Shown: positions 1 through 63,533, counted from the whole stretch's first letter. The stretch: DNA of 63,533 nucleotides, filler included, from Atractiella rhizophila (GCA_021432655.1; 3 parts of 2 records of this genome joined end to end with filler, not necessarily neighbours in it); one strand, 5' to 3'. Translations and numbers: made by a program. Notes: a model not told the origin generated them from the letters alone.

Positions 1-3000
1 TGTGTTAAAAGGTGCAAAGATCGCACAGCGGTTGTGTCAGCGATGGAAGGAAGGACATCCTGATTCGACGGAGGCAGCACGTTTACTTCTGAGCGTTGGC
101 TGCATTGGGAGATTGGCGGAGAGTATGGTTGAAGCTTGGCTGGATGGAGGTGGGAGCAATGCTGTGACCGTGAAGTCCTTTCTTACTCTTGCAAGATGCT
201 GTTTAAGCTGATTTAGTACAAGGATGCACAATCAGCCAAAGAACTCAAGGCACCATGGTGCCGGCTGAATATTCGAAAGCACTCCAAGATAAGATGCAGC
301 TTCAAGATCGCCTTGCAGATTCGATCGAGATCGCAAAAGAGAAGGCTTCCAAAGTCGAACAACGTCAGACTTATCATCCCCCTCCGCACCAGTGGTCTCC
401 CTTCTCCTCCCCACATAACTATGGTTCTGCTCCTCCCATTTGTGCCAGTCAGGTTCCCCTCCTGCTGAGCATGGACTCAGTCCCGCTCCTCCTCCACATT
501 GCGATGACGATGCTCCTGCACCTGTAGGTGACACCAATCCCATTCATCCCGTTCTGGGGAGGCAGGCAGCACTACCAATCCTTCCCTGCCTCATCTGGAT
601 AGTGGTGGTCTCTTCCCTTTCCACATCCACCCTGCACCGCTGAAGCTGGGACAGGGGCAAGTGAATGAAGGCACTGTGGGCAAGAAGAAGAGAGGGACGG
701 CAAAGAAGATCGCTGAGGATACCGGTGGGCCATCTCCGGATGAAGTTGTGAAGGTGCGTGAGGACGTAGAGAAACTGCGGCCGCTGCTGGACAAGCCGGA
801 TTCCATGGCACAACTGGTTGAGGCAAAAAAAATGGCGAAGGACAGTAGCTGGAACGCGGATCATTAGAAAAAGATGTTTCAACATCAGGTAAGCGTTGAC
901 TTTCTCCTGGCTAAGTCCTTACGGCAGTTTAGGAGTATAACAAAGAAGTCATGATTATGAAATTCAATTCCATCGATAGAAGAATAATGGAACTTCTCAG
1001 GCTGCTCAAGTAGGACCAGGACAAAGAGAGTGCTGGTAACAATGCAAGCGGAAGCGGTGGCAGTAGTGGTGTAGATTCTGCGGGGAGGGCAGAGAGGCGA
1101 CTGCTACGACGACGACGATAACAAGGAGGGATCGAGGAGGATAAAGTCGTTGAGTGGAGTGGAATGGGAAGGGCTGGAGGCGGATTAGGGTGAACAGGGG
1201 CATGTTGAACGGATGGCATTGGGAATGTAATTTGAGGATAGGGGAACGTAATGCGATTATCCATTTCAAGAGACAAATCTAACAAACCTAGGGAGTGACT
1301 GAGACGCGACTAGAACAGCACTAGACGTGGACTGGCGAAAGCACTGATTCTCGGCACTGAGGCAACACTGACAAGGCACACGATGGGCACTAAAAGCCCC
1401 AGAAATCATTTTCAAAGAAAAGCACCCACTAGGCACTAAAAGCACCAAAGGTGCACTGCTGCGGAGCCAAATTTCGGCCCTAAAACTGCTCTCAGCATGC
1501 ACTGTTTTAGCTGGTAGTGCCTTGAGTGACTAGGTCGGCACTAAGCCAGCCCTGCAAGGTTCCAGGGAATCACGTTTAGTGTGCTTCAGCTTGTGTTCAC
1601 TTTTGCTCATGTTTCTTTATTATTCAGCATTCCCTTATTACAATTGCCCTGTCAGTGCGAGACCCGTGTTTTTATTTAGTCTTGCAACTCATAGTCGTCT
1701 TTCGCAGTGCTCCCCAAAGTTCCTGATTCCTCTTGGCTCGAAATTGAATCGTTCACACTCCTGATCGCACACTGTTCGCTCCATGAGGCGACAGGATTGC
1801 AAGTTATCATTGGCTATGCCTCGTCGGGTTATATGAGGTGAGGTGCTGGTCGATCTCATGGGTTGATAGAAATATTGGAGACAAAAGGATGGCAGGCGTC
1901 AAGAATAACACTTTGATGTATGCTGTTGCTTCGTCACCCTTTGTCAATAAAAAGCATATCCAAAGATCAAACATGACCAGGAAGGACAAAGAGTTCGTCA
2001 GCACATTCCTGAGAAGAGTTGAACGCACCACGATTTCCGATCGAGTCTCTTTTCAAAGCAACCGCCAACCTAACCGCTACGTCGTGCCGCCCAGTTCTCC
2101 TAACCCTCTAGTCGCTCATCTTCCTGCACATAACCTCTAACGATTGGTGCCCCATGACCCATCCTTCAAGGGAAAAGAGTGGCGCATTGACCGTGGACTT
2201 GACAGGCAAGTAGCAAATTGATTTCACTGATCGACGCGCAACGTTGGAACTCTGATGGCGGTGACTTAGAACTAGAGGAGTTGTCCACATGGACTCTGAA
2301 ATAGAAACAACTTGAGCTCTGCTACCAGAGAGGGCGGCGCTGCATGCGAGGGTACCACACACTCTTCCTCCTATCACGACGGCTAGTGCGGCTTTGAGGA
2401 CAGAAGAGTATCAGTTGCCGCGGTACGACAATGGAGTGAATGCAATAAGGTCCATTACGCTCGAAAAGACCCCGCTAGCTTTGTCTGTGGTGCAGGCAGG
2501 GTAGAAAGGCAGCCGACATGTCGATTGAGTGCCTGTGTGGATTGCTTGCAAAGGAAGAGCAGAAGCGGGAGCACCATTATCTTCTTCTTCAGCACAGGCG
2601 AGGTTTGATGGCGGATGAATTGTAGAGGAGCTTGATGGAAAAGAAGGCGTCTGTATCTAAATCGCCTGTGTTCCTCCAGCAAGGTACCTCCTCAATTTGA
2701 GCTGTATTTGATCCATCAACGTCTAGTCTGCACAGGCCTCCACGCTTTCCGTTGACCGATTTGAGGTCATGGGGTTTCTCGTCGCAGTTATTGAGCAGTC
2801 CTGAAAGACTGGACGTGGTGTTTCTGGGGTAGTGTAAAGCTGCATGATGATCAAATTTGCCAGCGGGACGTCGTAGCAGTAGTTCGTTCAATCTAGGCAC
2901 AATTCATACTTCAGTGGTGGCTGCCAGAACTGATATCACACGGCCATTCGACTTCCTGTGAATTTGAACTTGCTCGACTACTGTTCCAGGCCACCCACAA

Positions 3001-3355
3001 TAGCGAGTATGAAAATAATATGAAAATCGATGGGGACGTTTGCTGTAGATCCCCATTCTAAATTGTCAAGGATGGACAGGAAGATTGCCACCGATTCCAT
3101 CTAAATCGAGCATTAGTGGACTGACTGGCACTGCCTCAACGTTGGCTGAAATATATCCACAGGTTGCGGAGCGTGCTCTGTGGTAAGCATTTTTCATCAT
3201 CTGAGTCGCGAACGTCAAAACGATCTCTACAGAGTTGTGGTCGGTGCTGCTCTTGCGTTACCTGCCAATGCGCCCGAACTTGTTAAGAAATCTCGTGCAA
3301 TCCTTCTTTCTAAATTCGAGATTTAGCGTGTCTTGTGTTCTTTCATTGGAATCTT

Positions 3356-4790
3356 TTAATGTAGAACGATAGCTAGGTTTCTTGCACTACCGCTTTCCTC
3401 CTGATCAAACAGATTCCACAATTCCAGCCTAAGCTCCTTGCCCGTATTTTCGTCTACAGCCAGTCGCTCTTGCAACAACAAAGCAAGCCCAGTGAATCTC
3501 TCCAACACAATATAGCTCTCCAACACCGGTCCGAGAAGACATCTGAGTGTCCAAAAGAACATGAACGTCTACTTGAGGTTCAAGTGGTGCAACGTCATTC
3601 TCGTTGAGATGCATCTTCTTCAACGCTTTTGAGCGAAAGGTCTCGTACGAAAGAAAACAAGAGTCCGCCAGTCTACCCACCCTGTTCTCAGAAGGAGAAG
3701 GACCTTGAGATGTGTTGAGCTCTACTTGAAGACGTGCTCGATAGACAAGTTTGCGCATGGATAGTTTGGCGGCTTCCCAGGATGGGAGATTGAGTGGCGA
3801 GAACAAAGTGGTTGTGAGTGAAAGTAGGAGAAATGTTAGATGGATGGAATGGGAAGTCTTGAACAAGACATATGAGACTATTCTACAACAGATTTGTCCG
3901 AGAGACACGCACTGGCAGAGGAAGTAAGATTGTAGCAACACCCAATCGCGATCAAGACATCTTGACGTTCTGCACTCCCCAAGCTAACGAAAGCACGCAA
4001 CGTGTCGACAGTAAGATCTCCACAGGCATGCAAAGCACAAACGAGCCTCGCTCATCCTTATCCGCACGTCTTTCTTGCAGAATTTTTGTGACTCCGTTCT
4101 CATCCAACAGTTCCGTTTTCAACGTCAACATCCCTCTCTTATGTTCCTCTTCCTTTTTCTTATATTTCAGACGGGTTGAAACTAACTTCTCTGCTCCAGT
4201 GACTTGAGAGGAGCTGCCCTCGATCGCACAGACATCAAGAAGCAGTGGCTCTCCGGTCACAACAACAGAGAGATGTGCTCGTCCGGATCCAATATCAATC
4301 GCGTTCTCAATTTGTGGTTTATGGCAGAGGAGCGTTTGGGCAAGTGCGATGAAGCGATCGACCTCAATTGCGCTTTCTTCGGAGACATGCCATGAGGCAA
4401 TCCGCTAGAGAACACTTTGGACGTGCTGGAGATGGAGTGCGAAGATGAAGCCGCTCCAATCGCTTTGCCATCGATTTCCCAGCTGAGAAGGGGTTTGCCA
4501 CTTGGCTTCCGAGGAAGGGAGAATTCACGACAAGGGTCCGTGAATGCTTTCAGAGAAGCGGGAGCGTCTGGCTAAGCGGCATTTCAGCCAGGTACACCCT
4601 GATGCAGAAATTAGATTGCAGAAATTTGTACAACGTATGTAACAAGATATGAAAGGAATCTCCGGGAGCAGGGAAAGCCAACTCATACATGCCCACTGAC
4701 GTTGCAGGGTTGGGACAAAGCCACCGTGTTGAATTTTGGTCTAAGCCATTTAATAGCGAGTAGGAGTATGTCCAAGACGGTGCTCTGCCA
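3356..4790 (-). pseudogene. METTL25/RRNAD1-like (Methyltransf_32) SAM-dependent methyltransferase pseudogene, copy 1
   Basis: Fragments across frames: GMSPKK, IDIGSGRAHLS, GCCYNL, FWTLRCLLGPVLESYIVLER, LFDQEESGSARNLAIV. Frameshifts relative to copy 2, e.g. gcgcaattgaggtc vs gcgcatgaggtc near 4365. Confidence 0.75.
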
Positions 4791-5199
4791 TTGATAAATA
4801 GACCCAAGATATCATCAAAAGCATTCAAGTTTACAGGGATGTCCAATGAAGTGCGACTTGTCTCAATTTCTTCTCAAGAGAGGAAACACACCGTCACCTA
4901 CCCCGACTCAGATTGTTCAATGCGGATTCCACAACACTACCTCCCAAACTTCCGTCGTACCATCCCTCCCATTCGCTTGGGACCATTTCTCCTGCCCTGT
5001 TCACATCAAAGGTAGTTGGATTGATAGGGGACTGTCTAAAGAAAGAATTGCTGGATGAGGTGCAGAGCCGAGTGATGGTGGAATCGTGAAGGAAACTCGA
5101 GGTTTCTGCAAGTGAAAGGCAGCGGTGGGAGCACTTTCGACATTCTTTCGTCGATGTCAAATTGAAACTCGGACAAGTGTCGGTGCCTGCTTCAGGTTT

Positions 5200-6375
5200 G
5201 AGTCATGCCCTCCGCCCCCAATACCTGGCTTCGCTCCTTTTAAATTTCCTCCGTTGCAACTCGGCGAGACGTTGCGGCATCGACCACTGTATCCGCTCAC
5301 AACGCAACGTATCCAAACATCAAAACACTCCTTCCTCCGACAAACGCTCTTGCCTGCGCCTCCAACCCGTGCACTCAGACTATCAACCACCATCGTTCCC
5401 GTCACCACTCCATCGTCCATCTCCTCCCGTCTTCAACTTGTCGGATCCTCTCCAATCACGACTGTCGACTTGAGCAACACGTAGCCGTTACGATGCGAGC
5501 AACGAACTCGCTAAAAACGACTGGTTGAACAGAGGACTGATGGGGAGGGAGAGGGAGCGGCGTATGTGTCGCCTTTCGACCACAAGGTTATGACACAGGG
5601 AAATACCAATCTGGTTGGGGAAACCAAAGACCAAATGGGAAGGAGGGCTTCAAACGGCATAGAATACATGTCTCTGTTAGGGGTGGTGGATTGCTTGGAG
5701 GTGTGCTCATGGGACATGAAGCAGTACGCTGGGTCACGGTGTGCGCTTCCATTCCTTATTGTGCTGTGTACAACGTTCCAGAGCTGATTTGTTCAACCAA
5801 ATGCAACAGTACCAGTCCCTGCTATTGAAACGAGAGGAGCGGCATCGCTCCACGGCTCCCTCCCGCCTCATACACGGACCACAGTGCGCCGATTCGAAGT
5901 GGAAGCAGTAGCCTCCATCGCTGGCTCGCAAGGCCCAAATATCTCGAAAGAATGTATAAGGTGTTGTCTCACCCACAAAGGAGGCGTAACGAGTGTGGTA
6001 GTTGAAGATGCAAGGGTCGTGGACATGATTGAAAGCTTTGCTGGTTCGTCTTCCTACCTTCTTGCTTTCATCCCCAAAATCGTCTGATGCTTATGGGCAT
6101 CGATGAATAGCCATCAAATCCTCGTTGATCCCGCCGTGGCAGCTCTTGCACTTTTCTATGCGGATGGAGCGCCGGAACTCTTGAGGAGAATATTCAAGGA
6201 TCTGCCAAAGGATCGACGACCCTGTGTTGTCATTGTTGTTTGTGGAGTCAGTTAGGTATCGATGATCAAGTTGTTGGAGCGGAAAGGACGGTTGGAGCAT
6301 GTGGCGTTGGGGGAGATCATGGTCTTTCGTGCCTGGATCGGTGACGGTGACTTTTCGTTTCCACCCCTGGTCCTA
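5200..6375 (+). pseudogene. PLP-dependent L-serine/threonine dehydratase (CHA1/SDS-like) pseudogene, copy 1
   Basis: Scattered motifs: VYVSPFDHKVMTQGNTNLVGETKDQMG, a GGGLLGG glycine loop, VASIAGSQG, HKGGVTSVVVEDARVVDMIESFA. Multiple frameshifts. Boundaries approximate. Confidence 0.7.
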
Positions 6376-6535
6376 ATAAAATCGGGCTTAACGGTATCGT
6401 TATATCTCATTTGGACTTCCAGATACCGATGGATCCTGTTGATATTTCAAGGGATAAATGAAGCATACTCCATTCAAGACTTTATGATAGCTGACAACAT
6501 TGCTTAGACGAAGCGTTACGTCCTGCAACAGGATA

Positions 6536-9500
6536 TCAGCTCGCACAAAGCAGTGATGTTAGAGCACTACCTGAATCATTTTGACACGTCGTCGTTAATC
6601 TTTCCGTTTCATCAATCTTCTGAAGCAGATTGTCGCAGTCATCTACATCGGACGTGGCAAAACAATCCGAGTAAAGCTGACGGGCACGACCAACTTCCTC
6701 TCGCGCGACGGGGTATTGGGACGATTGGAAGAGGAGTTGGGCCAGATTCTGTCTGCTCCGAGCTTCGTAGTGGCCGCCAACTGCTTTGCTCAAATTGACT
6801 GCTTCCTGCAGAACGTCGATTGCTTTGAACACACTCTGGGAGTCTCCAGCATAAACCGTGCTTATATTGAAAAGACAGTTAAGTTGACCTCCTAGGTCTT
6901 GATCCAGGAGGTACAGCTCCTTTGCCTCCTCGAAACGGCTCAGAGCTTCATCCATCTGACCCCGATGCTGCTCGATCTGCCCAATACTGCGAATACAATG
7001 GGCTTGCCCTGGTAGATCTTCTACCACCTGGTACAGCTCCTTCGCCTCCTCGAAACGCCCCAGCGCTTCCTCCATCTGGCCCCGATGCTGCTTGATCTCC
7101 CCGATGCTGCGAATGCAGTGGGCTTGCCCCAGCCGATCTTCTACCACCTGGTACAGCTCCTTCGCCTGCTTGAAACGGCGCAGAGCTTCATCCCTCCGAC
7201 CCCGGCGGTGCTCGATCTCCCCGATGCTGCGAATGCAGTGGGCTTTCCCCTGTTGATATGCTACCACCTGGTACAGCTCCTTCGCCTCCTCGAAACATCT
7301 CAGCGCTTCCTCCATCCGACCCCGATGCTGCTCTCTCTCCCCGATGCTGTAAATACAGTGCGCTTGCCCTAGCCAATCTTCTCCCACCTGGTGCAGCTCC
7401 TTTGCCTCCTCAAAGAATTTCACCGCTTTTTCCATCTGCCCTCGATGCTTCTCAATCTCCCCCATGCTGCGAATACAGTGGGCTGTCCCCTGTTGATTTT
7501 CTACCACCTGGTACAGCTCTTTCGCCTCCTCAAAACATCTCAGTGCTTCCTCCATCTGGCCCCGACGTTGTCCGATCTCACCTATGCTGCGAATGCAGTG
7601 GGCTTTCCCCTGTTGATCTTCTACCACCTGGTACAGCTCTTTCGCCTCCTCAAACCATCCCAATGCTTCCCCCATCCTACCCCGATGCAGCTCGATCTTC
7701 CCGATGCCGCGAATGCAGTGGGCTTGCCCCTGCCGATCTTCCACCACCTGATACAGTTCCTTTGCCTCCTCGAAAAGTTTTAGTGCTTTCTCCATGTTCC
7801 CTCGATGCTGTTCAACCTCCCCTATGCTGTGAATGCAGTGAGCTTGCCCTTGCCGATCTTCTACCACCTGGTACAGCTCTGTCGCCTCCTCAAAACATCT
7901 TAGTGCTTCCTGTATCTGACCCCGATGTCGCTCGATCTCCCCCATGCTGCGAATGCAGTGGGCTTTACCCTGTTTATATTCCACCACCTGATACAGTTCC
8001 TTTGCCTCCTCGAAAAGTTTTAGTGCTTTCTCCATGTTCCCTCGATGCTGTTCAATCTCCCCTATGCTGTGAATGCAGTTGGCCCGCCCCAGCCGATCTT
8101 CTACCACCTGGTGCAGCTTTTTTGCCTCCTCGAACAGTTTCACCGCTTTTTCCATCTGCCCTCGATGCTGCTCTATCTCCCCCATGCCACGAATGCAGTG
8201 GGCTTGTCCCTGCCGATCTTCTACCACCTGGTACAGCTTATTTGCCTCCTCGAAACATCGCAGTGCTACCTCCATCCGACCCCGACGCCGATCCATCTCC
8301 CCGATGCTTCGAATGCAGTGGGCTTGTCCCTGCCGATCTTCTACCACACCCCGACGCCGATCCATCTCCCCGATGCTTCGAATGCAGTGGGCTTGTCCCT
8401 GCCGATCTTCTACCACATGGTACAGCTCCTTTGCATCCTCGAAGAGTTTCACCGCTTTTTCCATCTGCCCTCGATGCTGCTCGATCTCTCCCATACTGCG
8501 AATGCAGTGGGCTTTCCCCTGTTGATTCTCTACCACCTGGAACAGCTCCTTCGCCTCCTCAAAACATCTCATTGCTTCCTCCATCCGACCCCGACGCTGC
8601 TCGATCTCCCCGATGCTGCGAATGCAGTGGGCCTGCCCCAGCCAATCTTCTACCCCCTGGTACAACCCCTTCGCCTCCTCAAAATATTTCAACGCCTGTT
8701 GTGGCGCCTGCTTCTGCCTGACTGCGAATCCCATAGCCATAGTCAATTTAGCGCTGAATTTCACTGGTAAACTCATTGACTGTATGATGGACAGAGCATG
8801 ATGCAGTAATTCGATCGATAGAAGGTGCTGGAGATACTGAAAGTGCCAGATTTCCACAAGGAAACAGACCAGTTTTGTCGAATCTTGTAGATGGTCAAAA
8901 CCGGCCAGAACCACATACTCAAGATTTGGATGATCGTTGCGGAAGCACAACAGCCCTATCCGTTTGCCCTCAACTTCGAATCGTTGGATATTTTCCCGAG
9001 CTTTGTGCATAAGACGCTCAGTAACGGGCTCAAGGGAGGGGACGATGGTTTTAAAACCAAGATCAGGATGTAAGACTGAGTAGTTGACATGTTCACGAAT
9101 TGGCACAAGCATCCTCAATCGTGTTGAGTTTGTCAAGCCGTCTTCGTCAGTTTCAGCGAGTCCGACGGAGAAAATTGAAGTGATGACCTCGTAGGATTTC
9201 TCTGAATCAAGAAGGCAGGATTTCTCCGTAAGTGCGACAATGTCCGTGTCCAAAAGCCCATCAGGTGTCCAGGACAGAGCGGCAAGTATAAACGTGCTTA
9301 GGTCGTGATGCATTTTGAGAAGAGGTAAGCTAAGGGAAAAAGATATCGACGTTGCAAGAGTTGGAGTCTCCTCGCTGTCCTTGTCCCATAGCACCTTTGT
9401 CTTCTTTGCCTCCCACTCCTCTAACAGAGTTGGAATATGTTTCGTTGACTCTGCGTTGGCACGAAGAACAAAGAGCTTGATCGACAAAGTGTGATGATCC

Positions 9501-11244
9501 AGCTTAGCGAACATGGTCTTGAGCACCTGTGCCGTACAAATCTTTCTTCCCGTGTACAAGTGCTTGAACAAGTCCAGCCAGGCAGCGTCAGATAAGCCTC
9601 TAATTGTCAGCTCTCGAAATTCCACATCTGTGACGTTCACTCGATAGATTCGATGTCCCCGATGGGCTACGATGAGAATGGACCCCAATGTACTGTTTGC
9701 AGAAAGAAGAGCTTGAAAGAATGGCTGCAGGTGCTCCGTGTCACGCTCTGCGGTGGTTTCAAAATTGTCCAAGATAAGGAGACACTTGTGACGGTGAAAA
9801 TATCGAGCAACAGCACCAAGTTCACTTTCACCTGGTCGAGGTGCTATTGCAAAGACATGCCGGCAAACATAAGTGGCAAGTGATGAAAATGTAGAGAAAG
9901 CATCGCATCGGGCCCAGAACCGAAAGTCTTCCTCCTCACCACCCGCAATCGTCGTGAATCCATCTTTGACTTCCTTCGCATGCAAGATTTGTCGGGCCAC
10001 AGTAGACTTCCCATTGCCAGCGCCACCGATGATTGCAAGATGTTTTTTGTCGGTGAGGATGCACTTGATTGCCGTCGCAACTTCGTCATCTCTTCCATAA
10101 CAATCTCCTGTATGAGGCAACGGAAGCTTCCTGGGCACAGCAATGCGTTGTTTACAGCCTAATCAGGAGCAAGTCAGCATGCTGCCATCAATCACGCAAC
10201 ATGGAGAATACTTTGCACAAGCGACCTCGTCGCGGATGAAACTTCATGACTCATTGCCTCCATGTAAGCATTAGTGCAGCCCACAACGTCCTCCTTTCGC
10301 TCCCATTCCTCCCACCTGAAGTCTTCGAATGTATCAACCGAGAAGCGATGATAGCAATGACCCATCTCGCGGTCCTGCATCTTCACCTTCACGCCATTCG
10401 AAACATTCGAGCAATCCGCCACTATCGCTTTCAGCGCTTCTTCGAAGTTAGCCCGAATATGGCTCAACTTGACTGCCCTTCCAACCCCCGGCCCGAGAGA
10501 CACAAGACAGGCAATCTCACCGCTGGGTCCCCAAATCCGCTTGGCTTCATCGATGGCTACCAATGTAGGGTTGTTGGTGCTAAGCTGAACGTAGCCGGTG
10601 GAATCTTCGTTCATGGGAGGAAAGAAAGGAGGACAGGCAGACATAGCCCTTGCAGCTTGCCAGACGAAATATGGGGAAGCGGATTGAGAGGCAGATCCAG
10701 CATGATGAATGTCGTAGGTGCGCATCTCCGTGGAGACGACAACGTTGGCTTGATAGCTAGAGAGGACGAATGTCCTGCACCTATCCTGCAGAGAAGGGTC
10801 CTTCATAGGAAGAGGCTTAGTCGGATCTTCAGGGGTAGGCGTGTGTCGCTGGATGATGGAGATCAAAGCCTCTTCGAGTTTCTTCGCCGAGAACAAGTAC
10901 TCGGCACTGGGGTCCGAATCCTCTTCAACAAATCCGTCTCGCGTGATCTCTTCGTACGCTGTAATGCACTGACGTACTGTCATCCCCAGCCTCCCGAGCA
11001 TAAGTGCGATCCACCCGCCAGTAGAAGTCCCACAAATGAGATCGAAGACATCGCAAGGCCGAAGCTCTTCGTCTTCCGGGACTTTGAGAAGATGTGCGGC
11101 TTGATGTATGATGCGTTCGAGCATGTAAGCTGCTGAGAAAGTACCGACGCCTCCATTGTCGATAGAAAGGACCCGTAGTCCGAGAGGATTTGCTTTCTTG
11201 ATATTCTCGGGGACCTTGAACACCTTGACGGAATTCGCGAACAT
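6536..11244 (-). CDS. Fungal NLR-like protein: patatin-like domain + NB-ARC/STAND NTPase + TPR repeats (copy 1, intact, 2 exons, about 1551 aa)
   Basis: Exon 1 (ATG 11244..10212): LRVLSIDNGG, FDLICGTSTGG, WQAARAMSACP, CLVSLGPG. Predicted 53-nt phase-1 intron 10159-10211 (GTATTC...GCTGAC...TTAG) joins it in frame to exon 2 (10158..6536). Exon 2 has Walker A GGAGNGKST, Walker B LLILDNFE and 14 40-aa TPR-like repeats. Confidence 0.9.
6905..8680 (-). repeat. 120-bp tandem repeat array (14 full 40-aa TPR units plus a 69-bp internal duplication)
   Basis: Consensus FEEAKELYQVVEDRQGQAHCIRSIGEIEQHRGQMEEALRR. On the + strand ctaccacctggtacagct recurs every 120 bp (7021, 7141, 7261...). Confidence 0.97.
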
Positions 11245-12777
11245 GACGGGCAAAGTGTTGGATTGCAATATGAATCTCCGATAACGGCGATTGGTATCGT
11301 GGTTACAGGTGAAGGAGGAAGGAACTGCCTGAGGCTGGTACAATCTAGTCACTTCTATTAGCCTTGCTTCTATACGTTCCTTGCATACAACATAAATGAA
11401 TCCAGCTTTGTGCCATTGTCCTCGAGTTAATATTCAAGAGAGCAATTGATCGCAACCTCGCCAAACACAGTGCTTTGCTGCTCTGTTCGTTGCCGCTGTG
11501 CCATCAGAAATGGTACTGTAGCTTTCTCTGAGCTGCACGTGGAAGCTCTTTCCCTTTGTTCAATGAATTAAGTCTTGTAACTCTTTTTGGAACTCTGTCA
11601 GCGTACATGCGCTTTGGAAGGAGACGAAATGAAGAAAGCCAAATCGCAAATGCTCCTCCCCTCTCTTTTGAAGAGCAGTTTCAAGACAACGGCAAAGCCA
11701 CATCGCTATCATTTCTGCGTTTTCCTGCGGCGAAACAAGCAAATCCTCACCTCTGTACAGAGGAAATTACGATTCAGCTCTCTCCAGCTCAGATGCAAAG
11801 GTCGCTCAATGTTATAATATCCCAATAGCTCTTTCCAATTTTCCGGGCTTCCCTCAGCTGCCTGGGACTTTCTCGATAAAGATTCAACTCTTTCGTCGTC
11901 CCGTTCAATCGTCCACAACTGACCCTAACTCACTGCGACACGTGAGGCGTAAACCCTACTGGCAGTTGCCACGGTAAGACGATTGTGTGAAAGCTAAAAG
12001 GTCTCTTACGTTCGAAAAGACCGCCGTGGCTTTGTCCTGCGGGTCAGCCATGGCGGAAGGGAAGCTGACATGTCGATTGAGCACCAGTGTGGACTGCAGG
12101 AAGAACGGGACGGGGCACTATTATCGTCTTCCTTAGCATAGGCGAGGTCTGATGGCCGATGTAGTTGTAAAAGAGCTTGACGGAAAAGAAGGGGTCTGTA
12201 TCCAAATCGCTTATGTTCGCCGCCAACAAGGTAGTGACGACGCGTCCTCAATTTGAGCTGTGGTTAATCCAATGTCTCGTCCATACAGGTCTCTACGGTT
12301 TCTATTGTTCCTGTAGTGGGAGCCAGACTGATTAGAGGTCATGGTAATTCTCGTCGCAGTTATTGTGGAGTCCTGAAAGACTGGACGCGGTGTTTCCAGG
12401 TGTAGGTGTAAAGGTGCTAGAATACCTGCACTTCATAACGATCAAAGGTATCAGCGAACGGCTCCAGGTTGCGCAAACTGACAGAGCAACTCAGTTTTGG
12501 ACCACTGGAAACTTGACCATTGACACTGCTTGTAAGTCAAACTTCGACTGCCTCAACGTTGGCTGAAATATCTCCACAGGTTGCGGAGCGTGTTCTGTGG
12601 TAAGCATTTTTCATAATCTGAGTCGCAAACGCCAAAACGATCTCTACAGAGTTGCGGTAAATGTTGCTCTTGCGTTAGCTGCCACTGGAACTTGTCAAGA
12701 AATCTCAGAGAAATGATGTGCAATGCTTCTTCTAAATTCGAGATTTAGCCGCGTCTTCTGTTCTTTCTTGGAATCTT

Positions 12778-14250
12778 TCAATGTACAACTATAGCTAGGT
12801 TTCTTGCGCTACCGCTTTCCTCCTGATCGAACAGATTCCACAATTGCAGCTTAAGCTCCTTGCCCGCGTTCTCGTCTACGGCCAGTCGCTCTTGCAACAG
12901 CAAAGCAAGCCCAGTGAATCTCTCCAACACAATGTAGCTCTCCAACACTGGTCCGAGAAGACATCTGAGTGTCCAAAAGAACATGAACTTTTCTCCTTCC
13001 CACGCTCCTTGAGGCTCAAGTCGTGCAACGTCATTCCCATTGAGATGCATCTTCTTCAACGCTTTTGAACGAAAGATCTCGTATGAAAGAAAACTGGAGT
13101 CCGCCAGTCTACCCACCCTATTCTCAGAAGGAGAAGGAGCCTCAGATGCTTCGAGCTCTACTTGAAGACGTGCTCAATAGACAAGTTTGCGCATGGATAG
13201 TTTGGCGGATTCCCAGGATGACGTTGAAGACGACCACAGGATGGAAGACTGAGTGGCGAGAACAAGGTGGTTGTGAGTGAAAGTAGGAGAAACGTAGGAT
13301 GGATGAAATGGGGAAGTCTTGAGCGAGACATATGAGAATATTCAACAACAGATTGACCGGAGAGAAACCCACTGGAAGAGGAAGTAAGATTGTAGCAACA
13401 CCCAATCGGGATCAAGACATCTTGACGTTCCGCACTCCCAGAGCTAACGAAAGCGCGCAACATGTCGACAGTAAGATCTCCACAGACATGCAGAGCACAA
13501 ACGAGCCTTCCCTCATCCTTGTCCGCACGTCCTTCCTGCAGAATTCTCCTGATACCGTTCTCATCCAACACTTCCGCTTTCAACGTCAATGTTCCTATCT
13601 TCTCTTCCTCCTCCTCTTTCTTCTTATAATTCAAACGGTTTGAACTAACTTCTCTGCTCCACTGACTTGAGAGGAGCTGCCCTCAATCGCACAGACATCA
13701 AGAAGCAGTGGCTCTCTGGTCAAAGCAGCAGAAAGGTGTGCTCGTCCCGATCCAATATCAATCGCGCTCGTAATCTGCGGTTTATTGGACAGGAGCGTTT
13801 GGGCATGTGCAATGAAGCCATCGACCTCATGCGCTTTCTTCGGAGACATGCCATGGGGCAAGCCCCCAGTGAACACTTTGGAGGTGCTGGAGATGGAATG
13901 TCAAGATGACGTCGCCCTGATTCCTTTGCCGACGCTTTCCCAGCTGAGAAGGGGTTTGCTGTTTGGCTTCCGAGGAAGAGAGAATTCACGACAACGGTTT
14001 GTGAATGCTTTCAGTGAAGCAGGAGCGTCTAGCTAAGCGGCATTTCAGCCAATGTTTCTCGAAATGAAGATTAATATTGCAGATAAATGTATGTGACAAG
14101 TTGAGAAGGGAATCTCCGGGAGCAGGGAAAGCCAATTCCTACATGCCCAGTGACGTTGTAGGGTTGGGACAAAGCCACCGTGTTGAATTTTTGGTCTAAG
14201 CCATTTAATAGCGAGCAGGGGTATGTCGAAGACGGTGCTCTGCCATTGGT
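12778..14250 (-). pseudogene. METTL25/RRNAD1-like methyltransferase pseudogene, copy 2
   Basis: MSPKKAHEVDGF...AIDIGSGRAHLS, LHVCGDL...IPIGCCYNL, FWTLRCLLGPVLESYIVLER. Frameshift after GAEKLV (~13640) that is absent from copy 1. Confidence 0.78.
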
Positions 14251-14629
14251 AAATAGACCCAAAATCTCACCAAAAGCGATTCAAAGTTACAGAGGTACGC
14301 AACGAAGCGCGCCATCTCTCAATTTCATCCCAACAGAGGACACACACCTTCACAACCCCTGGACTCAAATTCTTTCGCGTGCCTTCTACGTCGCTATTTC
14401 TGTAGAGAGTTCCGTCATACCATTCCTGCCATTCGATCGCCTCAGCACATTACAGGTAGTAGGATTCGCAGGACTGTCTAAAGAAAGAATTGCTGGATGA
14501 GGAGCAGAGCCGAGCGACGGTGGAATCGTGAAGGAAACTCGAGGTTTTAGCAAGTGAAAAGGCAGCGGTGGGAGCACTCTTTCGTCGAGGTCAAATTTAA
14601 ACTTGAAACAAAAAGATCGGTGCCTCAGT

Positions 14630-15815
14630 GTTGAGTCATGCCCTCCGCCCGCAACACGTTCTTTGCTTCGCTCCATTTCCTCCGTTCCAACTCGGCGAGA
14701 GTTTGCGGCATCGACCACTGCATCCGCTCCCAACGTAACGTATCTAAACATCGAAACACTCCTTCCTCCGACAAACGCTCTTGCCTGCACCTCCAACCCG
14801 TGCACTCGACTATCAACCACCATCGCTCCCGTCACCGCTCCATCGTCCATCTCCTCCCGTCTACAACTCGTCGGATCTCTCCAATCATGACTGTCGACTT
14901 GAACGACACGTAGCCAGTTAGGATGCGAGCAACGAACTCGCTAACAACGACTGGTTGAACAGAGGACGGATGGGGAGGGAGAGCGAGCGGTGTATGTGTC
15001 GCCTTTCGACCACAAGGTTATCACACAGGGAAATACCAGTCTGGTTTGGGAAATCAAAGACCAAATGGGAAGAGGGCTTCAAGCGGCATAGAATACATGT
15101 CTGTATTGGGGGTGGTGGATTGCATGGAGTAGTGCTGATGGGACATGAAGAAGTACGCTGGGATCACGGTGCGCTTGCACTCCTTATCCTCCTCTGCATG
15201 AGATCCACAGCTGATTCGTTCAACCAAATGGAGTAGCACCAGTCCCTGTTATCGAAACGAGAGGAGCGGCATCGCTCCACGCCTCCCTCCTTGCCTCATA
15301 CACGGACCACAGTGCGCTGACTTCAAAACTCGTATCATTGGAAGCAATTACCTCCATCGCCGGCTCGTTGGGTGCAAAGACCGTCTAGAAAGAATGTATA
15401 ACACATTGCCTTACTCACAAAGGAGGCGTAACGAGTGTGGTAGTTGAAGACGCAAGGGTAGTGGACATGATTGAACGGTTTGCTGGTTCGTCTTCCTACC
15501 TGCTTGCTTTCATCAACAAAATCGTCTGGGGCTTATAGGGATCGACAGATGACCATCAAATCCTCGTCAAACCTGCCGTCGCAGGGTCTTGCACCTTTCT
15601 ATGCAGATGGAGCGCCTGAGGTCTTGAAGAAGATTTCAAGGGATCTGCCGAAGGACAGAGCAGCCGTGTTTGTCGTTTTTGTTTGTGGAGGGAGTCAGGT
15701 GTCAATGGCGAAATTGATGGAGTGGAAACCACGGTTTGAGGACGTGCCGTTGGGGGATATTAAGGTCTTTCTTAACTGGATCTGTGACGGTGGCGTTTCG
15801 TTTCCACAAACCTGA
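14630..15815 (+). pseudogene. L-serine/threonine dehydratase pseudogene, copy 2
   Basis: VYVSPFDHKVITQGNTSLVWEIKDQMG, IGGGGLHG, ITSIAGSLGAKTV*, DDHQILV, VVFVCGGSQVSMAKLMEWK. Contains stops and frameshifts. Confidence 0.72.
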
Positions 15816-15980
15816 TCCCAACAAAATCTGGCTTAACGGTATCGTTGTATCTCATTTGGACTTCCAGATACCAACGGATCCTGTTGATATGTCAAGGCAC
15901 AAATGACGCATCTTCCATTCAAGACTTTATGACAGCTGACAGCATTGCTCTGATGAAGAGTTACGTCCTGCAATAGGAGG

Positions 15981-18900
15981 TCAGCTTGCACAAAGCAGTG
16001 GCGTTAGAGCACTACCTGAATCATTTTGACGCGTAGTCGTTGATCGCTCCGCTTCATCGATGTTCTGAAGCAGATTGTCGCAATTATGGACGTCGGATGT
16101 GGCAAAACAATCCGAGTAGAGCTGACGGGCGCGACCAACTTCCTCTCGCGCGACGCGGTATTGGGACGATCGGAAGAGGAGTCGGCCCAGATTCTGTCTG
16201 CTCCGAGCTTCGTAGTAGCCGCCAACTGCTTTGCTCAAATTGACTGCTTCCTGCAGAACGTCGATTGCTTTGAACACACTCTGGGAGTCTCCAGTGTAAA
16301 CCGTGCTTATACCGAAAAGACAATTAAGTTGACCTCCTAGGTCTTGAGCCAGCAGGTACAGCTCTTTCGCCTCCTCGAAACGGCTGAGCGCTTCCTCCAT
16401 CTGACCCCGATGCTGCTCAATCTCCCCGATGCTGCGAATGCAGTGGGCTTGCCCCTGCCGATCTTCTACCACCTGGTACAGCTCCTTCGCCTCCTCGAAA
16501 CGGCTCAGCGCTTCCTCCATCTGACCCCGATGCTGCTCAATCTCCCCGATGCTGCGAATGCAGTGGGCTTGCCCCTGCCAATCTTCTACCACCTGGTACA
16601 GCTCTTTCGCCTCCTCGAAACGGCTGAGCGCTTCCTCCATCCGACCCCGATGCTGCTCAATCTCCCCGATGCTGCGAATGCAGTGGGCTTGCCCCTGCCG
16701 ATCTTCTACCACCTGGTACAGCTCCTTCGCCTCCTCAAAACTTCTCAGCGCTTCCTCCATCCGACCCCTATGCTGCTTGATCTTCCCGATGCTGTGAATG
16801 CAGTGGGCTTGCCCCTGCCGATCTTCTACCACCTGGTACAGCTCCTTCGCCTCCTCGAAACGTCGGAGTGCTTCCTCCATCTGACCCCTATGCTGCTAAA
16901 TCTCCCCGATGCTGAAAATGCAGTGAGCTTGCCCCTGCCAATCTTCTACCACCTGGTACAGCTCCTTCGCCTCCTCGAAACGGCTCAGCGCTTCCTCCAT
17001 CCGACCCCGATGCTGCTCAATCTCCCCGATGCTGCGAATGCAGTGGGCTTGCCCCTGCCGATCTTCTACCACCTGGTACAGCTCCTTCGCCTCCTCAAAA
17101 CGTCCCAGCGCTTCCTCCATCCGACCCCGATGCTGCTCAATCTCCCCGATGCTGTGAATGCAGTGGGCTTGCCCCTGCCGATCTTCTACCACCTGGTACA
17201 GCTCCTTCGCCTCCTCAAAATGTTTTAAGGCTGTTTGAGGAATTCCCTGCTGTTGAAATGCAAGACCCATTGCCATTTTCAATTCGGCTTTGAAATTCAT
17301 TTGAAAACTATCGGATTTCGTGGTTGATACAGCCTGCTGCAACAGTTTGATTGAGAGAAGGTGCTGGAGATACTGAAAGCGCCACATTTCCACAAGGAAA
17401 TGAACCAACATCGTCGAATCCTGCAGATGTTCAAAACCGACCAGAAGCACATATTCAAGGTTTGCATGGTCGTTGCGGAAACACAACAACCCTATTCGTT
17501 CACCGTCCACTTCGAATCGTCGCCTATTTTCTCGAGCTTTATCCATGAGACGTTCCGTTAGGGGCTTAAGGGACGGGACAGTGGTTTTAAAAGGAGGATC
17601 GCATTGACAGACTAAGCGGTTGATGCATTCGCGAATCGGTGAAAGCATGCGTAGTCGTATCATGTTTGCCAGGGCATCGTCCGTGTTTTCGGCGAGTCCA
17701 GTGGATAAAATCGAGGTAATGACCGTATCTGCGTCCGAATCCTTCAAATCAGGAAAACAGGAATCGTCCGTAACAGCTCTAATATCATCGTCAAGAAGTC
17801 CGTCAGGGGTCCAGGATAGGACAGCGAGGATGAACATGCTTAGGTCTCCATGTTTTGTCAGCAGAGGTGAACTGAGCGAAAAAGATATCGAGGTCGTAAG
17901 AGTTTGAGTCTCTTCACTATCTTCTCCCCACAGCACTTCCGTCTTCTTCTTCTCCCACTCCTGCAACAACGTAGAGATCCGTTTTGTCGATGCGTTGGCA
18001 CCCAGAACAAAGAGCTTGATCGACAAGGTGTGATGATCCAGCTTGGCGAAAATGGTCTTGAGTAGTTGTTCTGCACAATCCTCCTTTCCCGTGTACAGGT
18101 GGTTAAACAGCTTCAGCAAGGCTATATCACTTAGGCCGCCAATCGACAGCTCTCGAAATTTCACATCTGTGACGTTCACTCGATAGATTTGATGCCCCCG
18201 ATGTGCCACAATCAGAATGGACCCTGAGGCATCGCAGTCTGAAAGAATTGTCTGAAAGAATGATTGCAAGTTGTCTGCATCGGACTGTGCAGGAGTTTCG
18301 AAATTGTCTAAGACAAGGACACATTTGTGACTACCAAAATATCGTGCAGCGGCACCGAGTTCGGTTTCTCCAGGTAGAGGGGCTATTCCGAAGACCTGCC
18401 TGCAAAGGTATGTAGAGAGAGATGAAAATGTAGAGAAAACGTCGCATCGTGCCCAGAACCGAAAGTCTTCCTCCTCGTTCTCCGCAATGGTCGTGAATGC
18501 ATCTTTGACTTCCTTCGCATGCAGGACCTGTCGCGCCACAGTAGACTTCCCATTGCCAGCGCCACCGATGATTGCAAGATGTTTTTTGTCGGTGACGATG
18601 CACTTGATTGCCGTCTCAACTTCGTCATCTCTTCCATAACAATCTCCTGTATGAGGCAACGGAAGCTTTCTGGGCACAGCAATGCGTTGTTTACAGCCTA
18701 AACAAGTGCAAGTCAGATGCCGCCATCAATCACGCAACATGGATAATACCTCGCACGAGCGACTTGGTCGCAGAGGAAACTTCATAATTCATTGCCTCCA
18801 TGTAAGCCTTTGTGCAGCCCACAACGTCCTCCTTTCGCTCCCATTCCTCCCACCTGAAGTCTCCAAATGTATCAACCGAGAAGCGATGATAACAATGATC

Positions 18901-19557
18901 CATCTCACGGTCTTGCATCTTCACCTTCACTGCCTTCGCAACGTTTGAGCAATCCGCGACTATCGCTTTCAGCGCTTCGTCAATATCATCCCGAGTGCAG
19001 CCCAACTTGATAGCCCTTGCAACCCCCGGACCGAGAGACACAAGACAAGCAATCTCACTGTTGGGTCCCCAGATTCGCTTGGCCTCGTCAAGAGCTGCTG
19101 TAGCAGGGTTGTTGCCACCCAGCTGGACGTAGTTGGTGGAATCCTCACTGATATGAGGAAAGAACGGAGGACCAGCGGACGTAGCCCTTGCAGCTTGCCA
19201 GACAAAACATGAGGAAGCGGGTCGAGAGGCAGATCCAGCATGATGAATGTCGTAGGTGCGCATCTCCGTGGAAGCGACGACGCTGGCTTGATAGCTAGAG
19301 AGGACAAACGTCCTGCACCTATCCTGCGGGCAAGGGTCCTTCATAGGAACGGGCTTCGTCGGATCTTCAGGGGTAGGCGTGTGTCGCTGGATGATGGAGA
19401 TCAAAGTCTCTTCAAGCTTCTTCGCCGAGAACAAATACTCGGCAGTGGAGTCCGAATGCTGTTCAAAAAAGCCGTCTCGCGCGATCTCTTCGTACGCTGT
19501 AATGCACTGACGTACTGTCATCCCCAGCCTGCCGAGCATAAGTGCGATCCACCCGCC
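15981..19557 (-). pseudogene. Patatin-NB-ARC-TPR NLR copy 2: single nonsense codon in TPR repeat 3; 5' end lies in the gap
   Basis: Patatin exon 19557..18750 and conserved intron 18698-18749 (GTATTA...TTAG). NB-ARC exon has GGAGNGKST and VLVLDNFE. GAG>TAG at 16896-16898, after which the same frame continues to 15981 with a C-terminus matching copy 1. Confidence 0.85.
16350..17220 (-). repeat. 120-bp tandem repeat array (7 near-identical 40-aa TPR units)
   Basis: cagtg(g/a)gcttgcccctgcc recurs at 16441, 16561, 16681, 16801, 16921, 17041 and 17161. Confidence 0.97.
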
Positions 19558-19734
19558 NNNNNNNNNNNNNNNNNNNNNNNNNNNNNNNNNNNNNNNNNNN
19601 NNNNNNNNNNNNNNNNNNNNNNNNNNNNNNNNNNNNNNNNNNNNNNNNNNNNNNNNNNNNNNNNNNNNNNNNNNNNNNNNNNNNNNNNNNNNNNNNNNNN
19701 NNNNNNNNNNNNNNNNNNNNNNNNNNNNNNNNNN

Positions 19735-20357
19735 GCGCAGAGCAAGCCCTTCCTACTTCGCTATCATATGGTAAGAGACAACGTGCAAAAAGGGAACATC
19801 GTACTACGGTACATACAGACCAAGCACCAAATTGCCGACGTTCTCACGAAACCTCTCTCAAAGGACGTCTTTCACCAATGCATATTCGCCATGGGGAGTA
19901 CGGGACATCGGAGAGCGCATTACCTTCACGTAGCATCTAATCTGTTTGACAAAATGCTTGCATTGCAACTTACAGTAATATCTTGGAGAAGACTTTAAAA
20001 GAATTGCATTTGACCACACACCGTCTTTGTCTACCCTATCATTTCTGCATCTTTCCTCCTGTATCGCACTAGCTGTTTTCATTTCGTTCGTCTCTGCGTT
20101 ACGGTAGCGTACGGAGTGGAGTGTTGAAGTTATTACGTTTTTGACTTTTACTTTCTTTCTGCCCTTTTGAGCTGGCTATCGCATCTGGTGTCAGTTCCGC
20201 CCGCTCCCGTAGTTTAGTCTGTTTTTCAGCTATCTGAGGTTCATCTTTTCTTCGTTCTGTCACTCTGATGAACCTCAGGTAGGTGACTCCTCACCAACGT
20301 TCATGCAATGCTGATCTTTTCTTCGTTCTGTCACTCTGATGAACCTCAGTTTCAACA
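19735..20357 (+). mobile_element. Ty1/copia LTR retrotransposon 3' end (RNase H C-terminus, PPT, 3' LTR)
   Basis: QSKPFLLRYHMVRDNVQKGNIVLRYIQTKHQIADVLTKPL matches the copia RNase H C-terminal motif. Purine tract ggagtggag lies immediately before the LTR. Confidence 0.88.
20122..20357 (+). repeat. 236-bp LTR with TGTTGAA...TTCAACA termini and an internal ~36-bp direct repeat
   Basis: 7-bp terminal inverted repeat. atcttttcttcgttctgtcactctgatgaacctcag occurs twice (~20243 and ~20314). Host duplicated sequence resumes right after 20357. Confidence 0.85.
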
Positions 20358-20779
20358 TAACTCTCTGCCAGCGTACGTGCGCTTTGGAAGCAGATGAAAT
20401 GAAGAAAGCCAGACCGTGAGTGCTCTTTGTCTGTCATTTAAAGAGTAGTTCAAGAACACGGGGGGCAGCCACATCGCTATCATTTCTGCGTTTTTCCAGC
20501 TGCGAAACGAGCAAATACTCACCTCTGAAAGAGAAGTTACGAAATCACGCTTCAGCTCTCTCCAGCTCAGATGTAATGGTCGCTGAATGTTACAATATCC
20601 CAAATGACTCTTTCTAATTTTCCAGACTCCTTGAGCTACCTTAGACTTTCTCGCTAAATTCAACGCTCAAAACTTTCATCGCCGTTTCCGTGTCCACAAC
20701 TGACCCTAACTCATTGCGACGCGTGACGCGTGAACCCTACTTCCTGATTCGCCTCGCCTTCTTCTGCCTACGAAGAACC

Positions 20780-21680
20780 CTCTGAGGGACTTTAGTTAGC
20801 CAATCCTGCATCGCCCCGCTGCCACTGCTCGTTCCCTAATACGTTCCTGATCCCTCTCTGCTCGAAATCGAATCTCTCGTGCTGCTGACCGCACCGTTTT
20901 CGCTCCATCAGGCGACTGGATAGACAGTTACTAGTACTTATAGCTGGAAGTTCTTCGTGTTAGATGAGTGGAGGTGTTGGTCGATCTTATGGGTTGACAG
21001 AAATATTGGAGACAAAAGGGTCCTCGAGACAGTAAGCGTCATGGATAGCGGCTATGATTTTGACCAGGTCCATTGTTTTGTTGTTTCATCACCCTCTGGC
21101 AATTGAAACATATCCAAATGCCAAATTAATACCTGGAGGGACAGAGGGTTAATCAGCACAATTTCGTCACATCCTAAGAAGAGTTGAACGCACCTCCGTC
21201 TCGGATCGAGCACCGCTTTCCCCTTTCAAAACAGCGGCCAACTGAAGCTTCTCCGCCGCTCGGTTCTCTTCAACCCCTCCTATCAACCCCCTTCTTTCAC
21301 CATCTTCGAGCACATAACCTCTAACTAGTATTCCCCCTTCTTGACTCCGATTCTTTAAGGGGAATGCAGGGGGACTCGGCAGAGGCGAGCAGAAGGTTGA
21401 TTTCGCTAATCCACGCGCAAAACGTTGGGCCTTTGATGATTTAGTAAGAATAGCACATACCTCCCGGCAGATGATCGTGGACGAAACGGAGGGAGGACAT
21501 CGATGCCTGATGAACAAACAAGATGAGAGCGAGGGTCCTAGCGCGGCAAGTGAGGCAAAGCGTAGATCCTGAGTCGCGAGCTATGTGGGTAGTATATGAA
21601 GGTAGGAAGCTCAACGTAACTCGCGGTATACAGAGGTTAGGATGACAGAAGAACTAGAGGAGCTGCCCACATGGACTCGG
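20780..21680. repeat. Start of a third, partial copy of the duplicated block (homologous to ~1720-2300)
   Basis: Shared segments: gttcctgat...ctcgaaat.gaatc, gaaatattggagacaaaagg (1870 vs 21001), agaagagttgaacgcacc, and agaactagaggag...cacatggactc. Confidence 0.75.
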
Positions 21681-21778
21681 GAATAGCGTCTTTGCAAAAC
21701 TTGATATCTACTGCCTGATACCACGCCGTCTTCGGTCTGCGCTAGGCAGACGTCTGAAAAGGTTCAAAAGGTAGACTT

Positions 21779-21878
21779 NNNNNNNNNNNNNNNNNNNNNN
21801 NNNNNNNNNNNNNNNNNNNNNNTTAATTAATTAANNNNNNNNNNNNNNNNNNNNNNNNNNNNNNNNNNNNNNNNNNNN
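21779..21878. other. Artificial assembly spacer (N-run with central TTAATTAATTAA)
   Basis: 100-bp block with a six-frame stop linker at 21823-21834. An identical construct sits at 46154-46253. Confidence 0.9.
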
Positions 21879-22897
21879 CGATTAAGGAGAGGTAGGATAA
21901 CGACCGCGGCTGAAACAGGGCTTCGAAATCATGTGTCTCTGCTTCTGAACGTTCCGCGCCGTTCGCTCTGCGCTCGCTCGCTGAAACTGTCAGTTGGGAG
22001 CAAAAGTCAGAACTTCGAAAACTCAGACCGATCCTGGGAAGCCAGCCGCATCAGACCTTCGTCTGCATCTTTATTAGATATCGGCGCAGAAAATGACGGA
22101 TTTGACTAAGTTTGGAGGGCCTTTGGTTTGTTTGAAAGAGACAACTTGAAGGGACAACCTGCAGGAAAGGGCAACGCTTGACTAGTCCTTCTGGCCTGTG
22201 CCCCACTACACCTCTTGCAAAGAGTTCTTTGGAATAGGAAGGAATATGCCAATAGGAATCTCACCTCCTTCAGGAACATATAGTCCATAACTGAACTGCT
22301 CAATGTCGCGCCTGCTCTTGCTCTGTTCACGTCATACTCTCCCTAGGGGGCCAAACTTCAGCTTCCTGCTTCAAGCTTCAAGCTAAAACGAGGCTTTTGG
22401 ATATCAGCCTGAGAGAGGGACGTTAAACATTTGATTTTACCTTAGTTCATTCCTACCAGTGGTTTGGTAAACATTTCGACTTGTCTTTGCTTACAAGATT
22501 TGCTTCTATCAGAACAGCTTAGTCTCCCCTTTGCAACTACTGGTGGATCTGCATTTCGAAAATTTATCCGCCTAAATACGCGAACCACCGATAGATGTCC
22601 AAGGCCACCAAGGCTGCGTTTAAAGAACTTGCATTCACACCTTTCGCTTCGAGGATATGCTTCCTTTGCATCTGTAGACTCTCTTGTGAAGACATCTCAG
22701 AGTGATCCGTATCCCGACGAAGCCATAATTTTGGGGGATGACACAGTGAGTTCTTCCTTCATGCTGGTGAATTGCCCGCGAATTGATTGGTGAATAGCAG
22801 GCACAGTTAGAAAGTGATCTCAAGTCTCGACTGCATGCTCTGTTGAGTCTACTTGGTGTGCCTGATCTATTGACGACAGCGCCATCCAGACCGCCAG

Positions 22898-24790
22898 ATG
22901 CAGAGGAAGCGGCTCCCACATTCATCTTCGGTGATGGCACCGACACTTTCTTGCGTATACGAGAATGTAGGAAGTCGGTCAGAGCCATGGATGAACTTAT
23001 TCAATCGCTATCTCACATTGCTAACCTCCCGGATCAGTAGTTCGACACTTGCAGATTCACTTGACGACATTTTCATTGGATTCTTTCTTCTGCAGATGCA
23101 TAAGGAAGCTTGTGCCTGGGGAAAATTAGCCAGCGATGCTTACCGTGCCTCTGATTCCCCTAACTCGGCGGGTCATTCTCGTTTGTTGCATAACTTGGGA
23201 AGCGTTTATGAGTATTTGGGAGATCAAGCATCTGCACTGAAAGCTCGAGTGGAATGTATCGAGATCGAAATCAAACGGCAACTGGTCCTTCAAGCGGAAG
23301 AAGCGAGAGATTCTACCCAGCGGCGGTTGCATCTCCAGGGTCTCGCAGAGTCGCTAAATAATCTCTCCGCATCTCTTAATGACGAACCTTCAAAACTGCT
23401 TGGTCTCCTTGAAGAGAGCCTTGCACATAGGAGAATTTGTTTGACCAGTCATGAAGGCTTCTCGATCGATGCTGTTGAAAAGGCGCTCGTACCATTGAGA
23501 AACTTGGCTATCCGTTTTATCACTGACTCGGAGAATGTGCAGCGCTTCACATCCCTGCTTATAGAGCATTCAACATTTTTTGAGCGACTTCTTCTGACCT
23601 TGAATTCTCAGTCAGACGTGCCAAAAAGCCACCTGGGTTACATTTGGGGATATTTTGGCGATGCGATGGGAATTGCTTACCATAACGGAAAGCAAAAGAA
23701 GGACAATGCAGTAGAAACGTTTTACGAGCTCTCTTGCTCCGCGTACCGTCGATCGTCGGAGTTGTTGAATCTCATGTTGACTTCAGCCTCTCCTATTGAA
23801 GGGCCTCATCGTGCGATGGCCGCCAAACATCTCTGGGATTATTCCCAAAGATTTGTGCGCCTTTTGTTACGCCATCGAGAGTTCCAATCGTGTGTTGTTG
23901 AGGTTGATAAGGCCCTGGACATTGCCAAAACTCATCTCAAAGGCGACTGGAAAGTTGCTGCCTCTGCACATCGGATAATGTCATGGAAACTGGAATGTCT
24001 GTATGAGCTTAACTGGCCTCTTCTACGAGAGAAGATATACGACAAGTCGCTTACAGAGGACGATCCTGAATTGGAATGGCTAACAAGCCCGTGTTTGTCC
24101 TTTGGGTTCGAATTTCTGCCAGCTCTCCAACTTCCAGAACCCAAAATTGTCCACATCACCACCCGGGAGGAATTGGTGAACCAGAAAGAACAATTTGATG
24201 ATTTGACCTCTTTCTATTTCGCTCACATCGGATACTATGGTCGAATGAACGTGCACATCCTTGCTGTTCCGTACTGTGAGATGATCGTGCATGGTTTTCA
24301 GGATAGCATCGCCCAAATAGAGGCGCTGAAACCTTTGACGGAATATGATCTGCTCATTCTTCGACACACCAAGACAGCGATGGCCTATGCCCAACGGTAC
24401 GCTGCCATCGCCCACACTTTGTTCCGCAATCTTGACGACGCCGAAACCTTTGTCAACGCTGCCATCACAAGCGAATTCGAATACGAACCCACAATCGGCC
24501 TCGTGTCTGCGTACCATATACGCTCAGCTGTACTCTCACGTCGTGGTCAGAACGAAGAAGCTGGCGAGTGGCTGCAGAAGTGTTTGGACATGATGGAAAG
24601 GACGGTTGGAGTCGAAGGTCCTTCAGGTCAACTTGATGACCTTTATCGGACTGTCCTGCAGATCGTACAGGACGACGCCACAAAGCTCCAAAGGAAAGAT
24701 ATCGCTCAGCGCACGCTGGAGCGAGCGACTGAGAAGGGTTGGACCTTGTCGATCACGGGTAAACCTGCCTTCTTCCTTGCTGATGGTTAA
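22898..24790 (+). CDS. TPR-like alpha-helical repeat protein (5' exons uncertain)
   Basis: 630-aa open frame with TPR-like segments (SRLLHNLGSVYEYLGDQASALKAR, GLAESLNNLSASL, SAYHIRSAVLSRRGQNEEAGEWLQKCLDM). Possible upstream exon with a GTGAGT donor near 22746. Confidence 0.6.
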   Translation: MQRKRLPHSSSVMAPTLSCVYENVGSRSEPWMNLFNRYLTLLTSRISSSTLADSLDDIFIGFFLLQMHKEACAWGKLASDAYRASDSPNSAGHSRLLHNLGSVYEYLGDQASALKARVECIEIEIKRQLVLQAEEARDSTQRRLHLQGLAESLNNLSASLNDEPSKLLGLLEESLAHRRICLTSHEGFSIDAVEKALVPLRNLAIRFITDSENVQRFTSLLIEHSTFFERLLLTLNSQSDVPKSHLGYIWGYFGDAMGIAYHNGKQKKDNAVETFYELSCSAYRRSSELLNLMLTSASPIEGPHRAMAAKHLWDYSQRFVRLLLRHREFQSCVVEVDKALDIAKTHLKGDWKVAASAHRIMSWKLECLYELNWPLLREKIYDKSLTEDDPELEWLTSPCLSFGFEFLPALQLPEPKIVHITTREELVNQKEQFDDLTSFYFAHIGYYGRMNVHILAVPYCEMIVHGFQDSIAQIEALKPLTEYDLLILRHTKTAMAYAQRYAAIAHTLFRNLDDAETFVNAAITSEFEYEPTIGLVSAYHIRSAVLSRRGQNEEAGEWLQKCLDMMERTVGVEGPSGQLDDLYRTVLQIVQDDATKLQRKDIAQRTLERATEKGWTLSITGKPAFFLADG

Positions 24791-26226
24791 ATTATTATTT
24801 CTTCTATTATACCATTCTCAGTCCACGTTTCGGTGCTCATCACTTCTCATTCATATTTATGACAATCCGCAATTGTCGATGTACCACTCATTTCATGTCA
24901 TAAAATGTAATGTTGCATCCCATTCTCGCAATGACCTAGGGGAGTCCGTAAACTAGATACGAGTAACCAGCCTATGAAGATACAAAGTTGCCTTCATTGC
25001 ATCCAATGCACGCTTTATGTACAAAATAAAGGAGAATCTCGACATTTCCGACTCTTTAGAAGGCAGTTCCAAGCTCGTAACCAAAGAATCATTCCTCTGA
25101 TAAGGAGGGAGCACACTCTGCAAGCATCGATGATGGAGACACAACTACTGGGATCGTTGGAGTTCGGTATTGAGAAGAAGTCGGTTGCTCAATGTGGCCT
25201 ATTCTCACAGGCAGACGAGTGGTTTCTGGATGTTCGACACCACACCCTCTGCGTTTTCGTTATTTTTGGAAGGAGAGTCTAGAATGGGACAGTTGGAATG
25301 ACACAATATTATGCTATAAATTTTTCATCTTTTACATGTACAGGATCGCCGCTTCTGCTCTGTGTCTCGTATGCACAAATTAATGATGAGATATTTTGCA
25401 AGGCTGTACCAGGAAGACAACACTTCGTGAAGAGAGTCGCTCTCCTGGTTTGTCTCCTTCTTTCAACCCGGCAAAGGAGAAACATTCAACTCCTTGCAAT
25501 TGGCTTTTACAGAAGAGTTACCTCTGCTGTCTTTCAACTGTAAAAGCATATTGCGACGTTGACCATTTCACAGANNNNNNNNNNNNNNNNNNNNNNNNNN
25601 NNNNNNNNNNNNNNNNNNNNNNNNNNNNNNNNNNNNNNNNNNNNNNNNNNNNNNNNNNNNNNNNNNNNNNNNNNNNNNNNNNNNNNNNNNNNNNNNNNNN
25701 NNNNTCAATCTCAGAATAAAGATATTAGCGGAGTCACTGGATCACATCGATTTCACTCTCATCATCTGTCCAAAACGACGCAAAATCTGTTCTTCCCCCT
25801 TCCTCATCATCCCACTGATAACATCCCCCATCCTAAAGGAAGAAGGACGAAACCACCATCTGGGCGTTGAGACGGTGTCGAGGTAAGTTGGCTAAGAGAC
25901 AGAGTTTAGAAGGATGGGCACCGATGGGCGTCTGGGGGCCAATCGGAGCGGAGTGTGAAGTGCTGAGATGCTCTGATTGGTCCTCCAACCGCTCGGGGGA
26001 ATCCGGTCCCGCGTTTGTTGGGGCTTTGAAATCCCGGAAATCTGATAAAAACGTCCATCAGCTCGTTCCCCATCCTCCCCAGTGATAGTCATTCTGACAG
26101 TGGTCCCTCAGTGATTTCTTTGCTGATTGGCAGAGCATTTTTTTATCTAGAGCTTCATAAACGACGCATTCTTTCATCGCTTTATAACTATCGTCATAAC
26201 TCCCTTCGTAATCAGCACGCCTCAAA

Positions 26227-28592
26227 ATGGAGACCGTCCTCGTCCTCGGTGCTTCCTACTCTGGTCAGCCTTCCTTCTTGTCCATTCCCTTTGACGATGA
26301 TTGACGACTTCCATGACGGCGGATGGACAGGAGCCCGGTGCGCCGAGCTGCTCTCGCAGTCCCTCCCGCCGACACACCGAGTGCTGCTCATCGACCGCCA
26401 GACTCACTTCAACCGTACGTTTACGTTTCCTTACTCCCTCTCGCCTTACACACATATACGGAGAGCAGACGTGTACATCTTCCCTCGCCTCTCCGTCCTC
26501 CCCAACCACTCCCACAAGGCTTTCGTTCCCTACTCCCGTCTCCTTTCTCCACGCGCCTCCCAATCCACCATCCCTATCCCTGCCGTACCTCCTCCGCCGC
26601 CAATTGATGCTGACGTCAAAAGATCAGAGTTGGAGGACGAGGAGGAGAGGATGACGTCGACGCCGAACACGACGGGGCATGAGGTTCCATTGCTGAGGTT
26701 GAGGCATGGAGAGCTCGTCAGGCTTCTAAAGAAGAAGAAGGGAGGTGGTGCTAAGGGTTTGGATAGAAAGAGGGTATGGGAGTGGACGGACGACTCTACC
26801 ACTCCCCTCATCTCTTCTTCCACACTCTCCTTCCCCAACCTCATTCCCATCAGAAAGGAAAAGAAGGAAGAGGAGGAAGTTCCAAAGGTCAAGATCACCC
26901 ACACTTCTTCCTCTTGTACAGGAAACTGCGCTGGTTGCCCTTGTTCTTCGAATCCGAACCCTCCACTCCCATCCACACCAACAGGGAACAGCATCGGTTT
27001 ACCGACCGAGAAAATCGCTAGCGGCGCGGTGGAATCGTCTATAGATGAGGAAGTCACCCTCACTTCTTTTTCTTCCTCCGCTGGGACCACACTGCGGACT
27101 AGTTCCAGCTCATCCTCGCTTTCTTCTCTCTCCTCAACCTCAGCCATCTTCTCATCCTCCTCCCTCCTCCCTGATCCCTCCGAAACCTCTCAGTCCACAG
27201 CTCCCTCCTCTCCTAGGCATTCGTCATCCTCGACCTTCTCGAGGAAGAGCACGGAATCTTTCATTGCTCCACAATCCCCCACGTCCAGTACGGTCCATCC
27301 TGCGTTGTGGGAGGAGAATAAGGAACATGCACTGCTCAGAGCAAATATTGTCAAGTTGGGCACGAAGAGCGTGGTGTTGGAGCTGTTACCAGACGGAGAG
27401 AGGGTTGAAATTGCGTTCTCACATTGCGTATTAGTACGTCCCTCTCCTTTCTAATAAGACACCCGCTCATCAACCTTCATGAAAAGGCCCTGGGCTCAAC
27501 TCTCCCACCTGTCCTCGTCCCTCCACCAGGCACAACGACGAAGCCAGCGTTGATAGACTTCCTTAATGCTCAACACCTCGATATCCAACGAGCTCGGAAT
27601 GTTTTGGTCGTCGGAGGTGGTGCGGCGGGCATTCAGTATGCGAGCGATATCAAGGATGCGTGGCCGGAGAAGAAGGTGACGATGGTCCATAGTCGCATGA
27701 GGGTCCTGCCGGAGTTTGAGAGGGAGGTTCATGATATTGTACGTCCCTTTCGCAGAAGTCAGAGTGGAAACTGAAATGTGCCTTGTTTTGTGCGTGGGCG
27801 AGTAGACGATGCAGAGGTTGGAAGAGTTGGGAGTGGAGGTCGTGTTGGGAGAGAGGGTCACGATACCTTCAGATGGGGAGCGAAAGCCTCAGAGGGGAGA
27901 GAAAAGGACGTACGTGACTTCTAAAGGTCGAGAGATCAAAGATGTCGATCTACTGGTTCGTCTTCCACTTTCTCAAGCACCTACCTACTCCGTACGTCGT
28001 CCTGACTGACAACTTAGCTGCTCTGTACTGGTCAAAGACCGAACTCCACCCTAATCCGCTCTTCCTTCCCATCCTCCGTCAACGACTCTGGGTACGTTAA
28101 GGTCAATCGACACATGCAACTCGTGGACGCAGAGGGAAGCGTGCTTGGTGGTGGAAAGGTGTGGGCGGTAGGAGACGTGGTGGATGGGTTCGGAGCTATC
28201 AAGGCGGGACACACCGGTGCGTTGTCTTTTCCCTCCACTCCCTATTGAGAGAGAAAGGAAACTGATGATCTCCCCTTGTGTGATTAGGCTGGAACCAAGC
28301 GACGATCTGCGCACAAAACATCCTTCGTCTCCTCCAAAACCCTCCAGCGCAATCACAACAGCGATCCAAACCCGCTCTCCAATCATACTATCCCGGCGTA
28401 CCCATGATCCGTCTCACGCTCGGCCTACGACATTCTGTCAGCCAAATCGCCGTCGATGGTGGCGTCGAGGTCAAGGTGACGGTGTTGGATGAGCCGAAGG
28501 AGGGAGAGAAGGAGGATACGGGATGTTGGAGGGCTATTTGGAGGAGGATGGGATGGAAGGAGGGCGAGGAGGATGGGGATGCTTGGATTTGA
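26227..28592 (+). CDS. AIF/AMID (AIFM2/FSP1-like) FAD/NAD(P)H oxidoreductase, multi-exon
   Basis: METVLVLGASYS|GARCAELL, RVLLIDRQTHFN, VYIFPRLSV...KAFVPYS, NVLVVGGGAAGIQYASDIK, LCTGQRPNS, WAVGDVVDGFGAIKAGHTG|WNQA. Separated by short GT..AG introns. Confidence 0.85.
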
Positions 28593-29779
28593 GCCTTTCT
28601 CCTCTGAAGCGCTGGCAGTCACAGTAAGGTAGTCGGAGAAGGAAGTAGAGTGAAAGGATAGATGTTTTGAGCATCGATCATTCATGTCGTCGCCCGCTGG
28701 CGCTAGATACGTACACTTTCAATGACCATAGTTTCTTTTCTCTCTCCTCATCCTTTATATTGACCGAGGTCAAAGGCTCTCTCATCGGGCTTGCCGACGC
28801 GAGTCGTCACCAATGGCAAGTCACTGTGTGCGGAACGGATGAGACGGAGTGACGCGCACAACCTGCTCTAATCTAAGTCGGATGTCATGAAAACCAACTT
28901 GAACTCGAAGGTCTTTGTTGAGAACCACCAGGGTCATTTCAACATCACATTTCAAGACCCAGAGCTGTCTAAAACGGCTACGCTGAGGAAGACACTCGAT
29001 AATGGAATGCTGGTCTGCGCAAACCATGGTTATATGTTCGATTTCGCTCACGGTCGCTCAGTTGGGACTGAGTCAAAGAAGAGCTATAGGGAGAGAAGAG
29101 TGAGTTTTGTCAAGGGGCCACAAGCTGTTTAGAAGTATACATTTCCGTAAAGCGTATCGTCCCAAAACAAGCTCATAGCTTCATCAATTTTATCGTGCAC
29201 CGCAGTTAATCGACTGCTCTGTTCTGTCATGAGCCTCCTTTGCGGATGGCACGAAACTATACGCACGCTCTAAATACGTTTATTTGCTGAGAGACACAAT
29301 GAAGTTTGAGGTATTTGATCATTTCATAACAACTAAACGCAGAACTGGTCGATAGGAACTAGAGTATTGCTGGACACCAGAAAATCATCATGGAGGCTTG
29401 ATAAGTGGCAAGCGGTAACGAGGAATAGGATATACAACAACGTTCTTTCTTCTGAGGCTTGAGAGCTTGGCGGTTGAGGATCTGAGGAGTAAAATATGAA
29501 CCAAAAGAAAAAAGAATATACATATGAGAAATGGAGGAGCGAAGTTGAGACGACGTAAAATTTGGACTTTGTCGTTGCGTTTTTGGTGTCGTTGTGGTGA
29601 CTCTTGGATAACTGAGGATTTGTACGTCGGGATGGGATGAGATGAGGAGTGATTATGCGGTTCGAGGAATGAAGGCACGAATGAAAGTAACAGAAAACCA
29701 AAATAGACATGTATGAGGTCTACCATCTTCCAATCGATCAGACTTTCAGTCATCATCCCCAACAAAAGAAATAGCAGAC

Positions 29780-32003
29780 CTAGATCCCCTCAATCCCTAA
29801 TCCCCTTTCTCCGCCGTGGCCAGCCATGAGCCTCTGCATCCTCTCACCCGCTCGCCCACTAGCTCTTCCACCCCCAACCGGACTTCCGAGAGCTCGATTG
29901 TTCACCAAGTTCCTCTTGGACGGGCTAGAATGATGCATCATCATCGTCGGAGTTGCCATCACGCTTCCAGCACCAGGAGTATACAAGCCTGGCTCAGCCC
30001 ACCACCCCATTTTCTGGGTCCCAGTCATCGGCGGCGTCCAAGGAAGTCCACGGACGCCCGCTCCCCTCGAAGGTGTCTCATTCGCGTTCCAATGCGCAAT
30101 CGCCTCCCCTTCCATGGCCCTGTACTCCTCAATCGTTGGCCGGCCAGGGGTCCACATCGGATTGCTAACAGTAGGCGGCTTTCCGTACGGCTCATTGATG
30201 ACGGGGACGCCACCGACCATTTTCAGTGCTGCTGAGCTCCTACGTAGACCTTGCACGGAAGCAGAAGGGGTTTGGTCGTAGAATGGATCCTTGGTGTAGA
30301 CCTGTGGAGGAGTGACCGGTCGGTACTCTGTGTCGATTCGCGGAGTGGTCGGCCCACGACGATAGGCAAAGGCTGAGGTGGGAGTGGGAGTGGGAGGAAG
30401 AGAATGAGTCGGAGGTCGTGGACGCGCTTTGGGACGGAGACCGCCGGAGCAACGGAAGCAGTACCATTCGTCGCCGAGCTCTTCTGCGTCTGAGAATCCG
30501 AGACAAGAGAGGTGGAACCAGACGTGACAAGCGTCGCATTGCACCATGCCTGTCCATTAACGAACGGTAAGGTCAGTAAAAGGATCATACTACAGTGAGA
30601 GAACGAGGGAGGCATACATTCGCCATCGTCTCCACGAGAACAGACGCAGCTATCATCCACCGGTCCGGTCTTCTTTCGCCTCCTCATCGCACCATCTGCC
30701 TTTGCTGGCGACTCCCCTGGACTTGACTCCGGTTCTTCAACCCCCTCCTCCTTTTCCTCGGGCTCTTCGTCTCCTCCTCCGCCTTCCTTGCATCCATCTT
30801 CTGCTTTTTGACCCTTAACAAGGTGACGAGTCCCCTTCCGCCGATAGCGACTTCGTCCTTGGATTCGATGTATGGATTGTCATCCTCGACGACGCTCATG
30901 CCATCGTTCGCAAAGGACGCAGTAGGTTGGAGCGTGAGCGGGGGCGGAAACTTCTCGTCTGCGCTCGAAGATTCGTCCATGAGCCAATCCTCGATCCTCC
31001 TCTTCCTTTCTCGGGACGCTATGTCGTCCTTCCAACCCTTTTTGCCACCAATTCCCTCATACTCCCACTCGTAGAGTTCTCCACCACCAAGAGGTTTGAC
31101 CGGGACCTGAGAAGGATGAGGATCGGGTTCGTCAATTGGCCAACCCATAGCAAGGAGATAGTCGCGGGAGACAATACAGCGTCCCATGCTGCTCAACTCT
31201 GCTTTCACGACCTTGACATCTGCATGTTCTCCTTCTCTCTTCTCTTCAAAAGCCTTCAACCACCTCTGAACTCCTCTCCTCCTCTCTTCTTCCCGCTTCC
31301 TCCTCATGTCCTCCTCATTCCCATTCCCGGCGGCAGAAGAAGAAGGAACAGACGGAAATCCATCCTCCTCTCCCACCGCCACTCCGCCCTCGTAGGTCCA
31401 CACCACCCGTTCCTCTCTCTCTCCCACCTCCACCCTTGCCCGACCACTGTCATCCAACTCACACACAAACCCCCTCTTCATCCTAGGACCCTTCCAATCT
31501 TTCATCTTCGGAACGACTTTCTCACCCTCCACTTTCTCTCCCGAAAGCGAGACATCAAGACAACGTCCCTTCGCAGGTGAGAGGAGCACAGACACCTCTG
31601 GCACCGGCATTGGCTGCGGTGGATCTCCGGAGGTCATAGCGTTTCCGATCTTTTCGTCGTTTTGAGAGTAAGCCTGAGGGGACGGTGGGGGGTCCTCTGC
31701 GTCCGCCGGCGGAGGGAGGAGCGACTTTTTCTTTTGTTGTTGGCGTTTCGGCTTCGGCTTCGTCTTGGTCTTTGAACGGGACGCGGATCCTTTGCGGACC
31801 ACTTTGAACATGTCCGTGAGACGAGTTTGGGAGGGATCGTGCTCGTCGATGGCCGGAGCTGGAGAGGGTGAAGGCTCCGGAGTCAAGTCTGGGGACATTG
31901 CGTGGTCGTTTGAAGGCGTGGGCGAGGTTGAGAGGGACGAAGCGGATGAGAGGAAGCTAGGTAGAAGGTGGGTCAACTTTTCTTGTTGGTTGTACATCTC
32001 CAA
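29780..32003 (-). CDS. PHD-finger protein with long disordered regions
   Basis: Cys4-His-Cys3 finger CVC...|MVQCDACHVWFHLSCLG...WYCFRC, split by an intron near 30555-30618. A frame change near 30690-30800 is needed to join the upstream 439-aa ORF (indel or unrecognised intron). Confidence 0.7.
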
Positions 32004-34604
32004 TGCGAATGAAATGGCTGGATAAAGAGAGTGGCAAATTGATATGATGTGAGAGGTAACGGGGGGATATCAATGCTTTTAGAGCCCAGCATCGAAATAA
32101 CGACCGCCGTTACTTGATTGCTAGCCAACGTCCGCCAGTTAAACGGGAAAGCTGGACACTCACCTGGACTTCACACTTGCCTACAGGGTAACTGTAGAGC
32201 CAATCCCAGCGCTGAGCTACGAAGAATCAAGAGCGGTGATGGTCGTAGAGCGCAGGCAAAACTGAGTGATGGTCCAAGTTGATGAAGACAAAGGGGAGCA
32301 CTCACTTTTAGGGTTCGAGCACGCCGAACCTTAGCCAACAACGCGACCAATGCGAACAGACGAAGTGGATGCAGTTTAGCTGGGACTGTGGTACATATTG
32401 CATGGAAACAGAAGCAGAGTGTTTTTGTAATCTGGGAGGGTATTGGCATGGGTTGGCACGAATGAGACAGGTGAGAGCTTCGAAAAACGCGTCGAAAGTG
32501 GTGGCATCTTCCAAACTCCATTGCCTTGGGATTCATGTTGACGTTTGACCTCCATTGGCATGTCAGAGAATGTAGAAGCACAATCAGTGAGGGATGAGAC
32601 AACCCAGGGACAGCAATGTTTAACTTGTTTTACATTGGCATGGGTAAAACTGCAAAAGCACATTTGGCTCACTCGACGAACATTCAGCAGATTGGTCGAA
32701 CAAATCCAATGTAGCCCAAGATTGGGATGTCACTTGTAAGATATTTCATATGAGAAAGCTTCAGGCATGGGAGAGTGCCTAGCAGTTTTCGCCACACAGA
32801 ACTATTTCTTTCCACTACTGAGGACGTCTATTTGTTTGAAGGAGGTTTCCTTCCGCGCCAGGCACTTTTCGAAAACTGGGAAGCCTGGATCGGACGGCCG
32901 AAAGATTTATGTGTGGTATAGGAGAAATAAGAGGGGAACCATTGAATTTACAGGAATTGTGCACTTCCCCATTACATTGAAGTTGAAGAAGCCTATGCTT
33001 GGCGAGATCCTTCCTCGACAATTGGAACGCTGAGCCCAAAGGTGTGTCAAGCCATCCGTTATTTCCTCTGGAGAGAGACAAATTTCGAAGGTGTATCCAA
33101 TGATCTCGAGATATTGAACATGCTTGTTGAGTTGACCTTGATAGTTCGTGTGAAGGTGGACTGTTGCCAACGGATGCAAAGTGGCCAGACTTGTCCTTCC
33201 TCCCTTTGTTGTTGTGAGATCTGATCACTGAAGAAAGAAGGGCAGTGCCATGGAGGCGTCGATTACCCTCATGAAGTGATGACCGTCGGAAGTATCTGTT
33301 TCAGTCTCTTCGCGACTGGAGGAGCCATCGCCTCCAGTTCTCTCTCTTGTAAGTTGCGAAGCTACCTGCTTGTGCCTCCACGAGGCTGCAGTCAAGATGA
33401 CAGGATGATCTAAACATAATACGGCGCAGGGACCCTATGGTCCAAGACAGTCAGTAGTGATCCCAAGGTTCTGCATGTGACACCAATCTGTATGCAGGCA
33501 GGGAACCTTTGTTCCCTCGTCACAGTTATTGCCATTCTGCAACTGAGCTTACTTGACCTCATGAGTTGAGACTGTCGCAAGATCGGAACACATGTCTGCT
33601 TTCTGACACATCGGAGAATGTTCCTTCGACTTTATCTTTCTGATGCCATTCAAATAAGTGAGAACTTTGAGACCTGCGTCGCGGCAAGCCCTGAAAGGCA
33701 CTGTCATCAAGTTTACAGGAACAAGCAACGTTTTCCACCAAGTTGCTTAAGTTCTTCCGTGCCCTTTCCATTCTATCTGATCATATGCGTTACCGAACGC
33801 AATTCAGAAGTAAGAAACTTTGTGGAATCATTTGTCGTGTTGTTTCCTTGTCTCTTCTGCAGAACACAGTAGGTTTGAACCTTCCTTGTTCCCTCGTGGC
33901 CACCTCGTGGCATTTCTGTCACTTTTGAAGTGCGGAAGGTCTTGTGAAAAGGCTCGAGCGTTGAATCCAAGAGCTAACTTGTCTCCTTGCGTGCTTCGCT
34001 TCTGTTGAAAATCGGCGGAACCCAAGTGGAAGCAGAGTCCATTCCACTCAGGATCAATGAGCTCAATCGCCAAGTTGAATCGAACAACTTTCCATTTGAC
34101 TGGATGTGCTTATCTCCAGCCAAACAACCACACACAAATTCAGGTTGCTCATCAATCCTTTGTTCCCAAATCATTAGTTTCAGGACAGTCATTACGCAGT
34201 TACCCCACCAGGTTCAAAAGGTCGCCTCGCCCTTTCCTTCCTTCTTTCTCCGGCCAGCTTCTCACGAAGTCAGGAGCATTCTATCTTTGTCTCTCCCCTC
34301 CCCGAGAGTCCGTGCAACTTTGGACACAAAGGGATCTGGTCAACTCAAAAGCTTAAAATCCCAATTCGTATCCTTGCTCAAAAATCGTTTAGGTCACCCC
34401 TTGTTTCTTTGATTGATTTCCCTCAGCCTGGGTCTCCAATCTCAGTGCAGGTCAACTCTGATTGATTTGGAGGCATAAGGGCTTGCCACGCTCGCGACTG
34501 AAGCTTCTTTCTGATCATCCATAAAAGGGCTCCTTCGACACCAGCCGAAGAACAAGCGCTCTCCATCCTGTAGCTGCCTCATTTGTTTGTTTACCGTTGT
34601 AAAC

Positions 34605-36924
34605 ATGATTCCCGGTTTCAGTCTAGCTTATATCTGGATTCTCTTTTCATTGTGAGCTATCTCCTCTTAGCGTCTAACGATTTTCGCTGATTTAGACCAA
34701 TGTTAGAACGTGGGCTTTACCAAAGCCTCGATCAATAAATGTGGATCGCATCACTGCAAATTGGTTTCGCGCTCCAGCAAACACCTCCACTTCTCTCTCC
34801 AGGCTCGTCTCTTCCGACGCCGTCCAACGTGACACCGATCCATATGCATCTGCACCCAACATTACCCTGCAAACGCCTCTGGGTCAGCTTGTAGGAAAGG
34901 CTGGACCGAGCGGTTATAGGTGCGCATACCCGTCGTCCTTCGCTTTTTCTCAATGACGAGGACAGCCGCAGGTTTACGATTCGATATGCGCAACCTCCTG
35001 TTGGGCAACTCAGGTTTGCGGATCCTGTCGCAGTTACAAACTGGAACGGAATGTGAGCTCAACCATGTCGAATCCACCGGCGGAGTACTGACGAAGGACT
35101 CTTAGGCTTGATGGAACAGCTCTGCCTAATGCATGCCCTCAGGATAACTTTTTCAACCCTTCCCTGCCGAGTACAAACGAAGACTGTTTATTCCTTACGT
35201 GCGTTGAGCTACTATCGATTAATTCGCGATCCCGATCAATTGTCTATTAGGGTATACGTGCCACAAACTCAGGTTCTTCCTCGTCCATCAGGCGGCGCTA
35301 CAGTCCCAGTCCTCGTGTGGTGAGTTCTGTTCCTCACCTGGTTGTCATGCCATGACTAACATTCCCTTCACGAAGGATCCATGGTGGCTCCTACGCCAGT
35401 GGAGGTATCGCTTTGCCAGGATTGGACGGCACCAAACTCGCCAACCAAGGGGCCATCGTCGTCGTCATCCAGTACAGATTAGGCATGCTCGGTTTCCTAC
35501 GATCGAGCAAACTTGGATTGCAAGGCAACTATGGGACGAAAGATGTCCAACTGGCTCTGAGTACGTTTAATGCTCTATCCTCGCCTAGTTACAATGCTGA
35601 TGATGCGCCTTTTTCACAGAATGGGTGAAAAATAACATTGCTTCCTTCGGCGGCGGAACGATCACTATCGCGGGCCAATCGAGCGGAGCATCGATGGTGA
35701 AAACCCAACTCACTGCCATCTTCGGACTCCCTCTTCAGCCAATTCATCTCTCACTCCGGTCCCATTGACTTCCCAGACCAGACTCCAGCCATCGGAGACT
35801 ATGTTGGCGACCTGTCCCTGAGTCAGCTCAATTGCTCGACTGTTGCATGCTTGAGGAGCAAGGGTGTCAGCGATATAATTGATGCTCAGAACGGAGTGAT
35901 TGTCGACGCTCACTCTCTCAACGCTGCCGTATCGACTGGTCAAGTCTACTCTCCTGTTGTCGACGGGACATTCGTCAAGATGGACTTCCAAAAAGCGATG
36001 AACGGACAGAATGGAGGTTTGACAAGGAAGGACAGGAAAGGGATATTCACTAATGTTGCGCATGAAGGTGTGTCATTCATGTTACCTTCTGTAGACAGCA
36101 AGAGCTGAAAGCATGAGTACAGAATGCGCCCTTATCGAAGGCTCCATCAGCCCGACTCCAATCCCTACATCCGAATTCAACGGGCTTGTACAACTATTCA
36201 TGGCTCCTCCTCAGTACCGATCGGATAACATTCTTGCGACTGGGGTGTATGATCCTGCCTCAGCCCCAGCTTATAGGACCAACAACGATGGGACAAGGCT
36301 TGCGCTAAATGATGTACGCTTTACTTTGCCATAGCCCCAGTTTTGTTGATATTCGGCTGCAGCTTGGGACGGATTATAACTTCCGCTGCATAGCTCAACA
36401 GGCAACAATCAATCTCACTGCTTCAAAACAAGGGACATTTTGGGTCGCACAGTTCAATGGTATTGTTTCTTCATCGCGTCGCTCGTGCCAGGCTAATGAA
36501 GAGGAACAGTCGGAATCCCATATCCTAACACTGGTTCTGCGTTCTGTGACACAAAAGTGCGCTGACTCTTACACTTTTAACCCAGGCATTTTCTAACTAC
36601 ATCTGCCAACAGGTCGCGCATCAAGACGACATCCCACTCGTTTTCTCCTCTGGGCCGGTCTACGCTTCTACCACTGCCCAACAAAAGGTAGCTGCTGAGA
36701 TCCCCAAACGCTGGATATCATTCATCAAAAGTGGAAATCCCAACACCGCAGGTTCTGCGACTTGGAATCCGGCTGTCAGTTCAAGCAATCTCAACTTGCT
36801 TCTCGTTGGAGGAGCAACCGCAAGCGGGACGAGTGAAGTGGTTCAGACTTTCAGGGCGGATACTTGCCAGCCCAACTATTGGGGAAGCACCGGGATTCCC
36901 TTTGATTCGCAGATTTATACTTGA
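34605..36924 (+). CDS. Secreted type-B carboxylesterase/lipase, multi-exon
   Basis: Hydrophobic N-terminus (MIPGFSLAYIWILFS), RYAQPPVGQLRFADP, NEDCLFL, VPVLVW|IHGGSY, QYRLGMLGFL, GNYGTKDVQLAL, NIASFGG...AGQSSGA nucleophile elbow, AHQDDIPLVF, WISFIKSGNPN. Confidence 0.9.
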
Positions 36925-37234
36925 AATTGGACCGTGTCAAGGAGTTTTCGGAAGAATTAACCAAAGGTGAAGCTGGAGATGTAGGAAAATGGTTTTAATG
37001 ATGCTTTCTTTCCATTCATTTGACTTTCTGTTGCGTATTGCGTCTGAGTACCTGTTTTATCAACCAATGTAGCTTGAATCGTTAGACAATCTGCAAGTCT
37101 CTCCTTATACTCACAGTCTTGCACAGCTGCTATAATTTTACTTTACTGAGGCGAAAGACAACCAAAGTGCTTTTGAATTAAGTGATCGCATTTTGCGTTC
37201 GCCATGTCCGTTCAGCGTCGCCTTATGAGATCTC

Positions 37235-38487
37235 ATGTTCCCAACAACTCGAATGAAAGCAACAAGAAGCCGCACCATCACGCTTGAGGACGCCATTGAG
37301 CAGTCTGCACGTCGAAACTCCCAACAGATCCTGCAGAACGGTCGAATGTCTGCTGCCAAACGATTGTCCGAAGCCATGGCTGCTACCAACGGTGGGAGCT
37401 CAGCTGGGGGAGGGATCAAGGACAGGAAGCGGAAGAGGGACTTGATTGAGAAGGTGCATGAGCTGACGGAGGACATGTGCACTACGAGAGAAGAGTATGC
37501 TTTCCGTTCATCTTTGGGTGACGAGGAAAGTTGCTGAGCAGTCTGCCCCTCTGTGTTGGCATTGCTAGGCTGTACGATGACATTATGGTTGCGCTGTCAG
37601 ACGAGCAGGAAAGCCTTCTGTCTCTCCCTCCTACTAATATTGAATACCTGTTAGGTGTCCAAAAGTAAGGGGCTTTGTTTCTTTGCACGCACGCATCACT
37701 AACGTAGGAGCAAAGGTTGACCCTGCAGAGAGAAAACGATCTACTTCTCGTTCAGCTACAATATAACACGGATTTGGATACAGCGTCCGTCTTTCCCCTC
37801 CAAATGCTCTTCTGTCCCTCATGATTTTTCTGGATGGCACAGACGACTGGTGCATACAACCGCGTTGCACCAAGCAGAAGAAGAGTACGCTGCATCGAAA
37901 CGAGCGGTTGTTGAACGGCTGAAGGAGGCATGTGAGGAGAAACGACGAGCTCTAATTGAAGAGAAAGATAACCTAGGTCAGTCAACTTCGTCTGCTCATG
38001 TTCTTTCGTTGCGGCTTACGCATAAGTAGAATCCCTCTTCGATCCGACCAAAACGCACTCTACGAGGGGCGCTCGTAGACCAGCCACCGCTCTTACTTCT
38101 CCTTCTAAAGCAGCGGCCGCCATGGATATAGACGATGGCATTGTGGCCGGGGCAGGAGGGGCCGAAGAAGAAGTCGTACCTTCCGAGCTCGAGCCTCCCA
38201 ACGCCATTTCCGTATCTTCCGCACTGAGCGCCTTATTGGCTTCTCAACCCTCTGCTGGTCAGCTCCCAAGCGACGGCTTGACAGCTGCCTTTCCGTTACT
38301 CGCCAAGAGCATCTCCGTCGCTGCGAACGCGAGGCCGACGAGGGGGAGGAAGGCGAAGATCAATGGGTGGGCAGAGGGAAGTAAGAATTTGGCGGGTGCG
38401 AAGAGTGAAGAGGTGGATGGAGACCTTGGAGAGATCAGGAGGAGGAAGCCAAGGACGACGAGGGCGATGGGGCTCATGGACACTTGA
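37235..38487 (+). CDS. Sds3-like (Sin3/Rpd3 HDAC complex) coiled-coil protein, multi-exon
   Basis: KDRKRKRDLIEKVHELTEDMCTTREE|LYDDIMVALSDEQESLL, then LQRENDLLLVQLQYNT and a RRVRCIETSG/EEKRRA-like coiled segment. Family call is by resemblance only. Confidence 0.55.
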
Positions 38488-38908
38488 ATCTCTTTCCAGC
38501 AGGTTCATTTTTGTGGCGTATATCAGTCAGTCAGTTTGAATGTTATCATGTTCATTTTATTCGTGAGCACGAGCGAGACGAACACGGAGAATGATGAAAT
38601 GAAAATGAAGAGCGTATAATGTAAATGAACCAAAAGGGACTCAATCTGTTAGTTAGCAAATGGACATGCTGTGATAGAGGGATTCAAAAAGAAGAATCGA
38701 AAGCGGTTTGAAAAAGGTCGATAGGCAAGATACTGAGGAAATAAAAGATGAGATGAACGGAGTCGAGGGAATAGTTGGCTGACTGCGTGCCTGGGTCGCG
38801 GTTCTTCCCCGATGTACGTCAGGTTTTGAGATGGAATGCAGAGGTCTAATCGTGATCGAAGGATAGTGGATGGCGAGATTTAGTGGTAGATTGTGGTTTA
38901 TAAGGGAC

Positions 38909-39544
38909 CTAGTAAGGCGGTAGCCCGTACATTTCCTCTTTCGTTTGGACACCTACCCAACGACGCAAACCACGTTAAAGACTCATCCTGCCCAACGGAG
39001 CACAGAGAAATGGGAAATGGCATACCAAGCTCTTTCCTCAGCCCCTCTGTCTCTCTCAAATAAGCCTCGTATTGACCTTTATTCTCCACCTTCTCCTTTA
39101 AGCCCTCGAAAACCCTCACTGCCGTGCTGAAGTCATTCACCCTCCGACTCGCCTTCAAAGCCTCGTTCACCACCTCCAGAGCGGGGACAAGATCGTAAGA
39201 GAAACAGTTGTTTAGGCCTCGCTGAAGCTCAAAGATGTCGGTTACCGTAGAGAAGAACTGTCGAGCATCATTCACTACACTTCTGAATGGAGATAAGGTC
39301 AAGCCTGGACAAACCTGTGCATAGCGGGCGTTGAAAGCCTCATATGACTCTTCAGCATGGGAGCTCGAGAACCGTAGTCCTATCCTCTTCTGCTGGAGCA
39401 GCAGCGAAGTGGTAACTATCCAATCACCAGTCGGTCATTTCCTGACCAAAGAAACTTATTACCAAGGGGAAACTCACTAGGTTTTGATAGGGAAGGAGCT
39501 AGGGAGATTGTTCGGAATGAAGAGCGGGCGAGGAGAGAGGCCAT
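38909..39544 (-). CDS. COX6: Cytochrome c oxidase subunit VI (mammalian Va), multi-exon
   Basis: Presequence MASLLARS..., HAEESYEAFNARYAQ, DIFELQRGLNNCFSYDLVP...ALKASRRVNDFSTAVRVFEGLKEKVEN...LRKELG|VQTKEEMY. Confidence 0.93.
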
Positions 39545-39811
39545 CCCTGATATTGGACGAAAGAAAAGAGTCGAAGCTGATGTTGATTTTGAGTGAAAAG
39601 CAAAGTCGTCGTCAAAAGAAGGTTCCCCGTCACCGCCGACTGGGTGTTATCACATGACCCTTCACAATGTCACTTCACTGAAGTGATTGCTCAACTTGTG
39701 AAGCAAGTAGTGTGAAGGGTACGAACGACTCCGGTTGATGAAAAATAGAGGGCAATATGATATATACGACATAAAGGAATTAAGACCATAATGTACCAAA
39801 AATCGCTCTAA

Positions 39812-40742
39812 TTACTTTTTCTGCTCAAAATCCGCCGACCAATCATCAATCTGTCTTGTCTTCCTAAATTCCTCTGTCATCAAGTGCAAAGAGTCATGGG
39901 CCACAACTGTGCTCCCTAGGATATATCCTTTGACGTCCGTCCAACCCCAATCGGGGTTCGCAAAAGACTTTACAGGTCGCCCAAGCTCTTTGCAGGTCTC
40001 GACTTCATGGATGGAGAACTCCATGAACTTCCAGAGCTTCATAACTTCCCGAGTGCGGCTCGATAGCTTTGAGGCGCGGGTAATCCATTCGTAAGAGGAG
40101 AGGTAAAGTTGCAAGAAGGCTTTCCGATATTGTGTCAGTTCTTGGCTCGCCTCCGGGTTGTGCCAGAACTACATGGAGCACGATGAGTTGTTTCTCTGGA
40201 GCAGATATTGAAGGAAGACAGACCATAGTGGCGTCTAAATGGCAAGCCTCCTTACAAATCCCCATCCTCCGCCACGCCAACGCCAGACAATACATGGGAT
40301 CTGCATGACTTCCGGCGTTCTTGAAATCCAGCGCTTTGTGCCGATCATCGAACAAAATCGCATCTCTGAAACCCGGAAGATTGCTGGCGTAACTTAAGTC
40401 GACATCTTTCGACATGAGAACGCGCGCGACTTCGTATGTAATGACGCAGTCTTTTGTGTTTCCAAATCCTCGTGTTAGGAGAGGGTCAATCCCTCTGTTC
40501 TTTAAGCGAGTGGTCATTGCTCCTGGAGAGTTGTCAATGAACTTGCTTTTGATTTTGTCATAATATGACATTCGGCGAGACTGTGCTCTTAGAGGAATTT
40601 GTGTTGAGGGGGAGACAGGCGATGAAAGTATGGAAGTGGAGGGGTAACCGGAAAGAGATCGCGAGTAGGGAAAGGCGCGTATGAGGTGATGACTGCTAGT
40701 GGATGCATAGAAGGGTATACTCGACGTCGCTATTCGATTCAT
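39812..40742 (-). CDS. Hypothetical protein, 2 exons, with a mitochondrial-presequence-like N-terminus
   Basis: ORFs 40742..40005 and 40114..39812 join via a GTCTGT...GTAG intron (~40169-40223), giving ...HLDATM|FWHNPEASQELTQYRKAFLQLYLSS... The N-terminus is Ser/Arg-rich. Confidence 0.55.
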
Positions 40743-41459
40743 TTCGTGCGTTGCAATGCCCTAAATTTGTCAGCACTCCTGTGTTCTGAAGCTTGAGAGT
40801 AGCTTACGATGACAGAACGTTAGCAAGCTGGTTGTACACAACTCTGGGCAATGGAAGCGGGAATGGGAATTGCGGATAAACGAAAACAACTGTGTTGTTC
40901 GTGCTGAGAATTCGTTAGGAGGAGGCTAGAACTCTGGTGCCACAAAGACACTCACTAGGGAGACAGACGGCACTTGAAGGAGGTGAAGAATGGATACCAG
41001 TTCCAGCAAAACGGAAAAAATGCCACGCGGAGCCTGGCGCATCAGGTTTCCGTCCGCCAAGCAGTAAGGAGGAAGTTAGGAATGCATTCAATTATTCAGG
41101 AACAACAGGAGTAGAGCAGCGAGGAAAATTTGGGGAGCAATAATCTTTTCAAGAGAGAGTAATTTCCTGGAAGTAAGTTATGTCCATGTTCAGAAACCAC
41201 ACTGCACTTCTTGCCAATGCTATATACTCATTAATTTAATCTTATTGTTGTCAACTTGCAATCAGCTTGCAAAGTACCCAGTCTTATTGGTCGAGAGTGA
41301 GCTTTTCTGACCTGGCAGATGATCGACGAGTCGTCTTCTTCGCTTGACAAGGTAGTCGGTTTTGTGCGTGGAACAAAACTGTTTCTTTCTCCAGAGTTTC
41401 GACTAGTCGCATGTCTCGTTGGAGTCTGCGTAGTATGTCTTCCGCATCACTCGTCCCCA

Positions 41460-43319
41460 TCACGCGTCTGGAGCCTCCGAGACTGTTGACCAGTTGCTCT
41501 TGTCTTTCATCGTCCTCCTAGCTGTCTCCATGTCCTCCTCCTCCCACTCCCCAAAAAATAAACGAACAGTCAGAAGCCTCCCTCTCCGTTCTCTCCATTC
41601 TTCCTCCCCGATCATCTCTGCCGATACGTTCTCCTCATTCACTTCACCTTCCTCCCGACTCCCAAAGAACCAACGCATGAATTCTGGGAAACCGAGCCAG
41701 TCCACCAGGCAGTATTCAACGCGTATGGTTTTTATTCCTCTCGCATTTCGAAGAGTGCCGAAGAACTGTCGGTCTATAAGGTTTGAAGTTTCCTTGCCAC
41801 CGTCGACGGAGATGGTGGTGAGTCGGTTGAGGGTTGATAGCTCGAGGGGAGTGGGTAGGATGGAAACATCTCCATCAGCGGCGTAAGGTGCTAGAAGGAT
41901 CTCCAAGTGCTCTAAATATGGAGGCAGAGGGCTACTCAATATAGAGGAAGGGAGAGGACACATATAACTGAGACTCAGGTCCAGCATGCTGTCCGGTAGG
42001 TGGAGGGATGGGAGAGGCGGGTACCGCTGCAGCAATAGGATTGCGAAGCCTGGAAGCAATTGAAGGCCGCCTGATGCTGAAGGCGCAGAGGAGGAAGAAG
42101 AATCCTCCACGTCGGTTGCGCTGAGATGTCTGATCCTTCCGGTCATCCTTCGATTGAAGCCCTCCACCTCCTCTTTCCTCCATTTTCTCGAACCCATTTC
42201 AAATCTGACCTCCTTCACCCTTCTAAACGTTTCAATCATATCCAAGACCTGCCTCGCCTCCCGTTCGTTCCAAAGTGCATTGAGCGTCACTGCTGTAACA
42301 TTTGGCGAACCCGTGACGAGTTCTTTGACCATCGTAACAGTGATATCTTTTTTCAACCACAGTGACTCCCACATACGCCCTGAATCAGGATAAAGTTTCA
42401 AGCGAGCATGCTTCTCCGTCGCATAGTCAGGCTCACTCCAATAAGCAGCTGAAATATGCTTCCAGTGGTGACACACGAGAGAGAGCTCGCGCATGACGTA
42501 ATATCCTCTGTCTCTAATCTGGCTAAACGCGAGGAACTGAAAGATGCTGGAGAGAATCTCAACCGGAAGCCTGGAGATAAAACATGACGTGACGCCTGAG
42601 GTAGGAGAGAGCGAAAGTTGAATAATGCTCGTTGTTCTTTGAGGGAGAGGCGACGTTTGGTCATCAGTGATGGGGACAAACTCCCGTCCATCAGAAACAC
42701 GTAAAGCAATAGGGGCGAAGATGGCTTGAGAGCGATTATCTAAAGGAAGAGAAAACACGCGAGAGAAGCGCATTGTGTCTGGTGGTGGATGGTCCGAATC
42801 CACGCTTGCAGCTCCACGGCCGCCTTCGAAGCTTGCCACCACCTTTTCCCAATCGAGGCTGACGCAAAGATTGGCTACACCAGCGTTGTCGACTACGGTT
42901 GCAAGCGGTTCAAGCGGAAAGTCGAACAGTTTTGACGATGACTGCGGGCTTGTCCACTTCGTAGGCAAGAAAAAAGTTATACGGAGCTCGTGCATGGTTG
43001 GAGGTAGCCAGGATAGGAAAGAGGGAAGAATGCAGAGCTGGAGAGAATAACTGTGCCAGTGTAGCGATGGCGTGATGAAATTGACCAGTGCAGTAGAACT
43101 TGATACTTGAGTGTGCTGGCATACGATAGACATTTGCTGCTCCATCGTTTCCTTAACCCATAAATTGTATAAGATGGGAAGGACAGTGGTGAGAAAGATC
43201 AATCTTGCCGGCATTGTATCGTCGCAGGACAAAACTTTATTAAACCTGACCATCCTCAGAATGATGAACATCATCGAAACTGGGAACATGGCTGTGACAA
43301 AGACGACCAGAAGGGACAT
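41460..43319 (-). CDS. F-box protein with RNI/LRR-like C-terminus (true start probably internal)
   Basis: ISRLPVEILSSIFQFL...LSLVCHHWKHI F-box motif followed by LxxLxL-type repeats in a 619-aa open frame. Confidence 0.75.
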   Translation of the reverse strand: MSLLVVFVTAMFPVSMMFIILRMVRFNKVLSCDDTMPARLIFLTTVLPILYNLWVKETMEQQMSIVCQHTQVSSSTALVNFITPSLHWHSYSLQLCILPSFLSWLPPTMHELRITFFLPTKWTSPQSSSKLFDFPLEPLATVVDNAGVANLCVSLDWEKVVASFEGGRGAASVDSDHPPPDTMRFSRVFSLPLDNRSQAIFAPIALRVSDGREFVPITDDQTSPLPQRTTSIIQLSLSPTSGVTSCFISRLPVEILSSIFQFLAFSQIRDRGYYVMRELSLVCHHWKHISAAYWSEPDYATEKHARLKLYPDSGRMWESLWLKKDITVTMVKELVTGSPNVTAVTLNALWNEREARQVLDMIETFRRVKEVRFEMGSRKWRKEEVEGFNRRMTGRIRHLSATDVEDSSSSSAPSASGGLQLLPGFAILLLQRYPPLPSLHLPDSMLDLSLSYMCPLPSSILSSPLPPYLEHLEILLAPYAADGDVSILPTPLELSTLNRLTTISVDGGKETSNLIDRQFFGTLRNARGIKTIRVEYCLVDWLGFPEFMRWFFGSREEGEVNEENVSAEMIGEEEWRERRGRLLTVRLFFGEWEEEDMETARRTMKDKSNWSTVSEAPDA

Positions 43320-44090
43320 TTCTGAGGGAACGGCAGCGCAATTGGAGAGCTGTTGAGACGGTGGAAGGAGACGTCGTATATTGCACGTTCTGTTTCAGCG
43401 AGACTTCAAGCGCGTTGCTGTAGGGATACCTTGCCGATAGAAGAGATAAAGTCGCCCAACACCCGGTGCAATACCCGCGAACAATGAAGGCTCCAAATGT
43501 CTAAATAGAACCAAATGCACCTCTTGTCTCCGAAACGTCAATGTATTGTTGCACATTTAACAAGCACGTTGCTTGTTCGAGGAAAGGATCGGAGTGATGG
43601 GTCTGTTTCGAGCGTATTCAAGTTCTTTTGGATGTCGGAAGCTTGTGGACGTGAAGGGATGCGAGACTTTTCGCGCCCCGTCTCCAGAATCCTTCCCGAT
43701 GAAACCTCACGACTATCTCACTTCTTGAGAGCCGTGGGATTGAAAGGTCGCTAAGCGCTGTTTTCAATGTCTGCTGAGTTCACCTCTTGTGAGGTCTGCT
43801 GAACTTTGGTATTGTAACTCCACAATCCGGCCAGCTCCGTTCACGATCCTCCCGTCATGCAAGATTTGGACGCTTAATCCGCCTTGTGGCTTGTTCTGCT
43901 CTGGTTCATCTAAGCTGAAAGCGCTGACGGCGAGAAGTTAGACTAGTGTGACGATATGATGAGGTGAGGAGACACAGGAGGGAGATAAGAAAATAGGGCT
44001 GACGCGCGTCGCGTGAGTGTCGCATCTCCCGATCCAACTGTGATTCGAATTTCGAAAGCAGCACTGTGGTGCCTTTGGACGTAGGCCGTC

Positions 44091-46153
44091 ATGTCAGCCC
44101 CGCTCTCGCAGGAGCAGAGGGACCAACCATCCACTCTGCCAGCCACCTCTCCGCAAGTGAATACGAAGTCCCTCAGCAACCGACTCGCGGATGTTTTCGT
44201 CCGCACGTGGGATCTTGGACTCACCTCGTTTGGAGGTCCCGCGGTCCATTTTCACATCTTCCATCAGAGGTTCGTTGATGGCAGAGGCAGAAAAGAGAGA
44301 TGGGTGGATGAACAAACAGTGAGTTCCATTCCTCCGAATCACTGGGGCTGCTGTCAGCCATGCTGTATGGCTCTCGAGGCAGAGATATCTGTGGAATGGA
44401 TATTACATTCGCTCATTCGCTCAGGACGCTAAACTGAGAATTGTACCAGTACCAGGAACTCTTCGCCGTATGCCAGAGCCTCCCAGGACCCGCGAGCACC
44501 AAGATGCTCTTCTGCCTTGCATTGCAGCATGCAGGACTCATTCCGGCCATTGTCGTATTTCTGATTTGGAGGTGGGAGTTCCATNNNNNNNNNNNNNNNN
44601 NNNNNNNNNNNNNNNNNNNNNNNNNNNNNNNNNNNNNNNNNNNNNNNNNNNNNNNNNNNNNNNNNNNNNNNNNNNNNNNNNNNNNNNNNNNNNNNNNNNN
44701 NNNNNNNNNNNNNNNNNNNNNNNNNNNNNNNNNNNNNNNNNNNNNNNNNNNNNNNNNNNNNNNNNNNNNNNNNNNNNNNNNNNNNNNNNNNNNNNNNNNN
44801 NNNNNNNNNNNNNNNNNNNNNNNNNNNNNNNNNNNNNNNNNNNNNNNNNNNNNNNNNNNNNNNNNNNNNNNNNNNNNNNNNNNNNNNNNNNNNNNNNNNN
44901 NNNNNNNNNNNNNNNNNNNNNNNNNNNNNNNNNNNNNNNNNNNNNNNNNNNNNNNNNNNNNNNNNNNNNNNNNNNNNNNNNNNNNNNNNNNNNNNNNNNN
45001 NNNNNNNNNNNNNNNNNNNNNNNNNNNNNNNNNNNNNNNNNNNNNNNNNNNNNNNNNNNNNNNNNNNNNNNNNNNNNNNNNNNNNNNNNNNNNNNNNNNN
45101 NNNNNNNNNNNNNNNNNNNNNNNNNNNNNNNNNNNNNNNNNNNNNNNNNNNNNNNNNNNNNNNNNNNNNNNNNNNNNNNNNNGGGTTATGCTACAATGCA
45201 TTGTGGTACTTCCCGCTGCTCATGCTGATAGGCGGCCTCACCTCCGTCGTTTGGAACGGCTGGATGAGCCTACAAGTCGCAAAAGGGAAGGCCAGGTGGA
45301 GACGAAGAAATCAAAATGCAGACTCGACTACGGAGCAGGTGCGAGAGGACGCTGGTACGGTTGCGGTTGAGACCGTCGAGCTTGGTGCATCGGGGAGCTC
45401 GACAAAATCTACGGAAGCTTTGCCTCCCACTTCCGATCATGTAACATCAGTCATATCTTCCTACTATACAATCCCAATCAAAGTCGGGATCGCAATCATA
45501 TTCCTATTCTTCGGTACGCAGATCAAGACTAGATCTCAGAGCATCGATTGCTGACTGATTCATTCAGCTTCCCTTATTGCCATCCTAGTGACGCGAGGTT
45601 CCATCAAAAATCCTCCACTGGCTCTCGATCTCTTCGCCAACATGTATCTAGCTGGCACGATAATCTTTGGAGGTGGACCAGTCGTCATCCCCCTCCTCCG
45701 TTCCTACGTCGTTGGCCCAGGTTGGATCTCCAGCCGCGACTTCCTGCTCGGTTTAGCTCTCATCCAATCCTTCCCTGGCCCCAACTTCAACTTTGCCGTC
45801 TACCTCGGCGCGCTCGCACTACGCCATTCCCACTTCCCAACCGTATTTGGCGCCTTCCTCGGTTTCATAGGACTCTTCTTCCCCGGCCTCACATTGGCGC
45901 TCGCTGTCCAAAGTCTCTGGGGGGCGTTACGGAAGAGAAAATGGGTCGTGCACTTACTTCGGGGGGTGAACGCAACCGCGGTAGGGTTGGTCTTTACGGC
46001 GACTTACAGGCTGTGGGAGATCGGTTACCTTACGGTTGATGTCACTCAGGGACAGAGTTTGGGCGTGGAGCCGTGGTGGGTCGTCGTCGCCGTTACTACC
46101 TACGCGGAAAGTGCCTGGTTCAACATACCACCGGCCATCGCGATTGTATCTGG
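44091..46153 (+). CDS. Chromate ion transporter (CHR family, long-chain), interrupted by gaps
   Basis: LGLTSFGGPAVH, WVDEQT|YQELFAVCQSLPGPASTK, GTIIFGGGPVVIPLLRSYVV, FLLGLALIQSFPGPNFNFAVYLG, LRGVNATAVGLVF. Confidence 0.92.
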
Positions 46154-46253
46154 NNNNNNNNNNNNNNNNNNNNNNNNNNNNNNNNNNNNNNNNNNNNTTA
46201 ATTAATTAANNNNNNNNNNNNNNNNNNNNNNNNNNNNNNNNNNNNNNNNNNNN
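46154..46253. other. Artificial assembly spacer (N-run with central TTAATTAATTAA)
   Basis: Linker at 46198-46209 flanked by Ns. Confidence 0.9.
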
Positions 46254-47913
46254 TCAGCTCCATCGGCTACCTCCTCTTTCTTAATGCGTACTTTTACCTC
46301 GATCGGTTCCTCTTCTTTAGGAGAGAGAGACCGAGATTGAGAACCTTGATTGGGCAGGATTTCTAACGCCTCCCGCTTAATATAAAGGGACACTTTCACC
46401 TCATCCTCCTGAAACTGGAAGGTCGAATCCATCGGAATATGATGGCTTTTCAGTCGAGATTTGGAGGACTTGGAAGATTTCGATGATTTGATTGATTTCG
46501 ACGATTTGGTAGGTTTAGCTGGTTTGAATGTAGATGGAGAGCGAGGGCGATGATATGATTTTTGGACTTTCTTTGATCGATTACGAGAGGAATTGCCTAC
46601 TGTGGAGGCAGAGGACAACGGCTTGACGATGCTGTTCGATGCAGACTGTGAAAGTGCATTGTCTTCTTCTTGTTCGCTTTCCGAGGAAGAGTCGGACGAA
46701 ATGAGAATATATTCTTCCTATACCATCGTTTGCTTCAGCTGTTGTCTACGATTTAGCTCGGGTTGAACTATTGTTAAGCTCAATTGCATGTATCACACTT
46801 GCATTTTCTGTGGAAAATAACAAGAGGTACATGGCCATGACCTCAGCTCCGACATATAGTTGGGATAAAATTATATTATATTTCCTTTCCGACATGGGCT
46901 CTGGCGATGGCGCAACAATAATCAAAACCTTACCCTTCTTCCACCGCAGAAACAGCAACCCAATAAATAACTTGTCAACAGATGCTCCTTAGTTTGCATT
47001 GCTTTAGCGTCGCAATGTCCCAACCACGACGAAGGAAGGGTGTTGACACGTTCAACAATGCAGGTGATGCCAGCGCAATCCCTCATCATTGAAAATAAAC
47101 AATAAATGAAAGTTTATAATCAAACATCTGTTGTAGGCACTACCATGAATATGAAACACTTCCTCCTCATTCGAGTAGAATACCTTTCCGCACAGTGCAA
47201 ACTGACTCCAAAGAGAACATAACGAGCGACGTACAGTTTCCACCTTCATCCTTCTCGTCGCCAGTCCATCTTCATTCCTTAAACCAGCCCCCATTTCTGT
47301 CGCTCTGCTTCTTTGTTTCCGACCTACATCTTCAGCAGTTGGAGGAGATATTTCGCGATGTTTCCTTTTAAGTCCATGCAGCTGCCTCTGCAACCTCTCC
47401 AGCACTAGCTCGTCTTCGTCAAGATCAATCACTTCAGCTGGCGGCGTATCTGGGAGAATGTGGACTCGGGAGGTGGTCATACTGAGCATACTGCTGCGAA
47501 TAGTCTTGTTGTCGTTCGGGATGGTGGGTGTGCTTGATTGTTTCCTGACGAAGATAACCACGTGATGCCTATGGACACACAGGAATTGAAAGTGAAAGAA
47601 AGGTTGTTGTCGAAAATGTTTTCAATATTTGTTGCAGAAAGTAATAAGAAAGTTACCAAGAAAGTGGTGTGTGTCCCTACTATGACGTTTCAGCTTTACT
47701 CTTCGAAGTTCACGCTGATCTCTTATTTGCTAGTCATGATAGACCAGCCTTTCAAGCTTCCAATTACTTCTGGTGGAGGAATCTTACGATTGATTGCACT
47801 TCCGGGCTTGAAGGTTTCAGCACGGCATTGCATTTCAAGGCTTCATTGGAGCCTAGGCTGCGTTTAGGCCACTTTAGAAAGTCAAAGCACTCCCCCGAGT
47901 CTGCTATAATATG

Positions 47914-50900
47914 TAGGGATGGCTATCGAATCGAATCGAATCGGCTCAGCCCTCGTCGATTCGCGGCGGCTCTAAGCCGTAGTCGTATCGTATCGGTACC
48001 CGTACCATCAAAATCACTGTCGTTCGATATAGCTCCGACACGACATGGGCGGCCGAAGTCGATCGGTTTACGGCTCGTCTAAAGATTAATTCTGCATTGC
48101 TTTGAGGTAACTGAATGTCTGAATGTACAATGCAATATTATAAGCAAAGATACAACGTTCCAACCTAGGATGCTTCAGTCCGAGTTCGCATCTGTTTCTC
48201 CTTTTCAGCATCTTCAAGCATTTTCAACAGTTTCGTTCGTTCTCTTGCCCGATCCAATCTGAGTTTAGCCTTTGCAATGATCAAGGTCCAAATGGTAGAT
48301 GGCTTCAAGCGATGCCTTCGGATACCGATTGTATCCCTCGCACCGGAAAAAATGCGCTCAACACCAACAGCGCAACCTATAACAGTCAGGATGAGCTCAC
48401 AATCCAGTAAAGCAAAAGAGCAAGGACAAACCAGGAATGGAAAGGATATCCCTTGCCATATGAGACCATGCGGGCAATGCGACCGATTGATTCTTGTACC
48501 ACTGAAAGATGTTGGAAGAAGCAGGAAGAGGAAGTTCGGGGTGTTTCAGATAATGGTTGGCTTCTCGCATAGGTTCAATTTCTGCTGCATTTCTCGTGTC
48601 AAGGTCATCATCACTGTCGTTATAGTCAACATCGTTGAAGGCCGCATCAAGGTAAGATCCAGCAGAGCTGGGCTCGACAGAGGTGTTGGCTGGCTGAACT
48701 GGGATGTGCCGACCATACTTCGGAAAGTACTTCATTTTGAATAATTCAATCAGATTACTTTTGTGCTTCTCAATAGCAGCCTTCTCGGATGTGCTGAAGA
48801 TCGGGCGCTTGAAAAATTTTGGTCCGAGTCGAGGATCCAGAACTAGTCCCATTGATAGAAATTGTCAGCCAAACACAAACATGAGAATTAGAAGTGAGGA
48901 GGTACTTACGAGCGGCATAGATGTAGTATGGAGAATCGTCCGAATGGTAGTGGTACTCGGCAAGCTTTGTATGTGCATTAACCAGACCACTTCGGTATGC
49001 TTTGGAGAGATTGGGGGGGAAATCCTTGATTATCTTGTTCAGGTGATTGAGCAAACCGTGATACTGGAGAAGGGTGGATGAGAGGCAAGGATTCACAGTT
49101 GTTGACATCCGGATTGTCGCATCACGGAATGCCTCTAACCACTTGCAAACAATACCCACTCCTTCCCAATCAGCTTCTGACAAGCGTTCCTCTTCCGAAA
49201 ATTCATAGTGGTCTAAGTAACGGTCAATAGCAGGTCTACACTTGTTTGCCAAGTCTAGCATCTCATGAGTAGAGCCCCAACGTGTGCGGACGTCAAGGAT
49301 CAACATCCTTAGAGTAGCATCGGACATGCTCTGCACCTCAGTCAATGCCTTCTCGAGCTCCAGGAGCCAGTTGTTTCGTCGATTGGGGGAACTCCTGATA
49401 CCTCTAATTAAAGCGCGAAGCTGATGATAGAGCAATAAGCTGTACAGATTGAACTGAAAGGAATGAAAGACGTACTTTGGGAATAGCACCTCTAAGAACA
49501 TTTACCTCACCCTCCAAATACTCATCCTCTGCCCTCGCAGCATCATCATGAACTGTTCCAAGCTTCTCCGTGACGCACTCTTGATAGTTTGTTTTCCGCT
49601 TTGGCTTCTTCCCATCTTCGTCAACCTTAGCCCATACACCAAGAGAGTCGAGAAGTGCAAGAACAGCCAGGTGGATAATATGGGGAAAGCACCGAATCCG
49701 GCGTTCTTTTGCATTGAAGGGAATTTTTTGGGAAGCAAATCGCCGAGCGAGAGAGCTCATCATGCTGTCATTATTAGATGCATTATCTGAAGTGATGCAG
49801 CCTATCTGTTATCTATCCCTTAGCATGGTCCTTGCAAACTTTTATTATGGAACTGACCTTGTGAGTGATTTCAAGATTGGTAACACATCGCCATACTGCC
49901 TCTGCCATGTTCTCCCCAGTATGAGAGCCTTGGAGCTCTGTGAAGTCCAGGGCAAGTTCAACAGGCTCCCAGTCCTTGTTGATGTAAGAACCAGTAATGC
50001 ACAGAAAAGGGAATCCATTCTCCGAAGTCCAAGCATCAAGCGCAAGATTGATCGTTGTATCTGCTTCCTGCATCCCCATCAATAAGACAATTTACAATCA
50101 CTTATAGAACGTTTACCTTCATTTCCGTCTTGAGTTCCTGCATTATATCATCGCCCTTTTTCATTACTTTCTCCCTCAACTTCCTCCTCATGGGCACTTT
50201 CATATGCTTCATATCCGAGTCCGCGGAATTCATTTCTTCTTCGGTTGCTCCACCTTCATCATCGCTGTTCCAAGAAGTTCCTTTGGCAGGGATGGCTGCA
50301 TGTTCAGGTTTCATGGTGGGGTAGGTGTATTGGAGGTAGTGGAGGAGATCACGGAAGTGTGGGTCCTCCGCAAGTTGAAAGGGTTGATCTGTAGCCACAA
50401 AGAAGTCGACAAGAAGTTGGTCAAACTTCGTTTGATCAAAGGCCTGCAATGAAGAACCAAAGTCAAGAAAAGGTTTGTGCAGACTACAAAACATACCTGA
50501 TCTCCGAAACGTGCGGCCATGCCCTGCAGCTGTTCAATGATATCAAGCTGTTTCCCAGATCTTTTAGCATCCTCCTCCAAAATCTATTCACATATAAATA
50601 TCTCAAGTAGTAAGTGTAAAAGATAAAGACAAACAGGGGTATGATTCATTGCCATCTTCCGTTCGTCCTCCGTGATAGCCACCTTATCTTCATATTTCTT
50701 CCTCAGCAACTTAAAGAACCGACCAGTCTTCTTGAAATGACGCGGTGATCCGGTAAGATGGTCCTCGAGGTGCGTGAGCTTTCCATTGCTGCTTTTGGTA
50801 ATCCGGTGAGTCCAACGGCAGTGATTACACTTAACGTAGGTGGTTCCGGCTATGTGACCATTTTGCACATCAGGGTGTGCTTCCGACTTCGAGATAACTG

Positions 50901-52241
50901 TGTAGAAGAGCCAGACTGGGTTTCGTTTCTTTGACAACACCTACAGAGGACTTAGGATGCCACAGATGAATGGTCAGCATCATACTCACATGATTCTGAA
51001 CTTGATCAGCATTCATGGTGCTAGTTGAATCCCGTAGGAGAGGATCGAGTGTGGAGACCGGTACCTGGCAGCTCATAGAGTTCTGTTGCAATAATGAGTT
51101 CTACCATAAATGAGACAACAAAACGAAACGAACTGTTGTTCTTGTACTCTTCTTGCCCTTTGGATCCATCTTCTTGTTCTGCTCCAATGACTTCGCCAAC
51201 TCATCACCGTCAATATCCATCCCTAAGGGATCTTCCTCATCGTCCCCTAAAGCAATGGTCTGGTCCTTTGTGGGGTCATAGTCAAGGTCCATCTCTCCCA
51301 CTTCGTCACAATGGCCTTCAGCCACAAGAACGGAATGTATCCGTGAGGCAATCGCACAGATGGAGCTTTTCCGTGTGTCAAGGAGAGGAGCGGGTACGAG
51401 AGATGTGTCGATCTGAAGGAGTTTGTGCCAGAGGGCTCGAAAAGCAACCAGACCTTGTTTCCCTCCGATGTCGGTAACTGTTGGGGTCCAGAGAGAAAAG
51501 GCACGATGAACAGGCTCCTCATCGTCCTCGAGAAGTGATGCAACTTGATGAATGAGTTGTTGACATTTGACAAAAAGTGAAGCGGTGCTCTGAACTCGTC
51601 TCAGCGAAGCAAATGAGAAAACTTTTGTAAACATACGTGATTTGGGTCTGGTTGGAATGTATGCGACATTACATGCAGGGCCTTTAGTTCTGCATATCCC
51701 GGAATCTTTCTAAGCCTTCTGTACATCTCAGCAGCATCCACTGCGAAACAAACGAAAAAGCTCACTCGTACTCTTGATCTTTTCGCCTCTTGAACTGACT
51801 TAGTGCAGTTCCATCCTCATTGTTCCTTTTCGCAATATCCACCGAAGTTCGTGTCCTCTTTCCTAGCCCGAGAAAGCTCTCCATTGTTGCCATGGTTGAA
51901 ATCAATTGTGATCAAGACGGGGGAGAGACAGAGCGATGCCGATGCCATGGGTTATATGGTGATGGGAGGACCGGAGGACTGAAGAGAGTCTTTAGCTTGT
52001 GCCTTCTGGGAGGTGGAATGTCTTACTATTGGTGCCGTTCCCCCAAAACGGCAAAACGGGGCATGCAGAATCGTGTATCGTATCGGAGTCGTAAAAACCA
52101 CCTTCCAGCGATTCGATACACCTTTGGGGCCGTATTCGAGTCGAATCGTCAGTCGTAGCCTTTTTTCCTCAGTCGACCGACATACGATAGGTATCCGAGC
52201 CGGCGTACCCTGGTACGGTTCGACTCCGATAGCCATCCCTA
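47914..52241 (-). mobile_element. hAT-superfamily DNA transposon (4328 bp) with 15-bp terminal inverted repeats
   Basis: TAGGGATGGCTATCG at 47914 and CGATAGCCATCCCTA ending at 52241. ATCG/TCGA-rich subterminal repeats at both ends. Encloses a transposase. Confidence 0.92.
48165..51893 (-). CDS. hAT transposase with BED-type zinc finger, multi-exon (start approximate)
   Basis: NPVWLFY..KCNHC..HLEDHL, TDQPF...FRDLL, LALDAWTS, SHTGENMA, ITSDNASNND, RCFPHIIHLAV, DVRTRWGST, LDPR, WSHMARDILSIPG|CAVGVERIFS dimerisation domain. Confidence 0.9.
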
Positions 52242-53234
52242 GTCTGCTATCATGAACATGCAAAGCTGACTCTGTTTAACCGAGCATTTACATTCGTCAG
52301 AGAATTTCTTCGTTGTTCCAGTAACGGCCGGTATTCAAGCCAGCAATTTGATTTTGCCACTGGTTTAGCCAATTGTTGTTTGCATCTCCAAATCCGATAG
52401 CTTAACGGAGCTTCGCTTACTGAGACATCCGGCCCACATACCCTCCTTCTTTTTTGTTCCGGAAGTCCCTGTTTCATCCGCCTTGTCAATCATCTGAGCC
52501 GATGATCTGCTGCATTCTGTACGATGAATGAAAATTGGAGTCGGTTGCCGTCCTGAGTTGTGACCTTTGTCAGGCGGAGGCAGTTGTAGCGAAGGGTTTG
52601 TTTGAGCGATGCGTGTAACTCACGCCTTCCGTGCGCTGGAGATGGAGAACTCGAATGTGTTGACCCACAAAACAAGAAAGCAAAATGGAAAATGAAAGGC
52701 TCGATTTTGGCAAAAGCATTAAGAGCTGGCTCCACTTTCTACTCTCCACTCTCCAATTAAGCATTACCAGCTAACTCCACTTCCTACTCTCCACGCACTC
52801 TCCTATTTTGCCAGTTTGGCTCAGGCTCCGACGGCATATCTTTCTGCGGCCCCTTTACCATGTAATCTGACCTAGATCTCCTATAATCCTCAGCAGGATT
52901 GCTTCGTGTTTCATATTTCAACCTGCTCTCGATTGATAGTTATCGTGCGACTGTCAGCCGTCGGCGCTGATTAGGTGATGCGTCAACAGGAAGAATGACA
53001 CCGGGAATGTTCCTGACGAGCGGCAGCTCATTACGAAGTACCTGATCGCGTCTTCACCCTCGCTCAGGGACGGACAGTATAGCGAGAGCGATGTTCGGGG
53101 GAGGGAGGAAGGCCGAAAGCTGATGGGAGAAGTGGGTATCGTATAAAATCGACGCGTTTCGTCCTCAATGTCAATCTCCCAAGACAGTCTCCCCATCAAC
53201 AAGACAACAACTCTGCACATAACTTTAAAACGCT

Positions 53235-53413
53235 ATGGTTCTCTCCACTGACCCGTCCGCCCCCCTTGTCACCATAACCGGCATAACTGGTCAACAAGGC
53301 TCCTCCGTAGCGCGAGCTCTCATCAGCTCTCCAAAGCCATACCGTCTCCGTGGATTTTCTCGAGATACAACTAAAGAAGCGAGCGTGAAGTGGGTGGAGA
53401 AAGGGGTGGAAAC
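53235..53413 (+). pseudogene. 5' fragment of an NmrA-like NAD(P)-binding protein
   Basis: MVLSTDPSAPLVTITGITGQQGSSVARAL...YRLRGFSRD...WVEKGVE, truncated at the junction with the UBC fragment. Confidence 0.8.
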
Positions 53414-53844
53414 CGATCCCCATCCATTGGGTTCATGAACAAGATCTTCCACCCTAACATCGACGAGCTCTCCGGTTCTGTCTGCCTCGATGTCATTAAT
53501 CAGACCTGGTCACCAATGTTTGACATGATCAATATCTTCGAAGTGTTCCTCCCACAGTTGCTCCGGTACCCCAATCCCTCCGATCCATTGAACGGAGAAG
53601 CGGCAGCATTGTTGATGAGGGAGCCGAAGAGGTATGACGAGAAGGTTAAAGGTACGTCCTCTATTCGCTGTGTACGGGTATTTGTAGAATGATGTGTTGC
53701 GATGGCGCAGATTATGTGCAACGCTTCGCAACGAAAGAGGCGGCTGACGATGCCGGGAAAGCAGACGACGATGATGACGAGGAGTTGAGCGATCTCGAAC
53801 ATCTCTCGGATGAAGGGAACGAAGCAGACGGAATGGAGTTATGA
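53414..53844 (+). pseudogene. UBC8: 3' fragment of ubiquitin-conjugating enzyme E2 (Ubc8/UBE2H type)
   Basis: [66 protein letters not shown]...|DYVQRFATKE plus acidic tail. Retains an intron; the N-terminal part of the E2 fold is missing. Confidence 0.85.
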
Positions 53845-54305
53845 GTTCCTTCTCCTCTTCCCCTCGCCCATCTGCTTCGCCCCTTTCACCGATCTGTGCC
53901 ACTGTAGAACATTTGTTTCTGTTTGACGCCTTTCTTTTCAGTTTGTACTCTTGATCGATTTGATCTATCGCTTGCCTTGCAATCAGTTTGCTATCTGTTT
54001 AGTCGTGTGACAATACCAAATCAGTGAAACTACCTTTTCCTTTACACGTACGGTCCAAATTTCGATGAGGCGACACCCAGTGGTTCAGTACATTTCTCCA
54101 TATGAGCGTTTGATGTGTTGGCTTCAGGCAGACTTCTGCGAGAGAGAATGGGAATGGAACTCTCAAAAATCGGTTTCACGTCATACAATATATAATACGA
54201 GAAATTCAGAGGACAAAACTCATGACGGTATATACAACCAAATTCACTCCTTTTACTGATCACCCCACATCTCCTCATCAACTCTCCGCCACATTGTATG
54301 ATTAA

Positions 54306-54811
54306 TTAGAAAGCCTGTTTCTGAGAGCTCGTCGTTCCGATCCTCTGCTTCCTGTTCTTTGGAGCGTACACATTGTTGTACCAATAGATGCCACCTGCAA
54401 CAAATGCTAACGCGACAAAGTTCCCTGTACCCAGGTTCATTTATCAAGCGGGGACATAGGGAAGTGGAAGCTGGAGACGGACCGAGCACAAAGTGGATAG
54501 CTCCGCCAGTTAATTTTATTCCGGCATTAACTGTGTCCGTGATAAGACCGATAGCGCTGGAGAAGACGCTTTCGAGGGTCTTGAAGGCGGCTGAGAAGAC
54601 GTTCTCGAATCCATGGAAGAGCGTCGTCAGGAACGAAGTGATCGTCACGGCAATACTTCGCGCAAAACAAATTATCAGCCGTTTCTGTTGAGATGTTATG
54701 TGAGAGGAGGACTTACAGATTGAGCACGTTGAGAAGCGCTTGGAAGAGGGAGATGGGGATTTGGAGGAGGGAGTTGAGGAGAGAGCCGATGGATTCAAAG
54801 ATTCCTGACAT
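54306..54811 (-). CDS. Small helical membrane protein of unknown function, multi-exon
   Basis: MSGIFESIGSLLNSLLQIPISLFQALLNVL|...FSAAFKTLESVFSSAIGLITDTV...HFVL|GNFVALAFVAGGIYWYNN...*, with plausible GT..AG introns. Confidence 0.55.
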
Positions 54812-55337
54812 GGTCGTTAATTATTTCGATAATATCGTTATATTTTGGTTAAATTTGGCGTTAGTCTTCGTTATGATTGTTATGTGAAGGGAACCCAGAC
54901 GTTGCTTTGCCTCTTTTTATGTTGTTGGAAAAGATTGGATGACGTAACAGCGTCATCTCCTGAGATTATGACGTAAGGTTAAAGTTTGCCATCCAATTAT
55001 TGTTGTTGAGTCATAGTCGATGATACAGGACTAGAATATTATCAGAAGTTGCTAGTGATTAATAATGATTGTAGATTGGCAGATGCGTGCTTTTTAGCTG
55101 GCTATTTTGTCCAGAGGGCTTGTTGCATGAGATGAAATGGAGTTTACACGTTGGTATACCTAGAATATTGAATTACTCTACAATTAGCTCGCTCCTTAAA
55201 AGATGGTAAAACCCCAGATGCTACTGAGCTTTCCTTTAGGGGACAGACGCTGCAGCGGAAGGACTGTGAATACGTAGACATATATTCTCCATGAGAACCA
55301 AAAGACTTGATATAGACATTAATCCTAGAGCGTTGGT

Positions 55338-55725
55338 TCAACCAAAAATGATGTCCAACCGCTCCTGCAGTTGGTCAGCATCATACTTGAAATATTTCGA
55401 GGGATCTATATTGTAAATCAGCTATCCGACTGTTTCAAGCTTGAAACAAATGCGTACTTTTGCTAAACTCTCTATCCTTATGTTTCTGTGCAAACTTAGC
55501 GTAAGTAGGCACAACCATCCTATTGACCTCATCCTTGAGCCTATTTCTGAGCTCGTTCCCGCCCTCCTTCTCCAAGGTCGCTGTCAAATGGAGCGCCTCA
55601 ATATCTTCCAAACCCTCGTTGAAGCGACCAAATCGGTCCTTCACCTCTTTCCTCTCGTTGCTCTCCTTCCCACCGACGACGGCCTTGACGCCAGTCGGCG
55701 CATTGCCCACATCCAACATGGGGGG
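55338..55725 (-). pseudogene. EXO70: 3' fragment of exocyst subunit Exo70
   Basis: ERKEVKDRFGRFNEGLEDI...LRNRLKDEVNRMVVPTYAKF...EFSK|NPSKYFKYD matches the Exo70 C-terminus. Upstream sequence looks LTR-like rather than Exo70. Confidence 0.75.
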
Positions 55726-56679
55726 AGACAAAAGCGGTTTCACTACAGATTGAGGAACCGGCGGAAGCGCTTGCGAACATGTAGGCAATTAAGGCAGCAC
55801 TTCTTCAGCAATCCGAGCTGCCACAGGAATCGAAAGCTAACGATACGGCTTGAAGTCTCAGAAAGGTGAGCAGAAAGCGGGAAATTCATCGACGACTACA
55901 CACGCACCTTTCCAGCGGTTCTGGCCAAGCTACTTCAACACTCCCCTTCCTCACCCTCCTTCCTCTTGCTCAACCCTCTATACTATGTAAGAAAGGCACG
56001 GTCGACAGAGGCCTGAGAAGGACTTAAGTAGCTCCTATGCTTTCATACATAGAGAGGACGCATATCGGGTCAACAGAAGCAACGACTACCTATAGACTCG
56101 GTTCCGGAAACCATGATTCCGGGGAAGATGAAGCCTCGACCGTCTGCGACCGCAGTCGCCGCATCGACAGTTACACTCACAAGTAAAAAAAACAACCTTT
56201 TCATATTACGCTCCACTTATTGGCCTAACCAGTCCAACAGTTAAAATACGCGGTCGAAACGCTGTTCGTCCTGCAACACCTTTCGGATGACAGATGAGAA
56301 CCCGGACCTTTAACCTATAAGCCTCCTTCTCCTCATCCACCTCCGAGCTTCCGTCATAGTCTTTTGCTAGGAGAGTAGCTCGTCATGGAACCAAACAGGG
56401 TAGGGAATGAAGAGGTTTCGTCAGTGGTTATTCACTAAATCGCCTACACGATGTGTGAGAAGAGCAAAGTGACCTTCGCGCTCGGTTCTGGGAGAGGTGG
56501 GCTTGGGCAAGACCGAAGAGAGGGTATAAGAAGGAGTTGTTGAACAGCATGTAGGCTGCACTCTAGTGGAGGTCGCGGTATAGACTAGAAGACGGTCTGC
56601 GGACAGTTCTACTCGACTTATTCTTCTACGCCTGTCGGTTCTGCCGCATGGAGCTTTAGACCAGCGGAGAGCAGAGACG
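55726..56679 (-). mobile_element. Probable degenerate copia-like retroelement relic (PPT + LTR start)
   Basis: On the minus strand a polypurine tract gaggaaggggag is followed directly by TGTTGAAGT (55940), the same start as the LTR at 20122. A residual LTKPL motif sits near 56410-56425. Confidence 0.4.
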
Positions 56680-57498
56680 NNNNNNNNNNNNNNNNNNNNN
56701 NNNNNNNNNNNNNNNNNNNNNNNNNNNNNNNNNNNNNNNNNNNNNNNNNNNNNNNNNNNNNNNNNNNNNNNNNNNNNNNNNNNNNNNNNNNNNNNNNNNN
56801 NNNNNNNNNNNNNNNNNNNNNNNNNNNNNNNNNNNNNNNNNNNNNNNNNNNNNNNNNNNNNNNNNNNNNNNNNNNNNNNNNNNNNNNNNNNNNNNNNNNN
56901 NNNNNNNNNNNNNNNNNNNNNNNNNNNNNNNNNNNNNNNNNNNNNNNNNNNNNNNNNNNNNNNNNNNNNNNNNNNNNNNNNNNNNNNNNNNNNNNNNNNN
57001 NNNNNNNNNNNNNNNNNNNNNNNNNNNNNNNNNNNNNNNNNNNNNNNNNNNNNNNNNNNNNNNNNNNNNNNNNNNNNNNNNNNNNNNNNNNNNNNNNNNN
57101 NNNNNNNNNNNNNNNNNNNNNNNNNNNNNNNNNNNNNNNNNNNNNNNNNNNNNNNNNNNNNNNNNNNNNNNNNNNNNNNNNNNNNNNNNNNNNNNNNNNN
57201 NNNNNNNNNNNNNNNNNNNNNNNNNNNNNNNNNNNNNNNNNNNNNNNNNNNNNNNNNNNNNNNNNNNNNNNNNNNNNNNNNNNNNNNNNNNNNNNNNNNN
57301 NNNNNNNNNNNNNNNNNNNNNNNNNNNNNNNNNNNNNNNNNNNNNNNNNNNNNNNNNNNNNNNNNNNNNNNNNNNNNNNNNNNNNNNNNNNNNNNNNNNN
57401 NNNNNNNNNNNNNNNNNNNNNNNNNNNNNNNNNNNNNNNNNNNNNNNNNNNNNNNNNNNNNNNNNNNNNNNNNNNNNNNNNCTTAACACTCTGAGCAG

Positions 57499-58367
57499 CA
57501 TGGTGGAAATCTACTGATCCGGCCTGCAAAACGCGGAAGTCGAAGTCCTCATAATTTTGAGATTGTGCTGTTAGACCACGGTGCGTTCTTCAAGCAAGTC
57601 AACTATGAGCTAATCATGGGAGGACAGGACTCTATTTCGATCTCCCAGAAGACTTGCGGCTCAACTATGCACATCTTTGGCTCTCACTCATATCTCCATC
57701 CTCTCCGAAAGTTACTGAGGAACGAAAGCATTACGCGAAGTTGGTTGGGAACATCACTGACGAAATGTACCCCGTGTTCGAATCGTATGTTGTCCCATCC
57801 ATGAAACGTCCCTGTATTCACTGCGTTTGTAGGGCTATAACTGGAAGGAGTTCTTCCGTCAATACAGAAGGGTCAAGTCTTATTCATGCTGGTGGGTTGG
57901 ACGAAGCTGAAGCGCGACGAATGCGACACGCCGTCGTGGAGGGAGGATTAATAGGAAGCATTTTTAAGCTCCTTCGCGGAGTACCCAGACGGCTCCTCAT
58001 GGTACTGAAAGTCAAGTCAGTCCTCAGCGCCTGTTATTGAGGAATATACTAACAAGACATCAGCGATTTAACACGTCATCTCGATTTGTCGCTCCAAACT
58101 ACTCATGCACCCTACCGAATATTTCTGATCGTCGCACAATACTGTTCGACTGCTATTTACGCAGAGCAACTAGATTCGATTGCAGATCGGTATCACCGTT
58201 TCGGCCTGTCTTTCAGTTTGACCATCGATTGGATGAAAGCTTGGTGGCAACACGAGCGCTGGTGGTAGAGCTTGAGGACTGTTGAATGGTGGGCTGACCG
58301 AGTTGGGCAGTGGAACAAGTTCAAAATCTGGGCATGGTCGGAGGGTACTGGCCACGTACAATTGTAA
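57499..58367 (+). CDS. ABC1/UbiB atypical kinase (ADCK1/MCP2-like), 3' part; 5' end missing or in the gap; late TAG codon
   Basis: HGGNLLIRP...PHNFEIVLLDHG|, LRLNYAHLWLSLI, AITGR, LLRGVPRRLLMVLK. In-frame TAG at 58266-58268, 33 codons before the apparent end. Confidence 0.75.
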
Positions 58368-58454
58368 GAGGGGACCCTGTATACTTCTCGCAGAATTTTC
58401 ATATTTTTAAATCAGATTGTAACTGTTTGAGCTGAACAAAACCCTGATATTTAT

Positions 58455-59140
58455 CTATGTCGGAGAAACCATGCTCTGATTGACAGCTAATAATTCAATA
58501 ACTCGATAAACCGCAACAGCTGACACAAAAAGACCATGTTGAGGGAAGCATCGAATCGCTCCCCCAGGGCTATTGTAAGGAGCTGGGTCGATGTTAGCAT
58601 CAGACGCCACTTCCACAAGACGAGCAAGATCGTCTGGAGTATAAATTGGACGGAGAAAGGAAAAAGGAGCGGACGGCGGTGCAGGCAAAATCAACGACAC
58701 ATCCACCGCCCTAGCTAGTAAACCCCATGCCTCATCGCAGGCAATATCGGTGAGCGGTGAGGGAGTCGATATCGTCACGGTTTGTGATTCAGAGGGCGAA
58801 TCGCAGCCGATTGTAGGTGAGCGTCCACAGCAAGGCGTAGAAGTTGGTGCAGCCAATCCATCCGCACAGGGTCGAGCAGTAGATTCACAATCGGGGAACG
58901 TAAGCATCTTCACTAGGGACTGTACATAGATTGTCAGGATGTTTATGACGTAGAAAATGCTCACAGTGCAAAAGTCTCGAAGACGTTGGCCGTCTGGGTT
59001 GCCAATGGAAGCATGAAGGCAAGTCGAAAGGCATGCTTCTTCTTTGACTCTTCGGATGGGTGAGATATCTACTCGTGGGAAAACTATCGGATTGTGAAAA
59101 TATAGATCTGTGCATGGCGTCAGGGAGAGACATCGTGATC
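58455..59140 (-). CDS. C-terminal part of a Cys-rich protein, candidate bZIP/Yap/HapX-like regulator (5' end probably in the gap)
   Basis: Open frame with PCCG, GCD, IACDEAWGLL...DDLARLVEVA...IRCF...VSAVAVYRVIELL, resembling the C-terminal Cys-rich domain of fungal bZIP factors. No DNA-binding domain is visible. Confidence 0.35.
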
Positions 59141-59867
59141 NNNNNNNNNNNNNNNNNNNNNNNNNNNNNNNNNNNNNNNNNNNNNNNNNNNNNNNNNNNN
59201 NNNNNNNNNNNNNNNNNNNNNNNNNNNNNNNNNNNNNNNNNNNNNNNNNNNNNNNNNNNNNNNNNNNNNNNNNNNNNNNNNNNNNNNNNNNNNNNNNNNN
59301 NNNNNNNNNNNNNNNNNNNNNNNNNNNNNNNNNNNNNNNNNNNNNNNNNNNNNNNNNNNNNNNNNNNNNNNNNNNNNNNNNNNNNNNNNNNNNNNNNNNN
59401 NNNNNNNNNNNNNNNNNNNNNNNNNNNNNNNNNNNNNNNNNNNNNNNNNNNNNNNNNNNNNNNNNNNNNNNNNNNNNNNNNNNNNNNNNNNNNNNNNNNN
59501 NNNNNNNNNNNNNNNNNNNNNNNNNNNNNNNNNNNNNNNNNNNNNNNNNNNNNNNNNNNNNNNNNNNNNNNNNNNNNNNNNNNNNNNNNNNNNNNNNNNN
59601 NNNNNNNNNNNNNNNNNNNNNNNNNNNNNNNNNNNNNNNNNNNNNNNNNNNNNNNNNNNNNNNNNNNNNNNNNNNNNNNNNNNNNNNNNNNNNNNNNNNN
59701 NNNNNNNNNNNNNNNNNNNNNNNNNNNNNNNNNNNNNNNNNNNNNNNNNNNNNNNNNNNNNNNNNNNNNNNNNNNNNNNAACACCTTTCCTTCCAGCGTA
59801 TCTAAAGAGTGAATTAGATTGCTGATTCACGTCCATCTTTCCTTTGATCGGAATACCCCTTGACGTT

Positions 59868-61233
59868 TTAACTACCTCGAATAAACCGTACTCCATACAC
59901 TAGAGCCACCATCACTGGCACTTCAACAAGTACACCAACCGTAGTTGCAACTGCTTGCTTGCTACTCGGTCCATAAGTCGAAATCGCCACGGCAATCGCA
60001 AGCTCAAAGTTATTGCTGCTAGCAGTAAAACTTTGCGTTATTGCCCAGGTCGTAGTTCCACTTCATGATCTTGAGACAAGCAGCAAGTGTGGCAAAGAAT
60101 ATGGAGGCAAAATAAACGAGCAATGGGCTGGCGACACGCACAATGGAGACGACTGAGGTTGTAACTGAGGATGATTGAGAGGCGAAGAGGACGACAATGG
60201 TGTAGACAAGCCCAAGGAGGGAGAATGGACTCATGATAGGCAAGAACCGATTGTCGTACCAGTCTACCAGACTACCTCGACGCAATATGAAGCGAGTGAG
60301 AACTGCTGCACCAAAAGGGAATGCCCAGGTATGCCGCAACAGATTTTGCCACCAGAGAATAAGAAATATGGCTGGTTTGTCCGCGGATGGAAAACCCGTC
60401 GATGTACGCGAGAGCGAGCTGCGAAGGAATGAACCACGAGACGCGTCGTTGCGGTTAAGAGAAACTTACTGGTGCGTAAAGGATAATCTGAAGGACAGAA
60501 TTCAGGGCTACCAACAAAGCGCAGTAATCACCGTCTCCACCTGTGAGTTTCGTCCATACCAAGACCTGTTCAATGATGTTAGGCTCAAATTGCATCTAAT
60601 TCGTTAATAGCTTACCATAGCTATACATCTTGCGAGTCCAACCAAGATTAAACCTTCTCTGAGCTCCTGTTGATCAGGGAGAAATGCCCATGCCAGTGCG
60701 ACCTGATCAACAACATCAGAAATGTCATGTAAGTGAGAGAGTTATTCACCATAAACAAGGGAGCAATAAGCCAGTTCACGAAAAGACTGAACGCAATTTG
60801 AATCCACAAGCTCTTGAGCTTCGTGATGGTATAGAGGTTCTCGTATCGAACTTTGCACAGAATGGGATACATCATGACGAGCAATCCCACAGCTGCCAGA
60901 TTGATCAACCGAAGTGATAACTAGTATTAAAAGCCTGCCTATAGGAACTGGGGAACCTGCCAACGGATAATTAGACATATTCCAAGACCTCTGAGAATGG
61001 AATGCACCAACAAATTGCCCTTTCCTTAAGGCATCTCCTGTTGACGTAAAGTTTCCCAAGACAATTCCTACGCCGATAGACAGTGCCACCCAAACTGCGA
61101 GCCACCGATCAAAAAAGCTCAGTTTATCAAGAGGCTGCTGAGTTGCAGAATCAGTCTCGCATGTCTCAAGGCCGGCACCTCCAGCCTCAGCCTGAGTAAG
61201 TTCCCCTGAGGTTTGGTTGTGAAGGGTGGCCAT
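59868..61233 (-). CDS. ACR3: Arsenite efflux transporter ACR3 family, multi-exon, with two apparent +1 frameshifts
   Basis: [56 protein letters not shown]...[48 protein letters not shown]. Extra bases near 60313 and 60044. Confidence 0.92.
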
Positions 61234-61712
61234 GACCGTGACCTAGCGTTTGCTTTACTGTCAATGGTTTTATAGATACCCATACCTGTTGGCAACTTTT
61301 GCAATACATTGTCAATCAGAATCCGCGATTACGTAAACTCATGGTGTCTTCTCAAAATGTAGCAGGCAGCATTCCATCCGTTGATGATAGCGATGGAGTG
61401 TTGATCCGATCGGACGATTGGCGGGAGACAGAGCAAATGGTCGCTCAAACGAAGAGAGGAGAAATCCAGCTGAGGAGTGTCCGGATCTAATTTCGGATAA
61501 CCACTGGACAGAAATGGAACGGTTTGGCCGTCAACAATGGCGACGCGCCCGTGCTATCCTCTGCCGGGAGGAAGACGGAGAAAAGCCCCCATCTTCCTCT
61601 AGAATTCTACAAAACAAGGCTCTGAGGAAGGATCCTTCATATTTATTGAGTGTTACAAGTCAGATGAATTTCGTTTCTTTTTCTTTTGTACTTGAAGTTC
61701 GACAACCCGGTG

Positions 61713-62728
61713 TTACTTTTTTGCGTAAATTTGGAACGATGCTGACATCAGCCTTGTAGATGAGTGGAGCTCCTTAGGAACAAACAGTGAACACACCAAG
61801 ATAATTGTTGAAATCTTCTTCCGCGAATTCATCGTTCGTAGCCCCAAGATTGATTGGGCCACAACACCTACCACCTTTTTTTACCACTGTGATATTAGCA
61901 TCCTCTACTAGTGGCTTGAAAACGTTCAGGTCTGCCTTGGTATCAATGAATTTCACATCTGTTAGACAAATTAGGTGGCATGATTGGCCGCAATCTAGAC
62001 ATACCTTGAAATCCAGCCGCGACAAACAAGTCCCGATATTCGTTGACTTGAATCGCACCACCTAAGCATGCTACATATGCAGATTCTTCTTGCATCCTCG
62101 CAGGCAATAATTTCTTTGCGACAATGTCCGAAATGCTAATACGACCACCAGGCTTCAGGGCACGGTAGATTTCACGAATAACTTTGTTTTGTCGGTGACA
62201 AGGTTAATTACGCAGTTGCTAAGAATGCAGTCTACGCTGTTGTCATCGACAGGAAGATTAGTGATTGGAGCATGCTTGAATTCGATATTGGATTGATATC
62301 CTCTCTTGCTGGCGTTTTGTCGAGCACGGTCAATCATATGCTGTGGAGACATAAGCGATAAGAATGACTATTGAAGAACCCTTGCCTGTGAGAAATCTAC
62401 CCCAATAACCTTTCCACTGGACCCAACTTTGTCTGCAGCGAGGAAGGCATCGATGCCAGCACCGCTTCCCAAATCCACGATTATTTCTCCCTTGAAACCA
62501 ATTAGAACGAATCCATACGAGATATGAGAAAGCCCCCAGAAAACGGACCGGTTGAATATTGGCCAGCGTCACGGGATTTCCGCATGACAAACCCATGTTC
62601 GCTCCTTCAGGCAGTGACTCGAGGCTCTCACTGGAGTAACCAAAGGAGGAAGCAACGGAATGAGCATATTGGTTATCAGTTGTGTTTTGAGCAATAGCAC
62701 TGTATCGTTCCTCCACAAAGATCTCCAT
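61713..62728 (-). CDS. arsM: Arsenite S-adenosylmethionine methyltransferase (ArsM/AS3MT), multi-exon; start approximate; one apparent frameshift
   Basis: [79 protein letters not shown]-terminal CCG. One-base slip at KLF/REIY (~62175). Confidence 0.9.

Positions 62729-63533: not shown

What the first reader, a model, noticed from the sequence alone, without database searches (positions are those of the whole stretch)
6536..19557. Tandem pair of patatin-NB-ARC-TPR fungal NLRs: candidate new allorecognition/immune locus
Seen: two paralogous patatin + STAND NTPase + high-internal-conservation TPR genes in a tandem duplication, with 14 vs 7 repeats. Known: this architecture matches the Neurospora/Podospora PLP-1 NLRs that trigger allorecognition cell death with SEC-9. 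Inference: this is an uncharacterised NLR locus, probably in a basidiomycete, undergoing birth-and-death evolution.
Basis: partly seen in the sequence, partly recalled or inferred. Interest (0 to 1): 0.8.

Follow-up and report, generated by a model that had tools for sequence, protein, structure and literature searches.

The report
Tandem fungal patatin-NLR gene pair
Two neighbouring copies of a fungal immune-receptor-type gene (lipase-like head, ATP switch, repeat sensor) sit in a 9.5-kb tandem duplication; one copy is intact, the other looks damaged, and the lipase head lacks a key catalytic residue.

Summary
Two minus-strand paralogs encode patatin + STAND NTPase + 40-aa TPR repeats. Copy A (6536-11244) is intact: 1551 aa, one 53-nt intron, 14 repeats. 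Copy B (15981-19557) has 7 repeats, an in-frame TAG at 16896-16898, and a 5' end lost in an N gap next to 628 bp of unrelated DNA. They lie in a larger tandem duplication (2412-11960 / 11963-20741, about 82-85% identical) that also carries a methyltransferase-like gene.

Intron-less contigs in two public runs join the patatin and NTPase exons. The NTPase scores as NACHT in Pfam but is NB-ARC-like by profile and fold. Close relatives occur only in Atractiella rhizophila, so a basidiomycete origin is likely.

The link to PLP-1/SEC-9 is not supported:
- No SNARE gene was found in the window.
- The NTPase belongs to a basidiomycete lineage, not that of the one ascomycete patatin-NLR compared.
- The patatin domain keeps GxSxG but lacks the catalytic Asp and the oxyanion Arg.

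Verdict: a new member of the known fungal patatin-NLR kind, from an expanding and decaying family. The Asp-less patatin head is the only unusual feature.

The parts
2412..11960 (.). Duplication unit A (about 9.5 kb): NLR copy A, a Methyltransf_32-like gene and an unannotated plus-strand gene
   Evidence: Self-BLAST: 2412-2843 matches 11963-12417 (76%), 3130-7782 matches 12547-17227 (85%), 8364-11019 matches 16900-19557 (82%), 11593-11960 matches 20363-20741 (80%)
11963..20741 (.). Duplication unit B, directly abutting unit A
10212..11244 (-). Copy A exon 1: start codon at 11244-11242 and patatin-like domain (aa 1-345). GTSTG at aa 72-76; DNGGVGT at aa 29-35; Gln220 at the dyad Asp position
   Evidence: Pfam Patatin E=1.6e-12. 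AF2 model pLDDT 81.9; Foldseek best matches CapV 6e-15, patatin 2e-12, iPLA2-beta 3e-12. Motif positions
10159..10211 (-). Copy A intron, 53 nt, phase 1, GTATTC...CTGAC...TAG
   Evidence: Sequence and model. Junction placed by the continuous Atractiella protein P0089. The equivalent intron of copy B is cut out in a run contig
8723..10156 (-). Copy A NOD (STAND NTPase, NB-ARC-like) plus helical linker. Walker A GGAGNGKS at aa 389-396; LLILDNFE at aa 471-478
   Evidence: Pfam NACHT 33.1 bits. AF2 pLDDT 91.1. Foldseek best matches Apaf-1 1.2e-7, NRC2, NRC1 NB-ARC TMt 0.71. Family profile hits AfsR 1.6e-28 and ZAR1 5.3e-16
6905..8695 (-). Copy A TPR array: 14 units of 40 aa plus a capping partial unit
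   Evidence: TRF period 120. Pfam TPR_12 E=2.5e-90. Repeat table
8279..8417 (-). Exact 69-bp tandem duplication (23 aa, in frame) inside repeat 3 of copy A; it breaks the 40-aa register
   Evidence: TRF 2.0 copies, 100% matches; seen in the translation. Could be real or an assembly artefact
6536..6904 (-). Copy A C-terminal non-repeat tail and stop codon (6536-6538)
15981..18697 (-). Copy B exon 2: NOD, 7 TPR units (array 16355-17220) and tail
16896..16898 (-). In-frame TAG in repeat 3 of copy B (SIGEI*QHRG, where the other repeats have E)
   Evidence: Not checked against reads: the output table was cut
18698..18749 (-). Copy B intron, 52 nt
   Evidence: X5 contig record 24 lies on 18527-18696 and 18749-18792, so the intron is cut out
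18750..19557 (-). Copy B exon 1, 3' part only (patatin from GGWIALML onward); the first ~75 codons are not in the assembled sequence
19558..19734 (.). Assembly gap (177 N) inside copy B's patatin exon
19735..20362 (.). 628 bp with no counterpart in unit A, in place of A 11020-11592 (5' CDS and promoter); origin unknown
   Evidence: Absent from the self-BLAST hits. The plus-strand ORF looks like a Ty1/copia Pol tail from recall only; no tool confirmed this
3432..4404 (-). Methyltransf_32-like gene fragments in unit A
   Evidence: Pfam 34.2 bits (3881-4051) and 20.5 bits (3955-4404)
13161..13900 (-). Methyltransf_32-like gene in unit B
   Evidence: Pfam 34.6 and 25.5 bits. Short skips at 13312-13373 and 13443-13507 in X3 contigs

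Best explanation
This is a tandemly duplicated pair from an expanded basidiomycete family of NOD-like receptors. Each gene encodes, in one spliced transcript, an N-terminal patatin-fold domain, an NB-ARC-like STAND NTPase and a C-terminal array of 40-aa LGN/Pins-type TPR repeats.

Inferred mechanism, by analogy with characterised STAND/NLR proteins:
1. The TPR array keeps the NTPase in a closed, ADP-bound state.
2. A ligand binds the variable face of the repeats (positions 3, 4, 18, 21, 26, 37).
3. Binding allows nucleotide exchange and oligomerisation.
4. Oligomerisation brings the patatin heads together to act on membranes or to signal.

Copy A is the intact receptor. Copy B evolved under purifying selection for most of its history. 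It now has a premature stop in repeat 3 and a disrupted or unassembled 5' end, so it is probably a young pseudogene, though it or a near-identical copy is still transcribed.

What is shown: domain identities, fold, gene structure, the duplication and splicing. What is inferred: ligand sensing, oligomerisation and any cell-death output.
For: Domains and folds.

Single gene: an in-phase 53/52-nt GT..AG intron sits at the same place in both copies. The junction is continuous in Atractiella P0089. Intron-less contigs were found: X5 record 24 on copy B, and X3 record 10 at depth 234.

NB-ARC-like NOD:
- 39 of 50 phmmer relatives hit Pfam NB-ARC.
- The family profile hits AfsR at 1.6e-28 and ZAR1 at 5.3e-16, with no NACHT protein among the 60 rows shown.
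- Foldseek ranks Apaf-1, NRC2 and NRC1 first; NOD2 is rank 14 and NLRP3 rank 49.

P-loop intact: GGAGNGKS.

Purifying selection between A and B (Nei-Gojobori dN/dS): patatin 0.28, NOD 0.24, tail 0.31.

Repeats: variation is concentrated at six codons. In B, pN/pS is 4.1 at those codons against 0.05 at the other 34. The sites were picked after the fact for their variability.

Copy B damage.

Family expansion:
- About 10 Atractiella paralogs.
- In DNA run X1 the summed depth over the NOD and patatin is 6-10 times the depth of exact-match contigs (82-129), with up to 10 distinct contigs at a site.
Against: - No function was tested.
- The patatin domain lacks the canonical dyad Asp and the oxyanion Arg, so a lipase output is doubtful.
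- The Pfam Patatin match stops at profile position 177 of 191 in both copies.
- Pfam's own best NOD call is NACHT (33 bits), not NB-ARC.
- The TAG, the 69-bp duplication and the repeat counts come from a gapped draft assembly of near-identical repeats. They could be assembly errors, and I could not see the reads at 16896 because the table was cut.
- The spliced contigs are 92-98% identical to the window, not 100%. X3 and X5 are not on record as RNA: X3 is unlabelled and X5 is a guess.
Confidence: 0.72

Rival explanations
1. It is a PLP-1/SEC-9-type allorecognition (het/vic) locus. The TPR array would read allelic variants of a SNARE protein, and the patatin lipase would kill mixed cells.
For: The three-part architecture matches PLP-1 as described in PMC12881547 and 10.1101/2022.04.03.486892 (passages). 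The patatin domain's best non-Atractiella relatives are ascomycete patatin-NB-ARC-TPR proteins at 27-35% identity. The repeats are hypervariable.
Against: No SNARE or SEC9 Pfam hit was found in 150 ORFs of at least 90 aa (positions 207-53838) and 131 further ORFs, which include all ORFs of 55-89 aa outside the two NLR genes within 1-26100. The known systems have the two genes adjacent. The NOD is not that of the one ascomycete patatin-NLR tested: E=0.009 against P0005, versus 3e-25 against patatin-less P0100. None of P0005-P0043 is in the best 150 NOD hits. The dyad Asp needed for patatin activity is absent. Small SNARE exons under 55 aa could have been missed.
Confidence: 0.1
2. Both copies are functional. 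The stop codon, the gap and the foreign 5' sequence of copy B are artefacts of a short-read draft assembly across repeats.
For: The window holds 9 N runs. B's repeats are 93% identical and so easy to mis-assemble. dN/dS of 0.24-0.31 shows B was constrained until recently. Contigs at least 99% identical to B (17633-18406) occur in X3, which behaves like RNA, and a spliced B-like contig occurs in X5.
Against: The TAG is a single clean codon within an otherwise open frame. The 628 bp upstream of the gap is truly unlike unit A, while homology resumes at 20363. Pseudogenes are often transcribed.
Confidence: 0.25
3. The patatin head is a pseudo-enzyme. In this basidiomycete clade it no longer hydrolyses lipids and serves as a membrane-binding, adaptor or decoy module, so the receptor signals in another way.
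For: The dyad Asp column is Gln in A and B and Leu/Ala in Atractiella P0004/P0098, with a 2-residue deletion. Forty of the 44 other homologs aligned keep Asp; 39 are named ascomycetes and 1 is unnamed. The anion-binding DGGGxRG motif reads DNGGVGT. HMMER against iPLA2-beta aligns no Asp there. The domain is still under purifying selection, dN/dS 0.28, and is well folded.
Against: The Ser nucleophile motif GTSTG is intact. A clade-conserved Asp four to six residues upstream (NEDS / TLDK / VIDN) might substitute, and no coordinates were available to test its position. Five Atractiella proteins were dropped from the alignment for lacking a GxSxG match. The motif reading rests on sequence alignment only.
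Confidence: 0.3

Closest known systems
PLP-1 (Neurospora crassa) / HET-Z (Podospora) / vic2 (Cryphonectria) patatin-NB-ARC-TPR NLRs
   Same: Order of domains: patatin, then STAND NTPase with an intact P-loop, then TPR repeats. The patatin domain is homologous to that of ascomycete patatin-NLRs, 27-35% identity over about 75% of the domain.
   Different: No linked SNARE gene was found. The NOD comes from a different lineage. The repeats are 40 aa and LGN/Pins-like. The dyad Asp and oxyanion Arg are missing. No PLP-1 sequence itself was available to compare; the comparison used database homologs.
Atractiella rhizophila 'TPR-like protein' P0089 and 'FabD/lysophospholipase-like' P0004, P0098 and paralogs
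   Same: The only close relatives, 35-50% identity. They share the same NOD, the same 40-aa repeats, the same patatin motif changes (DNGG, no Asp) and the same exon-junction sequence.
   Different: They are annotated as fragments or with other tails; P0089 has a BAG domain match. None is above 50% identity, so they come from a different genus or are fast-evolving.
Agaricomycete 'Novel STAND NTPase 1' / NB-ARC-TPR proteins (e.g. Gloeophyllum P0100, Exidia P0101)
   Same: NOD homologous at about 27-30% over about 350 aa, E down to 1e-16. They share the LDNFET Walker-B region and TPR_12 repeats.
   Different: Other N-terminal domains: SIR2_2 in 7 of 50, MLKL_N in 5 of 50, and no patatin among the 25 most frequent families listed.
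Bacterial CBASS patatin effectors CapV / CapE and potato patatin Pat17
   Same: Best structural matches of the N-terminal domain, TM 0.65-0.70.
   Different: They are stand-alone enzymes with a Ser-Asp dyad, activated by cyclic nucleotides. Here the domain is fused to an NLR and the Asp is missing.
Fungal NLRs with highly internally conserved repeats (Dyrka et al. 2014, PMC4986451)
   Same: Copy B's array is 90% aa identical over 280 aa, with variation focused on a few positions. The paper reports this for 21% of TPR NLRs (passages).
   Different: Copy A's array falls below their 85% threshold, at 71% aa.

Membership tests
Fungal NOD-like receptor (STAND NTPase with effector and repeat domains) | Central NOD with an intact Walker A motif | tested here: met
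   GGAGNGKS at aa 389-396. Pfam NACHT 33.1 bits, above the 26.7 cut-off. The AF2 model matches Apaf-1 and plant NLRs.
Fungal NOD-like receptor (STAND NTPase with effector and repeat domains) | C-terminal superstructure-forming repeats (TPR/ANK/WD) | tested here: met
   TPR_12 E=2.5e-90 in A and 1.5e-17 in the B fragment before the stop. 14 and 7 units of 40 aa.
Fungal NOD-like receptor (STAND NTPase with effector and repeat domains) | All domains in one transcript or protein | tested here: met
   In-phase intron. Intron-less contigs in X5 and X3, from near-identical or paralogous copies, in runs not on record as RNA.
NB-ARC subclass of NOD (as opposed to NACHT) | Pfam PF00931 at or above its gathering score | tested here: not met
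   Copy A: not among the 25 families shown of 34, with NACHT best. Copy B: 16.9 bits against a cut-off of 23.5.
NB-ARC subclass of NOD (as opposed to NACHT) | Profile and fold closest to Apaf-1/CED-4/plant R proteins | tested here: met
   The profile hits AfsR at 1.6e-28 and ZAR1 at 5.3e-16. Foldseek ranks 1-9 are Apaf-1, wheat G10, NRC1, NRC2 and NRC3; NOD2 is rank 14. 39 of 50 relatives hit NB-ARC.
Active patatin-like phospholipase (PF01734) | Patatin fold | tested here: met
   Pfam E=1.6e-12. Foldseek: CapV 6e-15, Pat17 2e-12.
Active patatin-like phospholipase (PF01734) | GxSxG nucleophile motif | tested here: met
   GTSTG at aa 72-76 in A. In B this region lies in the N gap.
Active patatin-like phospholipase (PF01734) | Catalytic Asp in the DG[GA] motif (motif as given in PMC8593000, passages) | tested here: not met
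   Gln220 sits at that column with a 2-aa deletion, in both A and B. HMMER against 6aun aligns no Asp. The Pfam match ends at profile position 177 of 191.
Active patatin-like phospholipase (PF01734) | Anion-binding element DGGGxxG | tested here: not met
   The motif reads DNGGVGT in A and DNGGIAT in Atractiella P0098.
PLP-1/SEC-9 allorecognition system | Adjacent polymorphic SNARE (sec-9-like) partner gene | tested here: not met
   No SNARE family among the hits of 281 ORFs. Exons under 55 aa would be missed.
PLP-1/SEC-9 allorecognition system | Death depends on patatin activity and the P-loop | not testable with these tools
   Sequence only: the P-loop is present and the dyad Asp is absent.
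PLP-1/SEC-9 allorecognition system | Allelic or trans-species polymorphism between strains | not testable with these tools
   Only contig-level data from 4 runs were available, and paralogs confound alleles.
Highly internally conserved NLR repeats (>85% identity over at least 100 aa, PMC4986451) | Within-array identity above 85% | tested here: met
   Met for copy B (90% aa, 93% nt, 280 aa). Not met for copy A (71% aa, 80% nt).

The most novel reading that the evidence does not exclude
A basidiomycete (Atractiella-like) clade of patatin-NLRs has turned the patatin head into a non-canonical or catalytically dead module. It keeps the Ser but has lost the dyad Asp and the oxyanion Arg, yet remains under purifying selection. 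It was fused to a basidiomycete-type NB-ARC/nSTAND1 NOD independently of the ascomycete PLP-1 lineage. That would be a new effector logic for a fungal NLR: scaffold, decoy or membrane anchor instead of lipase. It would also be a case of convergent assembly of the PLP-1 architecture.
Probability: 0.2. Interest if true: 0.55.

Novelty: new member of a known kind. Interest (0 to 1): 0.35.

Why it matters
Fungal NLRs are numerous, but few have been studied, and almost none in basidiomycetes outside the Agaricomycetes. This locus offers three things:
- A clean, intact 1551-aa patatin-NLR next to a recently decayed twin, which is a snapshot of NLR birth and death.
- Evidence that the patatin/NB-ARC-like/TPR architecture can be built on a NOD lineage different from that of PLP-1.
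- A testable question: does a patatin head without its catalytic Asp still kill or signal?

It is not, on present evidence, a new allorecognition system.

Tried and rejected
**Whole genome.** None is held for this window, so no family census or SEC9 search was possible.

**Earlier findings.** Nothing was found by place or by sequence.

**The 628-bp foreign segment upstream of copy B (19735-20362).**
- From recall, its plus-strand ORF resembles the C-terminal tail of Ty1/copia Pol.
- No tool confirmed this. Pfam gave 0 families. The word-indexed protein search gave 0 hits among 20 candidates. The best PDB E-value was 0.26, for OxyR, which is chance. The Atlas returned only unnamed short eukaryotic clusters at 0.94-0.95 and no named cluster.
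- I therefore do not claim a retrotransposon.

**Third TPR ORF (22874-24787).** It is unrelated to the pair (BLASTP E=0.09), so it is not a third copy.

**RNA runs.** No holder is on record as RNA.

**Doubtful joints.** The joints 9782-10261 and 15990-16390 have sides of only 25-27 letters and were not used.

**Catalytic-site geometry.** The structure tools return no coordinates, so the position of the upstream Asp214 could not be tested.

**RIP-like bias.** The substitution kinds show an ordinary excess of transitions. This was not pursued.

Full report
**What is there**

On the minus strand, stop-to-stop frames 10192-11433 and 6536-10162 (copy A) translate to a patatin-like domain followed by an NTPase and a long repeat region. 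Frames 18730-19752, 16896-18725 and 15981-16895 (copy B) give the same series.

Pfam on copy A:
- Patatin, E=1.6e-12.
- TPR_12, E=2.5e-90, 9 stretches.
- NACHT, 33.1 bits against a cut-off of 26.7.

Copy B gives the same families with weaker scores. Its Patatin score of 18.9 bits is low because most of the domain's N-terminal part is N.

Tandem Repeats Finder reports a 120-bp period. In A the array spans 6910-8695 with 77-78% matches (two rows). In B it has 7.2 copies at 16355-17220 with 93% matches.

**Gene models**

Both copies carry a short intron at the same place with the same phase:
- Copy A: 10159-10211, 53 nt, GTATTC...CTGAC...TAG.
- Copy B: 18698-18749, 52 nt.

The junction was placed with the Atractiella protein P0089. 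That protein reads straight through ('...TKSLTQPHHLRIAIFRKLPLP') where the window has '...TRSLVQS|CKQRIAVPRKLPLP'.

From the first ATG (11244), copy A gives 1551 aa with a single terminal stop.

Copy B cannot be completed for three reasons:
- Its exon 1 runs into a 177-N gap (19558-19734).
- The 628 bp beyond the gap (19735-20362) has no counterpart in copy A, while homology resumes at 20363.
- Repeat 3 holds an in-frame TAG at 16896-16898 where the other repeats have Glu.

**The duplication is larger than the finding**

Self-BLAST shows two abutting units, 2412-11960 and 11963-20741, at 76-85% identity. Each unit also holds Methyltransf_32-like exons. Judging by spliced contigs, each also holds a plus-strand gene at about 14900-15900 in unit B.

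Divergence between the copies is uneven (300-column blocks):

| Region (copy A coordinates) | Nucleotide identity |
|---|---|
| 9879-10178 (around the P-loop and intron) | 93% |
| 10179-10778 (patatin) | 84-87% |
| 8696-9878 (ARC/linker part of the NOD) | 67-76% |
| 3130-6645 (3' flank and neighbouring genes) | 73-90% |

Synonymous divergence follows the same pattern: dS is 0.73 in the NOD, 0.33 in the patatin domain and 0.19 in the tail. I read this as a mosaic produced by exchange among family members, not as one clean duplication date. This is inference.

dN/dS is 0.24-0.31 in all three parts. Copy B was therefore constrained for most of its life.

**Repeats**

Copy A has 14 units of 40 aa plus an exact 69-bp (23-aa) partial duplicate inside unit 3. 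Copy B has 7 units.

| Comparison | nt identity | aa identity |
|---|---|---|
| Within A | 80% | 71% |
| Within B | 93% | 90% |
| A versus B | 85% | 78% |

Each B unit is closer to another B unit than to any A unit. This fits recent expansion or homogenisation inside B.

Variation clusters at positions 3, 4, 18, 21, 26 and 37. In B, pN/pS is 4.1 at those six codons and 0.05 at the other 34. The sites were chosen after the fact for their variability, so this is descriptive and not a test.

The family profile's best natural PDB matches in the repeat part are LGN/GPSM2 and Pins (E=5e-39 to 1e-32).

**The NTPase**

Direct Pfam calls favour NACHT. Four other lines point to the NB-ARC side:
- An exhaustive phmmer search with the 480-aa NOD found 791 proteins at E<=0.001, only 6 of them at E<=1e-30.
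- Of 50 mid-range relatives, 39 hit NB-ARC, 33 nSTAND1, 16 NACHT and 37 TPR_12.
- A profile of 55 sequences hits the NB-ARC proteins AfsR (1.6e-28) and ZAR1 (5.3e-16). No NACHT protein is among the 60 rows shown.
- The AF2 model (pLDDT 91.1, pTM 0.90) is closest to Apaf-1, wheat and tomato CC-NLRs, and the NRC1 NB-ARC domain (TMt 0.71). NOD2 ranks 14 and NLRP3 ranks 49.

I therefore call it NB-ARC-like, while noting that the Pfam membership test fails.

**Relatives and taxon**

The only proteins near 40% identity are from Atractiella rhizophila:
- P0004 and P0089.
- 8 of the 10 further representatives looked up. The other two are Gloeophyllum and Exidia.

So the family is expanded in that species, and the window probably comes from a related basidiomycete. 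The window's own protein was not found in the databases.

In DNA run X1, exact-match contigs have depth 82-129. The summed depth over the NOD and patatin region is 640-1065, with up to 10 different contigs at one site. That genome therefore holds more copies at 90% identity or above.

**Transcript evidence**

- X5 (guessed RNA): contig record 24 (214 nt, 5 mismatches) lies on 18527-18696 and 18749-18792. It lacks exactly the copy-B intron.
- X3: a 322-nt contig of depth 234 joins 18898-18753 to 10158-9986 with three A-like letters between. This is an intron-less patatin-to-NOD junction of a third, about 92% identical paralog.
- X3 also shows many 59-101-nt skips in the neighbouring genes and very uneven depth, so it behaves like RNA. 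That is my inference, because the run is unlabelled.
- X3 holds contigs at least 99% identical to both A (8700-9037) and B (17633-18406).

**The patatin head**

The fold is patatin. AF2 gives pLDDT 81.9, and Foldseek's best matches are CapV (6e-15), Pat17 (2e-12) and iPLA2-beta (3e-12). The GTSTG motif is intact.

Two catalytic elements are changed:
- The anion-binding DGGGxRG motif reads DNGGVGT.
- At the dyad Asp column both copies have Gln, with a two-residue deletion.

The same changes occur in Atractiella P0004 and P0098. Of the 44 other homologs aligned, 40 keep Asp; 39 are named ascomycetes and one is unnamed. The two remaining exceptions are also basidiomycetes, Rhizoctonia and Flagelloscypha. 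Five Atractiella proteins had no GxSxG match and were left out of the alignment.

Two independent checks agree. HMMER against iPLA2-beta places no Asp there. The Pfam match ends at position 177 of 191 in both copies.

The Ser-Asp dyad is held to be essential for patatin activity (PMC8593000, passages). PLP-1-triggered death is reported to depend on patatin activity and on the P-loop (PMC12881547, passages).

**Comparison with PLP-1/SEC-9**

The architecture is the same, but membership is not supported:
- In the known systems the NLR and the SNARE gene are adjacent (10.1101/2022.04.03.486892, passages). Here none of 281 ORFs scanned hit a SNARE family. The set was 150 ORFs of at least 90 aa from positions 207-53838, then 131 more: the 55-89-aa ORFs outside the two NLR genes within 1-26100, the remaining ORFs of at least 90 aa beyond 53500, and the 87-aa ORF at 19735-19995. 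Short exons could be missed.
- The NOD matches the Penicillium patatin-NB-ARC-TPR protein P0005 only around the P-loop (E=0.009). It aligns over 359 aa with patatin-less Gloeophyllum P0100 (E=3e-25). Only one ascomycete protein was compared in this way. None of P0005-P0043 appears among the best 150 NOD hits.

The architecture was thus probably assembled, or at least diversified, separately. This fits the domain shuffling described for fungal NLRs (PMC4986451, passages).

**Verdict**

It describes an ordinary but well-preserved fungal NLR pair from an expanding and decaying family. The allorecognition reading is unsupported. The one feature worth a bench test is the Asp-less patatin head.

A literature search for 'patatin' + 'catalytic dyad' + 'NLR' + 'fungi' listed 5 papers. 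None was about such a variant, judging by title and abstract. This does not show that it is unpublished.

Noticed in passing
window 22874-24787 (+): A 638-aa open frame with TPR_12 (E=1.6e-10) and TPR_10 matches. It is unrelated to the NLR pair (BLASTP E=0.09), has no NTPase hit, and is flanked by N gaps at 21779-21878 and 25575-25704.
   Followed up: partly
window 19735-19995 (+) and 20245-20340: The ORF ending '...RYHMVRDNVQKGNIVLRYIQTKHQIADVLTKPL...' looks from recall like a Ty1/copia Pol C-terminus, but no tool confirmed it. A ~37-bp direct repeat follows at about 20245-20340.
   Followed up: yes
window 14900-15900 (+), counterpart about 5090-6500 in unit A: X3 contigs show GT..AG skips of 59-101 nt (15152-15238, 15167-15236, 15484-15548 and others). 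This implies an unannotated spliced plus-strand gene, convergent with the NLR 3' end. Its ORFs have no Pfam family.
   Followed up: no
window 55438-55788 (-): Exo70 C-terminal domain fragment (E=3.6e-12), an exocyst subunit about 36 kb from the NLR pair. It lies beside an AT-rich (30% GC) stretch at 56-60 kb with N gaps.
   Followed up: no
window 48400-48864 (-): hAT-family dimerisation domain (E=5.9e-6): a transposase remnant.
   Followed up: no
window 35356-36921 (+); 38901-39434 (-); 44085-46154 (+); 53375-53689 (+); 60022-60920 (-): Ordinary genes in exon-sized pieces: carboxylesterase, COX5A, a chromate transporter interrupted by an N gap, a ubiquitin-conjugating enzyme and an SBF-family transporter.
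   Followed up: no
window 8696-9878 versus 17221-18400: The ARC/linker part of the NOD is less alike between the two copies (67-76% nt, dS 0.73) than the non-coding flanks (73-90%). This points to mosaic exchange with other family members.
   Followed up: partly

What the first reader, a model, noticed from the sequence alone, without database searches (positions are those of the whole stretch)
10560..11180. Patatin effector domain looks catalytically dead in both copies (pseudo-phospholipase NLR)
Seen: in copy 1 the GTSTG nucleophile is intact but the oxyanion motif reads DNGGVGT instead of DGGGxRG (this part of copy 2 is in the gap). The catalytic DGG position reads YVQLSTNNP in copy 1 (Gln at 10585-10587) and YVQLGGNNP in copy 2 (19123-19125). 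Known: patatins need the Ser-Asp dyad, and PLP-1 death signalling depends on lipase activity. Inference: the shared loss predates the duplication while the ORF stayed open, so the domain may act as a lipid sensor, decoy or scaffold, or the NLR may be a sensor that needs a helper.
Basis: partly seen in the sequence, partly recalled or inferred. Interest (0 to 1): 0.8.

Follow-up and report, generated by a model that had tools for sequence, protein, structure and literature searches.

The report
Patatin NLR without catalytic aspartate
Two neighbouring fungal immune-receptor-like genes carry a well-folded patatin lipase domain that keeps its active serine but has lost the partner aspartate and the phosphate-binding arginine, a state shared by a whole gene family in Atractiella and seen repeatedly in other fungi.

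Summary
Both copies are minus-strand fungal genes encoding patatin + NB-ARC + TPR NLRs. Copy 1 reads SIDNGGVGT, not DGGGxRG. It keeps GTSTGG, and YVQLSTNNP stands where relatives have YVDGGxGxNNP. Copy 2 reads YVQLGGNNP; its N-terminal third lies in an N gap.

In a 183-row alignment the dyad column is Asp in 145 rows and Gln only in the two window copies. The DGG triplet has collapsed to one variable residue (Q, A or L) in a supported clade of 9 rows: the window pair plus seven Atractiella rhizophila proteins. So the loss is older than the duplication.

The domain is not decaying:
- dN/dS between the copies is 0.29, against 0.24 for NB-ARC.
- The AlphaFold2 model has pLDDT 88 and matches patatin-17 at Z 35.
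- A spliced contig of a close paralogue confirms the intron.

In AbCapV, among the closest solved matches, D192A abolishes hydrolysis, so canonical lipolysis is unlikely here. "Dead" is not proven, because I had no model coordinates and plant GxGxG patatins are reported active.

The case is not unique. 46 of 158 fungal patatin domains examined lack a dyad residue, several of them in other NLRs. Copy 2 also carries an in-frame TAG. I rate it a new variant of a known kind, of moderate interest.

The parts
6536..11244 (-). Copy 1 gene: patatin + NB-ARC/NACHT-like + about 17 TPR units, 1551 codons in two exons. The start is taken at the first ATG, 11244; upstream exons are not excluded.
   Evidence: Translations; Pfam (Patatin 1.2e-12; TPR_12 2.5e-90; NACHT 6.1e-08)
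10212..11244 (-). Copy 1 exon 1: the complete patatin domain (residues 1-344 plus 1 nt)
   Evidence: AF2 model pLDDT 88.2, pTM 0.90. VIA Z 35.2, rmsd 2.6 over 305 residues against 1oxw_A
10159..10211 (-). 53-nt phase-1 intron (donor GTATTC, branch GCTGACT, acceptor TAG)
   Evidence: Sequence. A contig of run X3 (record 17) joins exon-1 sequence ending ...GTGC+AAA directly to 10158 (tables 5, 5c, 8)
6536..10158 (-). Copy 1 exon 2: NB-ARC/NACHT-like NTPase and TPR array, including the stop codon
11140..11160 (-). Degenerate anion-binding / oxyanion loop DNGGVGT (residues 29-35), where the family has DGGGxRG
   Evidence: family columns G 149 / N 12; R 140 + K 7; G 150
11017..11031 (-). Nucleophile elbow GTSTG (Ser74), intact
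   Evidence: invariant within the clade
10621..10653 (-). Conserved Ser/Pro block ARAMSACPPFF (residues 198-208) between Ser and the Asp position, present
10567..10593 (-). Loop YVQLSTNNP (residues 218-226). Gln220 (10587..10585) stands where relatives have DGG; 2-residue deletion
   Evidence: DSSP: strand 216-219, loop, helix 227-238, block pLDDT 93-96
10001..10027 (-). P-loop GGAGNGKST of the NTPase domain, intact
   Evidence: Read from the translation; NACHT/AAA_22 matches
18750..19557 (-). Copy 2 exon 1, visible part (equivalent to copy 1 residues 76-344), 81% amino-acid identity to copy 1. Gln at 19125..19123 in YVQLGGNNP
19558..19734 (.). Assembly gap (N run) hiding copy 2's oxyanion loop and nucleophile
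15981..18697 (-). Copy 2 exon 2 (NB-ARC + TPR), 73% amino-acid identity to copy 1 in the NTPase/arm part
16896..16898 (-). In-frame TAG in a copy 2 TPR unit, where the other units read GAG (IGEI*QHRG)

Best explanation
The two genes are tandem paralogues of a lineage-specific family, known so far from Atractiella rhizophila, of patatin-NB-ARC-TPR NLRs. In this family the N-terminal patatin domain has kept the full patatin-17/CapV-type fold and the nucleophile elbow. It has lost the general-base Asp, because DGG is reduced to one variable residue. It has also lost the Gly, Arg and Gly of the phosphate/oxyanion loop.

The domain most likely no longer hydrolyses phospholipids by the Ser-Asp mechanism. 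It is nevertheless kept by selection as the receptor's output module. I infer, without a test, that after ligand sensing by the TPR array and NTP-dependent oligomerisation, the clustered patatin-fold domains act non-catalytically. They might bind or perturb membranes or lipids, or recruit other factors.

Shown: the motif states, the fold, clade-wide sharing and purifying selection. Inferred: loss of hydrolysis and the non-catalytic output.
For: Motifs:
- DNGGVGT, GTSTGG and YVQLSTNNP in copy 1; YVQLGGNNP in copy 2.
- The Asp column is D in 145 of 183 rows and Q only in the window copies.
- The family profile's 'eyvDgglgynNP' aligns to EYVDGGLFANDP of solved CBASS patatins.

Role of the missing residues: in AbCapV (Foldseek E 4e-14; Z 29.9-31.5) S58/D192 form the dyad and R21 of the Gly loop points at the substrate phosphate. 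D192A abolishes hydrolysis and growth arrest but not filament formation (PMC12480259, passages).

The replacing residues vary within the clade: Q, A or L at the Asp site, and G/C/A/H then T/A/G in the loop. This argues that they have no catalytic role.

Clade: 9 rows, all Asp-less, SH-like support 96. Their sisters are P0044, which keeps DSGGLRG / GTSIGG / YVDGG, and Asp-less P0051; together 11 rows with support 99. All 10 proteins looked up are from Atractiella rhizophila.

Selection: dN/dS 0.29 over 275 patatin codons against 0.24 over 493 NB-ARC/arm codons. Amino-acid identity is 81% against 73%.

Fold: pLDDT 88.2, pTM 0.90; Z 35.2 against patatin-17.

Rest of the receptor: P-loop intact and copy 1 ORF open. 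A spliced contig of a ~91%-identical paralogue exists in run X3.
Against: - No activity data and no model coordinates. I could not measure which side chains lie near Ser74.
- Ser74 and the whole block 62-90 are invariant in the clade. So are clade-specific Glu173, His299 and Asn30, any of which might rebuild an active site.
- Of the 23 Asp-less rows in which the Ser column is filled, 11 have also lost Ser. This clade accounts for 7 of the 12 that keep it; all 7 clade rows with the column filled do.
- Plant pPLAIII patatins with GxGxG are reported still to hydrolyse lipids (PMC7031755, passages), so motif-based calls can fail.
- The non-catalytic output mechanism is pure inference.
- The AF2 alignment was dominated by canonical sequences, which may flatter the model around the active site.
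Confidence: 0.5

Rival explanations
1. The domain is still an acyl hydrolase or transferase. It would use Ser74 with a rebuilt active site, for example clade-invariant Glu173 or His299 as base and Asn30 helping the oxyanion or phosphate site, perhaps on a different substrate.
For: - GTSTGG is kept in every clade row where it can be seen, although Ser to Gly is tolerated in 31 of 183 family rows.
- Clade-specific invariant residues stand against outgroup residues: N30 (G in 148 of 158 outgroup rows), E173 (L/R/H), H299 (F in 101 of 151), T305 (G).
- dN/dS is 0.29.
- pPLAIII is a precedent for activity without a canonical dyad.
Against: - Three of the four canonical catalytic elements have changed together.
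- D192A kills AbCapV.
- 59 of 294 clade positions are invariant, so an invariant Ser is not special.
- Ser74 lies in a structurally constrained block that is invariant throughout.
- No geometry is available for any candidate base.
- His299 also occurs in 11 outgroup rows, and P0044 has it together with an intact DGG, so it predates the loss.
Confidence: 0.25
2. The dead patatin domain is an integrated decoy or sensor. It mimics a host patatin-like protein targeted by an antagonist, or it signals by like-with-like contact to a separate active patatin or helper NLR that does the killing.
For: - The same Atractiella genome encodes a short sister protein with an intact dyad (P0044, 323 aa).
- Patatin effectors can assemble into filaments (AbCapV).
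- Dyad loss recurs in other fungal patatin NLRs.
Against: - Nothing in the window points to a helper. The ORFs of 180 aa or more gave only a TPR protein, a PHD finger and an F-box-like match.
- The clade's short members are Asp-less too (P0041, P0043, P0045).
- No interaction was tested.
Confidence: 0.12
3. The genes are decaying remnants. The motif losses are simply early pseudogenisation of a redundant NLR family.
For: - Copy 2 has an in-frame TAG in its TPR array and an assembly gap.
- Many Atractiella relatives are short or partial gene models.
- NLR families turn over quickly (general knowledge).
Against: - Copy 1 is open over 1551 codons, with intact splice signals and P-loop.
- dN/dS is 0.24-0.29 at dS 0.32-0.73.
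- The same motif state persists across paralogues only 40-57% identical.
- A spliced contig of a close paralogue exists.
Confidence: 0.08

Closest known systems
PLP-1 / HET-Z1 / VIC2-type fungal patatin NLRs (Neurospora crassa plp-1, partner SEC-9)
   Same: Same tripartite architecture of patatin + NB-ARC + TPR. Database relatives with this architecture align over the whole domain.
   Different: Reviews state that PLP-1 needs a functional patatin domain and P-loop for cell death; the original paper was not held. Here the Asp and the Arg of the loop are absent. No SNARE/SEC-9-like partner was seen among the long ORFs of the window. No sequence of PLP-1 itself was compared here.
CBASS effectors CapV / CapE (for example AbCapV, PDB 8ZR9, 9JEH, 9KEJ)
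   Same: Among the closest solved folds: Foldseek E 4e-14 and Z 28-32. These are immune cell-death effectors switched on by oligomerisation.
   Different: CapV has GGGVRG, S58 and D192, all needed for hydrolysis. It is activated by a cyclic dinucleotide, not by a fused NTPase. About 18% identity.
Patatin-17 (PDB 1OXW, 4PKB) and iPLA2-beta (6AUN)
   Same: Whole-domain fold match: Z 35.2, rmsd 2.6 over 305 residues for 1oxw_A; Z 30.3 for 6aun_A. Shares the SLG.G and Y.R strand features.
   Different: These are active Ser-Asp lipid acyl hydrolases with DGGGxRG and DG[AG].
Plant pPLAIII patatins (GxGxG in place of GxSxG)
   Same: A patatin subfamily with an incomplete canonical dyad and altered anion box that is conserved and biologically active.
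   Different: pPLAIII lacks the Ser and mostly keeps the Asp. Here the Ser is kept and the Asp is lost. pPLAIII proteins are not part of an NLR.

Membership tests
Patatin-like phospholipase domain (Pfam PF01734 / PNPLA) | Sequence match above Pfam's gathering score | tested here: met
   Copy 1: 48.9 bits against a cut-off of 27.7, E 1.2e-12. The copy 2 fragment alone scores 19.3 bits, below the cut-off, because its N-terminus is in the gap.
Patatin-like phospholipase domain (Pfam PF01734 / PNPLA) | Patatin alpha/beta fold | tested here: met
   AF2 model pLDDT 88.2. 1oxw_A Z 35.2, rmsd 2.6, 305 residues aligned. Foldseek TM 0.70-0.72.
Patatin-like phospholipase domain (Pfam PF01734 / PNPLA) | Gly-rich anion-binding / oxyanion motif DGGGxRG | tested here: not met
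   DNGGVGT in copy 1. The family has G 149 of 183, R/K 147 of 183 and G 150 of 183 at the three changed columns. Copy 2 is hidden by the gap.
Patatin-like phospholipase domain (Pfam PF01734 / PNPLA) | GxSxG nucleophile | tested here: met
   GTSTG, Ser74, in copy 1. Not visible in copy 2 because of the N run.
Patatin-like phospholipase domain (Pfam PF01734 / PNPLA) | Conserved Pro-containing block between Ser and Asp | tested here: met
   ARAMSACPPFF in copy 1 and ARATSAGPPFF in copy 2. The feature is defined as in PMC7365478 (passages).
Patatin-like phospholipase domain (Pfam PF01734 / PNPLA) | Catalytic Asp in DG[GA] | tested here: not met
   Gln220 with a 2-residue deletion in both copies. 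The Pfam alignment ends at profile position 177 of 191.
Patatin-like phospholipase domain (Pfam PF01734 / PNPLA) | Lipid acyl hydrolase activity | not testable with these tools
   Needs an enzyme assay or an activity-based probe.
Fungal patatin NLR (PLP-1 type) | N-terminal patatin + central NB-ARC/NACHT NTPase + C-terminal TPR repeats in one protein | tested here: met
   (Patatin; NACHT 6.1e-08, AAA_22, nSTAND6; TPR_12 2.5e-90). The exons are joined by a 53-nt intron supported by a spliced contig.
Fungal patatin NLR (PLP-1 type) | Intact P-loop | tested here: met
   GGAGNGKST read from the translation.
Fungal patatin NLR (PLP-1 type) | Cell death dependent on patatin catalytic residues | not testable with these tools
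   Stated for PLP-1 in reviews. Here the Asp is absent, so if death signalling exists it cannot depend on the canonical dyad.
Fungal patatin NLR (PLP-1 type) | Linked polymorphic SNARE (sec-9) partner | tested here: inconclusive
   No SNARE family among the 16 long ORFs scanned. Only ORFs of 180 aa or more were scanned, genes with introns can be missed, and the window has 9 N runs.

The most novel reading that the evidence does not exclude
Loss of the Ser-Asp dyad is a repeated, selected outcome in fungal patatin NLRs. At least 12-13 Asp losses and 16 Ser losses are needed on a tree of 158 domains, and several of the affected proteins are full patatin-NB-ARC-TPR proteins. If so, the patatin fold would have a second, non-hydrolytic way of executing or relaying NLR signals, such as membrane binding or perturbation on oligomerisation, or like-with-like recruitment. 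The Atractiella family, of which this window holds two members, would be the clearest natural test set, because it keeps Ser, lacks Asp, and is under purifying selection.
Probability: 0.22. Interest if true: 0.7.

Novelty: new variant of a known kind. Interest (0 to 1): 0.4.

Why it matters
Fungal patatin NLRs are thought to kill by lipid hydrolysis, on the strength of one studied example, PLP-1. A conserved and expanded NLR family whose patatin domain cannot run the canonical Ser-Asp mechanism, set among many other dyad-less fungal patatin domains, suggests two possibilities. Either hydrolysis is not always the output, or these domains have another chemistry. Both can be tested directly with the domain from this window and its dyad-bearing Atractiella sister. 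The result would also show how far enzymatic NLR effector domains can be annotated from Pfam hits alone.

Tried and rejected
- **Alternative Asp from the EDST segment.** Asp214 lies between strands 211-213 and 216-219 in the model's DSSP, i.e. at a hairpin turn. I infer this is far from the end of strand 216-219 where the dyad Asp sits. 17 outgroup rows also have D there. I rejected it as a likely substitute, but no distance could be measured because the tools return no coordinates (one search shows none in /data).
- **Coupling between losses.** I tested Asp with Ser, Arg34 with Glu279, Asp with Arg34 and Asp with Glu279 using independent pairs on the tree. All were underpowered (8-9 pairs on starred branches, median p 0.25-1), so nothing can be concluded.
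- **Whole-genome paralogue count.** No genome is held for this window.
- **Earlier scan notes.** None exist.
- **Original PLP-1 paper (PMC5878007).** Not held, so the identity of the mutated PLP-1 residues rests on reviews.
- **Expression.** The runs were Logan contigs only. X1 and X2 (probably DNA, possibly the source sample) cover the region. X5 (RNA metatranscriptome) laid only 8 contigs at 90-99% likeness, which is no evidence of expression. Only the X3 spliced contig is informative, and X3's kind is not on record. The table shown listed no difference at the copy 2 TAG or at Gln220, but 728 differences were not shown, so neither is confirmed or refuted by reads.
- **Literature on dyad-less fungal patatin NLRs.** The searches found no paper addressing it. 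This covers the held library only, and supplements were not examined.
- **Helper or partner in the neighbourhood.** Searches gave only a TPR ORF (22874-24787), a PHD finger and an F-box-like match.
- **Misaligned row.** P0070 matches only residues 230-344 and was misaligned. It was dropped from the later counts.

Full report
**What is at the locus**

The finding lies in exon 1 of a minus-strand eukaryotic gene, copy 1.
- The ORF from the ATG at 11244 encodes a 350-residue patatin domain. Pfam Patatin gives E 1.2e-12 and 48.9 bits against a cut-off of 27.7.
- A 53-nt phase-1 intron follows at 10211..10159, with donor GTATTC, branch GCTGACT and acceptor TAG.
- Exon 2 (10158..6536) carries a P-loop NTPase (GGAGNGKST; NACHT 6.1e-08, AAA_22, nSTAND6) and a long TPR array (TPR_12 2.5e-90).
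- The CDS is 1551 codons if the first ATG is the start. Some relatives have N-terminal extensions, so upstream exons are not excluded.
- The splice junction has support. A 322-nt contig of run X3 lies on exon-1 sequence up to ...GTGC, adds AAA, and continues exactly at 10158. It is about 91% identical to both copies, so it comes from a close paralogue or relative. X3's library kind is not on record, though it shows other intron-sized GT..AG skips.

Copy 2 lies 8.5 kb away on the same strand (tblastn).
- Only the part equivalent to residues 76-344 is visible (19557..18750, 81% identical).
- The rest lies in the N run 19558-19734.
- Its exon 2 (18697..15981) is 73% identical in the NTPase/arm part and has an in-frame TAG at 16898..16896, where sister repeats read GAG.

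**Check of the observation**

All stated motifs and coordinates are correct.
- DNGGVGT is at 11160..11140.
- GTSTG is at 11031..11017.
- YVQLSTNNP has Gln220 at 10587..10585.
- Copy 2 reads YVQLGGNNP with Gln at 19125..19123.

I aligned copy 1, copy 2 and 181 database homologues: 37 longer proteins and the best 150 of 3734 hits.

| Column in copy 1 | Counts over 183 rows |
|---|---|
| Gln220 (dyad Asp) | D 145, A 9, gap 7, G 7, S 5, L 3, Q 2, E 2, R 1, H 1, N 1 |
| Ser74 (nucleophile) | S 141, G 31 |
| Asn30 | G 149, N 12 |
| Gly34 (Arg position) | R 140, K 7 |
| Thr35 (Gly position) | G 150, T 8 |

- Two MAFFT runs place a 2-residue deletion either after or before the Q. The accurate statement is that DGG has collapsed to a single residue.
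- phmmer against iPLA2-beta puts the target Asp opposite Thr216. No alignment yields an acid at this position.
- A profile of 77 family members aligns its 'eyvDgglgynNP' to EYVDGGLFANDP of solved CBASS patatins. This ties the family column to the catalytic DGG block.

**Who shares the state**

- The nearest relatives are 40-57% identical. They read DNGG[IV][CAG][TA], GTSTGG and Y[VI][AL][MVI]G[NK]NNP.
- All 10 proteins I looked up are Atractiella rhizophila proteins, as are the named top hits.
- I built a FastTree tree of the 158 rows with at least 230 filled columns. The trait columns were excluded, and 25 fragmentary rows and the misaligned P0070 were dropped.
- On that tree the window pair sits in a clade of 9 rows, all without Asp, with SH-like support 96.
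- That clade sits inside an 11-row clade (support 99) whose other members are P0044 and P0051. P0044 keeps DSGGLRG, GTSIGG and YVDGG. P0051 is also Asp-less.
- The loss therefore predates the local duplication and most of the family's expansion. Whether the window's organism is A. rhizophila or a relative was not determined.

**Is the domain decaying?**

No.

| Region compared (copy 1 vs copy 2) | Codons | dN | dS | dN/dS |
|---|---|---|---|---|
| Patatin, visible part | 275 | 0.092 | 0.32 | 0.29 |
| NTPase/arm | 493 | 0.175 | 0.73 | 0.24 |

- The lower dS in the patatin exon hints at gene conversion or a different history.
- AlphaFold2 with the 77-row alignment gives pLDDT 88.2 and pTM 0.90, with block values of 93-96 around residues 211-230.
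- The model matches patatin-17 at Z 35.2 (rmsd 2.6 over 305 residues), CapE at Z 32, AbCapV at Z 30-31.5 and iPLA2-beta at Z 30.3. Foldseek agrees.
- DSSP shows the canonical arrangement: strand 23-28 then the Gly loop, strand 69-73 then Ser74 at a helix start, and strand 216-219 then the shortened loop and helix 227-238.

**Does the loss mean 'dead'?**

For:
- In AbCapV the dyad is S58/D192, and R21 of GGGVRG points to the substrate phosphate.
- S58A and D192A abolish hydrolysis and growth arrest while filaments still form (PMC12480259, passages).
- The definition of the family includes the Gly-rich oxyanion hole, GxSxG, a conserved Pro and the Asp (PMC7365478, passages).
- Here the Asp and the Arg are both gone. 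The residues that replace them vary among clade members, which speaks against a new catalytic role at those positions.

Against:
- Ser74 and the block 62-90 are invariant in the clade.
- The clade has its own fixed residues that differ from 164 outgroup rows: Asn30, Trp78, Glu173, Asp214, Ser279 (Glu in 101 of 156 outgroup rows), His299, Thr305 and Trp311. Of 294 clade positions, 59 are invariant.
- I had no coordinates, so I could not test whether Glu173 or His299 reaches Ser74.
- Plant pPLAIII patatins lacking the canonical Ser are reported to retain lipase activity (PMC7031755, passages).
- My estimate is about 0.5 for a functional but non-hydrolytic domain and 0.25 for retained or altered catalysis.

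**Context that lowers the surprise**

- Among the 158 rows, Asp is absent in 25. This needs at least 12-13 changes on the tree, and starred branches force at least 9.
- Ser is absent in 32 of 156 rows, needing at least 16 changes.
- 46 rows lack at least one dyad residue.
- Several of these are full NLR-type proteins from other fungi:
  - P0056 and P0157: Ser to Gly, patatin-NB-ARC-TPR.
  - P0142: both residues lost, patatin-NB-ARC-TPR.
  - P0076: no Asp, patatin-TPR.
  - P0160 and P0180: NPHP3_N/NACHT.
  - P0022: NB-ARC.
  - P0033: Asn at the Asp position.
- These are predicted proteins from databases, and some may be mis-modelled.
- I found no paper that describes this pattern (searches; held library only).

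**Comparison with the known**

- The architecture is that of PLP-1-type patatin NLRs. Reviews say their death signalling needs patatin activity and the P-loop (PMC12881547 and bioRxiv 10.1101/2022.04.03.486892, passages). The original paper was not held.
- The window's proteins meet the architectural features. They fail two of the catalytic-motif features of the patatin family.
- They are best filed as patatin-fold NLRs with a degenerate active site: a new variant of a known kind.
- No SEC-9-like partner or helper was evident nearby.

**Verdict**

Interest is moderate, at 0.4.

Noticed in passing
window 16896-16898 (copy 2, minus strand): In-frame TAG inside a TPR unit (IGEI*QHRG), where the sister units read GAG. 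Copy 2 may be truncated, a pseudogene, or carry an assembly error in a highly repetitive array.
   Followed up: partly
window 6536-8700 and 15981-17260 (TPR arrays): Copy 1 has about 17 and copy 2 about 8 near-identical 42-residue TPR units (EEAKELYQVVEDRQGQAHCIRSIGEIEQHRG...). The unit number differs between the paralogues. Contigs of runs X1-X3 jump between the two arrays (table 5), so the repeat count in the assembly is uncertain.
   Followed up: no
window 10195-11244 versus 8723-10162, compared with copy 2: Synonymous divergence between the paralogues is 0.32 in the patatin exon but 0.73 in the NTPase/arm region. This suggests gene conversion or recombination confined to the 5' part.
   Followed up: no
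window 22874-24787 (+): A 638-aa open frame with TPR_12/TPR_10 matches lies next to the NLR pair, flanked by N runs. No NTPase or effector domain was found in neighbouring ORFs.
   Followed up: partly
window 29783-30556 (-) and 41463-43394 (-): ORFs with a PHD finger (1.7e-08) and an F-box-like match (1.3e-05). Otherwise the long ORFs of the window have no Pfam match.
   Followed up: no
database proteins P0056, P0142, P0157, P0160, P0180, P0022, P0076, P0033: Other fungal NLR-type proteins whose patatin domain lacks the Ser (mostly Gly instead), the Asp, or both. Dyad loss seems recurrent in fungal patatin NLRs.
   Followed up: partly
window 13312-13378 and 15152-15238: Run X3 contigs skip 59-85-nt segments, some with GT..AG ends, in the region between the two NLR copies. 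This suggests an unannotated spliced gene there (table 5).
   Followed up: no
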